The notes under the pieces are model-generated. The model ran no database searches and was not told the DNA's origin. It was given only the letters and a program-made list of their open reading frames with translations. A DNA stretch of 64,000 nucleotides from positions 22,085,168-22,149,167 of the forward strand of contig OZ316891.1 of the NCBI GenBank assembly GCA_973895155.1, in the 5' to 3' direction. The DNA comes from Marsupella aquatica (Eukaryota > Plantae > Marchantiophyta). This document shows positions 1 to 64,000 of the stretch, in pieces. The translations under genes and the position numbers were made by a program. Each line of letters opens with the position of its first letter. Positions within the stretch are counted from its first letter, which is position 1.

Positions 1-1465
1 AAGTTGAGGGCCCCATTCTTAAGGACTGAGTACATGCGAGTTGCGCCTTATAGTGCCACGAGTGTACCAGTGCCCGTCCTGCCTTCATCATATTACGCAG
101 AGTAATCGCAGCAGCAGAAGAGAAAACAACAAACTCGGTAGGTGACGAAGACATCATAGCTGCACGAGAGGAAATTGGCCGAATGTACTTGCCTGGGCTG
201 AGATTTAGTCTATAGGAATAATAGCGAGAGAATCAGCCGATAGACGAGGCTTTGCTTTCGGCCAAGAAGTGCAGAGTGGAGTAGAGCAGGGGTTGCGACT
301 CTGTTATCATTTCGTTGCAGCTGTTGTTGTTGTGGGAGATGGCCGCGGTTTCAGCTACGATCGTGGGTGGTGGTCTCGGATCCGTTGCTGGGCGGCAGAC
401 GGCTGCAACCCAGCTGTGGATCTCGATTGGAGGCCGTAGCGAGCGCCCTTTGAGAAATTCGAGGACTGTCCGGTGCCGTTCCCCACCATGTTCCATTTCA
501 GCTGGGTTCCATTCCTCCCCTTCGTCCATTTCAGCTGGTTTTTCGATGTTCGTATCTATTGTAGTAGAGTTGGTCATTGAAGAGAAGCTTTTCTGTGGTG
601 TGCGTTACAATAATTCCTGGTCTAGACTGTATGGCATTGTCATCTGTTGGAGTTTAGTATTTTTCTGACATGAAAGCATCTTTGATGCTTCCTGTCTGCA
701 ATCTGTGTTGTGCCGTGCTTACTGTAGCAGAGAGTGTTTTTTTATAACTGTCAATAGTGTCCTTGATATAGAACGATGAGACGCCTTGGAAGCTTCAGAG
801 GTAGAACTCAAGTCCTGCGTATTTCTCTCGATATTGTGTCCACGTACAATGAGGACTGCTTCACTTGAGAGTTGACGATTTAAAAGCCAATGGGTGCATA
901 GCATGTTAGCTTTTTCCACGGTTCCGTCCCAGTACGTGAGTGCAATTTGTGTGGTGTGGCTTTAGTCGTATTGTGGCGTTTCGTTGGATAGATTTGCTGT
1001 TGGTCGGAGTTCCTGGGCTCTATTTCTAAGGAAGGAAGGAAGTATTGTTCAGCCCTCACTAGCTCGGGAATCTAACTTCTAGGTGTTGGCATTGTCAGGG
1101 CCGATGGTAGGTAAACTGCATATGGACACCTGCTGCGGGGCGACCCAAGTAGAGGTCGTCCGTGAAATGTGCAGCGGCAGTCCAAAACAAACCCATCGGA
1201 AGCGACCAAATGCTGGTTCGATGCAGACTTTGGAACTCCGTCTTGATGTCCATGCTGCCCGTAAAATCAGAGTAGAAAAATAAAGCAAAGCTGAATTCTG
1301 TCAATTCAATTACTTTGAAGTCGCACATTTTAGTACCACAGGGGCTCACCGATTAGCAGATTTTAGTATTTTTAGTATTTTAATATTTTTGTTCTCGGCA
1401 CGCTTCATTTTTATTGCAGTTTTAGTAGTGTGAGATCTATCCTTTACGATTTGTTGTCTTGACAG

Positions 1466-4304
1466 GTATACGTTCCGCCGCATCCCCTCATCAAGCACTT
1501 CATGTCAATTCTTCGCAATGAGGTTACTCCACCTGCTCTATTCAGTAAGTACAATTACTAGCGCCTTATGAAGATTTTGGCCCCACTGTATTTGATGTAC
1601 TGAAATAGCCCTGAATATTAGTGGTGGACTTTACTGCAGAACTGTTTGGGCAGGGAACCTTTGATAGCATTATCCAAACCTTAGCTTTATGTTATTGATC
1701 ACAATTTTAAAAGATCGCGTCTTTCAGACAGATATACTGCCACATATTGTTGCAACCCATGGTTGTGCGGGATCCTTCATGCCAGTTTCATAGTACCAAA
1801 TTCCTGGCCTAAGTTCGTATTGTTGTTTGGTGATTGAAAACCTTCCCGACTCTTCTATGTCAAACAGTGAGTGCAATGTCGGAGCTGGGACGGCTTTTGA
1901 TTTATGAAGCCTCCCGTGATTGGCTGGTAAGATTTTAAAACAGCTGGGACTATACACCGGAAAGAGGTCAAGGGATAGCGTTCAAGGCCCTTCGTTTTGT
2001 TTCATTGTTGCACCCCTTCGTTGTGCGGGATCCTTCATGCCATTCTCATAGTACCAAATACCTGGCTTAAAGTTCGTATTCCTGTTTGGTGATTGAAAAC
2101 CTATCTGACTCTTCTATGTCAAACAGGGAGTGCAATGTCGGAGCTGAGAAGGCTTTTGATTTGTGAGGCCTCCCGTGATTGGCCGGTAAGATTTTAAAAA
2201 CAGTTGGGACTATGCACCGGGAAGAGATCAAGGGATAGGGTTTAAGGCCCGTCGTTTTGTTTCATTGTTGAGAGTATCATTTATGTTCCTGATTAATTTT
2301 GCGAGGGAGAAAAGTTTTCTGAACGGAGTGTGATAGAAAAATAGATTATGCAGAGTTCTCCTATATCATCTTGGATTTGCGCCTCAAATATGCGGGTTTG
2401 TCCTTCATCCGTCGTTGACAGGTAACAATAACCGGTGAAGTACAAAAACCTTGTGGATTGGCATATGTTGAGTTCATTGACCCAAGGGTGCCTGCCAAGG
2501 TCTGTTCCTGATTGCTCGGTTCTCAATGAATTTGTCGTTTCCTAGTATTTCTAGGATCGATAATAAACTCTTGCAACTTATAGACACTGGAGGTGTGTAG
2601 TAAATGCCCCAAATATGTCTTACAGGGGAAGTGCCGTGACATTATGTGCTACCAACGAGGAGTAAATATAATTAATACATATGTTCATGAAGATATTAAG
2701 GTTTATTGACTTCATGAATCATGACGTTAAGTTTGATACTTTTTTTCCATGTCAACTGCATTGGACTGTAATATCAGGATATGTTCGGGACGAGGAGACT
2801 TTACTGCCCAAACTCTATCTGAACAAGTGAGTTCTTTTTGCATTTCTTGCTGGAATAGACTGATACTGTCTTTATTTACATATTACCTGTTCAAGATAAA
2901 GTTTTTCATCCATTAGCTGGAGTCTACTGCTATAGTTTGCGGGTTTGGTGGAAGCACATGGGTGACAACTGAGGATTGATAGTGTGGTATTCCTAATACG
3001 GAAGATTTTGCCTATTTTCAGTAGACTGATTATCACGTTTGCATATCAAAGAAAGCATATCTAAGGTTGTAGCCTCTACCTCCTAGTTTCAATCAAGGCT
3101 TGGAATGTCTCGATAGATAAGTTTGAACAAAGGTCATGCACCGTTCATCAGTTTCTTGAACTGCACACTTGCAGAACAATTTCCTGAGAACTCGAGAGTG
3201 CTCGTCACGGACCCCATGCTCGCAACTGATATTTCTCTGTGCGAAGGAACAAGGCCTGCAGGAAACTTAACTGGTTTGCATGAATAATTCTCAAACTTCT
3301 GTTCAAAGAGTAGGTTTAGAATTGTACTGTAAGGGGCATGGTTAGTACTAAATTACTTTCACCTAAACCTGAAGTCGAACATCTGACTTTTCGAAAGCCC
3401 TTGTGAGATCCTGATATCCTGGTTTGGATTCCACAAAGTAAATGTTTATGTTTTTGTAGATTTTGTCATTCTTTCTGGAAGAAGTCTGAGAAGTAGTTGT
3501 CAGTTTTATTGCTGGATTTTGATATTGTCGAAGCGAATCTCCTGTTTCGTTCACAGGTGTTACAATTGTTGCCGCGATCGATGAGCTCGCACGCCGTGGT
3601 GTAAATCATAAGCTTATTCGCGTGGCAAGACCACCTCACTTTTACTTTGTATTTGTGGATCTCAGACCCCGTGGCAGTACGTTTGACCAACGTTCGCCTA
3701 GCAGGGTATAATGTATGACTCTTTGTAATAAGTATCCTCCTTCACGATTATTTAATGTATTCTGGATATTTTGTCCATAGATTGCTGCAGTTGCTGCTCC
3801 GCCAGCTTTGGAAAAGTTAAGCAAGAAATTTCCCGGGTAATTCTCAAGCTTGCCTCCGGCTTCTCTTATCTATATTTGATGGAAGTCGTATTCAATCAAT
3901 TACCTCTTTGGACCTCTTTTGTTTTCCATCTTTGTACTTTGTTTATTCCCATTTGTATAAACTATCGTTCTATTCTGTATTCAATTCATTTTCAAGTTCA
4001 AACAAACTGATTATATTCTCATTTATTGTGGCAGGTTGCATTTTTACACCGGTATCATTGATGAAACTCCCAATGAAAAGGGGTGAGTTGTCCTCTATAA
4101 GGTCATGTGATTCTGGGAGATCTTAGAATTATCATAGATTGAGCGTTGTGAAAGTGAAGACTGAAAACAGTTATTGAGACAGTGGACTGTACTTTCCATT
4201 TTTGGTACATCAGTCCTGTTGTGGATAACCTTATTTGCCCTACAAATGTCAGGTACATTGTCCCAGGCCTTGGAGATGCTGGTCACCGCAGCTTTGGCAC
4301 ATGA
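1466..4304 (+). pseudogene. UPP: Uracil phosphoribosyltransferase (plant chloroplast UPP-type), multi-exon, probably decayed
   Basis: Splice-bounded exons translate to VYVPPHPLIKHFMSILRNEVTPPALF (1466-1544), SAMSELGRLLIYEASRDWL (1868-1926), VTITGEVQKPCGLAYVEFIDPR (2422-2499), GYVRDEETLLPKLYLNK (~2779), RVLVTDPMLAT (~3175, PRPP-binding), GVTIVAAIDEL (~3557), IAAVAAPPALEKLSKKFPG (~3781), LHFYTGIIDE (~4034) and YIVPGLGDAGHRSFGT* (ends 4304). The VPILRAG exon was not found and one exon is duplicated. Confidence 0.85.
1760..2270 (+). repeat. ~260-bp tandem duplication including a UPRT exon
   Basis: The unit gttgtgcgggatccttcatgcca...ttttgtttcattgttg occurs twice, giving exon copies at 1868-1926 and 2127-2185. 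Confidence 0.9.
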
Positions 4305-6679
4305 CCATGGATTGCGTCCAAAAGCTCGGGAGGACGTTAGTGCCTGCGATCCTACTTTTTGAGACATTTAGCATTGAATTCCTTACCACTGTTTGGAAGC
4401 GATTGCTTCTATTTAGTGCATAATGGTTCTGCACTGTGTTTTTGGTACCCAGGCCAATAACAGTAGGCTTTGATTGACGATCCAAAGCATGTAACACTGC
4501 TTGCCTACCCACTGCTCCGAGGTTCCTGTGTACACCAATGGATTACCCGCAGAAGGAATTTTGACTATTCTGTTTCTAGTCTCGAAGTTTGCTCAGGATG
4601 CCCCGTAATAGAGATTAGGGTGTTGAGATGTTGAGGTAGTATATCGAGGATTTTTTTGGGAATGATGGCCCATCCGATAAATTGGTAGGTCTTCGAGCTT
4701 TTTTGAGCTTCTGGGTTTTGAAGTGTTTAGTTACAGCAGAGGACAAATTTTGTAACGGATCCTTTCTTTCATACAATGACAATTGTTTAAATGACTCTGT
4801 ATTCATCTTTATGAACGAAGAGGCGCTCGATTACCAGTAATTACTGGCAATAAGGAGAACTGGTGCCAATCACACAAGTGAGGCTTGTTGGCCAGTCTAG
4901 GTGACCAAGGGTCCTCCTACATAATTATAACATGGGTTATGTTCCAAACCAGCTAGTTCTGCCTAAGTTCAATCCCAGAGTGAGACTATGCTCCTACACA
5001 ACATGCGTGATGTTCCAAATCACTTAGTTATGCTTCTACTCGGTTCATGTTATGCCCCAAATTGGAATCAGATAGGTTTGCTCCTCATATAGCATATTGG
5101 ATAAGAATTATACAAAAGTATATGAATGTGAAACTCGCTCCTCCCACAAGCTAGTTGCACTCTAAGGCTGTAGAATGGTGCCATGATATATTGTCCCGTT
5201 TGAAAGGAAAAAATGTAGAAATGGTGGCGCGATATTGTGGAACGCCAGAACTGTCACGCTACTGTACACTCTGCCTATGACTCATCCAAACACAAGACTT
5301 TAAGCTTGCACTTGTCTTACTACGCATGGTTTGATAAAATCTGCGTCTATTCACTCTCGGACCAGCTTGGAAGAGTTTACCCAACCTAGTCGTCGAGAAC
5401 GTTGTGGGAACAACACGGAAGCTCTTTGGATTTCAGGATTACGCGATCGGAAATGCTCGGGGGAGCCCATCAACGACAATATCCTACCTGATGAGTCATA
5501 CATCGTCGGTACTGAGGCGAAGAAAGCCTGCGAAGATGGTGAAATCCAGCAGTGAATTGCTGCCAGGAAAGATGCAGGCAAACGTGATTGCAGGGTATAC
5601 GGAATCTTCAGATGTCTGGGAGTTTGTCCAAATTGGCCTTGAGGGGAAACTTTTGGTCTCAACGGAGTTGCTACTCAAAATTCCCACATGCAAGGAGGAG
5701 CTGTCCGGGCTCGCTTTGTGTATTCCAATGTGCTTTCCTAGTTTCACGCAACACATCACCCAGCCGGCCTCTGTTGAGACAGTATGTGTCTGTTACAAGC
5801 TGGTTCTATGCCACGCTATGTGCACCAGTCTTTTGTTAATCCACTTCGTGAGGCATTGCCACAATTGGCCGTGTGTGCTTCAGGGTAGTATGTGATAAGT
5901 TGATGGTGAACTGGTGAAATAACCTTCTGTAGAATGCTTAGAATGTGCAGGGTCCTTCGAATTAATTCAGCTATTTGTGAGAAATTGCAAAGCTCAACAG
6001 CGTGTGAGTCGGAAATGGATTGGGCCGGCCTACAGGCTGCTGGTTGGTGCTCTATCTCTGCGTGGATTTTGTGTTGTGACAACCAATCAAGCCAGACTTT
6101 TAAGGACTTGAAGCCTTGTGACGAATTCAGCAAAGAAGCATCGGAGTTTATCACTCCATTGAACTTGGTTGAGTACTTGTAAATTGCAACCAGTACTCGT
6201 CCAGCCTGTGTTTGAGAGCCAAGACATCTAGAAGTTCTTTGATCTTGGGGTCGGGTCCTGCTTGAAGAACTGCACCCGTTTCTGAGATTGAACACGGGAA
6301 ACACCATTTTCAATAGCGAATGGTTCACGAAATTCAATATTTTTATACTCTTCTAAACTTGTGGACCGTGCCACACTATTTAGGAGAGCTCAGATGATAC
6401 CCTTTGATGTGGCTTGAACACTCTACTTATCAACTATTGAGATCTAACAAAAGGATACCATTTCCCTTAAATAATGGAATGCTTCACTCTGCTGAAAAAT
6501 GTTGCCTACTTAAGAATTCGAGCCCGTCTAGACTATTGTTTAAACCGAAGACAAATGTAATATTCGTGACAGGTTCTGCTTCAATCTCAGTATCGATTTT
6601 CGAGACTCTATAAAGGAAAACCTACTTTCGTGGAATAAATGATTGAATGCTTCACTGTCTTAAAAAATTGGTGCCAATC

Positions 6680-7799
6680 CTAAATTGGAGCTGGGAACAG
6701 TTCCACACAGGTTTTGAAAGCTAAGACGTCGGTGATTTTGACGACCTGCTCAACAGATTCTAGTTTTCGAACTGCATCAGTTCGAGAACAATTGCTGCCC
6801 CATACGTGAATGCTTGGCTTCCTCTGGTTCGGTGAACCCAGATTGAGATAATTGGAAAACCACTTGATGACATCTCGCTTTCGAATACCCTGTACTTCCA
6901 CGGCTTCAAGCTTCCTGGCCTCGAACAAGTATCTTCTCTCCCATATCTGCTCCCAGGAGCGGTCTGTTTCATCCATTAAAGAATTATCCCTCTCCATTTT
7001 GTCTGCAATGAAGGCCTTGAAACTCCTCATCGCTCTTACCCGTTAAGATCTGTTGAATTGTACCAATGAAGGCATTCATGCGTTCATGAAGAAACGATGT
7101 TCGATACTTTGAGTCCTGAACTAGAATGCAAAATCCTAACACTTGTGTAACTCACAACCCACAGTCCACGCTGTAACCAACTTGCTCCTTTGTCCTCAGC
7201 TGATTGAAGCATGGCTCGTCGACGCTTGCTTCAAAAAGATCGAGCATGGCCCTGGATCGCAAGGATTGCTGACCCACATCTTGTTCCAGTTGAAAATACA
7301 TCTCAACGACTGAATTTTCCTCAGACTCGTTCTTGACATCCGCATCATAAACGAATGAATTGACTGGCAGCTTCTAAACCATTTCCTTTGGCCTTAATTC
7401 AGGAGGCAAGACCTTGGAAACGAGAGCCTCCTCTAAGATCTTGACGATGATGAGTGCCTCGTCTTCTGACAGGTTTCCATGGCACAGAACTTCCATGTAG
7501 TCTGCTCAAAGAGCTGAGGAACGAACTCTAGAACATCTCGAGAGAGAGAGACAGGAGGCATGTGAGTTTCTCATCCACTTGCCAAAAGCACCGTTGAAGA
7601 ATCTGGAGTAAGCAGAATGTTTCAGGGGCTTCATATTCGTATTTCGGTAAAATGTTTCAAATCTTTCTGCATAGCCTGAAAGCGGTCTTCACTGGGCACA
7701 AATGTAGGACATAGCTCAGCAATCTTGCGGGCAAGTACAGGGAGTTTCTCATTGAACACAAGCAGCTTCAGTTTAAGTTTGCCTCCAGAAACTGACACA
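6680..7799 (-). pseudogene. Nardilysin/insulinase (peptidase M16) C-terminal fragment, intronless and frameshifted (retrocopy-like)
   Basis: Peptides FNEKLPVL, NTNMKPLKHSAY, LCHGNLSEDEA, VKNESEENSVVEMYFQ, FNQLRTKEQVGYSV and SWEQIWERRYLF are typical of plant nardilysin-like proteins. There are several frameshifts or stops and no introns. Confidence 0.85.
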
Positions 7800-7870
7800 A
7801 ATTGGCCGTGTGTGCTTTAGTAGAGAGTTTCAATCAGAGCATCATGCAAAAGTCCCAATGAGTGATTTGA

Positions 7871-8893
7871 TCAAAGCATTGAAAATGCTGCATCCATGAT
7901 ATCCGGGTCGTTTCCACAGGCGCTGCATGCTTCACAATAAACTCTTCTTTTGCTCTGCGTATCTGCGATTGCAATTGCTTTTGCCCACAATTTCCCATTG
8001 GGAGAACAAACTTTAAGTGCCCTAGCCATTAACAAGCTCTGCTGTTTGATTCTCGACTGACCTGTCAGAGCTCTGCCTTCTAGATTAATTGCTGCAATCC
8101 ATAATGAAGGATCAATTTCATTCCAGTACCTTGCTCGTTCTAAAACAGCACGAACTCTGTTGAACCCCTTCTTTTCCACCACTTCAGCTAAAGCCAACCA
8201 AAGAGCACAGCTGTGCTCACAAGTTTTGAGACCCTTCTCCAAAACTTGTTCTGCTCGTTCAAGATTGCCACATTTGTGCTCCAGCTGCCCTAACCTAAGA
8301 TGAAATTCAGCAGATGCTACAAAATGCTCCTCAGGAGAAAATTGGCAAACTTCTAAATAAAACAACTTGGCAGTTGCTGGAAATCCAGCAGTCACCAAAT
8401 CATCCACCTGTTCCATACATTGCTCATGGTCCCCCTCCTGCTTCAAATCTAGTGCTAAATGAAGAAGTACCTCCCCTGTTTTCAAAAATCTTTTTTTTTC
8501 CAGCTGTTTTGCAAATCTAATCCACATCTCATTACCAACTCTTGTCCTCAAAGTCCTCAAGCCTCTGTCTAGAATACCCTTGATCAGATCCCAATTCCCA
8601 ATTTCCTCTTCCAAAGAGGCATGTGCTATCCAAATCCTGGGCTCAGAGGGCATCTTTACCGCACATTGTTCTAGAATCAGTCTAACCTCATCATATACTC
8701 CCAAACGTGACACACTAAACCAATAATCATCATAAGCTATACAAGTGCAAGCAGCCCTGTAAAGGAGATGTCTTACTGAGACATCGTTCTCCACATATTC
8801 CATAAGATGTTTTTTAGCACCCAGTGAAATGTGACATAATGCACTTCGAATTGTACTCTCTTCTTTTTGGCAACCATGGTCATCCTGCTCCAT
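7871..8893 (-). CDS. HAT/TPR-repeat protein resembling the C-terminal part of pre-mRNA splicing factor PRP6/STA1
   Basis: 340-aa ORF with HAT-type repeats (PSEPRIWIAHASLEE, LRLGQLE, LWLALAEVVEK, RAVLERAR, LWIAAINLE, LMARALKVCSPNGKLWAKAI). It is intronless and much shorter than PRP6. Confidence 0.7.
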   Translation of the reverse strand: MEQDDHGCQKEESTIRSALCHISLGAKKHLMEYVENDVSVRHLLYRAACTCIAYDDYWFSVSRLGVYDEVRLILEQCAVKMPSEPRIWIAHASLEEEIGNWDLIKGILDRGLRTLRTRVGNEMWIRFAKQLEKKRFLKTGEVLLHLALDLKQEGDHEQCMEQVDDLVTAGFPATAKLFYLEVCQFSPEEHFVASAEFHLRLGQLEHKCGNLERAEQVLEKGLKTCEHSCALWLALAEVVEKKGFNRVRAVLERARYWNEIDPSLWIAAINLEGRALTGQSRIKQQSLLMARALKVCSPNGKLWAKAIAIADTQSKRRVYCEACSACGNDPDIMDAAFSML

Positions 8894-8989
8894 CCTTTCA
8901 GTAACCCTATGGCTGATCCTTCTTCCAATGCTGGCATTCAGAGAACTTATAGCAGATCGCCTCGATTGCTTTTATGTATTGCACTGTAG

Positions 8990-9945
8990 CCTGTTCCAAC
9001 CACAATTATCATCAACACAACACCTTGGCTCGCGAATGAGCAGCCCTGCACGTAGTCCATCACGTCCTATTCAAATTCCTTCGATACAACCTTCAAATGG
9101 ACAACTCCACCGCAGAAAATGGTCTGAGAATTGTGCTTATACAAGTTAAATCACGCATGGATTACCTGAAGTGGTAAGTGTCGCGATAGCTTTTCACTTT
9201 GGACTTGAATTTAAGAGCCGCATAGATGCTCAAATCAGGTAGAATCCAATTGGAATGAGCGACTGGGCCTGGTCGGTTTAGCAATAAGTTGATTCAGCCT
9301 CTGAAGCCGATCTTACGCCTGCTTAGATAATAGTATTGTTTGAACGCCGGAATGTCCAACCACTTGGGTACGCGCATTGTAGTAAGCACTCTGCTAGGCG
9401 CATACTGGGCCATCTTCCTCACTGCAAACGTGACCCATTCTATGTCAGGTGGGGTTCGACTTTATTTATTGCACTGGAACCTGTTCGAACCACAATAAAC
9501 ACAACACCTTGGCTCGCCAATGCAGCAGCCCTACACGTAGTCTATCACGTCCTATTCAAATTTCTACGATACAACCTTCAAATGGACAACTCCACCGCAG
9601 AAAATGGTCTGAGAATTGTGCTTATACAAGTCAAATCACGCATGGATTACCTGAAGTGGTAAGTGTCGCGATAGCTTTTCACTTTGGACTTGAATCTAAG
9701 AGCCGCATAGATGCTCAAATCAGGTAGAATCCAATTGGAATGAGCGACTGGGCCTGGTCGGTTTAGCAATAAGTTGATCCAGCCTCTGAAGCCGATTTTA
9801 CGCCTGCTTAGATAATAGTATTGTTCGAACGCCGGAATGTACAACCACTTGGGTACGCGCATTGGAGTAAGCACTCTGCTAGCCGCATGCTCCGGCCATC
9901 TTCCTCACTGCAAGCGTGACCAATTCTATGTCAGGTGGGGTCCGA
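8990..9945. repeat. ~484-bp tandem repeat (about 2 units)
   Basis: caccttggctcgc occurs at 9021 and 9505 and the units are near-identical. Confidence 0.92.
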
Positions 9946-10737
9946 CCAAGCTATCTTCGTTGGTGTTTCAGGACTGTGAAAATGGTTGCGACGCATGCAG
10001 ACTGAGCTAGAAAATCTCGTTGCGCTAAAAGCAACACCAACGGACATCGCAGAGCGGGAAGGACGATAGCACAACGGTACAGTCAATTGAAACAATAAAA
10101 ATACCTTTTCAACTGACAATTGCTGAAAGGAACGAGCACCTGGCCACCGCTGGAGTGTCCAACTAAATAAATCGGGTGGTTCTCGTCCAACTCGTGAGAG
10201 TGTCCTGAAATTACGCCACCATCCAAGTTTAGATGCCACACTCTAGCTTGGAACCCCAGTAGTCTTCATCCCGCCTTCTAATTGAAAGGCGAAACGAACA
10301 CTGAGGGCAGGCGGCCGGTCCCGTGGGCAGGCTAAGGAAGAAAATATTAGCATACTCTTTAATTGAGATATTACGCACATATGACCAGAACTATTGAAAA
10401 TCAAATACAAACAAAGGACTTTTAGGTCCTTCTAGAACTAATATAACCAAGATGTGTCTATACCGCACATGGTTGACACATCCAAGATGGTCTTAGGGAA
10501 AGAAGATAATCAAGGGAATGCCAACCACCGACGAGTACCCAGTTGTATAGGGACAAAATATAGCATCGGAGAGACGATGATCCCTTTTTAGACTCACCCA
10601 TCTTGACTGCTCACTTAGATCGAGAGGCTCATAATACACAACACTCTGGGCCTGCTCCAAAGGGCAACCACAATATGAATATCAAACAACGGGACATTGG
10701 AATAATAACGTCTTGATCCTAACGGGCGGCCCCCTTC

Positions 10738-12171
10738 TCAAATGTGAAGAGCAGAAATGTAAGTTCCGGGCCACGGCTCACGAGAAGCCCAGCCAACTAA
10801 CCCAGGCGAAATGGGGACATCGATTCTTGCTCTCCGCCACACAATTTCCTTGTTTCCACCACCAACGCGGCCTCGACTTCGAAGAAGTAATTTTACTTTT
10901 TCGAATTCTCTTTCTTGCTCTACCGTCACAATGGCAAGAAGCTCTTCGCCAACCGCTAGAACTTCCATCGGTACAACCCTGAAAGAATCAACTGGTCCCA
11001 TCTCGATCTCAGTGAAAGAAGATGCATGAAGATATTCCCATGATCTTTTTTCAAAATCGTAGACATAAATGCTCGAACCGTCCATGGAATAAATCTTCCC
11101 GTGTGCAGTAAACATTATCTTGGGTTGCATATTTTGTACCGGATAGAGATCTTTCGGTAACATTATCCCCTCAGTAAAGTCTAACCCACAGAGACCCCAC
11201 CCATAGACACCCCGGATGAAAAGTTCCACTGTTGTCCACTCATCTCTGATTGGATTATAAACCTCCAAGTTGTGATATATTTCGTGATGCCAAAACGGGT
11301 CACCAAATCTAGGACCAACAAGTCCACCATGCATCACGAACTTGTCTCCCAGCAATGCCACCTGATGTCCACATCGCCCAGAATTCAAGGGCTTAATAAA
11401 AGACCAAGTGTTGTCTTTCGGATTATATACCTCTGACGTGCCTATATGCGCGTCATCAGTACCACCAAAAACATAAATTTTGCCATCAAGGACACCGCAT
11501 CCGAAATGGCGTCTTTCAGTTATCTGCATATTTGCACACTGTTGCCAGCCCACTTGCCCCGCCACATCAAATGCCAACATTCGGCTTGAACCAGTTGGGG
11601 GTTCTCCAGTTGGAAATTCTCCAGTATCGGCCAAGGTATGAACCTGCATCACATACACTTTGCCATCTAACGACACACTTCTGTACCAATACGTACCCGT
11701 GAAGGGGGTAGGAAAAGGCGGTAATGGAGGGAGCTCGTAGCAACGATCCTCTTTCATCGAGTAGAGAACAATCGAAATTGCACAAAAGCTTTCCTTTCTC
11801 GCCACAAAACCTTCAGAACGAAAATATGGAACAACAATGAGCGTATCAGTCGAGCGATAACAGTCTCTCCCAGCATGGACTCGGCCGCTTCGAATCTCCT
11901 GGAGCCAAGTTCGACTTACTGACGACAAGGCGTAAGTATCTTTCCAAGACAATTTCGGAACTATGTGACCCATTGTGATGTCATCCAAGATCCCTGGCAG
12001 AAACATGGAGTCAAGTACCTTCGAGAGAATCGACCGGCTGTTATTGCCGGTACTTCTCACCGTTGCCCGCTTCGTTCTTTTGGCCTTGAAATTGTCACGC
12101 AATTTCATTTCATGACATAATAAGATACATCGGGGCAGCAACACAGGCCACTTTGTTCTTTTGTTTCCCAT
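10738..12171 (-). CDS. F-box/kelch-repeat protein
   Basis: 477-aa intact ORF with an F-box-like LPGILDDITMGHIVPKLSWKDTYALSSVSRTW and kelch repeats (RRHFGCGVLDGKIYVFGG, SEVYNPKDNTW, EVYNPIRDEW). The true start may be a downstream Met. Confidence 0.85.
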   Translation of the reverse strand: MGNKRTKWPVLLPRCILLCHEMKLRDNFKAKRTKRATVRSTGNNSRSILSKVLDSMFLPGILDDITMGHIVPKLSWKDTYALSSVSRTWLQEIRSGRVHAGRDCYRSTDTLIVVPYFRSEGFVARKESFCAISIVLYSMKEDRCYELPPLPPFPTPFTGTYWYRSVSLDGKVYVMQVHTLADTGEFPTGEPPTGSSRMLAFDVAGQVGWQQCANMQITERRHFGCGVLDGKIYVFGGTDDAHIGTSEVYNPKDNTWSFIKPLNSGRCGHQVALLGDKFVMHGGLVGPRFGDPFWHHEIYHNLEVYNPIRDEWTTVELFIRGVYGWGLCGLDFTEGIMLPKDLYPVQNMQPKIMFTAHGKIYSMDGSSIYVYDFEKRSWEYLHASSFTEIEMGPVDSFRVVPMEVLAVGEELLAIVTVEQEREFEKVKLLLRSRGRVGGGNKEIVWRRARIDVPISPGLVGWASREPWPGTYISALHI

Positions 12172-12213
12172 TGAGGTACCAAAAACTGTCGGTCTTCTTC
12201 GTCCTCAATCTCC

Positions 12214-12445
12214 CGTGAGGCCAAAGAAATGCTCAACGCTGCAAGAATTCACTTGTAGCACTCGCCCTTTTGCGTCGCGCCCCTCTTAGAAAATCCCCCA
12301 CCTGCACACCCTAAACTTCGTCCTCGATCGTGAGGCCAAAGAAATGCTGAACGCTGCAAGAAGTTCACTTGTAGCACTCGCCCCTTTGCGTCGCGCCGCT
12401 CTTAGAAAGTCCCCCAGCTGCACACCCTAACCTTCGTCCTCGATC
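12214..12445. repeat. ~116-bp tandem duplication upstream of the F-box/kelch gene
   Basis: cgtgaggccaaagaaatgct...cttcgtcctcgatc occurs twice. Confidence 0.9.
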
Positions 12446-12577
12446 TTGCACGAGCTAATTTCACCAGCTCCAACGACTTCCCACAGGAGACAACTTACTA
12501 CTTTAACCTTCACAGATTCCCGACCCAAGCTGCGCAAGTCTGGAAACCTTCACAGCAGAAGCAGGTGGAAACGGCTC

Positions 12578-12805
12578 AATAGGGGGTCTCAAGACGGGGC
12601 CGGGATTTACGGTAGTCTACGCAAGGGCGGGGGAGACTTTTGAGACGTCTTGCCGGGATGACGCCCACTACGGGGGCCGGGATGACGCCCACTGCAAGGG
12701 GGGGGGGCCAATTTTGAGACGGCCCGCCAAGACGGGGCCGGGATGACGCGCACTAAGGGGGGGGGGGGGGGGGGGGGGGGCCGGAGAATTTTGAGACGGT
12801 CCATT
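12578..12805. repeat. GC-rich short element with gccgggatgacg repeats, imperfect terminal inverted repeat and a ~25-nt G run
   Basis: Ends are aatagggggtctcaa and ttgagacggtccatt; repeated (ggg)gccgggatgacg; poly-G at 12756-12780. Confidence 0.5.
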
Positions 12806-14159
12806 CTGCACTATTAATGGAATATGTACACGGCACGTTCTTGAACGAACCTCAAGGGATGGGCAACAACCTGAAATAGGGCCCCGTTTTTTAATGAACC
12901 TCAAGCGATGGGTAGGGAAAAACGACGTCGCACTCTTCCCTCTTTTATTATTGCATTCCATCTCAAGACTCAAACATGGAGCACATCAATTCCAACTCTC
13001 CTCTTTCTCCTCAATGCTCTATGGAAATGCATGACCTCTCAACTTACATTCTGCCCTACTAGCTTGATCGTCATCAGAAGGAAAGGTGAGGCAAAGATGA
13101 ACAATCATGGGGCCTCCATCGTTACTGTAATGTCATGGGGTTCTCCGACTAGATCCTAACAGAGTGCTAGACCGTGTGTCAACAGCTTTGTCAGGCTGGA
13201 TTTGGACCTCCAGATTGGGTATTTTTGAGACAACATTGGAAGTGCGTGTGGGCCTTCAGTACTCATCTGTGATATGTGATACGTATGTCATTGTTTCATT
13301 CCTGAGCTGCAATAATTCTCATCTCTAACGGACGGTCCTCGAAAATCAAGACTTCTATACAGCTCCGAAAGCTGTTTTCGAAAACACAGAAATCCAGAAT
13401 GAAACCGTGTTCGCCACCAGGCTCACCGTCCGAATACTGCCACAATTGCCTTCCAAGTTTGGTACGCTGTCCTGTACCAACTATTGTTGCATGGAGAAAG
13501 TACCAAAACTTGGAGGCATCCCAGTTTTGGTGCTTTTGTGCATCTGCATATGATCGATACTTGCTGTGGATGGCTCTGGACTCTACTTAGGTGGACTCCT
13601 TTTTAATGGATGTGGATAGACTTGATAGTTTGTACATGTTGCGTGCTTTATGAAAACAATGACAGACAACGAAACGTATAGCAGCTCATGATGGAGCGCA
13701 GTTTCCACACTTAACCTGTTGATCAATTTCTTCTACGGCAACTTCCGCCCCGTCGTTCCGCCACCTTTTCCTCTTCTTGCCGGATCCTCTTTGAAGTCCA
13801 ATTCAATTTGTTCCTCCTCTAGCTCGAGAGTTATTACGACTGGACGTTCGAAGCCCGTGATATTGTCATGATCGACCTCCCTCTGTTCTTCCGAGTCAGG
13901 CACAGCTTTCTTTCTTTCTCTGCATGAATCCTTCACTGTGCACCCATGAGACAATTAATCACGACAAAGGAAGGTCTCAAACGCTTTCAAGGGTATATTT
14001 CTCCAGTGAGTTCAGCCACTCGAGGTTGGTTTATTCTTGACTAGGCATTCCTGGAAACTCAATTTATTTTTTCAATTGGGTTTTGGACATTCAATGTTGT
14101 CTATCCGGTGAGTTATACTTGACTGGGCATTCCTGGAAACTCATTTATTGTTTTCTATT

Positions 14160-14385
14160 GCGCCTTGGTCATTCAATACTGCGTCTCAAAGCTTCTGGTC
14201 ATTCAATATGGTGTCTCAAAGCTTCTGGTCATTTATGGCGTCTGAAGCTTAAGATTCGAAGGACTTTAACTTAGTATTTGTCTCACAGCTTTTGAAGGAC
14301 TTTAACTTAGTAGTTGTGTCAAAGCTTCTGGTAATTAGGTATGAAGTCTCAAGCTTAAGATTTGAAGGACTTTAACTTAATAGTT
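14160..14385. repeat. Degenerate short tandem repeats
   Basis: Repeated aagcttctggtcatt and gaaggactttaactta units. Confidence 0.75.
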
Positions 14386-16325
14386 AAAGTTACGGCATGG
14401 ACAGAAAAAGTTATGGGTTACCAATTCATAACCCATCACGTTTTGGTCATTTGCCATGACCAGAAGTCACTGTAGAGGCTAGTGAAAAAGAAAAACAAGA
14501 TTTTCACACAACCCCTGTGAAGAAGTTATGGCCATGGCCAAACTTCTGCAACTTTGACAATTTGAGACACACTAATATTCTCATTTTCGCGAGGCACCTT
14601 TACTGCAAAGAAAGTGACTACCTGGCCTTTATCTTTCTCTAGGAGCCTCTATGTTTCTCATATGGTGAACTTCAAGTGAACAAGATTGCCCAAGGAAAAA
14701 GTACCATCAAAATGAACCCCTTTTGCTTTGTAAGATGAGACTAAATTGAGCAAGATTGCCCAAGAGAAAACAAACCTAATTTTTCCTTTATTCCCCCAAA
14801 AAGAGACTATTTGAACAAGATTGCTCAAAAAATATTTATTAATAAAACCTGGTTTTTCCTTTGTTTCCCTCATACTAGTATTTTCGCTTTTGGGATCCTC
14901 TCCTGGAGCTTTTTGTTCTTGTTTTAAAAGGGCTTTAAGCGATTGAACTCTACACCTATGAGTCTCAAGTCAAGAGATCTACCACACAGCCATGCCTCTT
15001 TGGGCAGAGCCTTTAGTTCTTGGTCCAGGATATATATAAACTACTGTAATATATAAGAAATAAAAAAATCCCGCCAAATCCCTCCATTTGTGTGACCCCC
15101 AATTGAAAATGAAGGATAAGACTCTACAGTGTACCTTGTATAAAACATGTCCAAACCTGGCTAACTGCAAGGACTCCCATTCATCCTTTTCTTTTCATGG
15201 ATTTTGCACTTAATTGTAAGTGCAAAATGGCCTGCAAATTTGTTTGCTAAACCAGAGCTTCACCAGTGCAAACCATGATAACTGTAGATGAATGCTTCTC
15301 AATAAGCGCACAATCCAATCCATTTGTTGAAAGCAAGGCATATTTCAGTAAAGTAAAAAGCTCAGGATGGGATAGGGGACCATATTCAGGCAGGGATGTA
15401 GAACTGAGGGTGGGGAGTTATTAGATTGATGAAGGATAGTTGAAAACTTAACAAAGGGATGTAAACCATATACTCTTATTGGTAAGTGCAGATTCTATGA
15501 GTTCCACTTACCACATAGTGCACACCAGAGATGCACGTTAGAGAAACTTGGCTGTAAGTACAATGAGGGAAAACTCATCAGCAAAAGTTCTCTGGATTCC
15601 ACCTCTCAAGAACGTATTTGCAACTTCTGCCAAATTTGCTAGATTTTCTGTCTTCCATTGCCAGTTTCCCACCTGCCACGAACCCCATTTGCTAGAGTTT
15701 AGCAGTCATCCTCAAATCTAGGGAGACCTCAAATCTAGGGAGATCAGACGGTCATAATGTAATCTAGGAAAATTAGACAGGATTATCCCTAGAATCTTGT
15801 CTTTCACACAATGTAACATTTGCCACATTGGCGAGAAAATAAAAACCTTAACATTTAGGCTGCTCATGGCGGCCCTGATTTCTCATAAACTTATTGGGTA
15901 TATGTAAACATGCACATGTGGAGAAGGCGAGGGAGAAGGCTAGTTACGGAATATGCTTTCATTGTGACATTCCTAGTTGGCCAATGCAATGTATAGTATT
16001 ATGGTGTGCAATTCCAAAACTCAGTTACAAGAATATCAGTTTATATGCAAATTAATTGGATGGAAAGACCAGTGACAGCCCCGGTGACAACCCAGAAATT
16101 AGTATCCGTAAATCACCTCTCACACAACCCTAAGTCCCAAAACTAAGGGTGAGTTAGCAAAATGCTTTGACATGAACATTGTGGAGGAGCTCTCAATCAG
16201 GGAAACTGTGTTGTACAGAACTCCTGGTGACTTCGGTGAAGCACCTCAGGGACCTTCTTGCAGTTTGAGCCTGTGATTAGAGCGCTGAAGCTGGGTTCAA
16301 ATGTTTGGTCCAAGTGTTAGCTCTA

Positions 16326-16945
16326 CTGGGATGGACAACATTATGGAAAATTAAATATTCTGGGTCCATTTTCAGGTCCCTATCACAACAGATATGCATA
16401 GTTACCATGGATAAGTGCAGGCTTGGGACTTAACAGATACCATACACTAAATTGATAAGTGCAGGCTTGAGACTTAATAGATACGGTAAACTGTGTAAGT
16501 GCAACAAGGTAAAACAAGTCAGGTGATGGGTTCAAACTTTAAATCAACTGGGATGGACCACTTTATGGAAAATTGTATATTCTGGGTCCATTTTCAGGTC
16601 CCTATCACAACAAATATGCATAGTTACCATGGATAAGTGCAGGCTTGGGACTTAACAGATACCATACACTAAATTGATAAGTGCAGGCTTTAGACTTATT
16701 ACATACGGTAAACTGTGTAAGTGCAACAAGGTAAAACAAGTCAGGTGATACGTTCAAACTTTAAATCACCTGGGATTGACCACTTTATGGAAAATTGTAT
16801 ATTCTGGGTCTATTTTTGGGTCCCTATCACAACAATAATGCATACCATGGGATAAGTGCTGCCTGCATACCACGATTAAGTGCAGGCTTGAGACTTATTA
16901 GACATGGGAAACTGTACAAGTGCCACATGGTAGAACTGATCAGGT
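16326..16945. repeat. 222-bp tandem repeat (~2.7 units)
   Basis: ctgggat(g/t)gac(a/c)ac(a/t)ttatggaaaatt occurs at 16326, 16548 and 16770. Confidence 0.9.
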
Positions 16946-18441
16946 GGTGCTGGTGGTCGTCATCTAGAGTAACGAGGAGCCATGGAGTACCAGGTACTGA
17001 TCACCAAGGACAGACGAAATCTGACCGGGCCTGCACTAAGGTAAGACAAAGGACGGCGTACATTACTTTTCACATCAACTTGCCATAGTCTACATCTCAA
17101 TTCCCAATGCAGCTGTATTATTTAAGTAACCCCATAAGGAGTCCTTTCCAAAATTCCTGGCTCCACAGCGTGCCACATCATCATGGCAGGTTGCAAACAC
17201 AAAGAAACTTGTTTTTGAATAAAATTAAGTTATACATTCGTGTTTGTGGCAACTTCTTTGTAAAACCTGGGACGCCATGCCAGAAAAGAGAATGTAAAAA
17301 ACCTGACATGCAAATCAAAAGATAAAAAGATTCAATCAAAACTGCTCTCATAACCATTTATTTACATTTTTGAGTTTTTCAAAACATACAATAAATCATT
17401 CTCAAAAGTAAAAACTTCAAATGTCTTGTCCCTGATGTCTTGGTAGAGGAGCGCAATCAAAGTAACGTAAGTAAGTCTGTTGGTGTGTTAGTAATGCTGC
17501 TTGGCAGAGCAGCGTGTAGCTAGTGTCGTATGTTGTTGCTTGAGGAGTAGAGGATTCTCTGGTATGCTGCTTGGCAGAGCAGTGTGTAGGGTTTAGGGTA
17601 GACATACACCTTTTGTGGACATATCATTTCGCCTGTCAGTGGCGCATAGAGATGCAGACAATAAGATCAAAATGAACAAGTGCTCATAACCTGATACATT
17701 TACGGGCTCCTTAGATACATCAAAATAATAATCAATACAACGGATTATTAATTTTATGAAACTAAAGCCTGGATGGACCGAGACATTGTTCTTGTCCATA
17801 TGGACTGCCTAAAACAATTGCCGTTTTAATACCAATAATAAAAAGGAACTGGTAGTGCATTGGAGTTGACTACTTTGGGAGAAAGTAATCAAGACATCAT
17901 GATGGTGATCTTGAGTAATGATATGATGTCTTGACATCCTTCAGGTTGAAGGTAATCAAGTTACTAAGGAAACCGGTTAAAATTGAAACCAGCTGCAAAG
18001 GGTAAGGAGGCCATCTATAGGTCACATTTCAGTCAAACATGTAAACAGTGTTATCTGAGTCAGTTTAAATGTTCTGAACAAGTCTGTCCAAGCTTTGCCA
18101 GTCCATCCGGGATTTTTTTCATGATTTTACAGAAAAAAATGCAAAATGAATTTACAGACTATAAGGTCATGAGTTTTTAAAATATAATTATAGACAATAA
18201 TGACAAACTTACAGTCCATTTGGGCATTGTGGAATCCATGTGTGGGGTCATGCAATGCTATATTGAGGCAAATGTTTTCCCTTTTTTTTACCCCCCCAAA
18301 ACGAAAATTCTCTTGTCAAGAGAAAAAAGCCAATGATCTTTCATCTCATGTCAATCTATTTCCCCTTTACCAGCTCCATGCCAAAAACCTTAGGACATCT
18401 CAAGTCAATCTCTTTCTCCTCTAATGCTCCATGCCTAAAAG

Positions 18442-18471
18442 TAGTCTAGTCTAGTCTAGTCTAGTCTAGTC
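18442..18471. repeat. (TAGTC)n microsatellite
   Basis: Six copies of tagtc. Confidence 0.95.
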
Positions 18472-18570
18472 AGACAAAACCTTGTATGTAGCACATAAAT
18501 GTATTGTGCACTTATAGAGAGACAACACAGTTTGCACTATTGCAAACCTAGATGGTCCTCGTTGGACCAT

Positions 18571-18906
18571 GGGTATAACCACCGTGACAGCAAACAGCAA
18601 ATAGCAAATAGTTACTCGTAACAGCAAACGGGTGGTAAAATTTTTGGAATTTTTTTGGAATTTTTTTTGGGGAAAAAATATTTAAAAAAAATTCCAAATT
18701 TTTGGCTAGCGCCCGGAGCTAGTAATAGTATCGCCTTACATTAGCCAAAAATTGTCATGTTTTAAATTATTTTGAAAATTGTGACTTTTAATGACACATT
18801 TTTAGATTGTCTAGTTTGCTCGTAACAGTAAATTTTTGCTCGTAACAGGAAAATTTTTGCTCGTAACAGTAAATCTGTTTGCTATTTGCTGTCACGGTGA
18901 AAACCC
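18571..18906. mobile_element. MITE (Mutator-like family, related to 39039-39395)
   Basis: Long imperfect TIRs caccgtgacagcaaa.agcaaa / tttgctatttgctgtcacggtg, GGGT...ACCC termini and an AT-rich core with gctagcgccc shared with the 39-kb MITE. No clear TSD. Confidence 0.75.
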
Positions 18907-19224
18907 TCATTTTGGTGCAAATTATGTTAGAAAGAAACGAGAAAAATACCAATACTATTCTCCTATTTTCTCTCATGGTTCGTTACAAATATTGTTCTAG
19001 GGATAAGTCTGCCTGGCCTTTCATTATTGGTGACATTTTTCCTTAAACACTAGAATGGGCTTGTAAGTGTCACCATGCATTTTATGTGCCCAACTGTTCA
19101 CTCTTGCAGCAAATCCCACACTCCTCAAAATCCAATTGCCAACTGTACTTTCTGCTCATCTAACTTATGTTTGATAACACTTTCACTCAACATCACTCAC
19201 TATTGAAAATACTATGCAGCACAT

Positions 19225-19581
19225 TGTCATGCCGAGGGACAGTGCCTCTTATGCGCATCGGCATGTCCCTCGCATGCCCGCTAGGTATGTAGTTAGGGCT
19301 AGTGTACTACTTGAGTTAGCAACATATTCTTATAGCAAATTCCAGGCGTTCTTGAAACAAACGCGCTTGTTAGTGTGCCGCCAGGACTTTGTTTACTTAG
19401 GGCATGTCTTTCTTTGCCATTTCTCAGTTCTTCTTGAATCGCTGTTGACAGAGCTCAGACAGTGCTCGTCGGTTCCGTACACGGGATTCACACAGTGATT
19501 CGTTAGATGCTCCCGGCCGATCTTGGCATCTCGCCGATTTCGATTCGATTTCAGTACGCTTGTTTCTCTTACGCCTTTTAT
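19225..19581 (+). repeat. E1 repeat A1
   Basis: Matches 27826-28182 with about 10 mismatches counted by eye, all transitions. Confidence 0.95.
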
Positions 19582-19593
19582 TCAAGAAGAACT
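19582..19593 (+). promoter_or_regulatory. E1 putative self-priming primer-binding site
   Basis: TCAAGAAGAACT directly after A1 is the exact reverse complement of AGTTCTTCTTGA at 19426-19437 inside A1. Confidence 0.75.
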
Positions 19594-22500
19594 GCCAAGT
19601 TAGTGGTGAGGAGAAGAAGATTGCTCGTGGCAATTTCAACAATTTCTGATGAAGCTGGTGCAATTTCTATGGAAAAAATGCTGAGCGATGGGGTGGAAGT
19701 TATGACTTTGAGTGTATACACTTAAATCAAACAAGCCCCCCTCCCTCGTTTTCCTTTGTGTTTTTGCCCAGGCTTTTCTTTTCCGGCCGCAACCTGTTTC
19801 GCGACTTGCTGTTATCGATTGCCGCATCTACGCTGACTGCTGCATCGATGCCGATTGCACAGGGCGCACGCGCGCTTGCGTTTTTAACGACCTTTTTGGG
19901 GCCCTTTTTTGTTTACCGGCCATGACTGCCTCGGCCACCGCGCGCCCCTTTTCTTTGTCCTTTTTTGCCTTGCCAAGCCTCGAAGTTCCTCCCTCCGTTT
20001 GTTTTCCTGCCTTTATCTCGCAGGTTGTGCGTATAGGGCATTGTGCCTTCCACTGCCAGCATTTAATTAAGGAGAGGAGGGGGAGCAAGTACAAGCCGGG
20101 AGTCGAGGAGAAGGCACGGAGGCCTATGAGCATTAAAGCAGGGGGGAGGGGGAGCCGAGGCTGGAACGCAAGGAGAGGAGGGGGACTGGCAGGAGCGAGT
20201 GTGCCAAGAGAGGGCACGAGGCCCTATGCTGAATTAAAGAGGGGGAGTCCACATTCAATTCCCTTCTTGGGAGGCCCACAGTGCATTAACGAAGGGGGGG
20301 AGTTTACGTAGACTCCTTTCGGGAGTCCTCTTGCAGGGCACGAGGCCCCTTTCACAACATTAAAGAAAAGAGGGGGGGTACAATCGACTCCCTTCTCTCG
20401 GGAGTACTTTGGGAGCTCATACGGAGGGGGCGTGAAGCCCTATGCAGGGCTCATGCCAGTAAGAGGGCAAACACACTCGCCTTGGCTTCTCTCCTCTTTC
20501 CGGCCACCTGCGAGCCTGCCTCGACTATTTTCCCCTTTTTCGGCCTTTCTCATTTTTTTTGCCACGCCACGATCGACCTGCTGCCAGTTCCCGGGTCCAC
20601 ATAGGGCCGATGTGTATACACTTAGGGGGCCCCTTTCACGTGTTGCAGGGCCCATTTCTTTCCGTTTGCTCTTGCTTTGTTCTTGACTACCTGCATAGGG
20701 CACCGTGCCGGCCGGTCCTTCCTTTTTCGGGTCCACATAGGGGCCCGACGTATACACTTTAAAGGGGCCCAATGTATACACTTAAGGGGGACCCTATTCA
20801 CATTTTCAAGGGCCCATTCTTCCTTTATTTCTTTGATGCCGCCACATGTCATCTGCATAGACTTTGACAATTTCTCAGCGCTTACACATTCTACACATTG
20901 CTGCCTTGCACCGTTTGTTTCCTTTGTGGGTTTTATTTCTTAGCCTTGGGGCTGCCACTCCTTTTTCTTGTCAATTTCTTTCCCATTGGCACCCCGGGTG
21001 AGCATGCAGCATGTCAGCCGACGAGCCAGGAGGTAGCAGCTCATCACCACCAACACCCCGGTACCACTTACGGAGTGATCCACGACCCTTGGTGCCAATT
21101 TCATTGGAGTCTCGGCAATTTTGACGACGTCCGTAGACAGCAACAGCACCCACACCACGCAATCCTTCTGCTCAATTTGGCGGTTGCTTCACCACTACCC
21201 CGAAGCCTGCTATCACTTCCTTGCCATTTACGCCTTCTACATCAGTGGTTGTTCCAGCTTCACCGACATACACCATGGATGTTAGCCACTCATCTGGCCG
21301 CATTGAGAGCTTCAGCGGGCGGCCAGGCACTGTTTCTTTGTGTGAGTTCAAATCCACTTTCTACACTATCATTTACGAATTGGAGTTGAAGTACGGCAGC
21401 AATTTCACAAATGCTTTTGCATTTAAGCAGCTAGCTAGGTATGTGCACCATGAGGCTTTGGATGTGTATGAGCAACACTCTCAACGGCTGCTTGCTGTCA
21501 CACAATTGCCTAATCCTACCTATGCTAGTGCAATTGCAGCTGCCTCACAACTGGCATTACAGAATGCCGTTGCAGCCCATGCTGCTACTTCCCCTCCTAC
21601 TCCAATTCCTACCACTGCGCCAGTTACTCCCACTGTCTTGGCACAGGCTACATCAGGCATTTCTCCCACTATTGATTCCCCTGCCTTTGTTGATCCAGTA
21701 GCTGAGTTTTTCCAGGTTCTTGAATTGGAATTCCCAATCAAGAGTGCTGACAAAATCATGCAGTTGGCCACCTTTGTGAGGCAGCGCGATGAAACATTGA
21801 AGATGATGTATTGCCAGCTTCTCAAGCTGAAGGAGGACACCCAGAGCATCACTGACCTGGAAGTTGCTCATCGCTATCTTCGCGCATTGGAGGGCACACC
21901 AGCTCTCCATTTGCAAGTGTTGCAGCAAGTATTCTCAGAGTTTGGAGACAGCTACACCCTGCTCAATGTCTATGACACTGCTGAGAAACTTGAGTTGGCC
22001 CATGCACATTATGAGGCCAGTATTGCACATCCACCGCGATCCAAGTACCAGGCTGCTGCCCCTACACTGGCCACTCCTTCCCGTGTGCCACAATATGGTT
22101 CCAAGACCAAGCCAGCCCATGTTGCTTTCATGCTGCCATCTTGCAACTACTGTGGTAACCCCAATCACAAGGCTAATGAATGTGATATTGTTGTTGAGGA
22201 CCTGTCTTATGATTTTTGCGGGAAAGTGGGCCATTTGGAGGCAGTTTGTTTTGCCAAATTCCCAAAGAGGAAGCAGCTATGACAACAAACCCCTCATCCT
22301 GCTCCTGCTTCCACTCCCCCACCAGCTAGGAGGGCTCCTACTACATCAGTTGCTCCTCCTTCCAGTGGCAAAGCATCCAGTGCTAACAAATTGCCCAAGC
22401 AGCAACAGAAGCAACCAGCTCAGAAGGAGGCTCACAACGCACAGACAACTCAACTCCAGTCTCTGACTCATGAGGTTGAGTCATTACGTGCCCAACTTGC

Positions 22501-24049
22501 CAACATCAAAGGCAAGTCCACTGCCTCTGCTGGTCCTTCTCAACTGGCTGGTCACGTGCAACCCATCCCTGGCCCAGGCACCACTGACAGTTCAGCACCC
22601 ATACCCCACTCTTTCTATGGCTTGCCATTTGATGCTCATATGGGTGAGTGTGTGCTGTCCTCTGCTACACAGCCTGGCCTTACAGCAGAATTTTCAGATT
22701 CATTCTACCCTTCCTATTTTGCTTACCAACAGGCCAGTGCTGCCTCCCGTATTGCTCCCACACGCCGCATTGTACAGGCTGATGGTCTTGCTGCCGGTCC
22801 TATGACTAGAGCCAGGGGAGCTCGGGCTGTCATGCCCCAATCTTTTCAGCCACTCACACTTGCTGAAGAGAGCACCTTGTTGGTGAGGGGGGAGGGAGCT
22901 GCAGCTACATCCATTCCACCACCAGGTGCTACTGACATTTTACAGGGAGTTGTTTCTCCTCAGCTGCTTGAGCATTTCACCTCCGGTATGACACAAAGGA
23001 TTCTTACAACTCCACTTTTCAGTTGCCATGATTTACAGCTGGATGCTAGAGCTGTCATCAGAGCGCTAGAGGGCTCACTGCATTCTTCATCAGCCCTTGT
23101 GACACCAGTTTTGGAGGTCCAATCTTATGTACATACTGGACCTTCTTCTTCTCCATTACATGCTTCCACTGGTTTGGCTAACCCAGTACCAATTTCCAGT
23201 GGTAGTGATGACAGTATTGCTGCAGACTGTGTGACCAAAGCTACACTGGATTCTGGTCATGCTGCTTCATCATTTGCCAAAAGTGGTGCCTAGTGACAGG
23301 ACTTTAGTTTCCACCACCATTGCCATTGTTGACAACAGGAATTCAGCAGTCAAGTTGGAGGGTCACACTCCTCAGGTGGTCATGCTAGACACAAGCGCTC
23401 AACCAGTGATCTTGGGCATTTAGTTTGCCAAGAAGATGGGACTACTGACTGATCATTTACAGCGATCCAGGTGGCACATTCGGACTGCTAGTGGCACTAT
23501 GGAGGATGTGCTGGGTGAGAGTTCTACTTTACTCACTCTCACTTTTAATGGAGGTACAGATCAGGAACTGCATTTCCCAGTCAGATTTTTGGTTACCAAT
23601 GCCACTACGTATGATGTGCTCATTGGCCAGGAGGCTTTGTTCCCACCAGGTTTTACCATTGACAACTGGCATGAGCATGCATACTACAGAGTTGATTGGC
23701 ATACTGATGGCTCACACTTGGGCTACATTCCACTTGATTTTCATGGTGCCCATACACCTATGGCTCACCACTGTGTGTTGAAAGAAGTGCACACAGCTAC
23801 CTATGTCAACCACCCATTGCAGGATTGAATTGAGGAGGATGACGATGAGGTGGCTGTTGCACATGCTGCTACACGTATAGCAGCACTTTCCAGCAACGTG
23901 GATCATCAACCAGAGGTGGTACAATGGCTCCAAGCAGCCCATGGACCTTTAGTGGCTGCATTGCACAAATTTGAGGACCTTGGGCAGCACACTGGACAAC
24001 CAATAGCCCCAATCTTGAGCGCACCTGTTACATGGACTCCTCCTCCAGA

Positions 24050-24250
24050 TGGCCTTACATTGCTTGAGCTTTTTGGTGGCCTGGTTTATCGACATTCTAC
24101 CGGTACATGGGATGAACCTAGTCCTGAGGAAAGAGAACGGGCTATGGGCTTCCAACCCGGTACTACAGGTCACACCAAAATCACCAGGCTGGCCAGGAAT
24201 GCTTTACTTGGCAGGGTAATAGATCTCAATGCTCTCACTTGGCTTCTGGT
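24050..24250 (+). pseudogene. E1 remnant C5-DNA-methyltransferase (motif I fused to motifs IX-X)
   Basis: TLLELFGG|LVYRHSTGTWDEPSPEERERAMGF...LLGRVIDLNALTW aligns with the start and end of the E2 DNMT domain. Confidence 0.8.
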
Positions 24251-27200
24251 CACTTGCATCCTTTTTCAGATGTACATTCATCCAGCATCAGGAGTTCTAG
24301 CCCTACCACTCCATGGTGTTCTTACATGGCATCCAGACCAGGTGCACTTACCTCTATTCAACACTCACCGCTTCAGTCCAAGTGTTGGGGGGGAGGAGGT
24401 CCCTTGTAATGTGGCTGACATTATTTCTGAGTTTCATGGTGTGGATCAGACCAGAGCAACAAGTACAACAGGCCTTGGAGAGGCCTCATCACATTATCAG
24501 CAGCATGCTAGCAGCTTGGACAGTGGAGAGGCTGGCACTTCTGGCTCTTCAAGCACGAGTACATCAGGTCCTATTCCTAGTGTTGCGAACTACACATTCA
24601 TCATGGGCAACCACCTGAGTAAAAGGCAGAAGGACCAGCTGCTGAATTTGCTCCTCAAGCATGAGAATGTGTTTGCTTTCTCTATGAAGGACTTGGGTAA
24701 GTGCAAGACTATGCAGTTCTCCATTGAGTTGGCTGATGAAACACCTATCTTCAGGCAGAGACACCGTTTGAGTAAGCATGAGTGGCAGCTGGTGGATGAG
24801 AGGTGCCAAGAGCTCTATGAAGTTGGTCTTATTCAGCCATCTACATCAGATTTTGCGGCAGCTACAGTGATGCCAGCAAAGAAGGATTCCAGTGGATTGT
24901 GGACAGAGAAGCGCATGTGTGGGGACTACAGGCCATTGAACCTGGTCACACCCCAGGACAGGTACCCCATGTCGCGGCCAGAGGAGCTATTTGACAGCAT
25001 TGGAGACTCAGACATCTTCACTATTGTGGATCTAAGGCAAGGCTTCAACCAGATTTTGCTGCTTGCAAAGGACCGCAAGAAAACAACTTAATTTCCATGG
25101 TAGTAACCAACTATGGGAGTGGTTGGTGATGCCATTTGGCTTGAAGAATGCGCCCATATTCTTTCAAAGAGTCATGGACCAGGTTCTTCAAGGTGCTGAG
25201 TTTCTGAAATGCTACATTGATGATGTGTTGGTCCACAGCAAAGGATTTGACCAGCATCTACTTGACCTTGAGGAGCTATTCATGAGGCTTAAGAAGGTGA
25301 ACCTAAAGATACACCCCAAGAAGTGTGAATTTGCTGTCAGATCAGTAGTATATCTTGGGCATCGCATTCTTCCAAATGGAACCATGGCTCACTGGGCCAA
25401 GGTGGTATCCATCTTGGAAATGCCCACTCCTACCGATGTTCACACTTTGAGGCGTTTTATTGGGTTGTGCAATTACTACCGGATCTACATCAAAGATTTC
25501 AGTACCATTGCACACCCATTATGTGCTTTGTTGAAAAAGAATGTGACTTGGACATGGAGTGCACATGCTAAGGCAGCATTTGCCACTTTGAAGGAGAAGC
25601 TCTCAGAATACCCGGTGCTGAGAAGACCTGATTTCAGCAAGGTCTTTGTGCTACACACAGATTGGAGTGCCCTTGGGATTGGTGCCATTCTGGGCCAGCA
25701 TGATGAGGAAGGTAAAGAGTACGTCATTGCCTATGCATCCAGGAGCAACAATCAAGCAGAGAGTCATTATTCTTCTTATGAGGGTGAATGCCTTGCTGTT
25801 GTGTGGGCTGTCATACATTACAGGCCCTACCTCTATGGGACCAGGTTTGTTCTCTACACCGACCACCAGCCCTTGAAGTGGTTGATGACCAACGACAAGC
25901 TTACTGGCAAGCTTGCTCGTTGGGCACTCATACTCCAGGAGTATGATTTTGAGGTAATTCATAGGCCTGGTGTGACACATCAAAATGCTGACACTATGTC
26001 CCACAGCCCTTTGATTGCCTCTGATGATCCCTCAGATGCACGGCAGGATTTTGACCAGGTTTCCATCCTGCCTACATTTCATGCATCTACCTATCTTGCT
26101 TTGCTGCCATGCTACATCGTTGACCAACCTGTGGTGGACATATGGAAGGACAGCGACACTCTGAGATTTTTGTAGCATGGGGAGTACCCCACCCATGTTA
26201 CTGCTGCCCAGAGAGACCGAATTCAGTAAAGGTCCAAGCGCTACTTGTGGAAGGGAGATCATCTTGTGCGCTGCTTGCCAGACAGGGAAGTGGTGGTTCC
26301 ACCCATTCATGAGAGGGTTGGCCTTACCCGTAAGGTACATTCTGAGCTTGGTCATTTTGGTGTTAAGAGGACTTATAGCCTCTTGGTCCCCCATTATCAT
26401 TGGAAAGGCATGCATGGCCAGGTTCGAGATGTTATTGCCCGGTGTGAGCAGTGTGATAGGGTAAGGACTTCTTTCACATCTCGGCAACCCACACTTCATC
26501 CACTCCCTATTCAGGGCATGTTTTATTGTTGGTCATGTGATTTGGCTGGAGAATTACCCCTCACATCTTGGGGTAATCTCTACATCATGATCATGATAGA
26601 GCATTTCTCCAAGTGGATAGAACTTGTGGCATTGCCGGATAAGACCTCCCGTAGCACCAGCCAAGCATTCCTACAACAAGTTCTCAGCCGCTTTGGAGCT
26701 TGTGCAGAATGTCTCACTGACCAGGGCTCAGAGTTTAGAGGAGAGTTCCAGGAGCTGCTTGATCAGGCCCTCATTGATCATCGCTGGACATCACGAGATC
26801 ACCCACAGGCAGATGGCTTGGCAGAGCGCATGGTTCAGACATGCAAGAAGGGCCTTTGGAAGATCTGCCTCACCAAAAACAAGGAGGATTGGGACCTGGC
26901 CTTACCCTACATTACCATGGGGTATAGGATGTCTAGACATGCATCACTGTCTAACTTTTCTCCCTACTTCTTGTTGTTTGGTCGTCACCCAGTTCCACCT
27001 TCTGCTATTGCTGCTCACATGCTTCAGGTGGTGGACTTGGATTCAGCTGTGACTTGGTCTGATGTGATCTCTGAGAGGGCTGCCCTATTCAGGAGGGTTA
27101 TGCCCATGGCCATGGAGAATTTGGCCATTGCACAGCACAGGGACACATTGCATTATGCACACACACGACGGGGCACTTTTCAGCCCAAGGTCAGGAAGTT

Positions 27201-27455
27201 TGATGTGGGAGATTTTGTGTACTTGCAGCGGCAAGCTAACGACACCCTAGACACCTCTACCAGTCGTACTATTCTCAAGGTTAAAGCTATTCGACCGTCT
27301 GGAGTGCTGACAGGTCAAAGCGGTCGAATAGCGTCTGGAGTGTTGACAATAAGCGCATAATTGTTGACAATGCCAAGAACTGCGCCCCTTGTCATCTGCC
27401 TAACCTGGATCCCACCATTGTGACTTCTACTTGGATTCCACCTGTGGACTACCCT

Positions 27456-27590
27456 TGCAAAGTGTGTTTGCGAATTGATGATGCTGACCAGATGCTGCTG
27501 TGTGACAATTGCAATGGAGGGTACCATCTTTTCTGCCTTTGGCCTGAACTTACTCAGGTGCCAAAAGGATTATGGTTTTGCCCTTCCTGT
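27456..27590 (+). other. E1 PHD finger at integrase C-terminus
   Basis: CKVC...MLLCDNCNGGYHLFCL.P....PKGLWFCPSC is a canonical C4HC3. Confidence 0.92.
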
Positions 27591-27640
27591 GCTCCACGTG
27601 CTACCTGACTTTTCTTCAGCCCTCCTTTTGGCTGTGGTCT

Positions 27641-27647
27641 GGGGGGG
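27641..27647 (+). promoter_or_regulatory. E1 putative polypurine tract
   Basis: G7 immediately precedes the first base of repeat B1. Confidence 0.6.
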
Positions 27648-28358
27648 ATACAGAGGTTTACACCTCCACTACGTACATACCACCTCATTTGCTTTTTCTT
27701 GGCACTTGTAAATGTGATGAGACTTTTTCTATGCATGTTGGTTGCTAGCAGCTTGCACATGTGCATTGCCAGTGCTTTGTATGTTTTTGATACACTATGG
27801 CTACGATACTATATGTCACGACAGCTGTCATGCCGAGGGACAGTGCCTCTTATGCGCATCGGCATGTCCCTCGCATGCCCGCTAGGTATGTAGTTAGGGC
27901 TAGTGTACTACTTGAGTTAGCGACATGTTCTTATAGCAAATTCCAGGCGTTCTTGAAGCAAACGCGCTTGTTAGTGTGCCGCCGGGACTTTGTTTACTTA
28001 GGGCATGTCTTTCTTTGCCATTTCTCAATTCTTCTTGAATCGCTGTTGACAGAGCTCAGACAGTGCTTGTTGGTTCCGTACACGGGATTCACACAGTGAT
28101 TCGTTAGATGCTCCCGGCCGATCTTGGCATCTCGCCGGTTTCGATTTGATTTCAGTATGCTTGTTTCTCTTACGCCTTTTATATACAGAGGTTTACACCT
28201 CCATTACGTACATACCACCTCATTTGCTTTTTCTTGGCACTTGTAAATGTGATGAGACTTTTTCTATGCATGTTGGTTGCTAGCAGCTTGCACATGTGCA
28301 TTGCCAGTGCTTTGTATGTTTTTGATACACTATGGCTACGATACTATATGTCATGACA
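27648..28358 (+). repeat. E1 3' repeat block B1(27648-27823)-GC-A2(27826-28182)-B2(28183-28358)
   Basis: B1 and B2 are near-identical 176-bp repeats (atacagagg...tgtca(c/t)gaca). The junction reads GACA-GC-TGTC. Confidence 0.95.
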
Positions 28359-28459
28359 ACATTAAAATATTGGGCTAGTTCATTTTGAAAAGATTAACCA
28401 AAGTCCAAAGGGGTGAAAGCAAAGGTCTAAAGAGGACAAATCCCAACCTAAATGTCGAT

Positions 28460-28792
28460 TGTCACACCATTATGAGTGGTAGTATAGGATATCGGACTAT
28501 GTAGGTTTGAGGCTTTCATATGTGTGTTATCTAAGTATTTTAGGGTTAATGTATGTTTGTGAGGGATAGTTATATATCTCTAAGTTGTGTTGGCTCAAAG
28601 GTCTCATCTTTTGATGTTGAGCCTTTCGAGCACAAACTCTAGCGGCTATGGTGTGGCTGTCTAGGTTGTGTGTACGTAACGTGGATTCCTTGAGGCAGAA
28701 GGTGCGTTTGGCTTGACATAAGTGTGTGATCGCGTCGGGCAGGATTGTGTGTTGGATTAGCATCAATCATTGTTTGATTGCTCTTGAAGATT
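28460..28792 (+). repeat. E2 repeat A1 (contains TATATAT at 28571 and putative transcript start ~28606)
   Basis: Near-identical to 50747-51076. Confidence 0.95.
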
Positions 28793-28804
28793 ACATCAAA
28801 AGAT
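28793..28804 (+). promoter_or_regulatory. E2 putative self-priming primer-binding site
   Basis: ACATCAAAAGAT directly after A1 is the exact reverse complement of ATCTTTTGATGT at 28606-28617. Confidence 0.75.
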
Positions 28805-29454
28805 CGGCTTCAAACTCTATTGTGCAGACTGTGCAGACATAAGTTTGATTTCATTTTGGTTTTGTTGTTGACGATTCATGGTAGCTCGGATCGGGTGTTT
28901 TTATTGAACGGATCGTTGGTATCTCAATCTATTGCAAGTTGGTGCGGCGCTTGCGTAGTTCAAGTGAAGCTTCAAGTTGTTGTTGCTAAGTTGCGGTTTT
29001 GGAGTTGTGGTCTTCATTGATATGCATTGCTGCATTGTGGAGGACTGATTGTGTGATCGACAAGCGGATGTTGCTGTTGACAATTGTGTGTGAGACGGAC
29101 GATGGCGTCTTGTCCTATTTTGTGAAGGGAAAGTAGTCGGATGTGCGACTCTTTGAGGTTTTGATTGAGGTGGTTTGATTGGGAGCCCGATAGTTGATTA
29201 TGTTTACAATTTTTGTAGGATGCAGTTATGATTTGCATCAAGTTCCTTGTTGATGGATAGTGTGTTTCTATGAACGAAACAACGTTGAATGTTGGTGAAT
29301 TGTGTTGGCGGCGCGCGACAAGATAAGGCACCGCGGAGAGGCAAGGCGGCTGTGACTTAGGGCACAGAGGAAACAACAAATAGTGAATAGTGATTTTCCC
29401 GTCAATTGTGGCGTGTTTAGCACATGACTTGAGCGAAGAGAGTCTTGGTGGGGA

Positions 29455-29783
29455 GGCACCCACAACCCACGGCCTGTGGCCGATTCATCTTGGTTGTGTG
29501 GGTGGGCACCCACAGCCCACGGCCTGTGGCCGATTCATCTTGGTTGTGTGGGTTGGCACCCACAGCCCACGGCTTGTGGCCTCTTGCAGTTTGGTTGCGT
29601 GGGTAGTCACCCACAGCCCACGGCCTGTGGCCGATTCATCTTGGTTGTGTGGGTTGGCACCCACAGCCCATGGCTTGTGGCCTCTTGCAGTTTGGTTGCG
29701 TGGGTAGTCACCCACAGCCCACGGCCTGTGGCCGATTCATCTTGTTTGTGTGAGTAGGTACCCACAGCCCCTGGCTTGTGGCC
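29455..29783 (+). repeat. E2 5'-leader tandem array (~50-bp units, ~7 copies)
   Basis: Repeated cacccacagcccacggc(c/t)tgtggcc followed by two alternating spacer types. Confidence 0.92.
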
Positions 29784-29991
29784 TAGGGTTTTGGAATCAC
29801 AATCTTCCAATAATGCAAAGCTACTTGGTGAACAACGGACCGGTTTCACTTGAAGTGGAGTGCAGTTTTGGCCAACAACATTGCTAGCAGATACCAGTGG
29901 AGCTTCATATAGTGATTTTGACAAGGGCTCTGTAGCCAACTCTCCTCATCATTAGGTTGTTGCACCATTGTTGTGGGATATGGAGGAGACG

Positions 29992-31499
29992 TATGGGTCC
30001 ACTAAGGGCCCTAGGAGATACTCTGGTGCAGTTGGCACAATTGATTTGGATGATTTCATCCAAGATTTTGATACGTGGTGTGATATGCAAACAATGCGTA
30101 ATGCCACATTGTTTAGACCTTTCATGGCATGAAAAGGGTTGTTTCAGCATTTGGAGGGTCCACCCATGGATGATTACCATGAGTTTTGGAAGACCCATTT
30201 GGCTGATATTGAGATATGGAGACAACACTGGTCACCAAACTATGTGTCCATCACTTACGGCACAAGTGCGGTTTCTCAACCTGTTGCCCCAACTTTTGCT
30301 TCTTCTAGTAGCACTAGCCAGAGTGGCACTCCACCAACATCCACCGTTACTCCTACCGGTGCAATTGTGGGTGGGAGTGGAGTTGTGCCAACATTTAACC
30401 CTATGGTGAAGTTCTTTGATGTGTTGAAGTAGAACTACCAGGGTGTGAGAACTGATAAGTTGAAGGGTCTTCAAGATTTTCAGCGCAAGACTGGAGAGAG
30501 TCTACACAAAGCATACACTCGTATGCGAAGATATATTAATTACAGTCACCAAGGGAGTGACAGAGGCCCAAGTAGTTCAATTTTGGTATGCAATTTTGGA
30601 TAGAGAGTTGCGGCGTAGAGTAAGAGACGCCACTCTATTGAGGGATTCAGATTCCACATTGGCTGTTGTTTTTGCACTAGCCGAGCGCATTGAGCTCTAT
30701 ATGGTGAATGAGAAGGTGGTGACTTCCGGATTTGTCAAGGAAGGCTCACCAAAGGTTGCATCTACACCCACACTGCAACCTACTGTAAGGAAGAGCCAGA
30801 GGGAGAAGCCTACAACATGGGAATCTACTAGTTAGAGACCTGTGCCCTCCTATGCTGGACAACAGTCATGATGTTAGACTTGTGGTGGGGATCATGCATG
30901 AAGATATTGCCAAGATAATAGAGGGTCCGGAGGGGCATCTATGCCCGATCAACGATTATGTGATCATTGTGGAGTTTCTGGTCACACCAAGGATAGGTGT
31001 TTTATACTCCATCCTGAACTACAACGGGGAGGATCATGTACGTATGATCAGGGAAGAGGAGGTAGAGGTGGTGGTCGCGGCCGAGGTATGCCATATGCAA
31101 GGAGACAAGGAGGTGATGCTCCTGCCACTACCATAGATCCAAAGGATGAAAAGATTGCTCAATTGGAGCAACAACTAGCTGCCATGGCGAGTTCTCAGGT
31201 TAGACCTACTTCTGGTGATGGAGCCTCTACATCTTATGGAGCTGACGGAGACTTGGCCACCATGGGATTCATGTGTGACATTGCCCATGTTGATGCATTG
31301 GCAACTTTGACTCGAGGAGCAACCAAAGCCCTTGAGCCCCGAGGAGCAATGGTAGAGTTGGATCCTCAAAGGGGGGAAGCTTGTCGTCAAACGAAGCTTC
31401 CCCAATCATTTACATTGTTAGAGGCAGTTTAAACTAACTCTATAAACCCGGTTAAGACAAATCCAAGTGTGGATAAGTTGGTGGAATTGGATAATGTTG
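29992..31499 (+). pseudogene. E2 Gag region
   Basis: SGAVGTIDLDDFIQDFDTW aligns to E1 SGRPGTVSLCEFKSTF. Also has the zinc knuckle CDHCGVSGHTKDRC, an RGG tract and LPQSF (E1 MPQSF). Contains stops and frameshifts. Confidence 0.8.
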
Positions 31500-34400
31500 T
31501 GTCGCGTCCCTAACCCAGGCCTTAAATCCAGTTTAGTTCCATGGCGCGACTTTGACCACCAGTAAGGGTGAGGGTTCGGGCAAGGAGGTGTGTAGCGGCC
31601 TCGATTAGCCCCTAGTCGGGCTAATGTAATATACTTACGGGTATAACCCTTACGCAATTCGTACTAGTCATAGGTATATTTGTTTTCCACCGCTGGAATT
31701 TTCCCACAGTTAGTGACTCGGACTAACTCCCGGCTTGGGGCTTTCAAGCCATCGACGCAACAGAACCTTGTGACATGCAATGGGTGGCAATCCCTACCAT
31801 TAGTCTGCACCCGGTACGTCCCTTGAAATGACGCCTTTGCCCAGACAAAGCATACACACAACACCAGTTACTCGCAGAAACATTATAGGGAAAAGACTAC
31901 ATTTACTCAGCAAAGCATCAGTTTACATGGTTGACTCGACTTCTAAGGGGGTCAACAGGCCCAACGGCAGTCAATGCCCAGTCTCTACGAGGCCCCGCCT
32001 TGCACTTGCTCGACAAGCTCGACTCTGGCTCTCACTCCTTGGTGCGCTCTGACCCTGCTCAGGCCGGAACTCCCCGTGTCTCGCCTTTTCTTCTACTAAG
32101 ATAACTAAGCCTTCTCCCCCTCCCATAGCGGAAGGGGAAGCCTAAATACTACGGTTGCGGAAGGAAACCGGAGGATACTACCTTCTGGGATAATACCTAC
32201 TGACTAACTACCTATTGACTAACTACCTTCTGACTAGTTGACCGTCGTCAACAAGGGTGCTGACCGACATGGCAGCAGCAAAGCCTACTGACAACAAGCT
32301 AGTCCGTTGATGGACTCCATCCTACGTTGGCTGATCCTAACTGATTTGGTCCTAACTCTTCCTACTGCCGCTAATCGGCGCCTAATGACGGCTATTCTGT
32401 CGTTACGCCTGACCAGAAGATGCCGCTGACTCAACTGCCTTGCGTGGCGCCTGCTCCCACCCTTCGCTAAGCACCTCTTACGTGTGTGCTGTGGTCGGAC
32501 CAAGGTTTGTCCCCCTGTCGAGGCGAGACCTCGAGCCGTCTTGATCAGAGGTGGGCCCAGGTTTTCCCCTTTGGAGGACAAGTAGGGTAACGCGATCCTG
32601 CAAGGCCTTGTTGTCCCGTACCGCCGCCTCTGCCTCATTTGCGGCTTCATCGGCTTTTGTCTGGAGCCAAGCTACCTCCAGGTTGAGCTGGGTGATGGAG
32701 TTGCGATGGGCCTGGTCCTGCGCCCGCAATTTATCCCGTTCGGCGGAGAGACTAGCCACCTGCTGAGCCGCCTGCATGAATTGGTTGTTGAGGTCGATTA
32801 GGCTGGTAACCCGAGCCGAGGATTCTGAGCGCAATTGAAGCACAGTATCATTCAGCTTCTTGAGATCTTCTTGTGCCCCGCTCAACTCCTGGGTTAGTCC
32901 GTCTCGCTGTTCGATGGTGCAAACTAACTCCTCACGGCGGGTAGTGGCCTCCTCCTCGAGGTGTTCTACTAGCATTTGGAGGCGCCCGATCTCATTCCCT
33001 TTGGCCATGAGTTCTTCTTCCAAGCGGCTTACGATCCGGGGTTGGTGCTCTAACATGAAGAAGGCTGGTTGAAAGTACGTCGAGACTTGTTGTCCGATGT
33101 ACGTTGCCAGCTCCCCAGACATAGTCTGGCTATACTTCTGGACCAGGTCGTAGGCCATGGTCCCCGGGGCTACGTGGTAGTCCTCCATCCTCTCGGGTAC
33201 TGGTGGTTCCTCAGTCGGGGCAACGATCTCCTTCGTAGTCTGCGCTGGGGAGGGGAAGGTTTCTTTCGGTGGTGGAGGGATTGGGGGTGGTTGCACTGCG
33301 GGTAGCGGAGGCTCGACGGAAGGGGGCGGCGGAATCACAACAGGAGGAGGTGGCGGAGTATTAGTCGGGGCCTCCGCTGTTTAGGGTTTTCCCGAGGGAT
33401 GGTAGTCCGTGCACTCGGGGTTGCCTCCTCTGGGGTGGGGGTGACATTAGTCGGGGCTGAGGTGGCCATATTCTTTCCTTTGGCCTCCCGCCGTGCCTTG
33501 TACCAGGCGAGGATGATGGCGATATGACTTCCCAAGTAAGTCTTCCCCCCAATAGCCATACCACTTTGAGCCCGCTTCAGCTCCCCCGAGAATCTACGAT
33601 AAAAGAACTGGGCCCAGTTCCGCCATTTGTACTGTTCCACCTGCACGATCGTGCAGAGGGAGATCTCGGATTGTGGCTCAATCATGTGTAGGGTAGTCCG
33701 TATGAAGTTAAGCCGCTCCATGCAGATTAAGTTGGTGCACGACCCCTGCTTGTATCCGTTGTCCGTCTTACCCTCGGGTTTGAAGTGCCGCGGTGTATAC
33801 TCCTTATCCTGAATTTGGAGTTTGACCGGCACCGGCCCAGTTGGCAGGCAGAAGATCTGTGCTAGCCGATGCTCCGTGAGTGTTAAGGTCTACCCTGAAA
33901 CCTTGGTGGTCAATGCGTCAGAGTCGAAATTGGACATGAACTCGCAAATCTGCTTTGGCCCGGCGGCGCACGGTCTCCATAGCAAGTGAGCAAACTGCTC
34001 CAACTGATGCTCCTTGAGATAGTCCGCGTGTTTGAGTTTCTTGATCGAGATCCAGACTACTTTGGGGACGTAGATCACCTGTAATAAGTTGGACTTTGGG
34101 TTATCCGGGGGCCGCCGGGTCTGGTTGGCCGGGGGGTTTGTCGGGGAAGGTGTAGGCGCGGTGTTGGTTTGCGTTGTCGATTCGGGGACCGGCGTCGTCC
34201 TTGCCCGCTTATGAGAACGCTGCTCGAGTTGCGGACTAACTTGCTCGGAACCCAAAAAACACACGGCGTTGATTACTGGACGGACTTGAGGCCGGTTCGG
34301 AGGTACGCCGGTGGTCATCAACTAAGGTGCTGGGGGTGGTGCCGGGGTAGCCATATCCCAGTTGAAGGCGTTGGAGCTTTCCCCGAGGAATGTAAGATTA

Positions 34401-35334
34401 CGTGCAGCTTCTCGTTGTCTGCTGATGTCTTCTTGGCGCTTTTCGGCTGCGATCTGCTGGTCTAGGTACCCGGAATCTTGTCGAACTCCGCTTGAGTAAG
34501 CCGCTGGTTGCCCTTCAGCCTACAGAACTTTGCAGGGACTTCAAGAATTGCCTTTGCTACCGATCTGAGCCCTTCCTCACTGAGATATAGCTCGGTGATG
34601 TAGTCTCACAGCTCGTTGTAATTGTAGTCCCTGGTGATGGCCGTCTTCTCGCAATTAACCAGTGCTACCTTGGCCACCAGCTTCGCGTATCTTTGTTCGT
34701 AAGCGGCTTTCTCGGGGCAGGAGTACCAATAAGTCTTGGAGAACTTAGCACCTACCTCGCCAAACAAGGTCCAAAATCCCAAGGATGTAAGGGTCATACT
34801 AACCTTTGTAGTCCGGTTCGTCGAGTCCGCGTTCCCACCCGGCTGGTCCTCTTGCTTGTGGAGGCCTTACTCGTCCTGACTAAATCTCGCCACATTCCGC
34901 ACTCATCCCTCGATAATCTCCTTGTAAAGGTCAGCTTGATTCGAGCAAAAAGGCAAGTGAATGGCAGCGTCTGCAAATTCCAAAAGGTAGAAATGAGCAA
35001 ATGACCCGCAGCACCGTTGGCTCCTCTCTTATGGAGGTGCCAGGGTGAGCCCAGGCGTGAGAAGGCCAGGCCATTTTGGTCGTTGATAATGAGCTAAAGT
35101 TGGCACCTCGGTCCAAGCGTGATTCTCCAAACGGATTTTTACTCCGCCGCCGCCACCGTACCTCGGTCGCGAGTAATACTCCTCCTCCTAAATTTGTAAT
35201 CATTTGGTCCACTTAACCTACTCCTATTCTATTCATAATGGCAACGGACGGCTATACGTGCTATTCTACTCTACGACTACGGTCCTAATGACCGTATAAG
35301 ACCTAATCTACGTCCTAGGTTTTGTTAAGTGACA
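31500..35334. mobile_element. 3.8-kb TG...CA insert (solo-LTR-like) with antisense ORFs, nested in E2
   Basis: Starts TGTCGC and ends GTGACA. It interrupts E2 between Gag and protease. Flanks TGTTG/CGTTA may be a degenerate TSD. Confidence 0.7.
32478..34321 (-). pseudogene. Plant-transposon-associated protein (Transposase_32/PMD-like globular domain, Pro-rich linker, coiled coil), interrupted
   Basis: ORFs 33890-34321 and 33335-33832 are in frame across one TAG, then frameshift into 32478-33338 (heptad-rich). Motifs ICEFMSNF..TKVSG.TLTLTEHRLAQIFCLP and NWAQFFY..TYLGSHI. The family assignment is by eye only. Confidence 0.55.
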
Positions 35335-36439
35335 CGTTACCCGTGTCATATGTTGCAACAAGGATGGCAAGTACCTTGCTGGGGGCGGCCACAAATATTG
35401 TGCGCACCTCGTTATTTTCAGCAACATATATGGCATTGGGAGTTAGTCCAGCTGAAGTGTTCAGATTGGCAGCCACATTATGTGAAGGAACTCCAGTTGT
35501 TCCTTCTCGTGCATAGACAGTGCCTAATTCTGAAGTTGTGGAGTTGACTCCACCTATTGCTAGTGGTGAAACATGGCAAGCAGCAGCGGCGAGGTTGATG
35601 GAGTTACCAGCACGCCCTGCCTTTGAGAGAACTAGGTTTAAACCTAGTGTGGTATCATTGGATAATCAAAGTGGTATCTTCCGATTAGTTGGGCCTTTTG
35701 GAGCGATATACCAGCCAGAACGAGTGTTATTGGATACTGGTGCTCAGCCCTTGATGTTGGGTAAGACTGCGATACAAGGATTGGGATGCGTCCAAATGAT
35801 TTGGAGGAGTGTCCCTTTCCCATTCAGACTTCATTGGGAGGACCTACACCCAAACAACATATCACCAAACGAGCACTTGAACTTAGGATTCAAGAGGATC
35901 ATCCAAAGGATAACTCACGGATCCAGGCTCAAGCTATTTTGACTAAGGCTGAGTCATATGATGTGTTAGTGGGATGTACGATACTTTATCCTATGGGATT
36001 TGTTCCTAATTTTTGGGATGAGTCGGTGTCGTATCGACCCGATTGGCAATCTGGAGATGCTTGGTTGAGCCAATTGCAAGTGGGATTTAGTGGACCTGTG
36101 GGAGGTCCTAAATCTGCACCATTGTCTTTGGCAGCATTCAGTAGTTTGATTATTGGATTTGATGAGTTGATTAAAGGTAATGCACATGCAGCAGATGTTT
36201 CGGCAATGGAGGAGCCACGTGAGGAACACATGACGGGTGTATTACTTGTTGATACTATTGTGGCACCAGTACGGGGTACTGGAGAGGCCTTGCAACAAAA
36301 TGTGACCCAATTGATACATGATGCCTGACGTCATGCTTTTACACCGGAGTCAGGAGCACAACAGTCTTTTGCAGATGGACCGGTAACCCTTTCACCATTG
36401 GATACCACTCCTATTGTGTGGTAGTATCCAGAGGAGGGT

Positions 36440-37440
36440 ATTTGTTTGTTAGATTTATTTTGTGGGATTGGCACTGGATTGGCTGCTATTCTTCAAGCAG
36501 GAATTTATGTGCGTCGTTACTTGTACGTGGAAAACAATGAGATAACACGGAGGATCTCACTATGTCATGTAGCGATGTTGGTGGAACGTTATCCACATTT
36601 GTTGCCAGTGGATGCCATTCGTGGTTATCAGCATGCACTACCTGCTGATATTTCATTATTGGGGCGGATCATTTGGATTGTGTTGGCCCCATTGATTTGG
36701 TGATTGCGGGTTGGCCATGTCAGGGTCAATCTCGGGCTAGAATTGGACATGGATTTCAAGATCCAAGATCTACATTATTTTGGGAGATGTTACGTGTGTT
36801 GCGCCATCTCCAGATGCATCAGACACATTCTCCTACATACATTTTGGAGAATGTCCCATTATTGGGTGATGATCGTCATCGAATTGTTGCTAGTGTTCAT
36901 CAGGTTCGATCTTGGATTGGGCCTGTTGTGTTATTGGATGCTGCACGTGTGGGTTCTCGTGCACATTGCCCACGATTATGGCGGACTAACTTGTTACCAT
37001 GTGAGGTCTTAAAGTGAGCATTTGATGGTGTACCTCGCTCAACAATCTTAGTGGTGGATAGTATTTTGGATCCAGGGCGTCGTGCACAAAGTGTTACCCA
37101 ATCTGATCAACCACCATTGGCAGTGGTGAATGTTGTTGGGCGTCCACGTTGTGCATTACCCACTTTTGTGAGCCATTCTGCTTCATACGCATTTTGAGCA
37201 AGTGGCCCTGGACTTGTGTGGGATACAGCTCTACAAAAACTAGTAGAGCCTACCGCTAATGAGAGAGAGCGGCTATGGGATTTTTGAAAAAAAAATTAAA
37301 AAATTAAAAATAAAAATAAAAATGAGAGAGAGCGGGCTATGGGATTTTTGACCAGCACCACGGCAGTGGCCTCGGTGTCAAAGCATTCACGTTGTTAGGT
37401 CCTTGGTCAAACCATGGATTTGAATTGCTTGACTTGGATA
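36440..37440 (+). pseudogene. C5-cytosine DNA methyltransferase domain inside the E2 pol
   Basis: Motif I LDLFCGIG, II YVE, III DI, IV DLVIAGWPCQG.S, V DPRSTLF, VI YILENV, VIII SRAH.PRLW.TN, IX ERERAMGF and X VLGQTMD appear in canonical order. Confidence 0.93.
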
Positions 37441-37659
37441 ATCAGCTTGGGATTAGCTGAACAATTGCGAATGCGCAGTTCTAATGTTACAGATCGTCCA
37501 TTGGTGAGCTTGCGGCCTACCGAGACAGTAGCGGCCACAGTTGGGGGCGAGCAGACGATTGATAGACCTATGGCAGGATTGGCCAAGGCAAAACATTTTG
37601 TTGAGAAAAAGGAGGTTGCTCAAACCATTGATAAATAGCAACGAGCGACTGTCTCTTCC

Positions 37660-37850
37660 ATCCACAGCCCACGGCTTGTGGCCTCTCGAACTCCAAAGGA
37701 AAACATCACAGCTTCGATGGAGAGTCACAACCCACGGCTTGTGGCCTCTTCAACTCCAAATGAAGATGTCACAACTTTGAAGGAGAGTCACAGCCCACGG
37801 CTTGTGACCTCTTCAACTGCAAAGGAAGATGTCACAACTTTGATGGAGAG
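37660..37850 (+). repeat. ~63-bp tandem repeats in the DNMT-RT linker
   Basis: Three copies of caca(g/a)cccacggcttgtg(g/a)cctct...aactcc/tgcaaa...gtcacaacttt. Confidence 0.85.
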
Positions 37851-39038
37851 TTGGGAACCACAAATTGGTCCTAAGTTGACCGGGAGGGAGAGATGTTGCA
37901 TGCATCAATTCTTGAAGAGTTATTGAAATTGTTTTGCATTTAGTATGAAGGATTTGGGGACATTGAAGGGTCTTGGTATTCAGATTGAATTGGCTAGTGA
38001 TGCACCAATCTTTTGACGACCGTATCGGTATAGTGACATGGAGAGGGCTTTGATCCATAGTAGAACTCAGGATTTGTTGGAGGCTGGTTTGGTGGAAATC
38101 TCATACGGGGAGTATGCATTTGCCACAATGATGCCAACCAAGAAGGGTTAGGATGTGCATGGAAATTACACAGATAGACAAATGTGTGGTGATTATCGAC
38201 CTATTAATCGTTAGACAAAATCTGATCGATATGCCATGCCCACACCGGAGGAGATCTTTGATGCTATGGGGCATGCAAAGATATTTAGTTCGTTGGACCT
38301 CAAGGCGGGGTACCATCAGTTGCCAATTAGGCATTCTGATAGATCCAAGACAACATTTTGGGGAATTGATTCTTATGGCAAAGATTGTTTGTATCAGTGG
38401 TTGTTCTTACCATTTGGGTTGAAGAATGCACCAGCTGAATTCCAAAGAGTTATGGATCGAATTCTTGCAGGTTTGGATTTTGTGAGATGTCAGTTACATT
38501 GATGATATCTTGGTCTATTCTTTGACTGTGGAAGAATATCAAAGACACACTTGCAGATTGTGTTGGAGAGATTGAGAGAACATGGATTGAAACTCTATCC
38601 TGGCAAATGTAAGTTATTCCAAGACAAAATTGAGTATTTGGGCCACACTATCTACCCAGGAGGATTGGGTGTGCAAGAGACTAAGGTGGAGGCCATTACA
38701 CAGATTCCTTGTCCTACTGATGTGAGTAGAGCTCGTGCATTCTTGGGATTGGCGAGCTATTATAGACGGTATGTTAAAGGATTTAGCCAACTTGCCAAAC
38801 CTTTAACTATACTCACTAAGTTGGACCAGGAGTGGATTTGGGGTGACGACCAAGAGCATGCTTTCCAAGAATTGAAGGAAAGATTGGCGTCAACACCTAT
38901 TTTGAGAAGACCCATTTCGGAACGACCATTTCAGCTACACACTGATTGGAGTGGAGTAGGACTTGGAGCAGTGCTGACTCAGAAGGATGATGAGGGGAAT
39001 GAGTTTGTTGTGGCATAAATTGTGAGCTGCTCAATTAG

Positions 39039-39395
39039 GGGTATTTACAAACGACAGAAAACAGCAAACAGTAACAGCAAACAGAAACTGGTAACAGGAA
39101 AATGAGTGGTAATTTTTTTTGAATTTTTTTTGAATTTTTTTTTTGGAGAAAAATTATTTTTTTTTTCAAATTTTCAAATTTTTTTTGCTAGCGCCCAAAG
39201 CTAGCCAAAAAATGTTGTAATTTAATTTTTTTGGGGAAAATATGACTTTTTAGAAAATATTTTGACATGGTTGTTTTTCTTGGTAATAGTAACTTTTTGC
39301 TGGTAACAGTAACTTTTTGTTGGTAACAGGAAAATTTTGCTGGTACCAATAAACCTGTTTCCTGTTTACTGATTTCTGTCACGCATGCCATACCC
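39039..39395. mobile_element. Mutator-like MITE
   Basis: GGGTAT...ATACCC termini with imperfect long TIRs. 9-bp TSD CTCAATTAG at 39030-39038 and 39396-39404. Confidence 0.85.
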
Positions 39396-42208
39396 CTCAA
39401 TTAGTGGGTTAAATTAGTTTTAGGTTAGAGTTTTTCTTTTTTGTTTTAGTAAGCATATTATGCCTGTAAATGAATGGGAAGTAGAAGTGAAATTGAAGTA
39501 AACTCTCTTCAGTAAAACAGAGTAAGAAAGTTTCATTAGTTTAAACCACGGTTAACTTAACAATGGATTAGTGGATTAGATAGGTAATCAGATCCTTAGA
39601 GTTTGTAATTTAGGCTGAGATTTTTTCTGAAGGTTCTAGGCAGGCCCTGGAGAACCCTTGTAAAAGTGCAAGTCATTTCGACCATTCAATTAGAAGCTAT
39701 TTACAGTGGAACAAAACTTAAAATAGCCAACTTGCAGGACGTAGGGGAAATAGCCAGAGAGCAACAAATGTATTTTGAAGGCTGGCCATGGTGTTACTAT
39801 ACCTAACACTATCCCTTAGAATTACTAAACCTAGTTTTGGACTTATAGATACTTTTTGGGAGTGGTCCGAATTCTGTAAAAGTAGCTATGAAGTATGACG
39901 GATTGCAGACTTTGAACAATTATAGAAAAGCCAAGTTTAGTTATATATCAATTCTAAGAATTGTTTTAGAAAGCTCTAGGACTAGGAAATCCAGGAGTAT
40001 GTTCATAATAGTTTTTTTTCCTTATGAGTGAATTTTGAACTATAGGCAAAGATGGCTAATGTTAAATGCCATAAGTAGCACTTAAAGGGAGACTTAAAGA
40101 GAGGAATGTTCTTTGTGCATACAAAGGGGTAATTCAGCTGCATAGAGAAACATGGTGGACTCATTTACATCTGTAAAGGGCAGGGTTACAATGTTAAAAA
40201 GCTAGCTAAGGCCAGGTGTCGAGCCCAAAATTCAATAGAGCAAAATCAAAGTAAAATTGAAGGGAGAATGGAACTCAACGCTGCGGCTGAATGGAGAGCC
40301 AATACTCCACCAAATCAAGTAAGAAGAACTGGGCTCGAATGCTGGGCTCAAGGAGAATCAGAAGACCTGAACTAGAAGAGGAAATCCTGGAGCACGAATT
40401 AAAGGAGGAGATTGAAGGGAAAGCAAAGGTTGGAAGGGAAATTAATAGAGAAGATTGAAATTTCTGAATCAGAGAGAATATTTTACAGAAAGGAGAAGTC
40501 ATTGACTGCTAACAAGGGGGCTCTTCAGGCAAAATCAAGGGCGAAATCAACTTGCACCTTCTATAGGAACTTAGAGGTGGCACCATGGAGCAGCTAGAAG
40601 ACCATTTCCTCAGCTAGGGCGATTGACAAGAAATCTGAGCTGTGGCCCTTAACTTCAGGAATTGAATGCAGGATCAAGTCCATAGATATATTCTGAAATT
40701 AGAATGACTGCTCTTTGGACTTCAGGAATTGAATGCAGGATCAAGTCCATAGGTATATTTCTGAAATTAGAATGGCTGCTCTTTGGACTCACAAATTGAA
40801 TGCTACCAAGGTCAACCGACAGTCGAGAGAAGAACACATGGAAGGGAAATATTTTCGTGAGAATGAAGGGCTGGTCTGAACGGAAGCACTGGCCAGACTT
40901 CCTTCAAATAACCCACGATCCCTTCAAAAAAGTTCAGTTCTCTAAGTCCTAGCTTAGTTCTCTCCTTGCTCCAAACTGAATCAGGCAGTCGACTCCGCCA
41001 TAGATTGGAAGCATTCATTCTCCTATTTCCATGAGTTCTTTCTCTCCGTTCACCCATGCACTTACTATCAAGACCAGGGCTTATATTTCACAGGAGTACT
41101 GGGCCTTTACGTTTGTAGTCTCACGGGGTTACTATTTGGCTTTATACACCTGAGTTTACACAGGCAGGGTCAGGCAAACCAAGTTTACACAAGTAACTAA
41201 GCCTTGAGATAAGGCTGACCCTAGTTTAAAGTGATGATATTGATGGGTTCTGCTGAAACCTGAATAACTCGCTCAGTTTAGACTCAATTGGAGTACTTTT
41301 AAATGCATTGGAAAGCTATTGACGGTGGCTAGAGGTTGGCATGAGCTAGGAGGATTGAGAGTTCATTAAGATTCTCCTGGAAATCAGGTTCTATAACAGT
41401 TTGATTTTTGCTGACTACTTGAGAGGTTTTGATCGTGGTTACACTCTAAAAGGAGGTCAAGTGGGACTACAATCAAAGTGCATGGCTGATCCCAGAGTTC
41501 CTGATCCAAGAGGGCTGCCTGATCAGCATTTTCCTCCCCTGGTCCACAAGGCTAAGTTCACCTTGTGGAGTAAGCATGGGAGAACACATGCTGACCCCAA
41601 CATTTGGCTGACCCAATACCTAGCTTGCTCAAAGGTGGACAGAGGGGCAGAAGTTCAAATTTGAGGGCTTTCACCAAGGTGTACCTCAAGTATTTCAGAG
41701 AGGACAACCAAATTACCAAGCCACTAACCAGTACGGTAAGGAAGTACCATGCTTGGGTCATTCGCAAGGCCCTAATCGGATGGGTGAGGCCTGGAGAATG
41801 GCTCTTTTATGTCAAGGGGACCTAGGCTGGTTCTGGAGTCCAGGAATAAGGAGGTTAAGGAGTGGAGTCCTTAAAGCCAACATGGAGGGTACCTAAGGAC
41901 CTGAGTTACATGGAGACTTTGGAGGAACTTGGAGGGCCATTGGAAGTTGATCCCTCTACTGTTTTTAGAGCTATTTGGTAGATAGGGATGACTGTATTTT
42001 GGAGGCTGATTTAGTCCCTGATTTGGAAGGATAGGACAGCCAAGTCAGGAGGTGAGGTGGACCTGAATGAAGGGCTGAAATCAAGGAGTTGATTTAGGCT
42101 TTCAAAAGGCCACCAACTAGCTCATTAGTTAGGTAAGACACACAAGTGAGTTAGTGAGTTAGTTAGGAGGATAAGTAAGGATCTTTGACCCCCTTGAAAG
42201 GTGGGCTA

Positions 42209-43043
42209 CCGTCTTCCCCCGAACACAACGCCGGGGTGCTATATTCGAATAGTGGGTCAAGGGGTGCTATATTTGAATAGTGCGCCCTAGGCGTTGTGTT
42301 CAAATTTTTTGACATGGTTTTGGATTTTTTTCACTAGTGGCGCTGTGTTCAAAAATGTCGTTGTGTTCAAAAATAGCATTGTGTTTGAGTTTGACGTTGT
42401 GTTTGAGTATAGGCCTTTGTGTACAAGGGTAGGAGATTAATGTATTGTGTAAGCACTAACTGAAGTCTTAAATAAAGTGTTTGCGAATGTGTAGGTAATT
42501 CAAACACTGAAATTACACAAGGGAAGCTAAGAGAACAGACCTTGCAAATCACAAGTACCATAAATTTATGACAATCAACAATATTCTAAAAATTGTTCCA
42601 AAACATCACTATTGTCAACTTAGTGCATGTCATACCATAATACAATTGTTTGGTTGCCTCAAACAATAAAAAATGCCTAACAGCACAATAAAATAACATA
42701 ACCAAGGAGACTTGGACAAGTTGTCTACTATGTGTTCTGAGCTTTTGCTTGATAAATTGTTGCTACATGCTGCAAAACCTATGGACTGCCTACTTCATTT
42801 GTTCAGTTTCAAATGTACACTACCTACCAAAATATGATCTCACATACAGCCAATGCCAACACTGTGCTGCGCCAACTTTGAAAGTATGTGCCAACTTCAA
42901 ACACAACGCCAAACTCAAACACAGTGCCCGGGCGTTGTGTTAATCCAATGCTGTGTTTGAATAAAAACCACTTTTTATTTTTAGGGCCCAAAAAAAGTCA
43001 TATTCGAACACAACGCCCGGGCGTTGTGTTCGGGGGAAGACAA
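42209..43043. mobile_element. Tc1/mariner(pogo)-like MITE
   Basis: TIR (cc)gtcttcccccgaacacaacgcc / ggcgttgtgttcgggggaagac(aa), flanked by TA on both sides, with internal subterminal repeats. Confidence 0.85.
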
Positions 43044-43727
43044 TAGTCTTTTTTTAGTGGTGAGTCACTTGCTGGCCTTTGGGGTGGTTTTGGACTTTGT
43101 GATGAGTTGGAGCCAAGCAAGGAGTACTTAAGTTGGTGTGAATTACTTTGTGTGGGTCCAAGTATAGAGAATCAAGTAGTAGCACTAAGAGACCTTAGGG
43201 GAACTAAGGTAGATGTTCTAGGGGTACTAGAACTCAAGTGTGTGCCTTGAGGCTTGAAAGGACCATAGTGTTAAGTAGTAGGAGTTGAAGAAGCTAAAGT
43301 ATAGCAAGTAGGTAGTGACAACCTACCCATGTACTTCCTTTGAAATTCTTATGAAATTTCAGCGCGTTTTTGGGAAAGAAATTGTTGATGTGCACTCATC
43401 TGAAATTTTGAGGCCCTTGTGGTCTAGCATGTTGCTCATATATGATCTTTGTGAGTCCAGAAGTCTTCTCTTTGGGTAGGGGAGACCTAGATTAGTTGTC
43501 TTGCCGGGTAGGGTCACATTTCCAATGGTGGAAACCAAAGAATACCCATTTCTGGTGACGAAAACCAAATACATCTGCATAGTCTCAAGGAGAAGCAAAG
43601 GCTTAATGGAAATAGAGGTAGTTTTTTCTTATGGAGCGTCCCTCTCGTAGTTCATGGTGATAAAGAGCTATCAAGTGCAAGCTTTTAGTACAATAAGGCT
43701 TATTAGCTCAGAAGCAAGGGTCTGACA

Positions 43728-45921
43728 CATATGCCAGTAGATCAAACAATTCAGCAGAGGCTAAGTATAGCTCGTATGAGGGAGAGTGTTTGGCAGTTGT
43801 GTGGGCTGTGGCACATTTCCGTTGCTATTTGTTTGGTAATCCGTTCACCTTGATCACTGATCACCAGCCCCTCAAGTGGTTAAGGGAGTCTAACAAGCTT
43901 ACAGGAAAGCTTGCACGATGGGCATTGTTGTTACAAGAGTATGATTTCCTCGGGGGTTTCACTTCCACAAAAATGGCATATCACGTGCAACAAAGGATAG
44001 GGTCATTTTATTGGTTCTAAGGGAAGACTTAAGAATTTTTTGTAGAAGAACAATAGGGTCTTTTAAATTTAATTTTGAGACTTATAAGAACATTAGGGTC
44101 TTTTTAATTCAATTTTTAGAATATTCCAAGAATATTCCAACTTTATAGGGGTTAAAAAATAAAAATAAATTCTTACATTTTAGGGGGTCCGAGGCCTAAA
44201 AACGTCGCAGGCGATGGGGAGGTCCCCATATAGTGAGACCCCCGAGATGATTTCCAGGTTGTACATAGGCCTGGTAAAGTGAACTTGGATGCGGATGGGT
44301 TGAGCCGTAATCCATGTACCAGTCAAGAGGATGAGACTGGAGCTCGATGGCATGATGAGTTGGATAAGGAGAGTGTGCCAGGATGGCATGCATCTGCCTT
44401 TCTTTGTTGGGTTCCAACATATAGTGGATCTATGGACTCTACTTCATTGGATGGGGTAGACGTTGAGTCTTCAGATATGGATGTTGATGAGGTAGTTTTT
44501 GGGCAGCAAGATATTCAGATCCATTGTTGGCAATTGTGATGCTAAAGAGCAAGATAGGGTTCTACAATGAGCCAAGAGGTTTTGATGGGAAGGAAACCAT
44601 CTTTTGAGGATACTACGTGATGGCAAGGTGTTGGTTGTACCAAAACCGTCACAACGAGTACGTTTGGTGTGACATGCGCACAAGGAGTTGGGTCACTTTG
44701 GTGTGAAATGCACATATAGCTTGTTGTAGACACAGTATTGGTGGTGTGGTATGCGCACTGATGTCCAACAATTGATTGCTAAGTGTGTGGTATGTGATCG
44801 AGTGCGAGCATCGTTCAATGCTCCCACTCCCCAATTGCATCTGTTATCCATAATGGGTTTGGGATATTGATGGAGTTTGGACTTTGCTGGTCCATTACCT
44901 CTTACCCAACGTCACAATCGATATGTTTTGGTTATGGTGGAGCACTTTTCCAAGTGGATTGAACTAGTGGCATTGCCAGATAAAGCTAGTGGAGGAGTGG
45001 CTATCACATTTTTGGATCAAGTACTCAGTCATTTTGGAGCACCAGCTGAGGTGTTGACTAATCAGGGCATGGAATTCCGTGGAGAGTTTGAGGGTTTGTG
45101 TGAGCAAGCTCTTATTGATCATCGTACTATTTCTTGTGATCATCCTGAGGCAGATGGATTGGCAGAGAGAGTTGTACAAACCGTGAAGAGAGGAATCTTG
45201 CGTAAGTATGGCTTGCAGGTTGGTCATTTGGGAGATTGAGATCTCCAGCTACCTTGGTTAGCTATGGGCTACCGTTTCAGTCGACAAGCATCACTTGCAT
45301 CCTTCTCACCTTATTTCATGCTCTATGGTATAGAGAGCCAGATTTGCCAACGACTATTCGTTGTGATGTGGCAATTGTTGTGGATTTGGATGATCCCGAT
45401 GTTTGGGTCAAGATGTGTTCCAAAAGGGCACGAGTTTTTGAGAGAGTCATGCCCATGGCCTTTGACAACCTTGCCATTGCCCAACATTGTGATACTTTGA
45501 GGTATGCCACTATTTACAGAGGAGGTTATCGTGCGAGGATTTGACAGTTTCATCCTGGTGATTTGTTTATTTGCAGCAAACAACACCCACAACACTTGAT
45601 GTGACCGCAGGTCGGACAATCTTACGTGTGCGTGAAGTGTTGTCTTCTGGTGTCCTAATGTTGGAAGGACGTGATGGTATGGTTTGGAAGGATCATGTAC
45701 GTAATTGTGCACCATGTCATCTTTCAAACATTGATGGTACAGTAGATCCAAGCTTGGCTCAAGTTCATGCCGGCTTGAAGTGTATGTTGTGTGGATCTGC
45801 TCAAGGAGCAGCCACTATGTTGATTTGTGATAAGTGTTCTAGAGGATGGCACATGTCGTGTTTGACACCACCATTGGAGGTGATTCCTAGTGGATCATGG
45901 TTGTATCCTCAATGTCGGTGA
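43728..45921 (+). pseudogene. E2 RNaseH end-integrase-PHD region
   Basis: Motifs YEGECLAVVWAV, TDHQPLKW, HKELGHFG..CVVC, DFAGP, EHFSKWIE, PEADGLAERVV and PHD CMLC...LICDKCSRGWHMSCL.PP...PSGSWLYPQC (45781-45915). Confidence 0.92.
43949..44246. mobile_element. hAT-like MITE
   Basis: TIR ctcgggggtttcact / agtgagacccccgag with 8-bp TSD ATGATTTC. Removing it restores QEYDF-QVVHRPG. Confidence 0.88.
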
Positions 45922-46094
45922 AGCCGACTAGTTACCATTTGTGTTCTCATGGAAAGTATAGATTGCAGGAAGGTGATCGATGGGGCTCACTTGCACCCGG
46001 CCTCCTGATCTTCACACTTAAAAAGGTGTATATCAACCTTGTAGAACTTATGGCTAGCTAGAGTTAGGGGACCTCACTCCTAGCTAGGGGGCCG

Positions 46095-46231
46095 ATTGTG
46101 GGTTTTGGACATGTGTGGATAGGAGTTCCACTTACACTCCATTCTCTTATGTTTGTGATGTTGATTGTGACTATGCTTAGATATGTGTGACAAGCGATGT
46201 ATATTGTGTAGCGATGTTTATGCGCACGACA
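46095..46231 (+). repeat. E2 repeat B1
   Basis: Matches 51078-51214. It is preceded by AGGGGGCCG and followed by GC. Confidence 0.95.
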
Positions 46232-46234
46232 GCT

Positions 46235-49200
46235 TGTCACCTGCTTATCAAACGATTTACACGACAAGTACGTATTTACTCCTACTAAAATTGTTTGTTA
46301 TCGTATGACGGGAACGTGGAGAGACGCTATTAGGATTCTATTGCATGTAGGATGAGTATGTTTATTTCCGCTCCCGGAAATGTAATTTTTGATCAAGTCT
46401 ACCGACTAGTTGCTCTGCTTTTGATTAAGTCCCATGGACTAGGCCACACACACACTCCTACTGGCCGTTGGTGGAGTGCTGTCACCACCCCTCCTACTCA
46501 TAGGGTCGACCAAACCGTGCAAGGATTCCTTAGACACTTCTTGGGGAAAGAACACAATCTTGAACCAGGAAAGATAATGCCACACCAAAACTTGAGGAAT
46601 CAAACCAAATCCATATCTTTTGGCAAAACGTCGTAACACATTGCAAGGACAACCCGGCCTCCTACCGTCTGCCCAACTACTGCCTCACTGGGCAAGTGCT
46701 ACACCTCTACCTCACTACTCTGGCTTGATTCCCCTTTTCTCGCTATGAGCTAACTTCCGGAAACAAACACTAGACTGAGTCCCCCCCAACTACTTCGGGG
46801 CTCTCCCCTAAATACCAAAAAAACACACCAAAGCACCCCTCATGGGGCCACAACGATGGCGGCTTACCCTAGCGGCGCCGCTAAACCCTTCACTAAGAAA
46901 CCCCTAAACTAAAATCATGTGGCACACACATGCTTCTAAAACCCTAACCCTAAACTAACAATGGGGCCGGCGGTGCCTTCGACGACGCCCCAACATTACT
47001 CCGTGAACCGTGAAATTGCAAAGAACCCAACAATGGCCGAAACCAGGTGACCTTCCACTTGAACTTCTGAGTTCACCCCTGGATAGCCCCACTCTTCCTG
47101 ATCATGAATCACTCAACCGCTCTTGAAACGGACATCGGACGACCAAGTTATGGCCGTTTCAGTATCCCGTAAACCCAACTTTGTCGGGCCCTAACTTGCT
47201 CATCCTGGCTCCGTTTGAGGAGCGCTGCCTCTTGTTGGGATCAGCTCCACGAGCTCTTTCCAACAAGCCCATGAGTGACCCCTCACAAAAAGTGGGAAAG
47301 TCAAGGGGCCGTACAACCACGTCCGTACGACCACTCTAATTCTCCTCCTCTTCACTCACGGTGCCCTGGTTTGAGCCCCGTGAGTGGGCCTCCTCATCAC
47401 TCTCCACTGGAGTGAGTGCCACTTCACCCCTCCTTTTCTTCACCGGGGTACTCCTAGTGCTAGTGCTCCCCTGCTTCCTCAAATTGGCCAAGGCTTGCCA
47501 CGCTTTGATGTACCCCTCACCAATGGTGTCCTTCCATAAGGCCGCCTCTTCACCGGACCGCAAAGTCTCCAACGGTAAAACCTGCCCGGTGGCCATGGGA
47601 GTCCTAGGGGTGACAGATCGGGGTGGCATCCCCGTGTTGACCTGAGCCTCCCGTAACGATTTACGTACCTCCCTAAGCTTCTTCTCTAAGTTCTTGCTCT
47701 TCTCTTGACTCTTCTTGGCTGTATCCAACAGGGGTCCATACTTCCCATTGACTTCCTTCACCACCATCTCAATGGCCCTGGAGATCAAATCTGGGGAAAG
47801 TGTGGAACTAGGTGTGCAGGGGCTCTTCCGTTTCCCCAGACTCAAGGCCTCACTCCTCTTAGCCCTTGTCTCAAAGATCACCATTTGACTCCGTAGTGCT
47901 CCCACCTGGGCTCTTAACTCCACCACCTCTCCAGAATTCTGCTTCTCTTTGGCCAATGCTTGTTTCAATACTCCAACCTCTTCCGCTTCCTTGGCCTTGG
48001 TGGACAAGGCTCCCTTCAAGTTGGAGATCTCTACGTGAGCTGCTTGGAGAAGCTTAACCTTCTCATGAATGGCCTCCTCCCTCGCCTCCTCCTTGGCCTT
48101 GATCACCTCCTTCATAGATAGGGCACTCTGCTCCAAAGTCTCTACTCTGGCGGTGGCCTGCTTGAGAGAATCTCTCAATGCGTGGACTAGCTTGAGTCCC
48201 TCATGGACTCCCTGCCGGAAATCCCGTAACTCCGCCAGGTAGACATCAGGAATGTCGTAGACCAGGGGCTCCTCCGGATCTCCCACAAGTGATTCAAGCC
48301 ACTCCAATGTGGAGTCCTCATCCTGGTTTTCTTCCCCTCTATTATCATCCCCAACCGCCGATGATGATCCCTCTGTTAGTTTCCCCAAGATGGTAGTGGC
48401 AATACTCCTGATTTCCGTGGTAAGGGATGATCCAGAGTCTTCCTATCCTGGGAAAATAATCCACCCTTCTGCTCTGGCCAGCAAAAATGACCCCATCAAA
48501 TGTACAACCCCACCTGGTTTCACACTCCCGGGATTGGCGTCCAATAGCTTCTTCAACCCGTAGTACCACCATCCGTACACATGGGCTGGATAGTTCTTGA
48601 TGTCCATAGCTACCACGAAATGCTCTCCATTCACCACCCCGGATTGCACGTTACCAAGGATCCATTGATGAACCTTGGCCATAAATCCCTTGTGCTCAGC
48701 ATCTCTGACGGCGGAAAGAGGAATGGAAGTAGTGGAGGTGGGATTAATCACCCAACCGGCCACCATTGTCAACGTGAGCTCTCCCCTTATGTTCTGAGGT
48801 GTGAATGAGAATTGCTGGTTCTCCAGAAACAAAAGCTTAGCTAACTCCACATGGGGCACTACCCGTTGGAGACATTCAAAGTAGATTCCTTCCTTGCGTA
48901 ACTCCATCCCGGCCTCAATGTTCCAATTCTTCCCCGAAGGGATTGTAATCTCCACCTTCATGAACTCCGTGAGCCCGGTGGCCAGAAAAATATTCCTACA
49001 ATCCTCCATCACCTTGGCGGAGGTTTTGGGATAAATTTGACGGAAAACCTTCCTACTCACTGGTGCAGAACTTGCCGCCAGTCCAGTACTCATTGTAGCT
49101 TCTCTCTCTTCTCTCTCTCTTGCAATCCCCTGGGGAATCACTCGTCGGATTCTTAGAACCACGTGCAAACAAATGAAGGCTATTTAAAATCCTACCCAAT

Positions 49201-50742
49201 TAATAATTATAATCACAAATTTGTAATGAAGGGGATTAATTAACTCCTTATCTCAAATTATTTTTATTTCTATGCAAGGGTATTACCACATAGTGTATGC
49301 CACGCGTCACCAGCTGATTGGTCCACGTGTCACTTGCTTAGTGTAGGTCATTTATTAGTAGTTTAATTTTTTACAATGGTATTAGTTGTTAAAGTAGGAA
49401 CTATACATGTGCACTTGATCATATCTTAGTAGTGCATACACGATACTTTATAAAGACACAAGGGGTTTTACAATGAGTTTCCAATGTACTTATAAATGAC
49501 TCAAGGGTATTTTTAATATATTGAAAATTATTTATTACATTTTTCAAGGGCCTTTTAAATTTTCCATATGACAATTAATAAGGGGTATATAACATGTAAG
49601 TGTTCACAGGGGTATTTGGAGTTTTAGCCTAAGTGATTCCCCAGGGTTGCAATCAATGTCTCAACGTAGTCACGGTAAGCAACCTTGTATCTCCAAATGC
49701 GTGCCGCACTAAACTCCGGTTGATCCAACATCCATGCATCCAAAAATCAAATCCTCAATTACCAATTCCCGTCACCCGTAGCAATGTCAATTCCCTGGCC
49801 CGAAACGGCCCCCGTATCCCGATCAATCAATTACCCTCAATTCCCCGAGAAGCCACTCCGTGCTGCTGCCGCTAATGCCTGGAAGAATCATGCCAACAAG
49901 CCCCAACAATTGACCATGAGAAAGAGCTTCCAGAATAATTGCAAAATGTGGAGAGAGCTTTTGGCAAGAGTTGAGAGAGAGCCCGAGTTTTTGCTTTCGG
50001 CAATGAGTGGGCCTTGCAAAAGGGAGGGAGTGAGAAAATAGGAAAAAAAAGGAAACCCCGTGGCTCCCTCACGCCATGCGCCCTGGCTGCCCTAGTACCC
50101 TGGCTCGTGGGAGGGTTTAATACCCCCCCCTCCACTCACGGGAGAGTCGAGGGGAGAGTTAAGACTCCCCCTCCCGACTCCTTCCTCCTTTTTTTTCTTT
50201 GGCTGCGGCCTGGTTGCTCTGGCTCCAGCTTGCCTCGGCTCGCCCCGGCTGCCCTGGCTTGCGGCGCTCCTCCTTTCTCGCGGCGCTCCTCTTTTGCTTG
50301 CGGCGCTCCTCCTCGCAACTGCGCCTTGCCTCCTACTTTCTTCGTGGCTGGTGGGCTTGCGGCCCTATGCAGGGCTCGCGGCCCTCTCCTCCGTTCATTC
50401 GCGGGGCGCTCCTCTTTTCTCGGGGCACTCCTCCTTTCCTCGGGGCGCTCCTTCTTTCCATGCACCCCGGCTGCCCTTATGGAGATGCTAGGTGGCATCC
50501 ACAGGGGATGCCCTTTACAATGGTTCAAGCGAAATGGCTAGGCCACCATTGCCCCCCTAGGTTGTTGTGACCGTTTAGAACAATTTTGAGAAGGAAATAA
50601 AGTAAAGTCCTCCTAGCAGCACCAACTTGAAAGGACGGAATTAACTCAAAAATAAAAAAATGGCTTATTTACAATGGTTATTTACATGGCACAACCCAGT
50701 AGACAATTATTGAGAATTTTCGGTGACGGGGACCCTGTCACA
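46235..50742. mobile_element. 4.5-kb TG...CA insert (solo-LTR-like) inside the E2 B1-GC-A2 junction
   Basis: Reads TGTCACC...TGTCACA with a perfect 5-bp TSD CAGCT (46230-46234, 50743-50747). Removal restores GACAGCTGTC. Confidence 0.88.
47336..49094 (-). pseudogene. ~585-codon antisense ORF (globular N-domain, acidic linker, coiled coil, basic NLS-like tail) with one in-frame stop
   Basis: ORFs 48443-49168 and 47336-48388 are in the same frame, separated by one TAG. The C-half is heptad-rich and has PVKKRR near the C-terminus. Confidence 0.65.
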
Positions 50743-50746
50743 CAGC

Positions 50747-51214
50747 TGTCACACCATTATGAGTGGTAGTATAGGATATCAGACTATGTAGGTTTGAGGC
50801 TTTCATATGTGTGTTATCTAAGTGTTTTAGGGTTAATGTATGTTTGTGAGGGATAGTTATATATCTCTTTGTGTTGGCTCAAAGGTCTCATCTTTTGATG
50901 TTGAGCCTTTTGAGCACAAATTCTAGCGGCTATGGTGTGGCTGTCTAGGTTGTGTGTACGTAACGTGGATTCCTTGAGGCGCAAGGTGCGTTTGGTTTGA
51001 CATAAGTGTGTGATCGCGTCGGGCAGGATTGTGTGTTGGATTAGCATCAATCGTTGTTCGATTGCTCTTGAAGATTTATTGTGGGTTTTGGACATGTGTG
51101 GATAGGAGTTCCACTTACACTCCATTCTCTTATGTTTGTGATGTTGATTGTGACTATGCTTAGATATGTGTGACAAGCGATGTATGTTGTGTAGCGATGT
51201 TTATGCGCACGACA
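50747..51214 (+). repeat. E2 3' repeat block A2-B2
   Basis: A2 equals A1 (28460-28792) and B2 equals B1 (46095-46231). Confidence 0.95.
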
Positions 51215-52254
51215 CGATATTTAAGCTTTGGCCATGCCCGGGACTGTTGCGGGTGAGGGCAACGGTCATGACTGGTCGGGCATTGAATGAGAGGCCAGAC
51301 CAGTCACGCCCGGAACTGTAAGAGGTCCTAAAGTTTTGAAGGAATACTCGTGCATACATTGTGCCGCGACCCCACTCATATTTCAGTACCCAATAAAATT
51401 ATCGCCCGGTTGTACCTTGTTGCGGTGCACCCAAGTGCCTTGCGGGCTGTCCGTGAGGTGCCATTTCTTCTGTATATGAGACACCCTAGTAACTTATTAT
51501 TGACATTGCATATTCCTGGGGTCTTCCTTTTCTTGGCATCCAGGCTTTGGCTTGAGCTCTCATTCATAAACCCATAGCACATTTGTCCAACTAGAAGAAC
51601 ATGCTTGCTTAAACAATGCTTAAACAATGCATTTTACTATGACGTATCATCCGAAATGACCTACAAAGCTAAAAAGGGGTCCAGGTGGCCAGTAGAAGGG
51701 GAGCTGTAAGGGTGGCTGGCAGGGAGCCCGGGTGATCCGCTGTACCCCCGCCCATCCCCGTCTAAATTAAGATCCCCGTCTATGCCCCTCCACCTACCTG
51801 ACCCATGCTTTCGGCAGAACTGACCGCATCGTCGCTAGCTCACTCAATCTATATGGCTTGAGGTCTCGGTTTGCTATGCCATAACACCCTGCGTAGCCAA
51901 ATGGTTGATTAGGGGGTCTCAATTATTCGCCCGCGTGCCCATACGGGCTGCCCGGTTAAGGCACAAAACGGATGTCCACCAAAAGGGTGCGGGCGTCCGA
52001 AACCCTGGTCATCACACATCCGGCCCCGGAGCCAACATTGTCCTGTGACCGTTTGGCACCCGGTCGCAACTTGCCTTACCTCCCTCCCCGCTCCTGCCTC
52101 TCCTCTCCCAAACCCGATGGTCCCAGGGCAACGTTGAGCACACCGTGTGTGCAAGCTGCTTCATCGAATGCCGAACGTTGCTCTGTCAAACGTTGCTCTA
52201 GCTATGGCTGCTTTGTGAATTCCCAACGAATTTGGTCTGTTGCCTTGTGAGACT

Positions 52255-52590
52255 GTGAGCTCACCGCTGCGGAGTTGTTTCTTCTGAGGAACTCATTGGG
52301 CTTCAGCTCTGTCAGTCGCTGCCCCAGTTGCACGAGCTCACGGCTGTGTAATTCTTTGATCCGCGTAACTCATTGGGCTTCGGCTCCTTCAATCGCTGCC
52401 CCAGCTACACGAGCTGGAATTGTTTCTTTTGCTGAACTCATCGGGCTTTGGCTCCGTCAATAGTTGCCCCAGCTGCTAGAGCTCACGACTACGGAATTGT
52501 TTCTTCTGCGGAACTCATCGGGCTTGTTCTTGGACAATGAGTCCTCTCCACCTCCTTGTTCTTGGACAATGAGCCCTCTCCACCTCAATA
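52255..52590. repeat. Degenerate short tandem repeats
   Basis: Repeated gagctcac..ggaattgtttctt..gaactcat(t/c)gggctt and a duplicated cttgttcttggacaatgag.cctctccacctc. Confidence 0.7.
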
Positions 52591-54872
52591 CTTTGGATCA
52601 ATTCCCTATTCTTGTTGAAGGCTAATCCTCACAAAAACAACACTAGACTGAGTTCCCCCCAGTTCTTACCGGGGGCTGCTAGTTAAATAACGAAAACAAC
52701 AATGCGCGAACACACAAGCCCTAGGGTGTGGCGGCGGCCACTGCCCTAGCTGGCCGCCATCTGGCTGCCATCCACTGGACCCGGACCCGGACCTTTGTTG
52801 GACTTTAAATCTACATATCTAAAATCTCATGGGGTGGCATAGGGTCCATCAGGTAACATTTTTGAATTTCCAGGGAAAAACATGCCTCAATAAGAGTTGC
52901 CAGGGAAGAACTTCACTCAGCTAACCTGTGTAAGTTCTTGGCAACCTGGCTGAGTTGGAAGGTTCCCTACCCAAAGCCTGACGGGACAACTTATACCTGT
53001 TTTCTTGCGAGTAATAATTGATGAGGTTTCAACACTCGGCACATGATCTGACTTATCCCCTGTATCTATCCAGCCTTCTAAGGTACAGTTAGAGCCCACT
53101 GGCATGTTGCCGCCCTGAAGGATGCGGCCCTTGGCACTCGCGTAATCTCGGGAAAAAACAGATATAGCTTTAAAACAGGATCTCCTCGAGTGCAACATCT
53201 CCAATTTTGGTTTGTTCTGAATTCAAAGGTTGGGAAGTCGGGACCTCCAAGGGCCGGAAGTTTCCGACCCTTGCCCGTGGAATTCACAATGTGTGCAATC
53301 AGGCCTGGCAATAGGATGGGGTTGTATCAAATTGTGCGAGTCAAGTTGAGGGCCGCATTCTTAAGGACTGAGTACATGCGAGTTGCGCCTTATAGTGCCA
53401 CGAGTGTACCAGTGCCAGTTGTGGTTTAAGGACTGAGTACATGCGAGTTGCGCCTTATAGTGCCACGAGTGTACCAGTGCCCGTCCTGCCTTCATCATAT
53501 TACGCAGAGTAATCGCAGCAGCAGAAGAGAAAACAACAAACTCGGTAGGTGACGAAGACATCATAGCTGCACGAGAGGAAATTGGCCGAATGTACTTGCC
53601 TGGGCTGAGATTTAGTCTATAGGAATAATAGCGAGAGAATCAGCCGATAGACGAGGCTTTGCTTTCGGCCAAGAAGTGCAGAGTGGAGTAGAGCAGGGGT
53701 TGCGACTCTGTTATCATTTCGTTGCAGCTGTTGTTGTTGTGGGAGATGGCCGCGGTTTCAGCTACGATCGTGGGTGGTGGTCTCGGATCCGTTGCTGGGC
53801 GGCAGACGGCTGCAACCCAGCTGTGGATCTCGATTGGAGGCCGTAGCGAGCGCCCTTTGAGAAATTCGAGGACTGTCCGGTGCCGTTCCCCACCATGTTC
53901 CATTTCAGCTGGGTTCCATTCCTCCCCTTCGTCCATTTCAGCTGGTTTTTCGATGTTCGTATCTATTGTAGTAGAGTTGGTCATTGAAGAGAAGCTTTTC
54001 TGTGGTGTGCGTTACAATAATTCCTGGTCTAGACTGTATGGCATTGTCATCTGTTGGAGTTTAGTATTTTTCTGACATGAAAGCATCTTTGATGCTTCCT
54101 GTCTGCAATCTGTGTTGTGCCGTGCTTACTGTAGCAGAGAGTGTTTTTTTATAACTGTCAATAGTGTCCTTGATATAGAACGATGAGACGCCTTGGAAGC
54201 TTCAGAGGTAGAACTCAAGTCCTGCGTATTTCTCTCGATATTGTGTCCACGTACAATGAGGACTGCTTCACTTGAGAGTTGACGATTTAAAAGCCAATGG
54301 GTGCATAGCATGTTAGCTTTTTCCACGGTTCCGTCCCAGTACGTGAGTGCAATTTGTGTGGTGTGGCTTTAGTCGTATTGTGGCGTTTCGTTGGATAGAT
54401 TTGCTGTTGGTCGGAGTTCCTGGGCTCTATTTCTAAGGAAGGAAGGAAGTATTGTTCAGCCCTCACTAGCTCGGGAATCTAACTTCTAGGTGTTGGCATT
54501 GTCAGGGCCGATGGTAGGTAAACTGCATATGGACACCTGCTGCGGGGCGACCCAAGTAGAGGTCGTCCGTGAAATGTGCAGCGGCAGTCCAAAACAAACC
54601 CATCGGAAGCGACCAAATGCTGGTTCGATGCAGACTTTGGAACTCCGTCTTGATGTCCATGCTGCCCGTAAAATCAGAGTAGAAAAATAAAGCAAAGCTG
54701 AATTCTGTCAATTCAATTAATTTGAAGTCGCACATTTTAGTACCACAGGGGCTCACCGATTAGCAGATTTTAGTATTTTTAGTATTTTAATATTTTTGTT
54801 CTCGGCACGCTTCATTTTTATTGCAGTTTTAGTAGTGTGAGATCTATCCTTTACGATTTGTTGTCTTGACAG

Positions 54873-57701
54873 GTATACGTTCCGCCGCATCCCCTCATCA
54901 AGCACTTCATGTCAATTCTTCGCAATGAGGTTACTCCACCTGCTCTATTCAGTAAGTACAATTACTAGCGCCTTATGAAGATTTTGGCCCCACTGTATTT
55001 GATGTACTGAAATAGCCCTGAATATTAGTGGTGGACTTTACTGCAGAACTGTTTGGGCAGGGAACCTTTGATAGCATTATCCAAACCTTAGCTTTATGTT
55101 ATTGATCACAATTTTAAAAGATCGCGTCTTTCAGACAGATATACTGCCACATATTGTTGCAACCCATGGTTGTGCGGGATCCTTCATGCCAGTTTCATAG
55201 TACCAAATTCCTGGCCTAAGTTCGTATTGTTGTTTGGTGATTGAAAACCTTCCCGACTCTTCTATGTCAAACAGTGAGTGCAATGTCGGAGCTGGGACGG
55301 CTTTTGATTTATGAAGCCTCCCGTGATTGGCTGGTAAGATTTTAAAACAGCTGGGACTATACACCGGAAAGAGGTCAAGGGATAGCGTTCAAGGCCCTTC
55401 GTTTTGTTTCATTGTTGCACCCCTTCGTTGTGCGGGATCCTTCATGCCATTCTCATAGTACCAAATACCTGGCTTAAAGTTCGTATTCCTGTTTGGTGAT
55501 TGAAAACCTATCTGACTCTTCTATGTCAAACAGGGAGTGCAATGTCGGAGCTGAGAAGGCTTTTGATTTGTGAGGCCTCCCGTGATTGGCCGGTAAGATT
55601 TTAAAAACAGTTGGGACTATGCACCGGGAAGAGATCAAGGGATAGGGTTTAAGGCCCGTCGTTTTGTTTCATTGTTGAGAGTATCATTTATGTTCCTGAT
55701 TAATTTTGCGAGGGAGAAAAGTTTTCTGAACGGAGTGTGATAGAAAAATAGATTATGCAGAGTTCTCCTATATCATCTTGGATTTGCGCCTCAAATATGC
55801 GGGTTTGTCCTTCATCCGTCGTTGACAGGTAACAATAACCGGTGAAGTACAAAAACCTTGTGGATTGGCATATGTTGAGTTCATTGACCCAAGGGTGCCT
55901 GCCAAGGTCTGTTCCTGATTGCTCGGTTCTCAATGAATTTGTCGTTTCCTAGTATTTCTAGGATCGATAATAAACTCTTGCAACTTATAGACACTGGAGG
56001 TGTGTAGTAAATGCCCTAAATATGTCTTACAGGGGAAGTGCCGTGACATTATGTGCTACCAACGAGGAGTAAATATAATTAATACATATGTTCATGAAGA
56101 TATTAAGGTTTATTGACTTCATGAATCATGACGTTAAGTTTGATACTTTTTTTCCATGTCAACTGCATTGGACTGTAATATCAGGATATGTTCGGGACGA
56201 GGAGACTTTACTGCCCAAACTCTATCTGAACAAGTGAGTTCTTTTTGCATTTCTTGCTGGAATAGACTGATACTGTCTTTATTTACATATTACCTGTTCA
56301 AGATAAAGTTTTTCATCCATTAGCTGGAGTCTACTGCTATAGTTTGCGGGTTTGGTGGAAGCACATGGGTGACAACTGAGGATTGATAGTGTGGTATTCC
56401 TAATACGGAAGATTTTGCCTATTTTCAGTAGACTGATTATCACGTTTGCATATCAAAGAAAGCATATCTAAGGTTGTAGCCTCTACCTCCTAGTTTCAAT
56501 CAAGGCTTGGAATGTCTCGATAGATAAGTTTGAACAAAGGCCATGCACCGTTCATCACTTTCTTGAACTGCACGCTTGCAGAACAATTTCCTGAGAACTC
56601 GAGAGTGCTCGTCACGGACCCCATGCTCGCAACTGATATTTCTCTGTGCGAAGGAACAAGGCCTGCAGGAAACTTAACTGGTTTGCATGAATAATTCTCA
56701 AACTTCTGTTCAAAGAGTAGGTTTAGAATTGTACTGTAAGGGGCATGGTTAGTACTAAATTATTTTCACCTAAACCTGAAGTCGAACATCTGACTTTTCG
56801 AAAGCCCTTGTGAGATCCTGATATCCTGGTTTGGATTCCACAAAGTAAATGTTTATGTTTTTGTAGATTTTGTCATTCTTTCTGGAAGAATTCTGAGAAG
56901 TAGTTGTCAGTTTTATTGCTGGATTTTGATATTGTCGAAGCGAATCTCCTGTTTCGTTCACAGGTGTTACAATTGTTGCCGCGATCGATGAGCTCGCACG
57001 CCGTGGTGTAAATCATAAGCTTATTCGCGTGGCAAGACCACCTCACTTTTACTTTGTATTTGTGGATCTCAGACCCCGTGGCAGTACGTTTGACCAACGT
57101 TCGCCTAGCAGGGTATAATGTATGACTCTTTGTAATAAGTATCCTCCTTCACGATTATTTAATGTATTCTGGATATTTTGTCCATAGATTGCTGCAGTTG
57201 CTGCTCCGCCAGCTTTGGAAAAGTTAAGCAAGAAATTTCCCGGGTAATTCTCAAGCTTGCCTTCGGCTTCTCTTATCTATATTTGATGGAAGTCGTATTC
57301 AATCAAATACCTCTTTGGACCTCTTTTGCTTTCCATCTTTGTACTTTGTTTATTCCCATTTGTATAAACTATCGTTCTATTCTGTATTCAATTCGTTTTC
57401 AAGTTCAAACAAACTGATTATATTCTCACTTATTGTGGCAGGTTGCATGTTTACACCGGTATCATTGATGAAACTCCCAATGAAAAGGGGTGAGTTGTCC
57501 TCTATAAGGTCATGTGATTCTGGGAGATCTTAGAATTATCATAGATTGAGCGTTGTGAAAGTGAAGACTGAAAACAGTTATTGAGACAGTGGACTGTACT
57601 TTCCATTTTTGGTTCTTCAGTCCTATTGTGGATAACCTTATTTGCCCTACAAATGTCAGGTACATTGTCCCAGGCCTTGGAGCCGCAGCTTTGGCACATG
57701 A
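54873..57701 (+). pseudogene. UPP: UPRT pseudogene, duplicate copy
   Basis: Same exons as 1466-4304, but the last exon has a 10-bp deletion (atgctggtca) destroying the GDAG motif. Confidence 0.85.
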
Positions 57702-60084
57702 CCATGGATTGCGTCCAAAAGCTCGGGAGGACGTTAGTGCCTGCGATCCTACTTTTTGAGACATTTAGCATTGAATTCCTTACCACTGTTTGGAAGCGAT
57801 TGCTTCTATTTAGTGCATAATGGTTCTGCACTGTGTTTTTGGTACCCAGGCCAATAACAGTAGGCTTTGATTGACGATCCAAAGCATGTAACACTGCTTG
57901 CCTACCCACTGCTCCGAGGTTCCTGTGTACACCAATGGATTACCCGCAGAAGGAATTTTGACTATTCTGTTTCTAGTCTCGAAGTTTGCTCAGGATGCCC
58001 CGTAATAGAGATTAGGGTGTTGGGATGTTGAGGTAGTATATCGAGGATTTTTTTGGGAATGATGGCCCATCCGATAAATTGGTAGGTCTTCGAGCTTTTT
58101 TGAGCTTCTGGGCTTTGAAGTGTTTAGTTACAGCAGAGGACAAATTTTGTAACGGATCCTTTCTTTCATACAATGACAATTGTTTAAATGACTCTGTATT
58201 CATCTTTATGAACGAAGAGGCGCTCGATTACCAGTAATTACTGGCAATAAGGAGAATTGGTGCCAATCACTCAAGTGAGGCTTGTTGGCCAGTCTAGGTG
58301 ACCAAGGGTCCTCCTCCATAATTATAACATGGGTTATGTTCCAAACCAGCTAGTTCTGCCTAAGTTCAATCCCAGGGTGAGACTATGCTCCTACACAACA
58401 TGCGTGATGTTCCAAATCACTTAGTTATGCTTCTACTCGGTTCATGTTATGCCCCAAATTGGAATCAGATAGGTTTGCTCCTCATATAGCATATTGGATA
58501 AGAATTATACAAAAGTATATGAATGTGAAACTCGCTCCTCCCACAAGCTAGTTGCACTCTAAGGCTGTAGAAATGGTGCCATGATATATTGTCCCGTTTG
58601 AAAGGAAAAAATGTAGAAATGGTGGCGTGATATTGTGGAACGCCAGAACTGTAACGCTACTGTACACTCTGCCTATGACTCATCCAAACACAAGACTTTA
58701 AGCTTGCACTTGTCTTACTACGCATGGTTTGATAAAATCTGCGTCTATTCACTCTCGGACCAGCTTGGAAGAGTTTACCCAACCTAGTCGTCGAGAACGT
58801 TGTGGGAACAACACGGAAGCTCTTTGGATTTCAGGATTACGCGATCGGAAATGCTCGGGGGAGCCCATCAACGACAATATCCTACCTGATGAGTCATACA
58901 TCGTCGGTACTGAGGCGAAGAAAGCCTGCGAAGATGGTGAAATCCAGCAGTGAATTGCTGCCAGGAAAGATGCACGCAAACGTGATTGCAGGGTATACGG
59001 AATCTTCAGATGTCTGGGAGTTTGTCCAAATTGGCCTTGAGGGGAAACTTTTGGTCTCAACAGAGTTGCTACTCAAAATTCCCACGTCCAAGGAGGAGCT
59101 GTCCGGGCTCGCTTTGTGTATTCCAATGTGCTAGCTGCTTTCCTAGTTTCACGCAACACATCACCCAGCCGGCCTCTGTTGAGACAGTATGTGTCTGTTA
59201 CAAGCTGGTTCTATGCCACGCTATGTGCACCAGTCTTTTGTTAATCCACTTCGTGAGGCATTGCCACAATTGGCCGTGTGTGCTTCAGGGTAGTATGTGA
59301 TAAGTTGATGGTGAACTGGTGAAATAACCTTCTGTAGAATGCTTAGAATGTGCAGGGTCCTTCGAATTGATTCAGCTATTTGTGAGAAATTGCAAAGCTC
59401 AACAGCGTGTGAGTCGGAAATGGATTGGGCCGGCCTACAGGCTGCTGGTTGGTGCTCTATCTCTGCGTGGATTTTGTGTTGTGACAACCAATCAAGCCAG
59501 ACTTTTAAGGACTTGAAGCCTTGTGACGAATTCAGCAAAGAAGCATCGGAGTTTATCACTCCATTGAACTTGGTTGAGTACTTGTAAATTGCAACCAGTA
59601 CTCGTACGGCCTGTGTTTGAGAGCCAAGACATCTAGAAGTTCTTTGATCTGGGGGTCGGGTCCTGCTTGAAGAACTGCACCCGTTTCTGAGATTGAACAC
59701 GGGAAACACCATTTTCAATAGCGAATGGTTCACGAAATTCAATATTTTTATACTCTTCTAAACTTGTGGACCGTGCCACACTGTTTAGGAGAGCTCAGAT
59801 GATACCCTTTGATGTGGCTTGAACACTCTACTTATCAACTATTGAGATCTAACAAAAGGATGCCATTTCCCTTAAATAATGGAATGCTTCACTCTGCTGA
59901 AAAATGTTGCCTACTTAAGAATTCGAGCCCGTCTAGACTATTGTTTAAACCGAAGACAAATGTAATATTCGTGACAGGTTCTGCTTCAATCTCAGTATCG
60001 ATTTTCGAGACTCTATAAAGGAAAAACTACTTTCGTGGAATAAATGATTGAATGCTTCACTGTCTTAAAAAATTGGTGCCAATC

Positions 60085-61210
60085 CTAAATTGGAGCTGGG
60101 AACAGTTCCACACAGGTTTTGAAAGCTAAGACGTCGGTGATTTTGACGACCTGCTCAACAGATTCTAGTTTTCGAACTGCATCAGTTCGAGAACAATTGC
60201 TGCCCCATACGTGAATGCTTGGCTTCCTCTGGTTCGGTGAACCCAGATTGAGATAATTGGAAAACCACTTGATGACATCTCGCTTTCGAATACCCTGTAC
60301 TTGCATGGCTTCAAGCTTCCTGGCCTCGAACAAGTATCTTCTCTCCCATATCTGCTCCCAGGAGCGGTCTGTTTCATCCATTAAAGAATGATCCCTCTCC
60401 ATTTTGTCTGCAATGAAGGCCTTGAAACTCCTCATCGCTCTTACCCGTTAAGATCTGTTGAATTGTACCAATGAAGGCATTCATGCGTTCATGAAGAAAC
60501 GATGGTTCGATACTTTGAGTCCTGAACTAGAATGCAAAATCCTAACACTGGTGTAACTCGCAACCCACAGTCCACGCTGTAACCAACTTGCTCCTTTGTC
60601 CTCAGCTGATTGAAGCATGGCTCGTCGACGCTTGCTTCAAAAAGATCGAGCATGGCCCTGGATCGCAAGGATTGCTGACCCACATCTTGTTCCAGTTGAA
60701 AATACATCTCAACGACTGAATTTTCCTCAGACTCGTTCTTGACATCCGCATCATAAACGAATGAATTGAATTGACTGGCAGCTTCTAAACCATTTCCTTT
60801 GGCCTTAATTCAGGAGGCAAGACCTTGGAAACGAGAGCCTCCTCTAAGATCTTGACGATGATGAGTGCCTCGTCTTCTGACAGGTTTCCATGGCACAGAA
60901 CTTCCATGTAGTCTGCTCAAAGAGCTGAGGAACGAACTCTAGAACATCTCGAGAGAGAGAGACAGGAGGCATGTGAGTTTCTCATCCACTTGCCAAAAGC
61001 ACCGTTGAAGAATCTGGAGTAAGCAGAATGTTTCAGGGGCTTCATATTCGTATTTCGGTAAAATGTTTCCAAATCTTTCTGCATAGCCTGAAAGCGGTCT
61101 TCACTGGGCACAAATGTAGGACATAGCTCAGCAATCTTGCGGGCAAGTACAGGGAGTTTCTCATTGAACACAAGCAGCTTCAGTTTAAGTTTGCCTCCAG
61201 AAACTGACAC
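60085..61210 (-). pseudogene. Nardilysin-like fragment, duplicate copy
   Basis: ORF pieces 60085-60435, 60489-60707 and 60917-61210 carry M16 motifs. Confidence 0.85.
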
Positions 61211-61282
61211 AAATTGGCCGTGTGTGCTTTAGTAGAGAGTTTCAATCAGAGCATCATGCAAAAGTCCCAATGAGTGATTTGA

Positions 61283-62304
61283 TCAAAGCATTGAAAATGC
61301 TGCATCCATGATATCCGGGTCGTTTCCACAGGCGCTGCATGCTTCACAATAAACTCTTCTTTTGCTCTGCGTATCTGCGATTGCAATTGCTTTTGCCCAC
61401 AATTTCCCATTGGGAGAACAAACTTTAAGTGCCCTAGCCATTAACAAGCTCTGCTGTTTGATTCTCGACTGACCTGTCAGAGCTCTGCCTTCTAGATTAA
61501 TTGCTGCAATCCATAATGAAGGATCAATTTCATTCCAGTACCTTGCTCGTTCTAAAACAGCACGAACTCTGTTGAACCCCTTCTTTTCCACCACTTCAGC
61601 TAAAGCCAACCAAAGAGCACAGCTGTGCTCACAAGTTTTGAGACCCTTCTCCAAAACTTGTTCTGCTCGTTCAAGATTGCCACATTTGTGCTCCAGCTGC
61701 CCTAACCTAAGATGAAATTCAGCAGATGCTACAAAATGCTCCTCAGGAGAAAATTGACAAACTTCTAAATAAAACAACTTGGCAGTTGCTGGAAATCCAG
61801 CAGTCACCAAATCATCCACCTGTTCCATACATTGCTCATGGGCCCCCTCCTGCTTCAAATCTAGTGCTAAATGAAGAAGTACCTCCCCTGTTTTCAAATT
61901 TTTTTTTTTTTCCAGCTGTTTTGCAAATCTAATCCACATCTCATTACCAACTCTTGCTCCCAAAGTCCTCAAGCCTCTGTCTAGAATACCCTTATCAGAT
62001 CCCAATTCCCAATTTCCTCTTCCAAAGAGGCATGTGCTAACCAAATCCTGGGCTCAGAGGGCATCTTTACCGCACATTGTTCTAGAATCAGTCTAACCTC
62101 ATCATATACTCCCAAACGTGACACACTAAACCAATAATCATCATAAGCTATACAAGTGCAAGCAGCCCTGTAAAGGAGATGTCTTACTGAGACATCGTTC
62201 TCCACATATTCCATAAGATGTTTTTTAGCACCCAGTGAAATGTGACATAATGCACTTCCAATTGTACTCTCTTCTTTTTGGCAACCATGGTCATCCTGCT
62301 CCAT
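61283..62304 (-). pseudogene. PRP6-like HAT-repeat gene, frameshifted duplicate
   Basis: Split into 61981-62316 and 61283-62044 by a 1-bp deletion near 61993. Confidence 0.75.
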
Positions 62305-62399
62305 CCTTTCAGTCACCCTATGGCTGATCCTTCTTCCAATGCTGGCATTCAGAGAACTTATAGCAGATCGCCTCGATTGCTTTCATGTATTGCACTGTA

Positions 62400-64000
62400 G
62401 CCTGTTCCAACCACAATTATCATCAACACAACACCTTGGCTCGCGAATGAGCAGCCCTGCACGTAGTCCATCACGTCCTATTCAAATTCCTTCGATACAA
62501 TCTTCAAATGGACAACTCCACCGCAGAAAATGGTCTGAGAATTGTGCTTACACAAGTCAAATCATGCATGGCTTACCTGAAGTAGTAAGTGTCGGGATAG
62601 CTTTTCACTTTGGACTTGAATTTAAGAGCCGCATAGATGCTCAAATCAGGTAGAATCCAATTGGAATGAGCGAATGGGCCTGGTCGGTTTAGCAATAAGT
62701 TGATCCAGCCTCTGAAGCCGATCTTACTCCTGCTTAGATAATAGCAATCACACCCGAAAGAATAGTATTGTTTGAACGCCGGAATGTCCAACCACTTGGG
62801 TACGCGAACACATAATGGCAGGCATTGTAGTAAGCACTCTGCTAGGCGCATACTGCGGCCATCTTCCTCACTGCAAACGTGACCCATTCTATGTCAGGTG
62901 GGGTTCGACTTTATTTATTGCACTGGAACCTGTTCGAACCACAATAAACACAACACCTTGGCTCGCCAATGCAGCAGCCCTACACGTAGTCTATTCAAAT
63001 TTCTACGATACAACCTTCAAATGGACAACTCCACCGCAGAAAATGGTCTGAGAATTGTGCTTATACAAGTCAAATCACGCATGGATTACCTGAAGTGGTT
63101 AGTGTCGCGATAGCTTTTCACTTTGGACTTGAATTTAAGAGCCGCACAGATGCTCAAATCAGGTAGAATCCAATTGGAATGAGCGACTGGGCCTGGTCGG
63201 TTGAGCAATAAGTTGATCCAGCCTCTGAAGCCGATCTTACGCCTGCTTAGATAATAGTATTGTTTGAACGCCGGAATGTCCAACCACTTGGGTACGCGCA
63301 TTGTAGTAAGCACTCTGCTAGGCGCATGCTCCGGCCATCTTCCTCACTGCAAGCGTGACCAATTCTATGTCAGGTGGGGTCCGACTTTATTTATTGCACT
63401 GGAACCTGTTCGAACCACAATAAACACAACACCTTGGCTCGCCAATGCAGCAGCCCTACACGTAGTCTATCACGTCCTATTCAAATTTCTACGATACAAC
63501 CTTCAAATCGACAACTCCACCGCAGAAAATGGTCTGAGAATTGTGCTTATACAAGTCAAATCACGCATGGATTACCTGAAGTGGTAAGTGTCGCGATAGC
63601 TTTTCACTTTGGACTTGAATTTAAGAGCCGCATAGATGCTCAAATCAGGTAGAATCCAATTGGAATGAGCGACTGGGCCTGGTCGGTTTAGCAATAAGTT
63701 GATTCAGCCTCTGAAGCCGATCTTACGCCTGCTTAGATAATAGTATTGTTTGAACGCCGGAATGTCCAACCACTTGGGTACGCGCATTGTAGTAAGCACT
63801 CTGCTAGGCGCATGCTCCGGCCATCTTCCTCACTGCAAGCGTGACCAATTCTATGTCAGGTGGTGGGGTCCGACTTTATTTATTGCACTGGAACCTGTTC
63901 GAACCACAATAAAAACACCTTGGCTCGCCAATGCAGCAGCCCTACACGTAGTCTATCACGTCCTATTCAAATTTCTACGATACAACCTTCAAATGGACAA
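62400..64000. repeat. ~484-bp tandem repeat (>3 units, runs off window)
   Basis: caccttggctcgc occurs at ~62432, ~62955, ~63430 and ~63916. Confidence 0.92.

Follow-up and report, generated by a model that had tools for sequence, protein, structure and literature searches.

The window analyzed here, a 64,000-nt stretch of DNA from Marsupella aquatica, contains two retrotransposons (E1 and E2) that work like Ty3/gypsy elements with a permuted LTR, and at the internal B1/A2 junction of each lies the palindrome GACA-GC-TGTC. This palindrome is the element's own right end (GACA) and left end (TGTC), fused via a GC spacer that is not present at the element termini. We consider it very probable that the palindrome serves as the attachment site of the integrase, by whatever route integration proceeds.

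Two elements that carry a copy of their own joined ends

Both elements have the same order, A1 - gag/PR/DNMT/RT/RH/DDE-integrase/PHD - B1-GC-A2-B2. E1 begins with TGTCA, finishes with TGACA, and has ACAT on each side. The features of the two elements, and of an insert (E3) that interrupts the junction of E2, are as follows (window coordinates, strand):

19221-19224, +: E1 left target duplication, ACAT
19225-19581, +: E1 repeat A1, starts TGTCA; 97% identity with A2
19425-19439, +: E1 predicted self-primer, 15-nt perfect complement of 19580-19594
19580-19594, +: E1 predicted primer-binding site, at the A1 end
21137-23293, +: E1 gag-like frames; weak zinc knuckle (E 0.0016, below the Pfam cut-off)
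24027-24269, +: E1 C5 DNA methyltransferase remnant, domain mostly deleted
25036-26175, +: E1 reverse transcriptase (C-terminal part) and RNase H; best solved relative Ty3
26230-27360, +: E1 DDE integrase; H2C2 zinc finger and rve core
27447-27605, +: E1 PHD finger, 3' of the integrase
27641-27647, +: E1 G-run, predicted polypurine tract, abuts B1
27648-27823, +: E1 repeat B1, ends GACA
27820-27829, +: E1 junction palindrome (spacer 27824-27825) formed by the B1 end and A2 start; predicted integrase site
27826-28182, +: E1 repeat A2, starts TGTC
28183-28358, +: E1 repeat B2, abuts A2; its GACA is the element end
28359-28362, +: E1 right target duplication, ACAT
28456-28459, +: E2 left target duplication, CGAT
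28460-28792, +: E2 repeat A1, with a predicted self-primer inside (28606-28617)
28793-28804, +: E2 predicted primer-binding site, 12-nt complement of 28606-28617
36413-37470, +: E2 C5 DNA methyltransferase domain, frameshifted
44871-45921, +: E2 integrase core and PHD finger, broken frames
46087-46091, +: E2 G-run, predicted polypurine tract
46095-46231, +: E2 repeat B1, ends GACA
46235-50742, unstranded: insert E3 (TG...CA) within the E2 junction; CAGCT duplicated at 46230-46234 and 50743-50747
50747-51076, +: E2 repeat A2, starts TGTC; an extra T (51077) precedes B2
51078-51214, +: E2 repeat B2; its GACA is the element end
51215-51218, +: E2 right target duplication, CGAT

Pfam matches were obtained in E1 for RT, RNase H, the H2C2 and rve parts of the integrase, and the PHD finger, and in E2 for the C5 DNA methylase (PF00145, E 5e-12), RT, RNase H, rve, and PHD. 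For the RT and the integrase alike, the best solved relative is Ty3. Named relatives of the E1 integrase come from Calypogeia (85% identity) and Klebsormidium (52-57%), those of the methylase from Marchantia, Sphagnum, and Calypogeia, and the element family is multi-copy in host sequencing runs.

The palindrome of E1 (GACAGCTGTC, window 27820-27829) occurs as a single exact copy in the window and straddles the boundary at which B1 ends (27823) and A2 starts (27826). Taken alone, the motif is at chance level, with two matches at no more than one mismatch compared to 2.03 expected in the window, where perfect 10-bp palindromes number 62. Its position is nevertheless beyond chance, since its halves are the termini of E1 and E2, where they adjoin exact 4-bp duplications. 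In E2, B1 ends with GACA at 46231 and A2 starts with TGTC at 50747, and the 10-mer is restored once the 4,508-bp TG...CA insert (46235-50742, with CAGCT duplicated) is discounted. The earlier note had placed the palindrome at the B1/A2 junction of both elements, and self-comparison, together with the repeat boundaries, confirmed this assignment (for E2, after removal of the insert). It had also remarked that the same 10-mer is kept although the surrounding repeats have diverged and, indeed, the LTRs of E1 and E2 have only this 14-nt stretch in common.

The insert, E3, has TG...CA ends and a 5-bp duplication, and holds two minus-strand frames (48443-49183 and 47336-48442), which had no Pfam match; the single frame that was searched had no database match. 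No homologue of E3 was found among 240 candidates, and neither a long internal repeat nor a primer-like complement near its ends was detected. A large solo LTR and a non-autonomous element are both possible identities for E3, which also shows a short match (74%) to window 52578-52661. The idea that E3 targeted the junction is unsupported, with 0 of 26 related junctions interrupted.

Several other features of the window were recorded. E2 begins ~100 bp past the end of E1 (28359-28459) in the same orientation, and the two integrases are only 54% alike; an insertion preference exerted via the PHD finger is a possible reading of this adjacency. Antisense frames, one of them coiled-coil-like, lie between gag and protease of E2 (32478-34321, minus strand), and no duplication-bounded insert was found around them. 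At 18587-18891, 39061-39371, and 42206-43046, the last two of which sit within E2 pol, lie a dispersed short repeat and an element whose inverted ends measure 46 bp; these are probably MITE-like inserts. Outside the elements, a 10-kb segment is duplicated (19-9946 and 53426-63385, 98.5% identity) and carries a HAT/TPR splicing-factor-like frame (7871-8971) and tandem repeats of roughly 486 bp, whilst a long single open frame with kelch repeats occupies 10738-12204 (minus strand).

A fixed junction and a variable join in related copies

The related set comprised 119 loci (1.15 Mb), including 33 distant-integrase loci (L087-L119). For the metagenome scan, the best 80 of 502 confirmed matches were grouped into 57 clusters at 96%. 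L010 and L063 were left out, since a shared flank marks them as insertions already represented by L008 and L050, and so were ten further clusters that were uninformative (contig ends or truncated B). Of the resulting 45 informative copies, 26 contain B1-NN-A2 and 19 stop after B1.

The exact 10-mer is found in 6 of the 119 related loci and in none of the 33 distant-integrase loci. Six families have it at the same position; their integrases share 42-71% identity, and the junction (13-17 nt) is almost the sole similarity of their LTRs. L081-L084, on contigs filed in prokaryote genome bins, have the exact 10-mer, within a palindrome of 20 bp in L083 and 16 bp in L084. L081 is apparently intact, with open frames of 1162 and 1047 aa that represent protease-DNMT and RT-RH-integrase-PHD, respectively, and with matches to protease, DNMT, RT, RH, H2C2, rve, and PHD. 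L081-L086 are plant or algal retrotransposons, and their placement in prokaryote bins is likely due to eukaryotic contamination. Matches to C5 DNMT were present in 38 of the loci L001-L086, and Marchantia proteins also combine DNMT with RT/RH. IMG/VR contained no integrase relative; 78 IMG/VR matches to the 14-nt junction pattern came without a Pol homologue and were treated as chance.

The spacer is 2 nt long in all 26 of the metagenome-family copies with a B1-NN-A2 junction. Its letters are GC in 4, AC in 9, GT in 6, AT in 6, and TC in 1, that is, GC or its transition products in 25 of the 26. The earlier note had asked whether both length and sequence of the spacer are conserved across copies; its length proved to be so, but its letters vary in old copies. 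The letters have changed at rates of 58% (G>A) and 46% (C>T), against a CTG-context background with a mean of 30% and a range of 12-73%. These changes are mostly the transitions expected from methylated CAG/CTG, and because the rates fall in the upper part of the background range, the letters may be somewhat free too.

Host sequencing runs gave the same boundaries. In four of them, 9, 13, 13, and 13 contigs that differ in their flanks stop precisely at 27823; in two, 6 and 11 contigs start precisely at 27826. No spacer indel was seen among the 12 of 14 host-run rows listed. Contig joints that skip part of A stem from diverged copies and were left out of these counts. The termini being the half-sites of the palindrome, the host contig ends, and the fixed spacer length all lend support to the proposal of the earlier note that the LTR carries a pre-built donor junction. 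Target duplications of E1 and E2 are exact 4-bp repeats flanking TG...CA ends; among the 8 complete relatives, 5 are exact, 2 have one transition, and 1 (L046, a full copy) has none.

The join between A2 and B2, at which the two ends of the predicted cDNA would meet, serves as a control and behaves differently from the B1/A2 spacer. It is readable in 24 of the 26 copies (L041 is without B2, and L032 stops at a contig edge), and is exact in 10 of them. The other 14, which deviate in the manner expected of end joining, include 7 without the shared AT (a 2-nt microhomology), 3 that are short by 1 nt, 2 with an additional 1-3 nt, and 2 with deletions of about 7 and 240 nt (L019, L023); the background indel rate is 0.0018 gap openings per site. 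One single-T variant of the A/B join was found in host run X1. On a tree of the 45 copies (with L026 scored as a deletion and L023 unlabelled), the join types are scattered, such that the exact class needs 8 changes for 10 rows, and one well-supported clade contains four different join outcomes. The tree is star-like, and the join labels cluster slightly (21 changes vs. 23.7 when shuffled, with 10 of 200 shuffles as low). B2 differs less from its own B1 (0.089) than from the B1 of other copies (0.122; n = 21, p = 5e-5), and its own B1 is the nearest in 8 of 21; gene conversion between neighbors could be another cause of this likeness. Given a fixed B1/A2 spacer, a variable A2/B2 join, and a B2 that is closer to its own B1, the B1/A2 junction is templated and fixed, whereas the A2/B2 join appears to be made anew.

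The 19 copies that end after B1 are one-repeat A-int-B copies with clean ends at ACA. Among the three whose 5' end is readable, the 4-bp duplication shows one transition in two and is missing from the third (L015). One-repeat copies (n = 19) and full copies (n = 26) have diverged to the same degree (0.111 vs. 0.112, p = 0.39), and equal ages fit the formation of one-repeat copies at insertion better than gradual loss; all of the copies are old. Where both ends are readable (n = 13, comprising 11 loci, E1, and E2), there are 10 full copies, 3 one-repeat copies, and no mirror copy (A-B-GC-A-int-B), with the proviso that mirrors could hide among the 16 one-repeat copies without a readable 5' end. 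Two copies stand apart. In L002 (1805-1927), the GACA end of B directly adjoins an internal piece of A in inverted orientation, as insertion into a sister copy or autointegration would produce. In L015 (near 2523), GC precedes the A start and there is no target duplication, unlike in the other copies.

Predicted priming signals, the proposed integration route, and its alternatives

A G-run lies just 5' of B1 in E1, E2, L079, L081, L082, L083, and L084, with the palindrome 53-173 nt downstream. In the five loci with the exact 10-mer for which the distance from the tract was measured, it is 53-172 nt, and L006 has the same arrangement. The sequence that follows A1 is perfectly complementary to a stretch within A, over 15 nt in E1 and 12 nt in E2; no other such pair of at least 11 nt occurs in the first 700 nt of either element. 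Relatives have a comparable complement (15 nt in L019, L046, and L070; 13 nt in L081; 12 nt in L084), but none of at least 11 nt was found in L082 or L083. The letters of the predicted primer and primer-binding site differ by family, yet complementarity is kept, with covariation in five families. Amongst 12 metagenome 5' ends, the 15-nt match is present in only 3; the other 9, which belong to old copies, have 6-11 nt. Minimum-energy folds of the 5' leaders of E1 and E2 did not form the primer-PBS duplex (z about -1.2). Read as usual, the tract before B1 and the primer site after A1 would make B-GC-A the replicative LTR, and the predicted cDNA would span from the B start to the A end, with neither TG nor CA at its ends. 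In four families, the A end and B start share letters (AT, ATT, AT, and CACTTGA; at window 19580/27648 and 28790/46095, in L079, and at L081:6948 and about 7414), which could help end joining or a template jump. The earlier reading of the junction had left out the features on which its meaning depends: where the tract and self-primer lie, the variation of the A2/B2 join, the existence of one-repeat copies, and the lack of mirrors.

We think it probable, judging from sequence comparisons, that integrase, rather than trimming the outer DNA ends, opens the palindrome that lies in the cDNA's 5' LTR, and that the B piece released in this way is attached to the far end. The transcript would start within A1 and prime itself as that of Tf1 does, and ordinary LTR reverse transcription would generate a linear (B-GC-A)-internal-(B-GC-A) cDNA with outer ends lacking TG/CA. 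Integrase would then bind the 5'-LTR palindrome and nick 3' of each CA, to give two CA-3'OH ends with 5'-GC overhangs. DDE integrases are enzymes that join CA-3'OH ends. The 5' LTR would become double-stranded long before the 3' LTR, which is presumably why only the 5'-LTR site would be cut. Both CA-3'OH ends would be inserted 4 bp apart, and the short B piece would be end-joined to the far A2 end, before or after strand transfer, to give A1-int-B1-GC-A2-B2. In an alternative repair, the two B copies would anneal and leave a one-repeat A-int-B copy. There are retroviral counterparts for parts of this scheme, in that HIV-1 integrase is described as cutting a palindromic LTR-LTR junction internally (PMC1905944) and 2-LTR circles have been argued to feed retroviral integration (PMC4372172).

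The alternative that survives best, though we regard it as unlikely, is that the ends are made by RT. Strand displacement would stop at the integrase-bound site, an end-to-end template jump would write B2 after A2, and integrase would cut one strand or none. Four families have short letter matches between the end of A and the start of B that suit such a jump, as do joins that lack 2 nt or gain 1 nt, and no mirror copies were seen. On the other hand, the join deletions of ~7 and 240 nt resemble resection, and the A-side end must still be freed from B-GC on the other strand. Somewhat more doubtful is an obligate intermediate in the form of a closed 2-LTR circle, with cleavage falling randomly on one or the other of its two palindromes. 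A circle would yield the observed order and a variable A2/B2 join, and it has a retroviral precedent (PMC4372172), but it predicts that mirrors are as frequent as normal copies, whereas 10 normal copies and 0 mirrors were seen (about p = 0.001 by hand).

We attach very little weight to replication in the manner of split-repeat DIRS/PAT elements, in which B2 would derive from a read-through transcript and a tyrosine recombinase would act in trans. The A-coding-B-A-B order is the same (PMC5890265), but this route is largely refuted by the 4-bp duplications and is also at odds with the TG...CA ends, the DDE integrase, and Ty3 as best solved relative. Moreover, the spacer is missing from the termini, the A2/B2 join varies, no recombinase match was obtained in the scanned frames, and a recombinase motif pattern gave 0 matches. 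Two independent insertions (A-int-B and an adjacent solo A-B), or an assembly artifact, can hardly be entertained, for although A-int-B copies do occur (19 of 45), the whole unit lies within one duplication in 9 of 10 complete copies (at most one transition), which refutes separate insertions, and all 26 copies keep the 2-nt spacing, the A1/A2 and B1/B2 divergences within copies are of the same order, and the structure is present in independent assemblies and families.

Returning to the opening of the 5'-LTR palindrome by integrase, we lean, by a modest margin of belief, toward a more general version. In a widespread green-plant clade of Metaviridae (bryophytes, Klebsormidium, and probably green algae), integration ends would be uncoupled from the ends made by reverse transcription; integrase would obligately open an LTR-internal palindrome, much like a restriction enzyme, host end joining would finish each insertion, and ~4 in 10 new copies would be born as dead one-repeat copies.

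Classification and comparison with known systems

E1 and E2 have the PR-RT-RH-IN order and DDE integrase of Ty3/gypsy (Metaviridae) elements. They also have the TG...CA ends and 4-6 bp duplication of that group, the duplication being exact in E1 and E2, and 7 of 8 complete relatives are within one transition. What they do not have is two complete terminal LTRs; instead, the 5' end carries A only and the 3' end B-GC-A-B. No chromodomain match was found after the integrase, where a PHD finger lies instead, and chromovirus identity was therefore rejected. Identity with split-repeat DIRS was likewise rejected, given that an rve integrase was found and the scanned frames gave no recombinase match. 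Troyka, with CG...CG termini and 3-bp duplications (PMC12440569), was rejected on account of the TG...CA ends and 4-bp duplications observed here.

The A-B-A-B Gypsy architecture is already published (KnitGypsy-Dnmt3; PMC5890265). In our literature search, with subscription journals and Repbase outside its coverage, no description of the palindrome, of the priming, or of the route of integration came up, and the accessible part of a 2026 preprint on methyltransferase-bearing retrotransposons (10.64898/2026.05.21.726589) does not mention the palindrome. The junction is a real feature of a known but unexplained architecture, and its integration route is likely new.

The present clade appears to depend on the internal-junction route. 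For retroviruses, productive use by integrase of an internal end-to-end junction has been argued for decades, and there it is a minor route. L081, with its apparently intact frames, and a 10-bp substrate offer a natural, non-pathogenic test system. The model would also explain, as convergence, the published Gypsy elements with DIRS-like repeats. These elements, plentiful in bryophyte genomes and equipped with a DNA methyltransferase, would likely be overlooked or mis-delimited by structure-based LTR finders. Among bacterial systems, IS3/IS911 have a DDE enzyme that opens abutted ends with a short spacer, as proposed here; they differ in being DNA transposons whose spacer comes from flanking donor DNA and which do not undergo reverse transcription.

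The closest described elements are KnitGypsy-Dnmt3 of Klebsormidium nitens, which have Gypsy domains, a C5 DNMT in Pol, and DIRS-like A-coding-B-A-B repeats (de Mendoza et al., 2018; PMC5890265). E1 and E2 probably belong to this group, an assignment made by shared features and by pairwise identity, K. nitens integrase-PHD proteins being 52-57% identical to the E1 integrase. The accessible text of that paper does not mention the junction, palindrome, circularity, or self-priming, and its sole target-site duplication concerns another element; its supplementary files gave no match for junction terms, and no mechanism is given there.

The self-priming Ty3/gypsy elements Tf1/Sushi and Tcn1 resemble those described here in having no tRNA site and, in the 5' repeat, a stretch complementary to a site just downstream (Neumann et al., 2019; PMC6317226). 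They are, however, described as ordinary two-LTR chromoviruses, whereas E1 and E2 have a PHD finger and ends that lie inside the LTR. The survey by Neumann et al. kept only elements with two LTRs, a duplication, and terminal TG/CA (PMC6317226), so that elements of the present kind were likely missed.

The integrases of HIV-1 and foamy virus are described as acting at an internal, symmetric end-to-end junction (PMC1905944, PMC4372172, PMC1180852), as is proposed here. In those viruses this is a side route and the junction is made fresh from cDNA ends, whereas the present junction is built into each LTR, and TG/CA ends appear to have no other source. Finally, the split-direct-repeat retroelements PAT, Ngaro, and VIPER share the A1-ORFs-B1-A2-B2 order and an internal copy of the joined termini, but encode a tyrosine recombinase (PMC7192593). 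Since the elements studied here have a DDE integrase and 4-bp duplications, their likeness to PAT, Ngaro, and VIPER is probably convergent.

Follow-up and report, generated by a model that had tools for sequence, protein, structure and literature searches.

What would a DNA methyltransferase do inside a gypsy retrotransposon of a liverwort, and is it an accident of one copy or an established part of the element? The question is raised by a window of 64,000 nucleotides of the Marsupella aquatica genome (contig OZ316891.1, positions 22,085,168 to 22,149,167), by which we mean the whole stretch of DNA that was analysed and to which all coordinates refer. An earlier note, made from the letters alone, had read there a cytosine-C5 methyltransferase, broken by stops and frameshifts, between the protease and the reverse transcriptase (RT) of a gypsy polyprotein; it had supposed that the lineage extends to land plants and may methylate its own cDNA. 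Here we describe the element that carries the domain, called E2, together with a distant second family represented by element E1 and the relatives of both. Features lie on the plus strand unless stated otherwise.

A DNMT3-like domain in a dead copy

The methyltransferase domain (DNMT) occupies positions 36440-37440, and all its C5 methyltransferase motifs follow each other in unpermuted order between 36452 and 37425, between protease and RT as the earlier note had it. They comprise motif I DLFCGIG (36452-36472), motif II YLYVE (36518-36532), motif IV GWPCQ (within 36694-36726), motif VI ENV (within 36841-36855), the motif VIII region (36958-36993), ERAMGF (within 37324-37347) and LGQTMDLN (37402-37425). 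The frame 36664-37287 matches PF00145, the profile that the note had proposed as a check, with E=1.8e-11 and 44.5 bits against a curated cut-off of 22, while the piece with motif I has no Pfam match when searched alone.

Against solved structures, a profile of 19 relatives ranks DNMT3A/B/C at the top (E about 1e-16), ahead of HhaI (1e-6) and of the methyltransferase 4onj (2e-5), which we take to be DRM2; the printed alignments of this profile span motifs IV to VIII and the C-terminal motifs. In DRM enzymes the motifs are permuted, whereas the order in E2 is not. The predicted structure of a relative, P0006 (pLDDT 75.8), likewise finds its best match in DNMT3A (E=4.5e-17). Judged by its closest solved relatives in sequence and in predicted fold, the E2 domain is DNMT3-like, a likeness that rests on profile, fold and motif order, the DNMT tree being composed of retrotransposon-type rows only.

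The copy itself is dead. A stop lies directly ahead of motif I at 36422, the frame shifts near 36661, three more stops (37015, 37195 and about 37396) fall inside the domain, and motif IX is interrupted by A-rich inserted sequence flanked by a 29-30 bp duplication (37258-37350), in keeping with the broken domain of the earlier note. The first arginine of motif VIII has become a cysteine in this copy; the catalytic cysteine and the motif VI glutamate are intact. In four public runs, 1356-5048 contigs per run matched positions 35300-39100, covering 30/30 bins, and the DNMT-bearing family is abundant in the organisms of those runs. Where E2 has the frameshift and two of its internal stops, other copies in these runs have a different sequence, and the breaks in the DNMT are particular to the E2 copy.

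Anatomy of element E2

The whole DNMT-bearing copy extends from 28460 to 51214, with TG...CA ends, a 4-bp target duplication (CGAT) and four nested inserts, and its parts follow in the order A1, gag, protease, DNMT, RT, RNase H, integrase, PHD, B1, A2, B2. Repeat A1 (28460-28792), the 5' part of a permuted LTR, bears a TATA-like box at 28570 and, at 28606-28617, 12 nt complementary to the primer-binding position, the predicted 5' end of the RNA and self-primer; the primer-binding site itself (28793-28804) adjoins A1. The broken gag (29980-31495, zinc knuckle 30959-30985) is followed by a frameshifted aspartic protease region (35517-36100, active-site stretch 35724-35750), the pieces of which have no Pfam match on their own, the protease of the relative P0003 giving a weak match to PF13650. 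Downstream of the DNMT domain, where PF00078 (RT) and PF17919 (RNase H) are matched, come the broken RT with the first part of RNase H (37860-39015), then the remaining RNase H, the integrase and a C-terminal PHD finger (43730-45920, also broken; PHD 45781-45900). Repeat B1 (46095-46231) stands immediately 3' of a G-rich polypurine tract, and A2 (50747-51076) and B2 (51078-51214) close the element.

The order gag-protease-RT-RNase H-integrase, a DDE integrase, TG..CA ends and the target duplication make E2 a Ty3/gypsy element. Two complete direct LTRs at the element ends are absent from both E1 and E2, where the repeats are permuted as A-body-B-A-B. The DIRS/PAT class of tyrosine-recombinase elements was considered and ruled out by the rve integrase of E1, the integrase matches of E2 and the 4-bp duplications.

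Among the inserts, a 3.8-kb TG..CA sequence without internal repeats (about 31503-35333) lies between gag and protease, with coiled-coil-like frames on the minus strand. Two further inserts break the RNase H, at about 39019-43729 and at 43950-44246, the latter with a 9-bp duplication on both flanks. A 4.5-kb TG..CA insert (46235-50742) with the 5-bp duplication CAGCT has landed precisely within the palindromic B|A junction, a placement due to chance or to site preference; its two minus-strand frames (246 and 368 aa) have no Pfam matches. Short tandem repeats of about 50/101 bp occupy 29440-29792 in the E2 leader, and a 63-bp tandem repeat (37663-37851) lies just 3' of the conserved stop discussed below.

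Both elements sit between the two copies of a block of at least 10 kb (19-9946), which recurs 53.4 kb downstream at 53426-63385 with 98.6% identity. Within the block lie a 485-bp tandem repeat and, on the minus strand, an open frame of HAT/TPR-repeat type (7871-8971). The closest clusters of an F-box/kelch gene at 10738-12204 belong to Streptophyta, and the relatives of the DNMT element point to a bryophyte as the probable host. No tRNA genes were found in the 64-kb window.

Element E1, a second family

Element E1 (19225-28358), a member of a distant second family, shares the layout of E2, with an integrase, a PHD finger and the target duplication ACAT. Its repeats are A1 (19225-19581), B1 (27648-27823), a GC dinucleotide, A2 (27826-28182) and B2 (28183-28358). 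The DNMT remnant that had been claimed for E1 is there (24063-24230): the start of motif I is fused to motifs IX-X through an in-frame deletion of about 246 codons. Alone it has no Pfam match, and the full domain is kept in the E1 relatives L067, L072 and L078. A stop at 22280, after the zinc knuckle of E1, was tried as a readthrough site and rejected as a decay stop, since relatives read CGA there. The repeat pairs differ in 12/533 columns in E1 and in 10/465 columns in E2, mostly by transitions, which indicates that both insertions are fairly young.

Relatives and selection

Species labels are attached to 19 of the 54 matches to the window's DNMT domain (15 Marchantia, 2 Calypogeia, 2 Sphagnum), and a wider search added named relatives in Riccia and in two more Sphagnum species. 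The lineage is thus present in land plants, as the earlier note had supposed. In a quick DNMT tree, E2 falls with the named bryophyte relatives in a clade of 17 rows (support 100), adjoining P0003, to which it is 82% identical; the roots of this tree and of the RT-RNase H tree serve for drawing only. Among viral contigs, 33 pattern matches contained no relative. Two proteins labelled as coming from bacterial MAGs were set aside as probably mis-binned eukaryotic DNA: P0063 groups within the element rows of the tree, and the domains of P0322 make up a complete gypsy set.

Metagenome loci were taken as the best 80 of 248, drawn mostly from few related data sets and some of them assembled twice. 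In 78/80, gag, protease or RT stands beside the DNMT domain, always in the order of E2. Between E2 and the 80 loci, the median pS of the DNMT is 0.69 and the median pN 0.27, with a dN/dS of 0.18 (72/80 unsaturated pairs); protease (0.21), gag (0.27), RNase H (0.18) and integrase (0.08) give values that are, like that of the DNMT, rough because dS is near saturation. Judged by a ratio of about 0.18, the domain is under purifying selection between lineages. Among close copies (pS 0.1-0.2) the DNMT reaches 0.65, compared with 0.46-0.52 for the core enzymes RT, RNase H and integrase. The neighbouring element domains, the dN/dS and the copies in the four public runs together dispose of the one-off capture that had been named as a possible refutation.

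Residues were counted in 188 related proteins of at least 900 aa, where conservation is inflated because matches and loci were picked by their likeness to the DNMT domain. The catalytic cysteine is intact in 183/187 aligned relatives, the motif VI glutamate in 187/187, and the motif VIII arginines in 183/186 and 185/186. Two motif positions vary: the proline before the catalytic cysteine (PC motif) is glutamate in 72/187, the E1-like family included, and the motif I phenylalanine is cysteine in 26/177. Depletion of CG and CHG leaves no footprint of self-methylation, as it does not set E2 (CG observed/expected ratio 0.38-0.62) apart from E1 (0.24) or from the nested inserts (0.30-0.81).

A second position in chlorophyte algae

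A representative search returned 269 clusters of relatives at E up to 1e-30. Within their 93 proteins of at least 900 aa, the DNMT lies between RNase H and integrase in 63 and between protease and RT in 29, one being unresolved. Named members of the RNase H-integrase group are Monoraphidium neglectum and Haematococcus lacustris, and sequence comparison thus points to a sister group in chlorophyte algae in which the domain is placed between RNase H and integrase. The two position groups are largely separate in the DNMT tree and in the RT-RNase H tree, where the protease-RT group has a support of 98, and a C-terminal PHD finger is common to both. The two positions would fit a single capture followed by relocation; independent captures are a possible alternative, the trees being built without host DNMT3 and DNMT-free references.

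Among the chlorophyte-type proteins, P0301 and P0347 carry a DNMT3-like domain between RNase H and integrase, P0301 with a Tudor-like domain after the PHD finger. P0390 (1770 aa) combines a distant DNMT-like N-terminal domain with RNase H families and has no gypsy RT match; it possibly belongs to another element class.

A conserved stop between DNMT and RT

At the boundary between DNMT and RT, E2 has an in-frame stop with a CAR context (TAG CAA CGA, 37636-37644), a predicted readthrough site. The first stop upstream of RT in the RT frame, counted with exact duplicates dropped and E2 included, is followed by CAR in 40/51 rows, against 30/711 for decay stops. Of the other 11 rows, 4 belong to the E1-like family, from which the stop is absent, 3 meet a nearer stop and 4 show other contexts. 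The distance from the stop to the RT match is 22 codons in Sphagnum-like copies and 29 in L053 and L055. In 34 of the 40 CAR rows the next codons are CAA CCC. Of the 93 long database proteins, 18 comprise only gag, protease and DNMT and end there.

Readthrough in TMV requires UAG CAR YYA according to the accessible text of PMC2754532, and this full context occurs in only 4/40 rows. Sphagnum-like copies have an ATG after the stop, which makes reinitiation possible, and P0378 is a single-frame relative outside this arrangement. As the conserved stop splits the DNMT from the RT, the Gag-protease frame has the domain as its last part, and RT would likely be reached by readthrough. The claim that the domain lies within pol accordingly stands for its position between protease and RT and fails for its frame, which the stop at 37636 assigns to Gag-protease. 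With the exception of the E1-like family and single-frame relatives, the DNMT is likely made together with Gag and the RT by readthrough.

Element ends and putative self-priming

Since B lies 3' of the polypurine tract and A runs up to the primer position, B+A corresponds to the LTR. At the B|A junction stands a palindrome, TGACA-GC-TGTCA, or what decay has left of it, and the outer ends of the element are halves of this palindrome without the GC. The A|B junction is more variable: it may be flush, have one base in addition, or contain a filler of 17 nt or 15 nt from the primer site. The last form is retained in a shortened copy (L044 13289-13570, L045 5538-5819) and is expected if the cDNA end that copies the primer was joined to B.

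B was found upstream in 0/19 distinct 5' ends, whereas of 20 distinct 3' ends 7 run on as B-A and 13 stop at B (Fisher p=0.008). The 3' ends with B only may be one-LTR products, B1-B2 recombinants or the result of assembly collapse. The 4-bp duplication is exact in 7/9 loci with both outer ends, L003, where B2 is unseen, being excluded. On the simplest reading, cleavage by the integrase falls in the left palindrome, and the loose ends of A and B are linked to each other, either in a circle before integration or by repair after it; both fit the end structure.

Repeat A contains a stretch complementary to the primer site, and the sequences differ between families. The complement measures 15 nt in E1 and 12 nt in E2; of 2000 random windows, 2 and 0, respectively, gave one as long. 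It extends up to 17 nt in the loci and is at least 10 nt long in 12/19 5' ends, of which two have it at other offsets of the primer window. A TATA-like box lies about 25-35 nt upstream of the self-complementary site in E2 and in most loci shown, though not in E1. The self-priming pair was absent from the minimum-energy RNA folds of the two elements (z -1.3 and -1.2). Going by the complementary sites, E1 and E2 may be self-primed, with a predicted RNA start inside A1.

Comparison with known elements

The closest described system is KnitGypsy-Dnmt3 of the alga Klebsormidium nitens, a gypsy element with a DNMT3-like domain (de Mendoza et al. 2018, PMC5890265). In the parts of that paper available, it resembles E2 in the intronless, unpermuted DNMT3-like domain inside the gypsy coding region, in DIRS-like split repeats combined with a gypsy domain content, and in purifying selection on the DNMT. 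By these features E2 is of the same kind, no Klebsormidium-labelled sequence being among the matches. The E2 relatives differ in belonging to land plants and in their high copy number; the paper places the algal domain in the Pol ORF, whereas the conserved stop assigns that of the E2 family to the Gag-protease frame. A PHD finger, self-priming, a target duplication and a palindromic junction are not mentioned for KnitGypsy-Dnmt3 in the same available text. Its domain produced no methylation in yeast, a result that the authors call inconclusive, while retrotransposon DNMT3 domains of Symbiodinium carried out de novo CG methylation there (PMC5890265). SymbioDIRS-Dnmt3 shares with E2 a DNMT3-like domain in a retrotransposon polyprotein, but is described as an independent capture by a tyrosine-recombinase element of dinoflagellates, whereas E2 has a DDE integrase (PMC5890265).

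On other aspects, E1 and E2 recall further groups known from the accessible portions of the literature. Tf1/Sushi and the plant Tcn1 elements prime without a tRNA, from a site that is complementary to their LTR (Neumann et al. 2019, PMC6317226); the primer sites of E1 and E2 show such complementarity, and the two may likewise do without a tRNA. The Tcn1 group consists of chromoviruses and has ordinary LTRs, whereas E1 and E2 have a PHD finger after the integrase and permuted repeats; the survey required TG..CA at both LTRs, on which E1 and E2 fail (PMC6317226). Gypsy elements of Chlamydomonas such as Gypsy-7a_cRei have a PHD finger in the polyprotein as E2 does, but the available text lists no methyltransferase domain for Gypsy-7a_cRei (PMC9940879). 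The EpiLTRs of Cymbomonas and Euglena are, as E2, LTR elements with a cytosine methyltransferase; theirs is sister to DNMT4 and accompanied by an adenine methylase and a chromodomain, and the authors regard them as distinct from streptophyte Gypsy-DNMT3 (bioRxiv 10.64898/2026.05.21.726589).

In their accessible text, that preprint and PMC12344493 cite streptophyte retrotransposon DNMT3 from PMC5890265 only; their term 'streptophytes' could include bryophytes. Marchantia is absent from the supplement text available for PMC5890265, and retrotransposon DNMT3 in land plants is not described in the available portions of PMC11982613, PMC10952607, PMC9985172, PMC9940879, PMC6317226 and bioRxiv 10.1101/2021.11.30.470311. 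Our literature search, with incomplete coverage of subscription papers and Repbase, found no report from land plants or chlorophytes.

What the domain may do

The reading towards which we lean, with some reserve, is that intact copies would make the DNMT at Gag levels, package it in the particle and methylate the new cDNA before integration. It draws on the position of the domain, its dose and the activity of the Symbiodinium DIRS domains in yeast. Transcription would start inside A1, and the first 12-17 nt of the RNA would prime reverse transcription, as in Tf1. Most ribosomes would stop after the DNMT and a few would read on into RT-RNase H-integrase-PHD. Inside the particle the protease would release the DNMT, whose nearest substrate there would be double-stranded cDNA. 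This cDNA would have the structure B-A-body-B-A; the integrase would cut the palindromic B|A junction of its left repeat, the leftover A and B ends would be joined, and the new copy would arrive pre-methylated. Tempered expression, camouflage or protection of the cDNA are candidate benefits.

Several observations speak against methylation of the cDNA in the particle: the failure of the Klebsormidium domain in yeast (accessible text of PMC5890265), the lack of most of the DNMT in the young E1 (12/533), the looser constraint on the DNMT than on the core enzymes among close copies, and the lack of a compositional footprint. Against the readthrough step stand the partial TMV context, possible reinitiation and the missing stop of the E1-like family. 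The DNMT looks helpful yet dispensable in cis. That it was a mere passenger, captured once without benefit, or a one-off insertion in E2, we hold to be highly improbable and largely refuted. Its loss from E1 and a dN/dS near 0.6-0.9 among close copies would suit a passenger; such high ratios, however, hit all domains and fit the decay of dead copies, and the domain occupies one position in the elements of liverworts and of mosses alike, has a dN/dS of about 0.2 between lineages and yields DNMT groupings that broadly agree with those of the RT.

An active domain might also work after integration or in trans, on the integrated copy, its neighbours or host DNA, and so temper the element or alter host chromatin, particle cDNA not being its main target. 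Production at Gag levels would presumably leave much enzyme outside the particles, the C-terminal PHD finger suggests chromatin targeting, and the available text of PMC5890265 discusses such host effects; still, the domain itself lacks a targeting module and lies within the frame that builds the particle, and we consider this course unlikely. The domain could instead persist as a structural module or as one that binds nucleic acids, or act on RNA, its DNA methylation lost, as the inactivity of the Klebsormidium domain in yeast (PMC5890265, accessible text) and the replaced proline (72/187) and phenylalanine (26/177) would allow. This appears quite unlikely when the cysteine, the glutamate and both arginines are near invariant at 35-45% identity to the query and the fold matches DNA enzymes.

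Meaning for bryophyte genomes

Retrotransposon DNMT3 had been described earlier from one charophyte alga and from dinoflagellates. We offer, as a tentative and on present grounds doubtful picture, an old gypsy lineage of green plants (chlorophytes, bryophytes, Marchantia) with an active DNMT3 that moved within the polyprotein, the land-plant branch of which would rely on a leaky stop to bring the enzyme into particles at capsid stoichiometry, and would methylate its cDNA. If this is true, the methyl mark may decide which of two identical palindromic junctions the integrase cuts, and a choice directed by the mark would explain why A-B-A-body-B copies are never seen.

The chlorophyte group means that the domain was kept in two positions, and the arrangement of the stop codon provides a concrete prediction on enzyme dose. 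For genome annotation, counts of 'DNMT genes' in bryophytes and algae may include many element copies, and standard LTR finders that demand TG..CA on both LTRs would miss the family. With the copies of Marchantia polymorpha, the question of what a retrotransposon-borne DNMT3 does moves into a land plant that is amenable to genetics and whose methylomes have been mapped.
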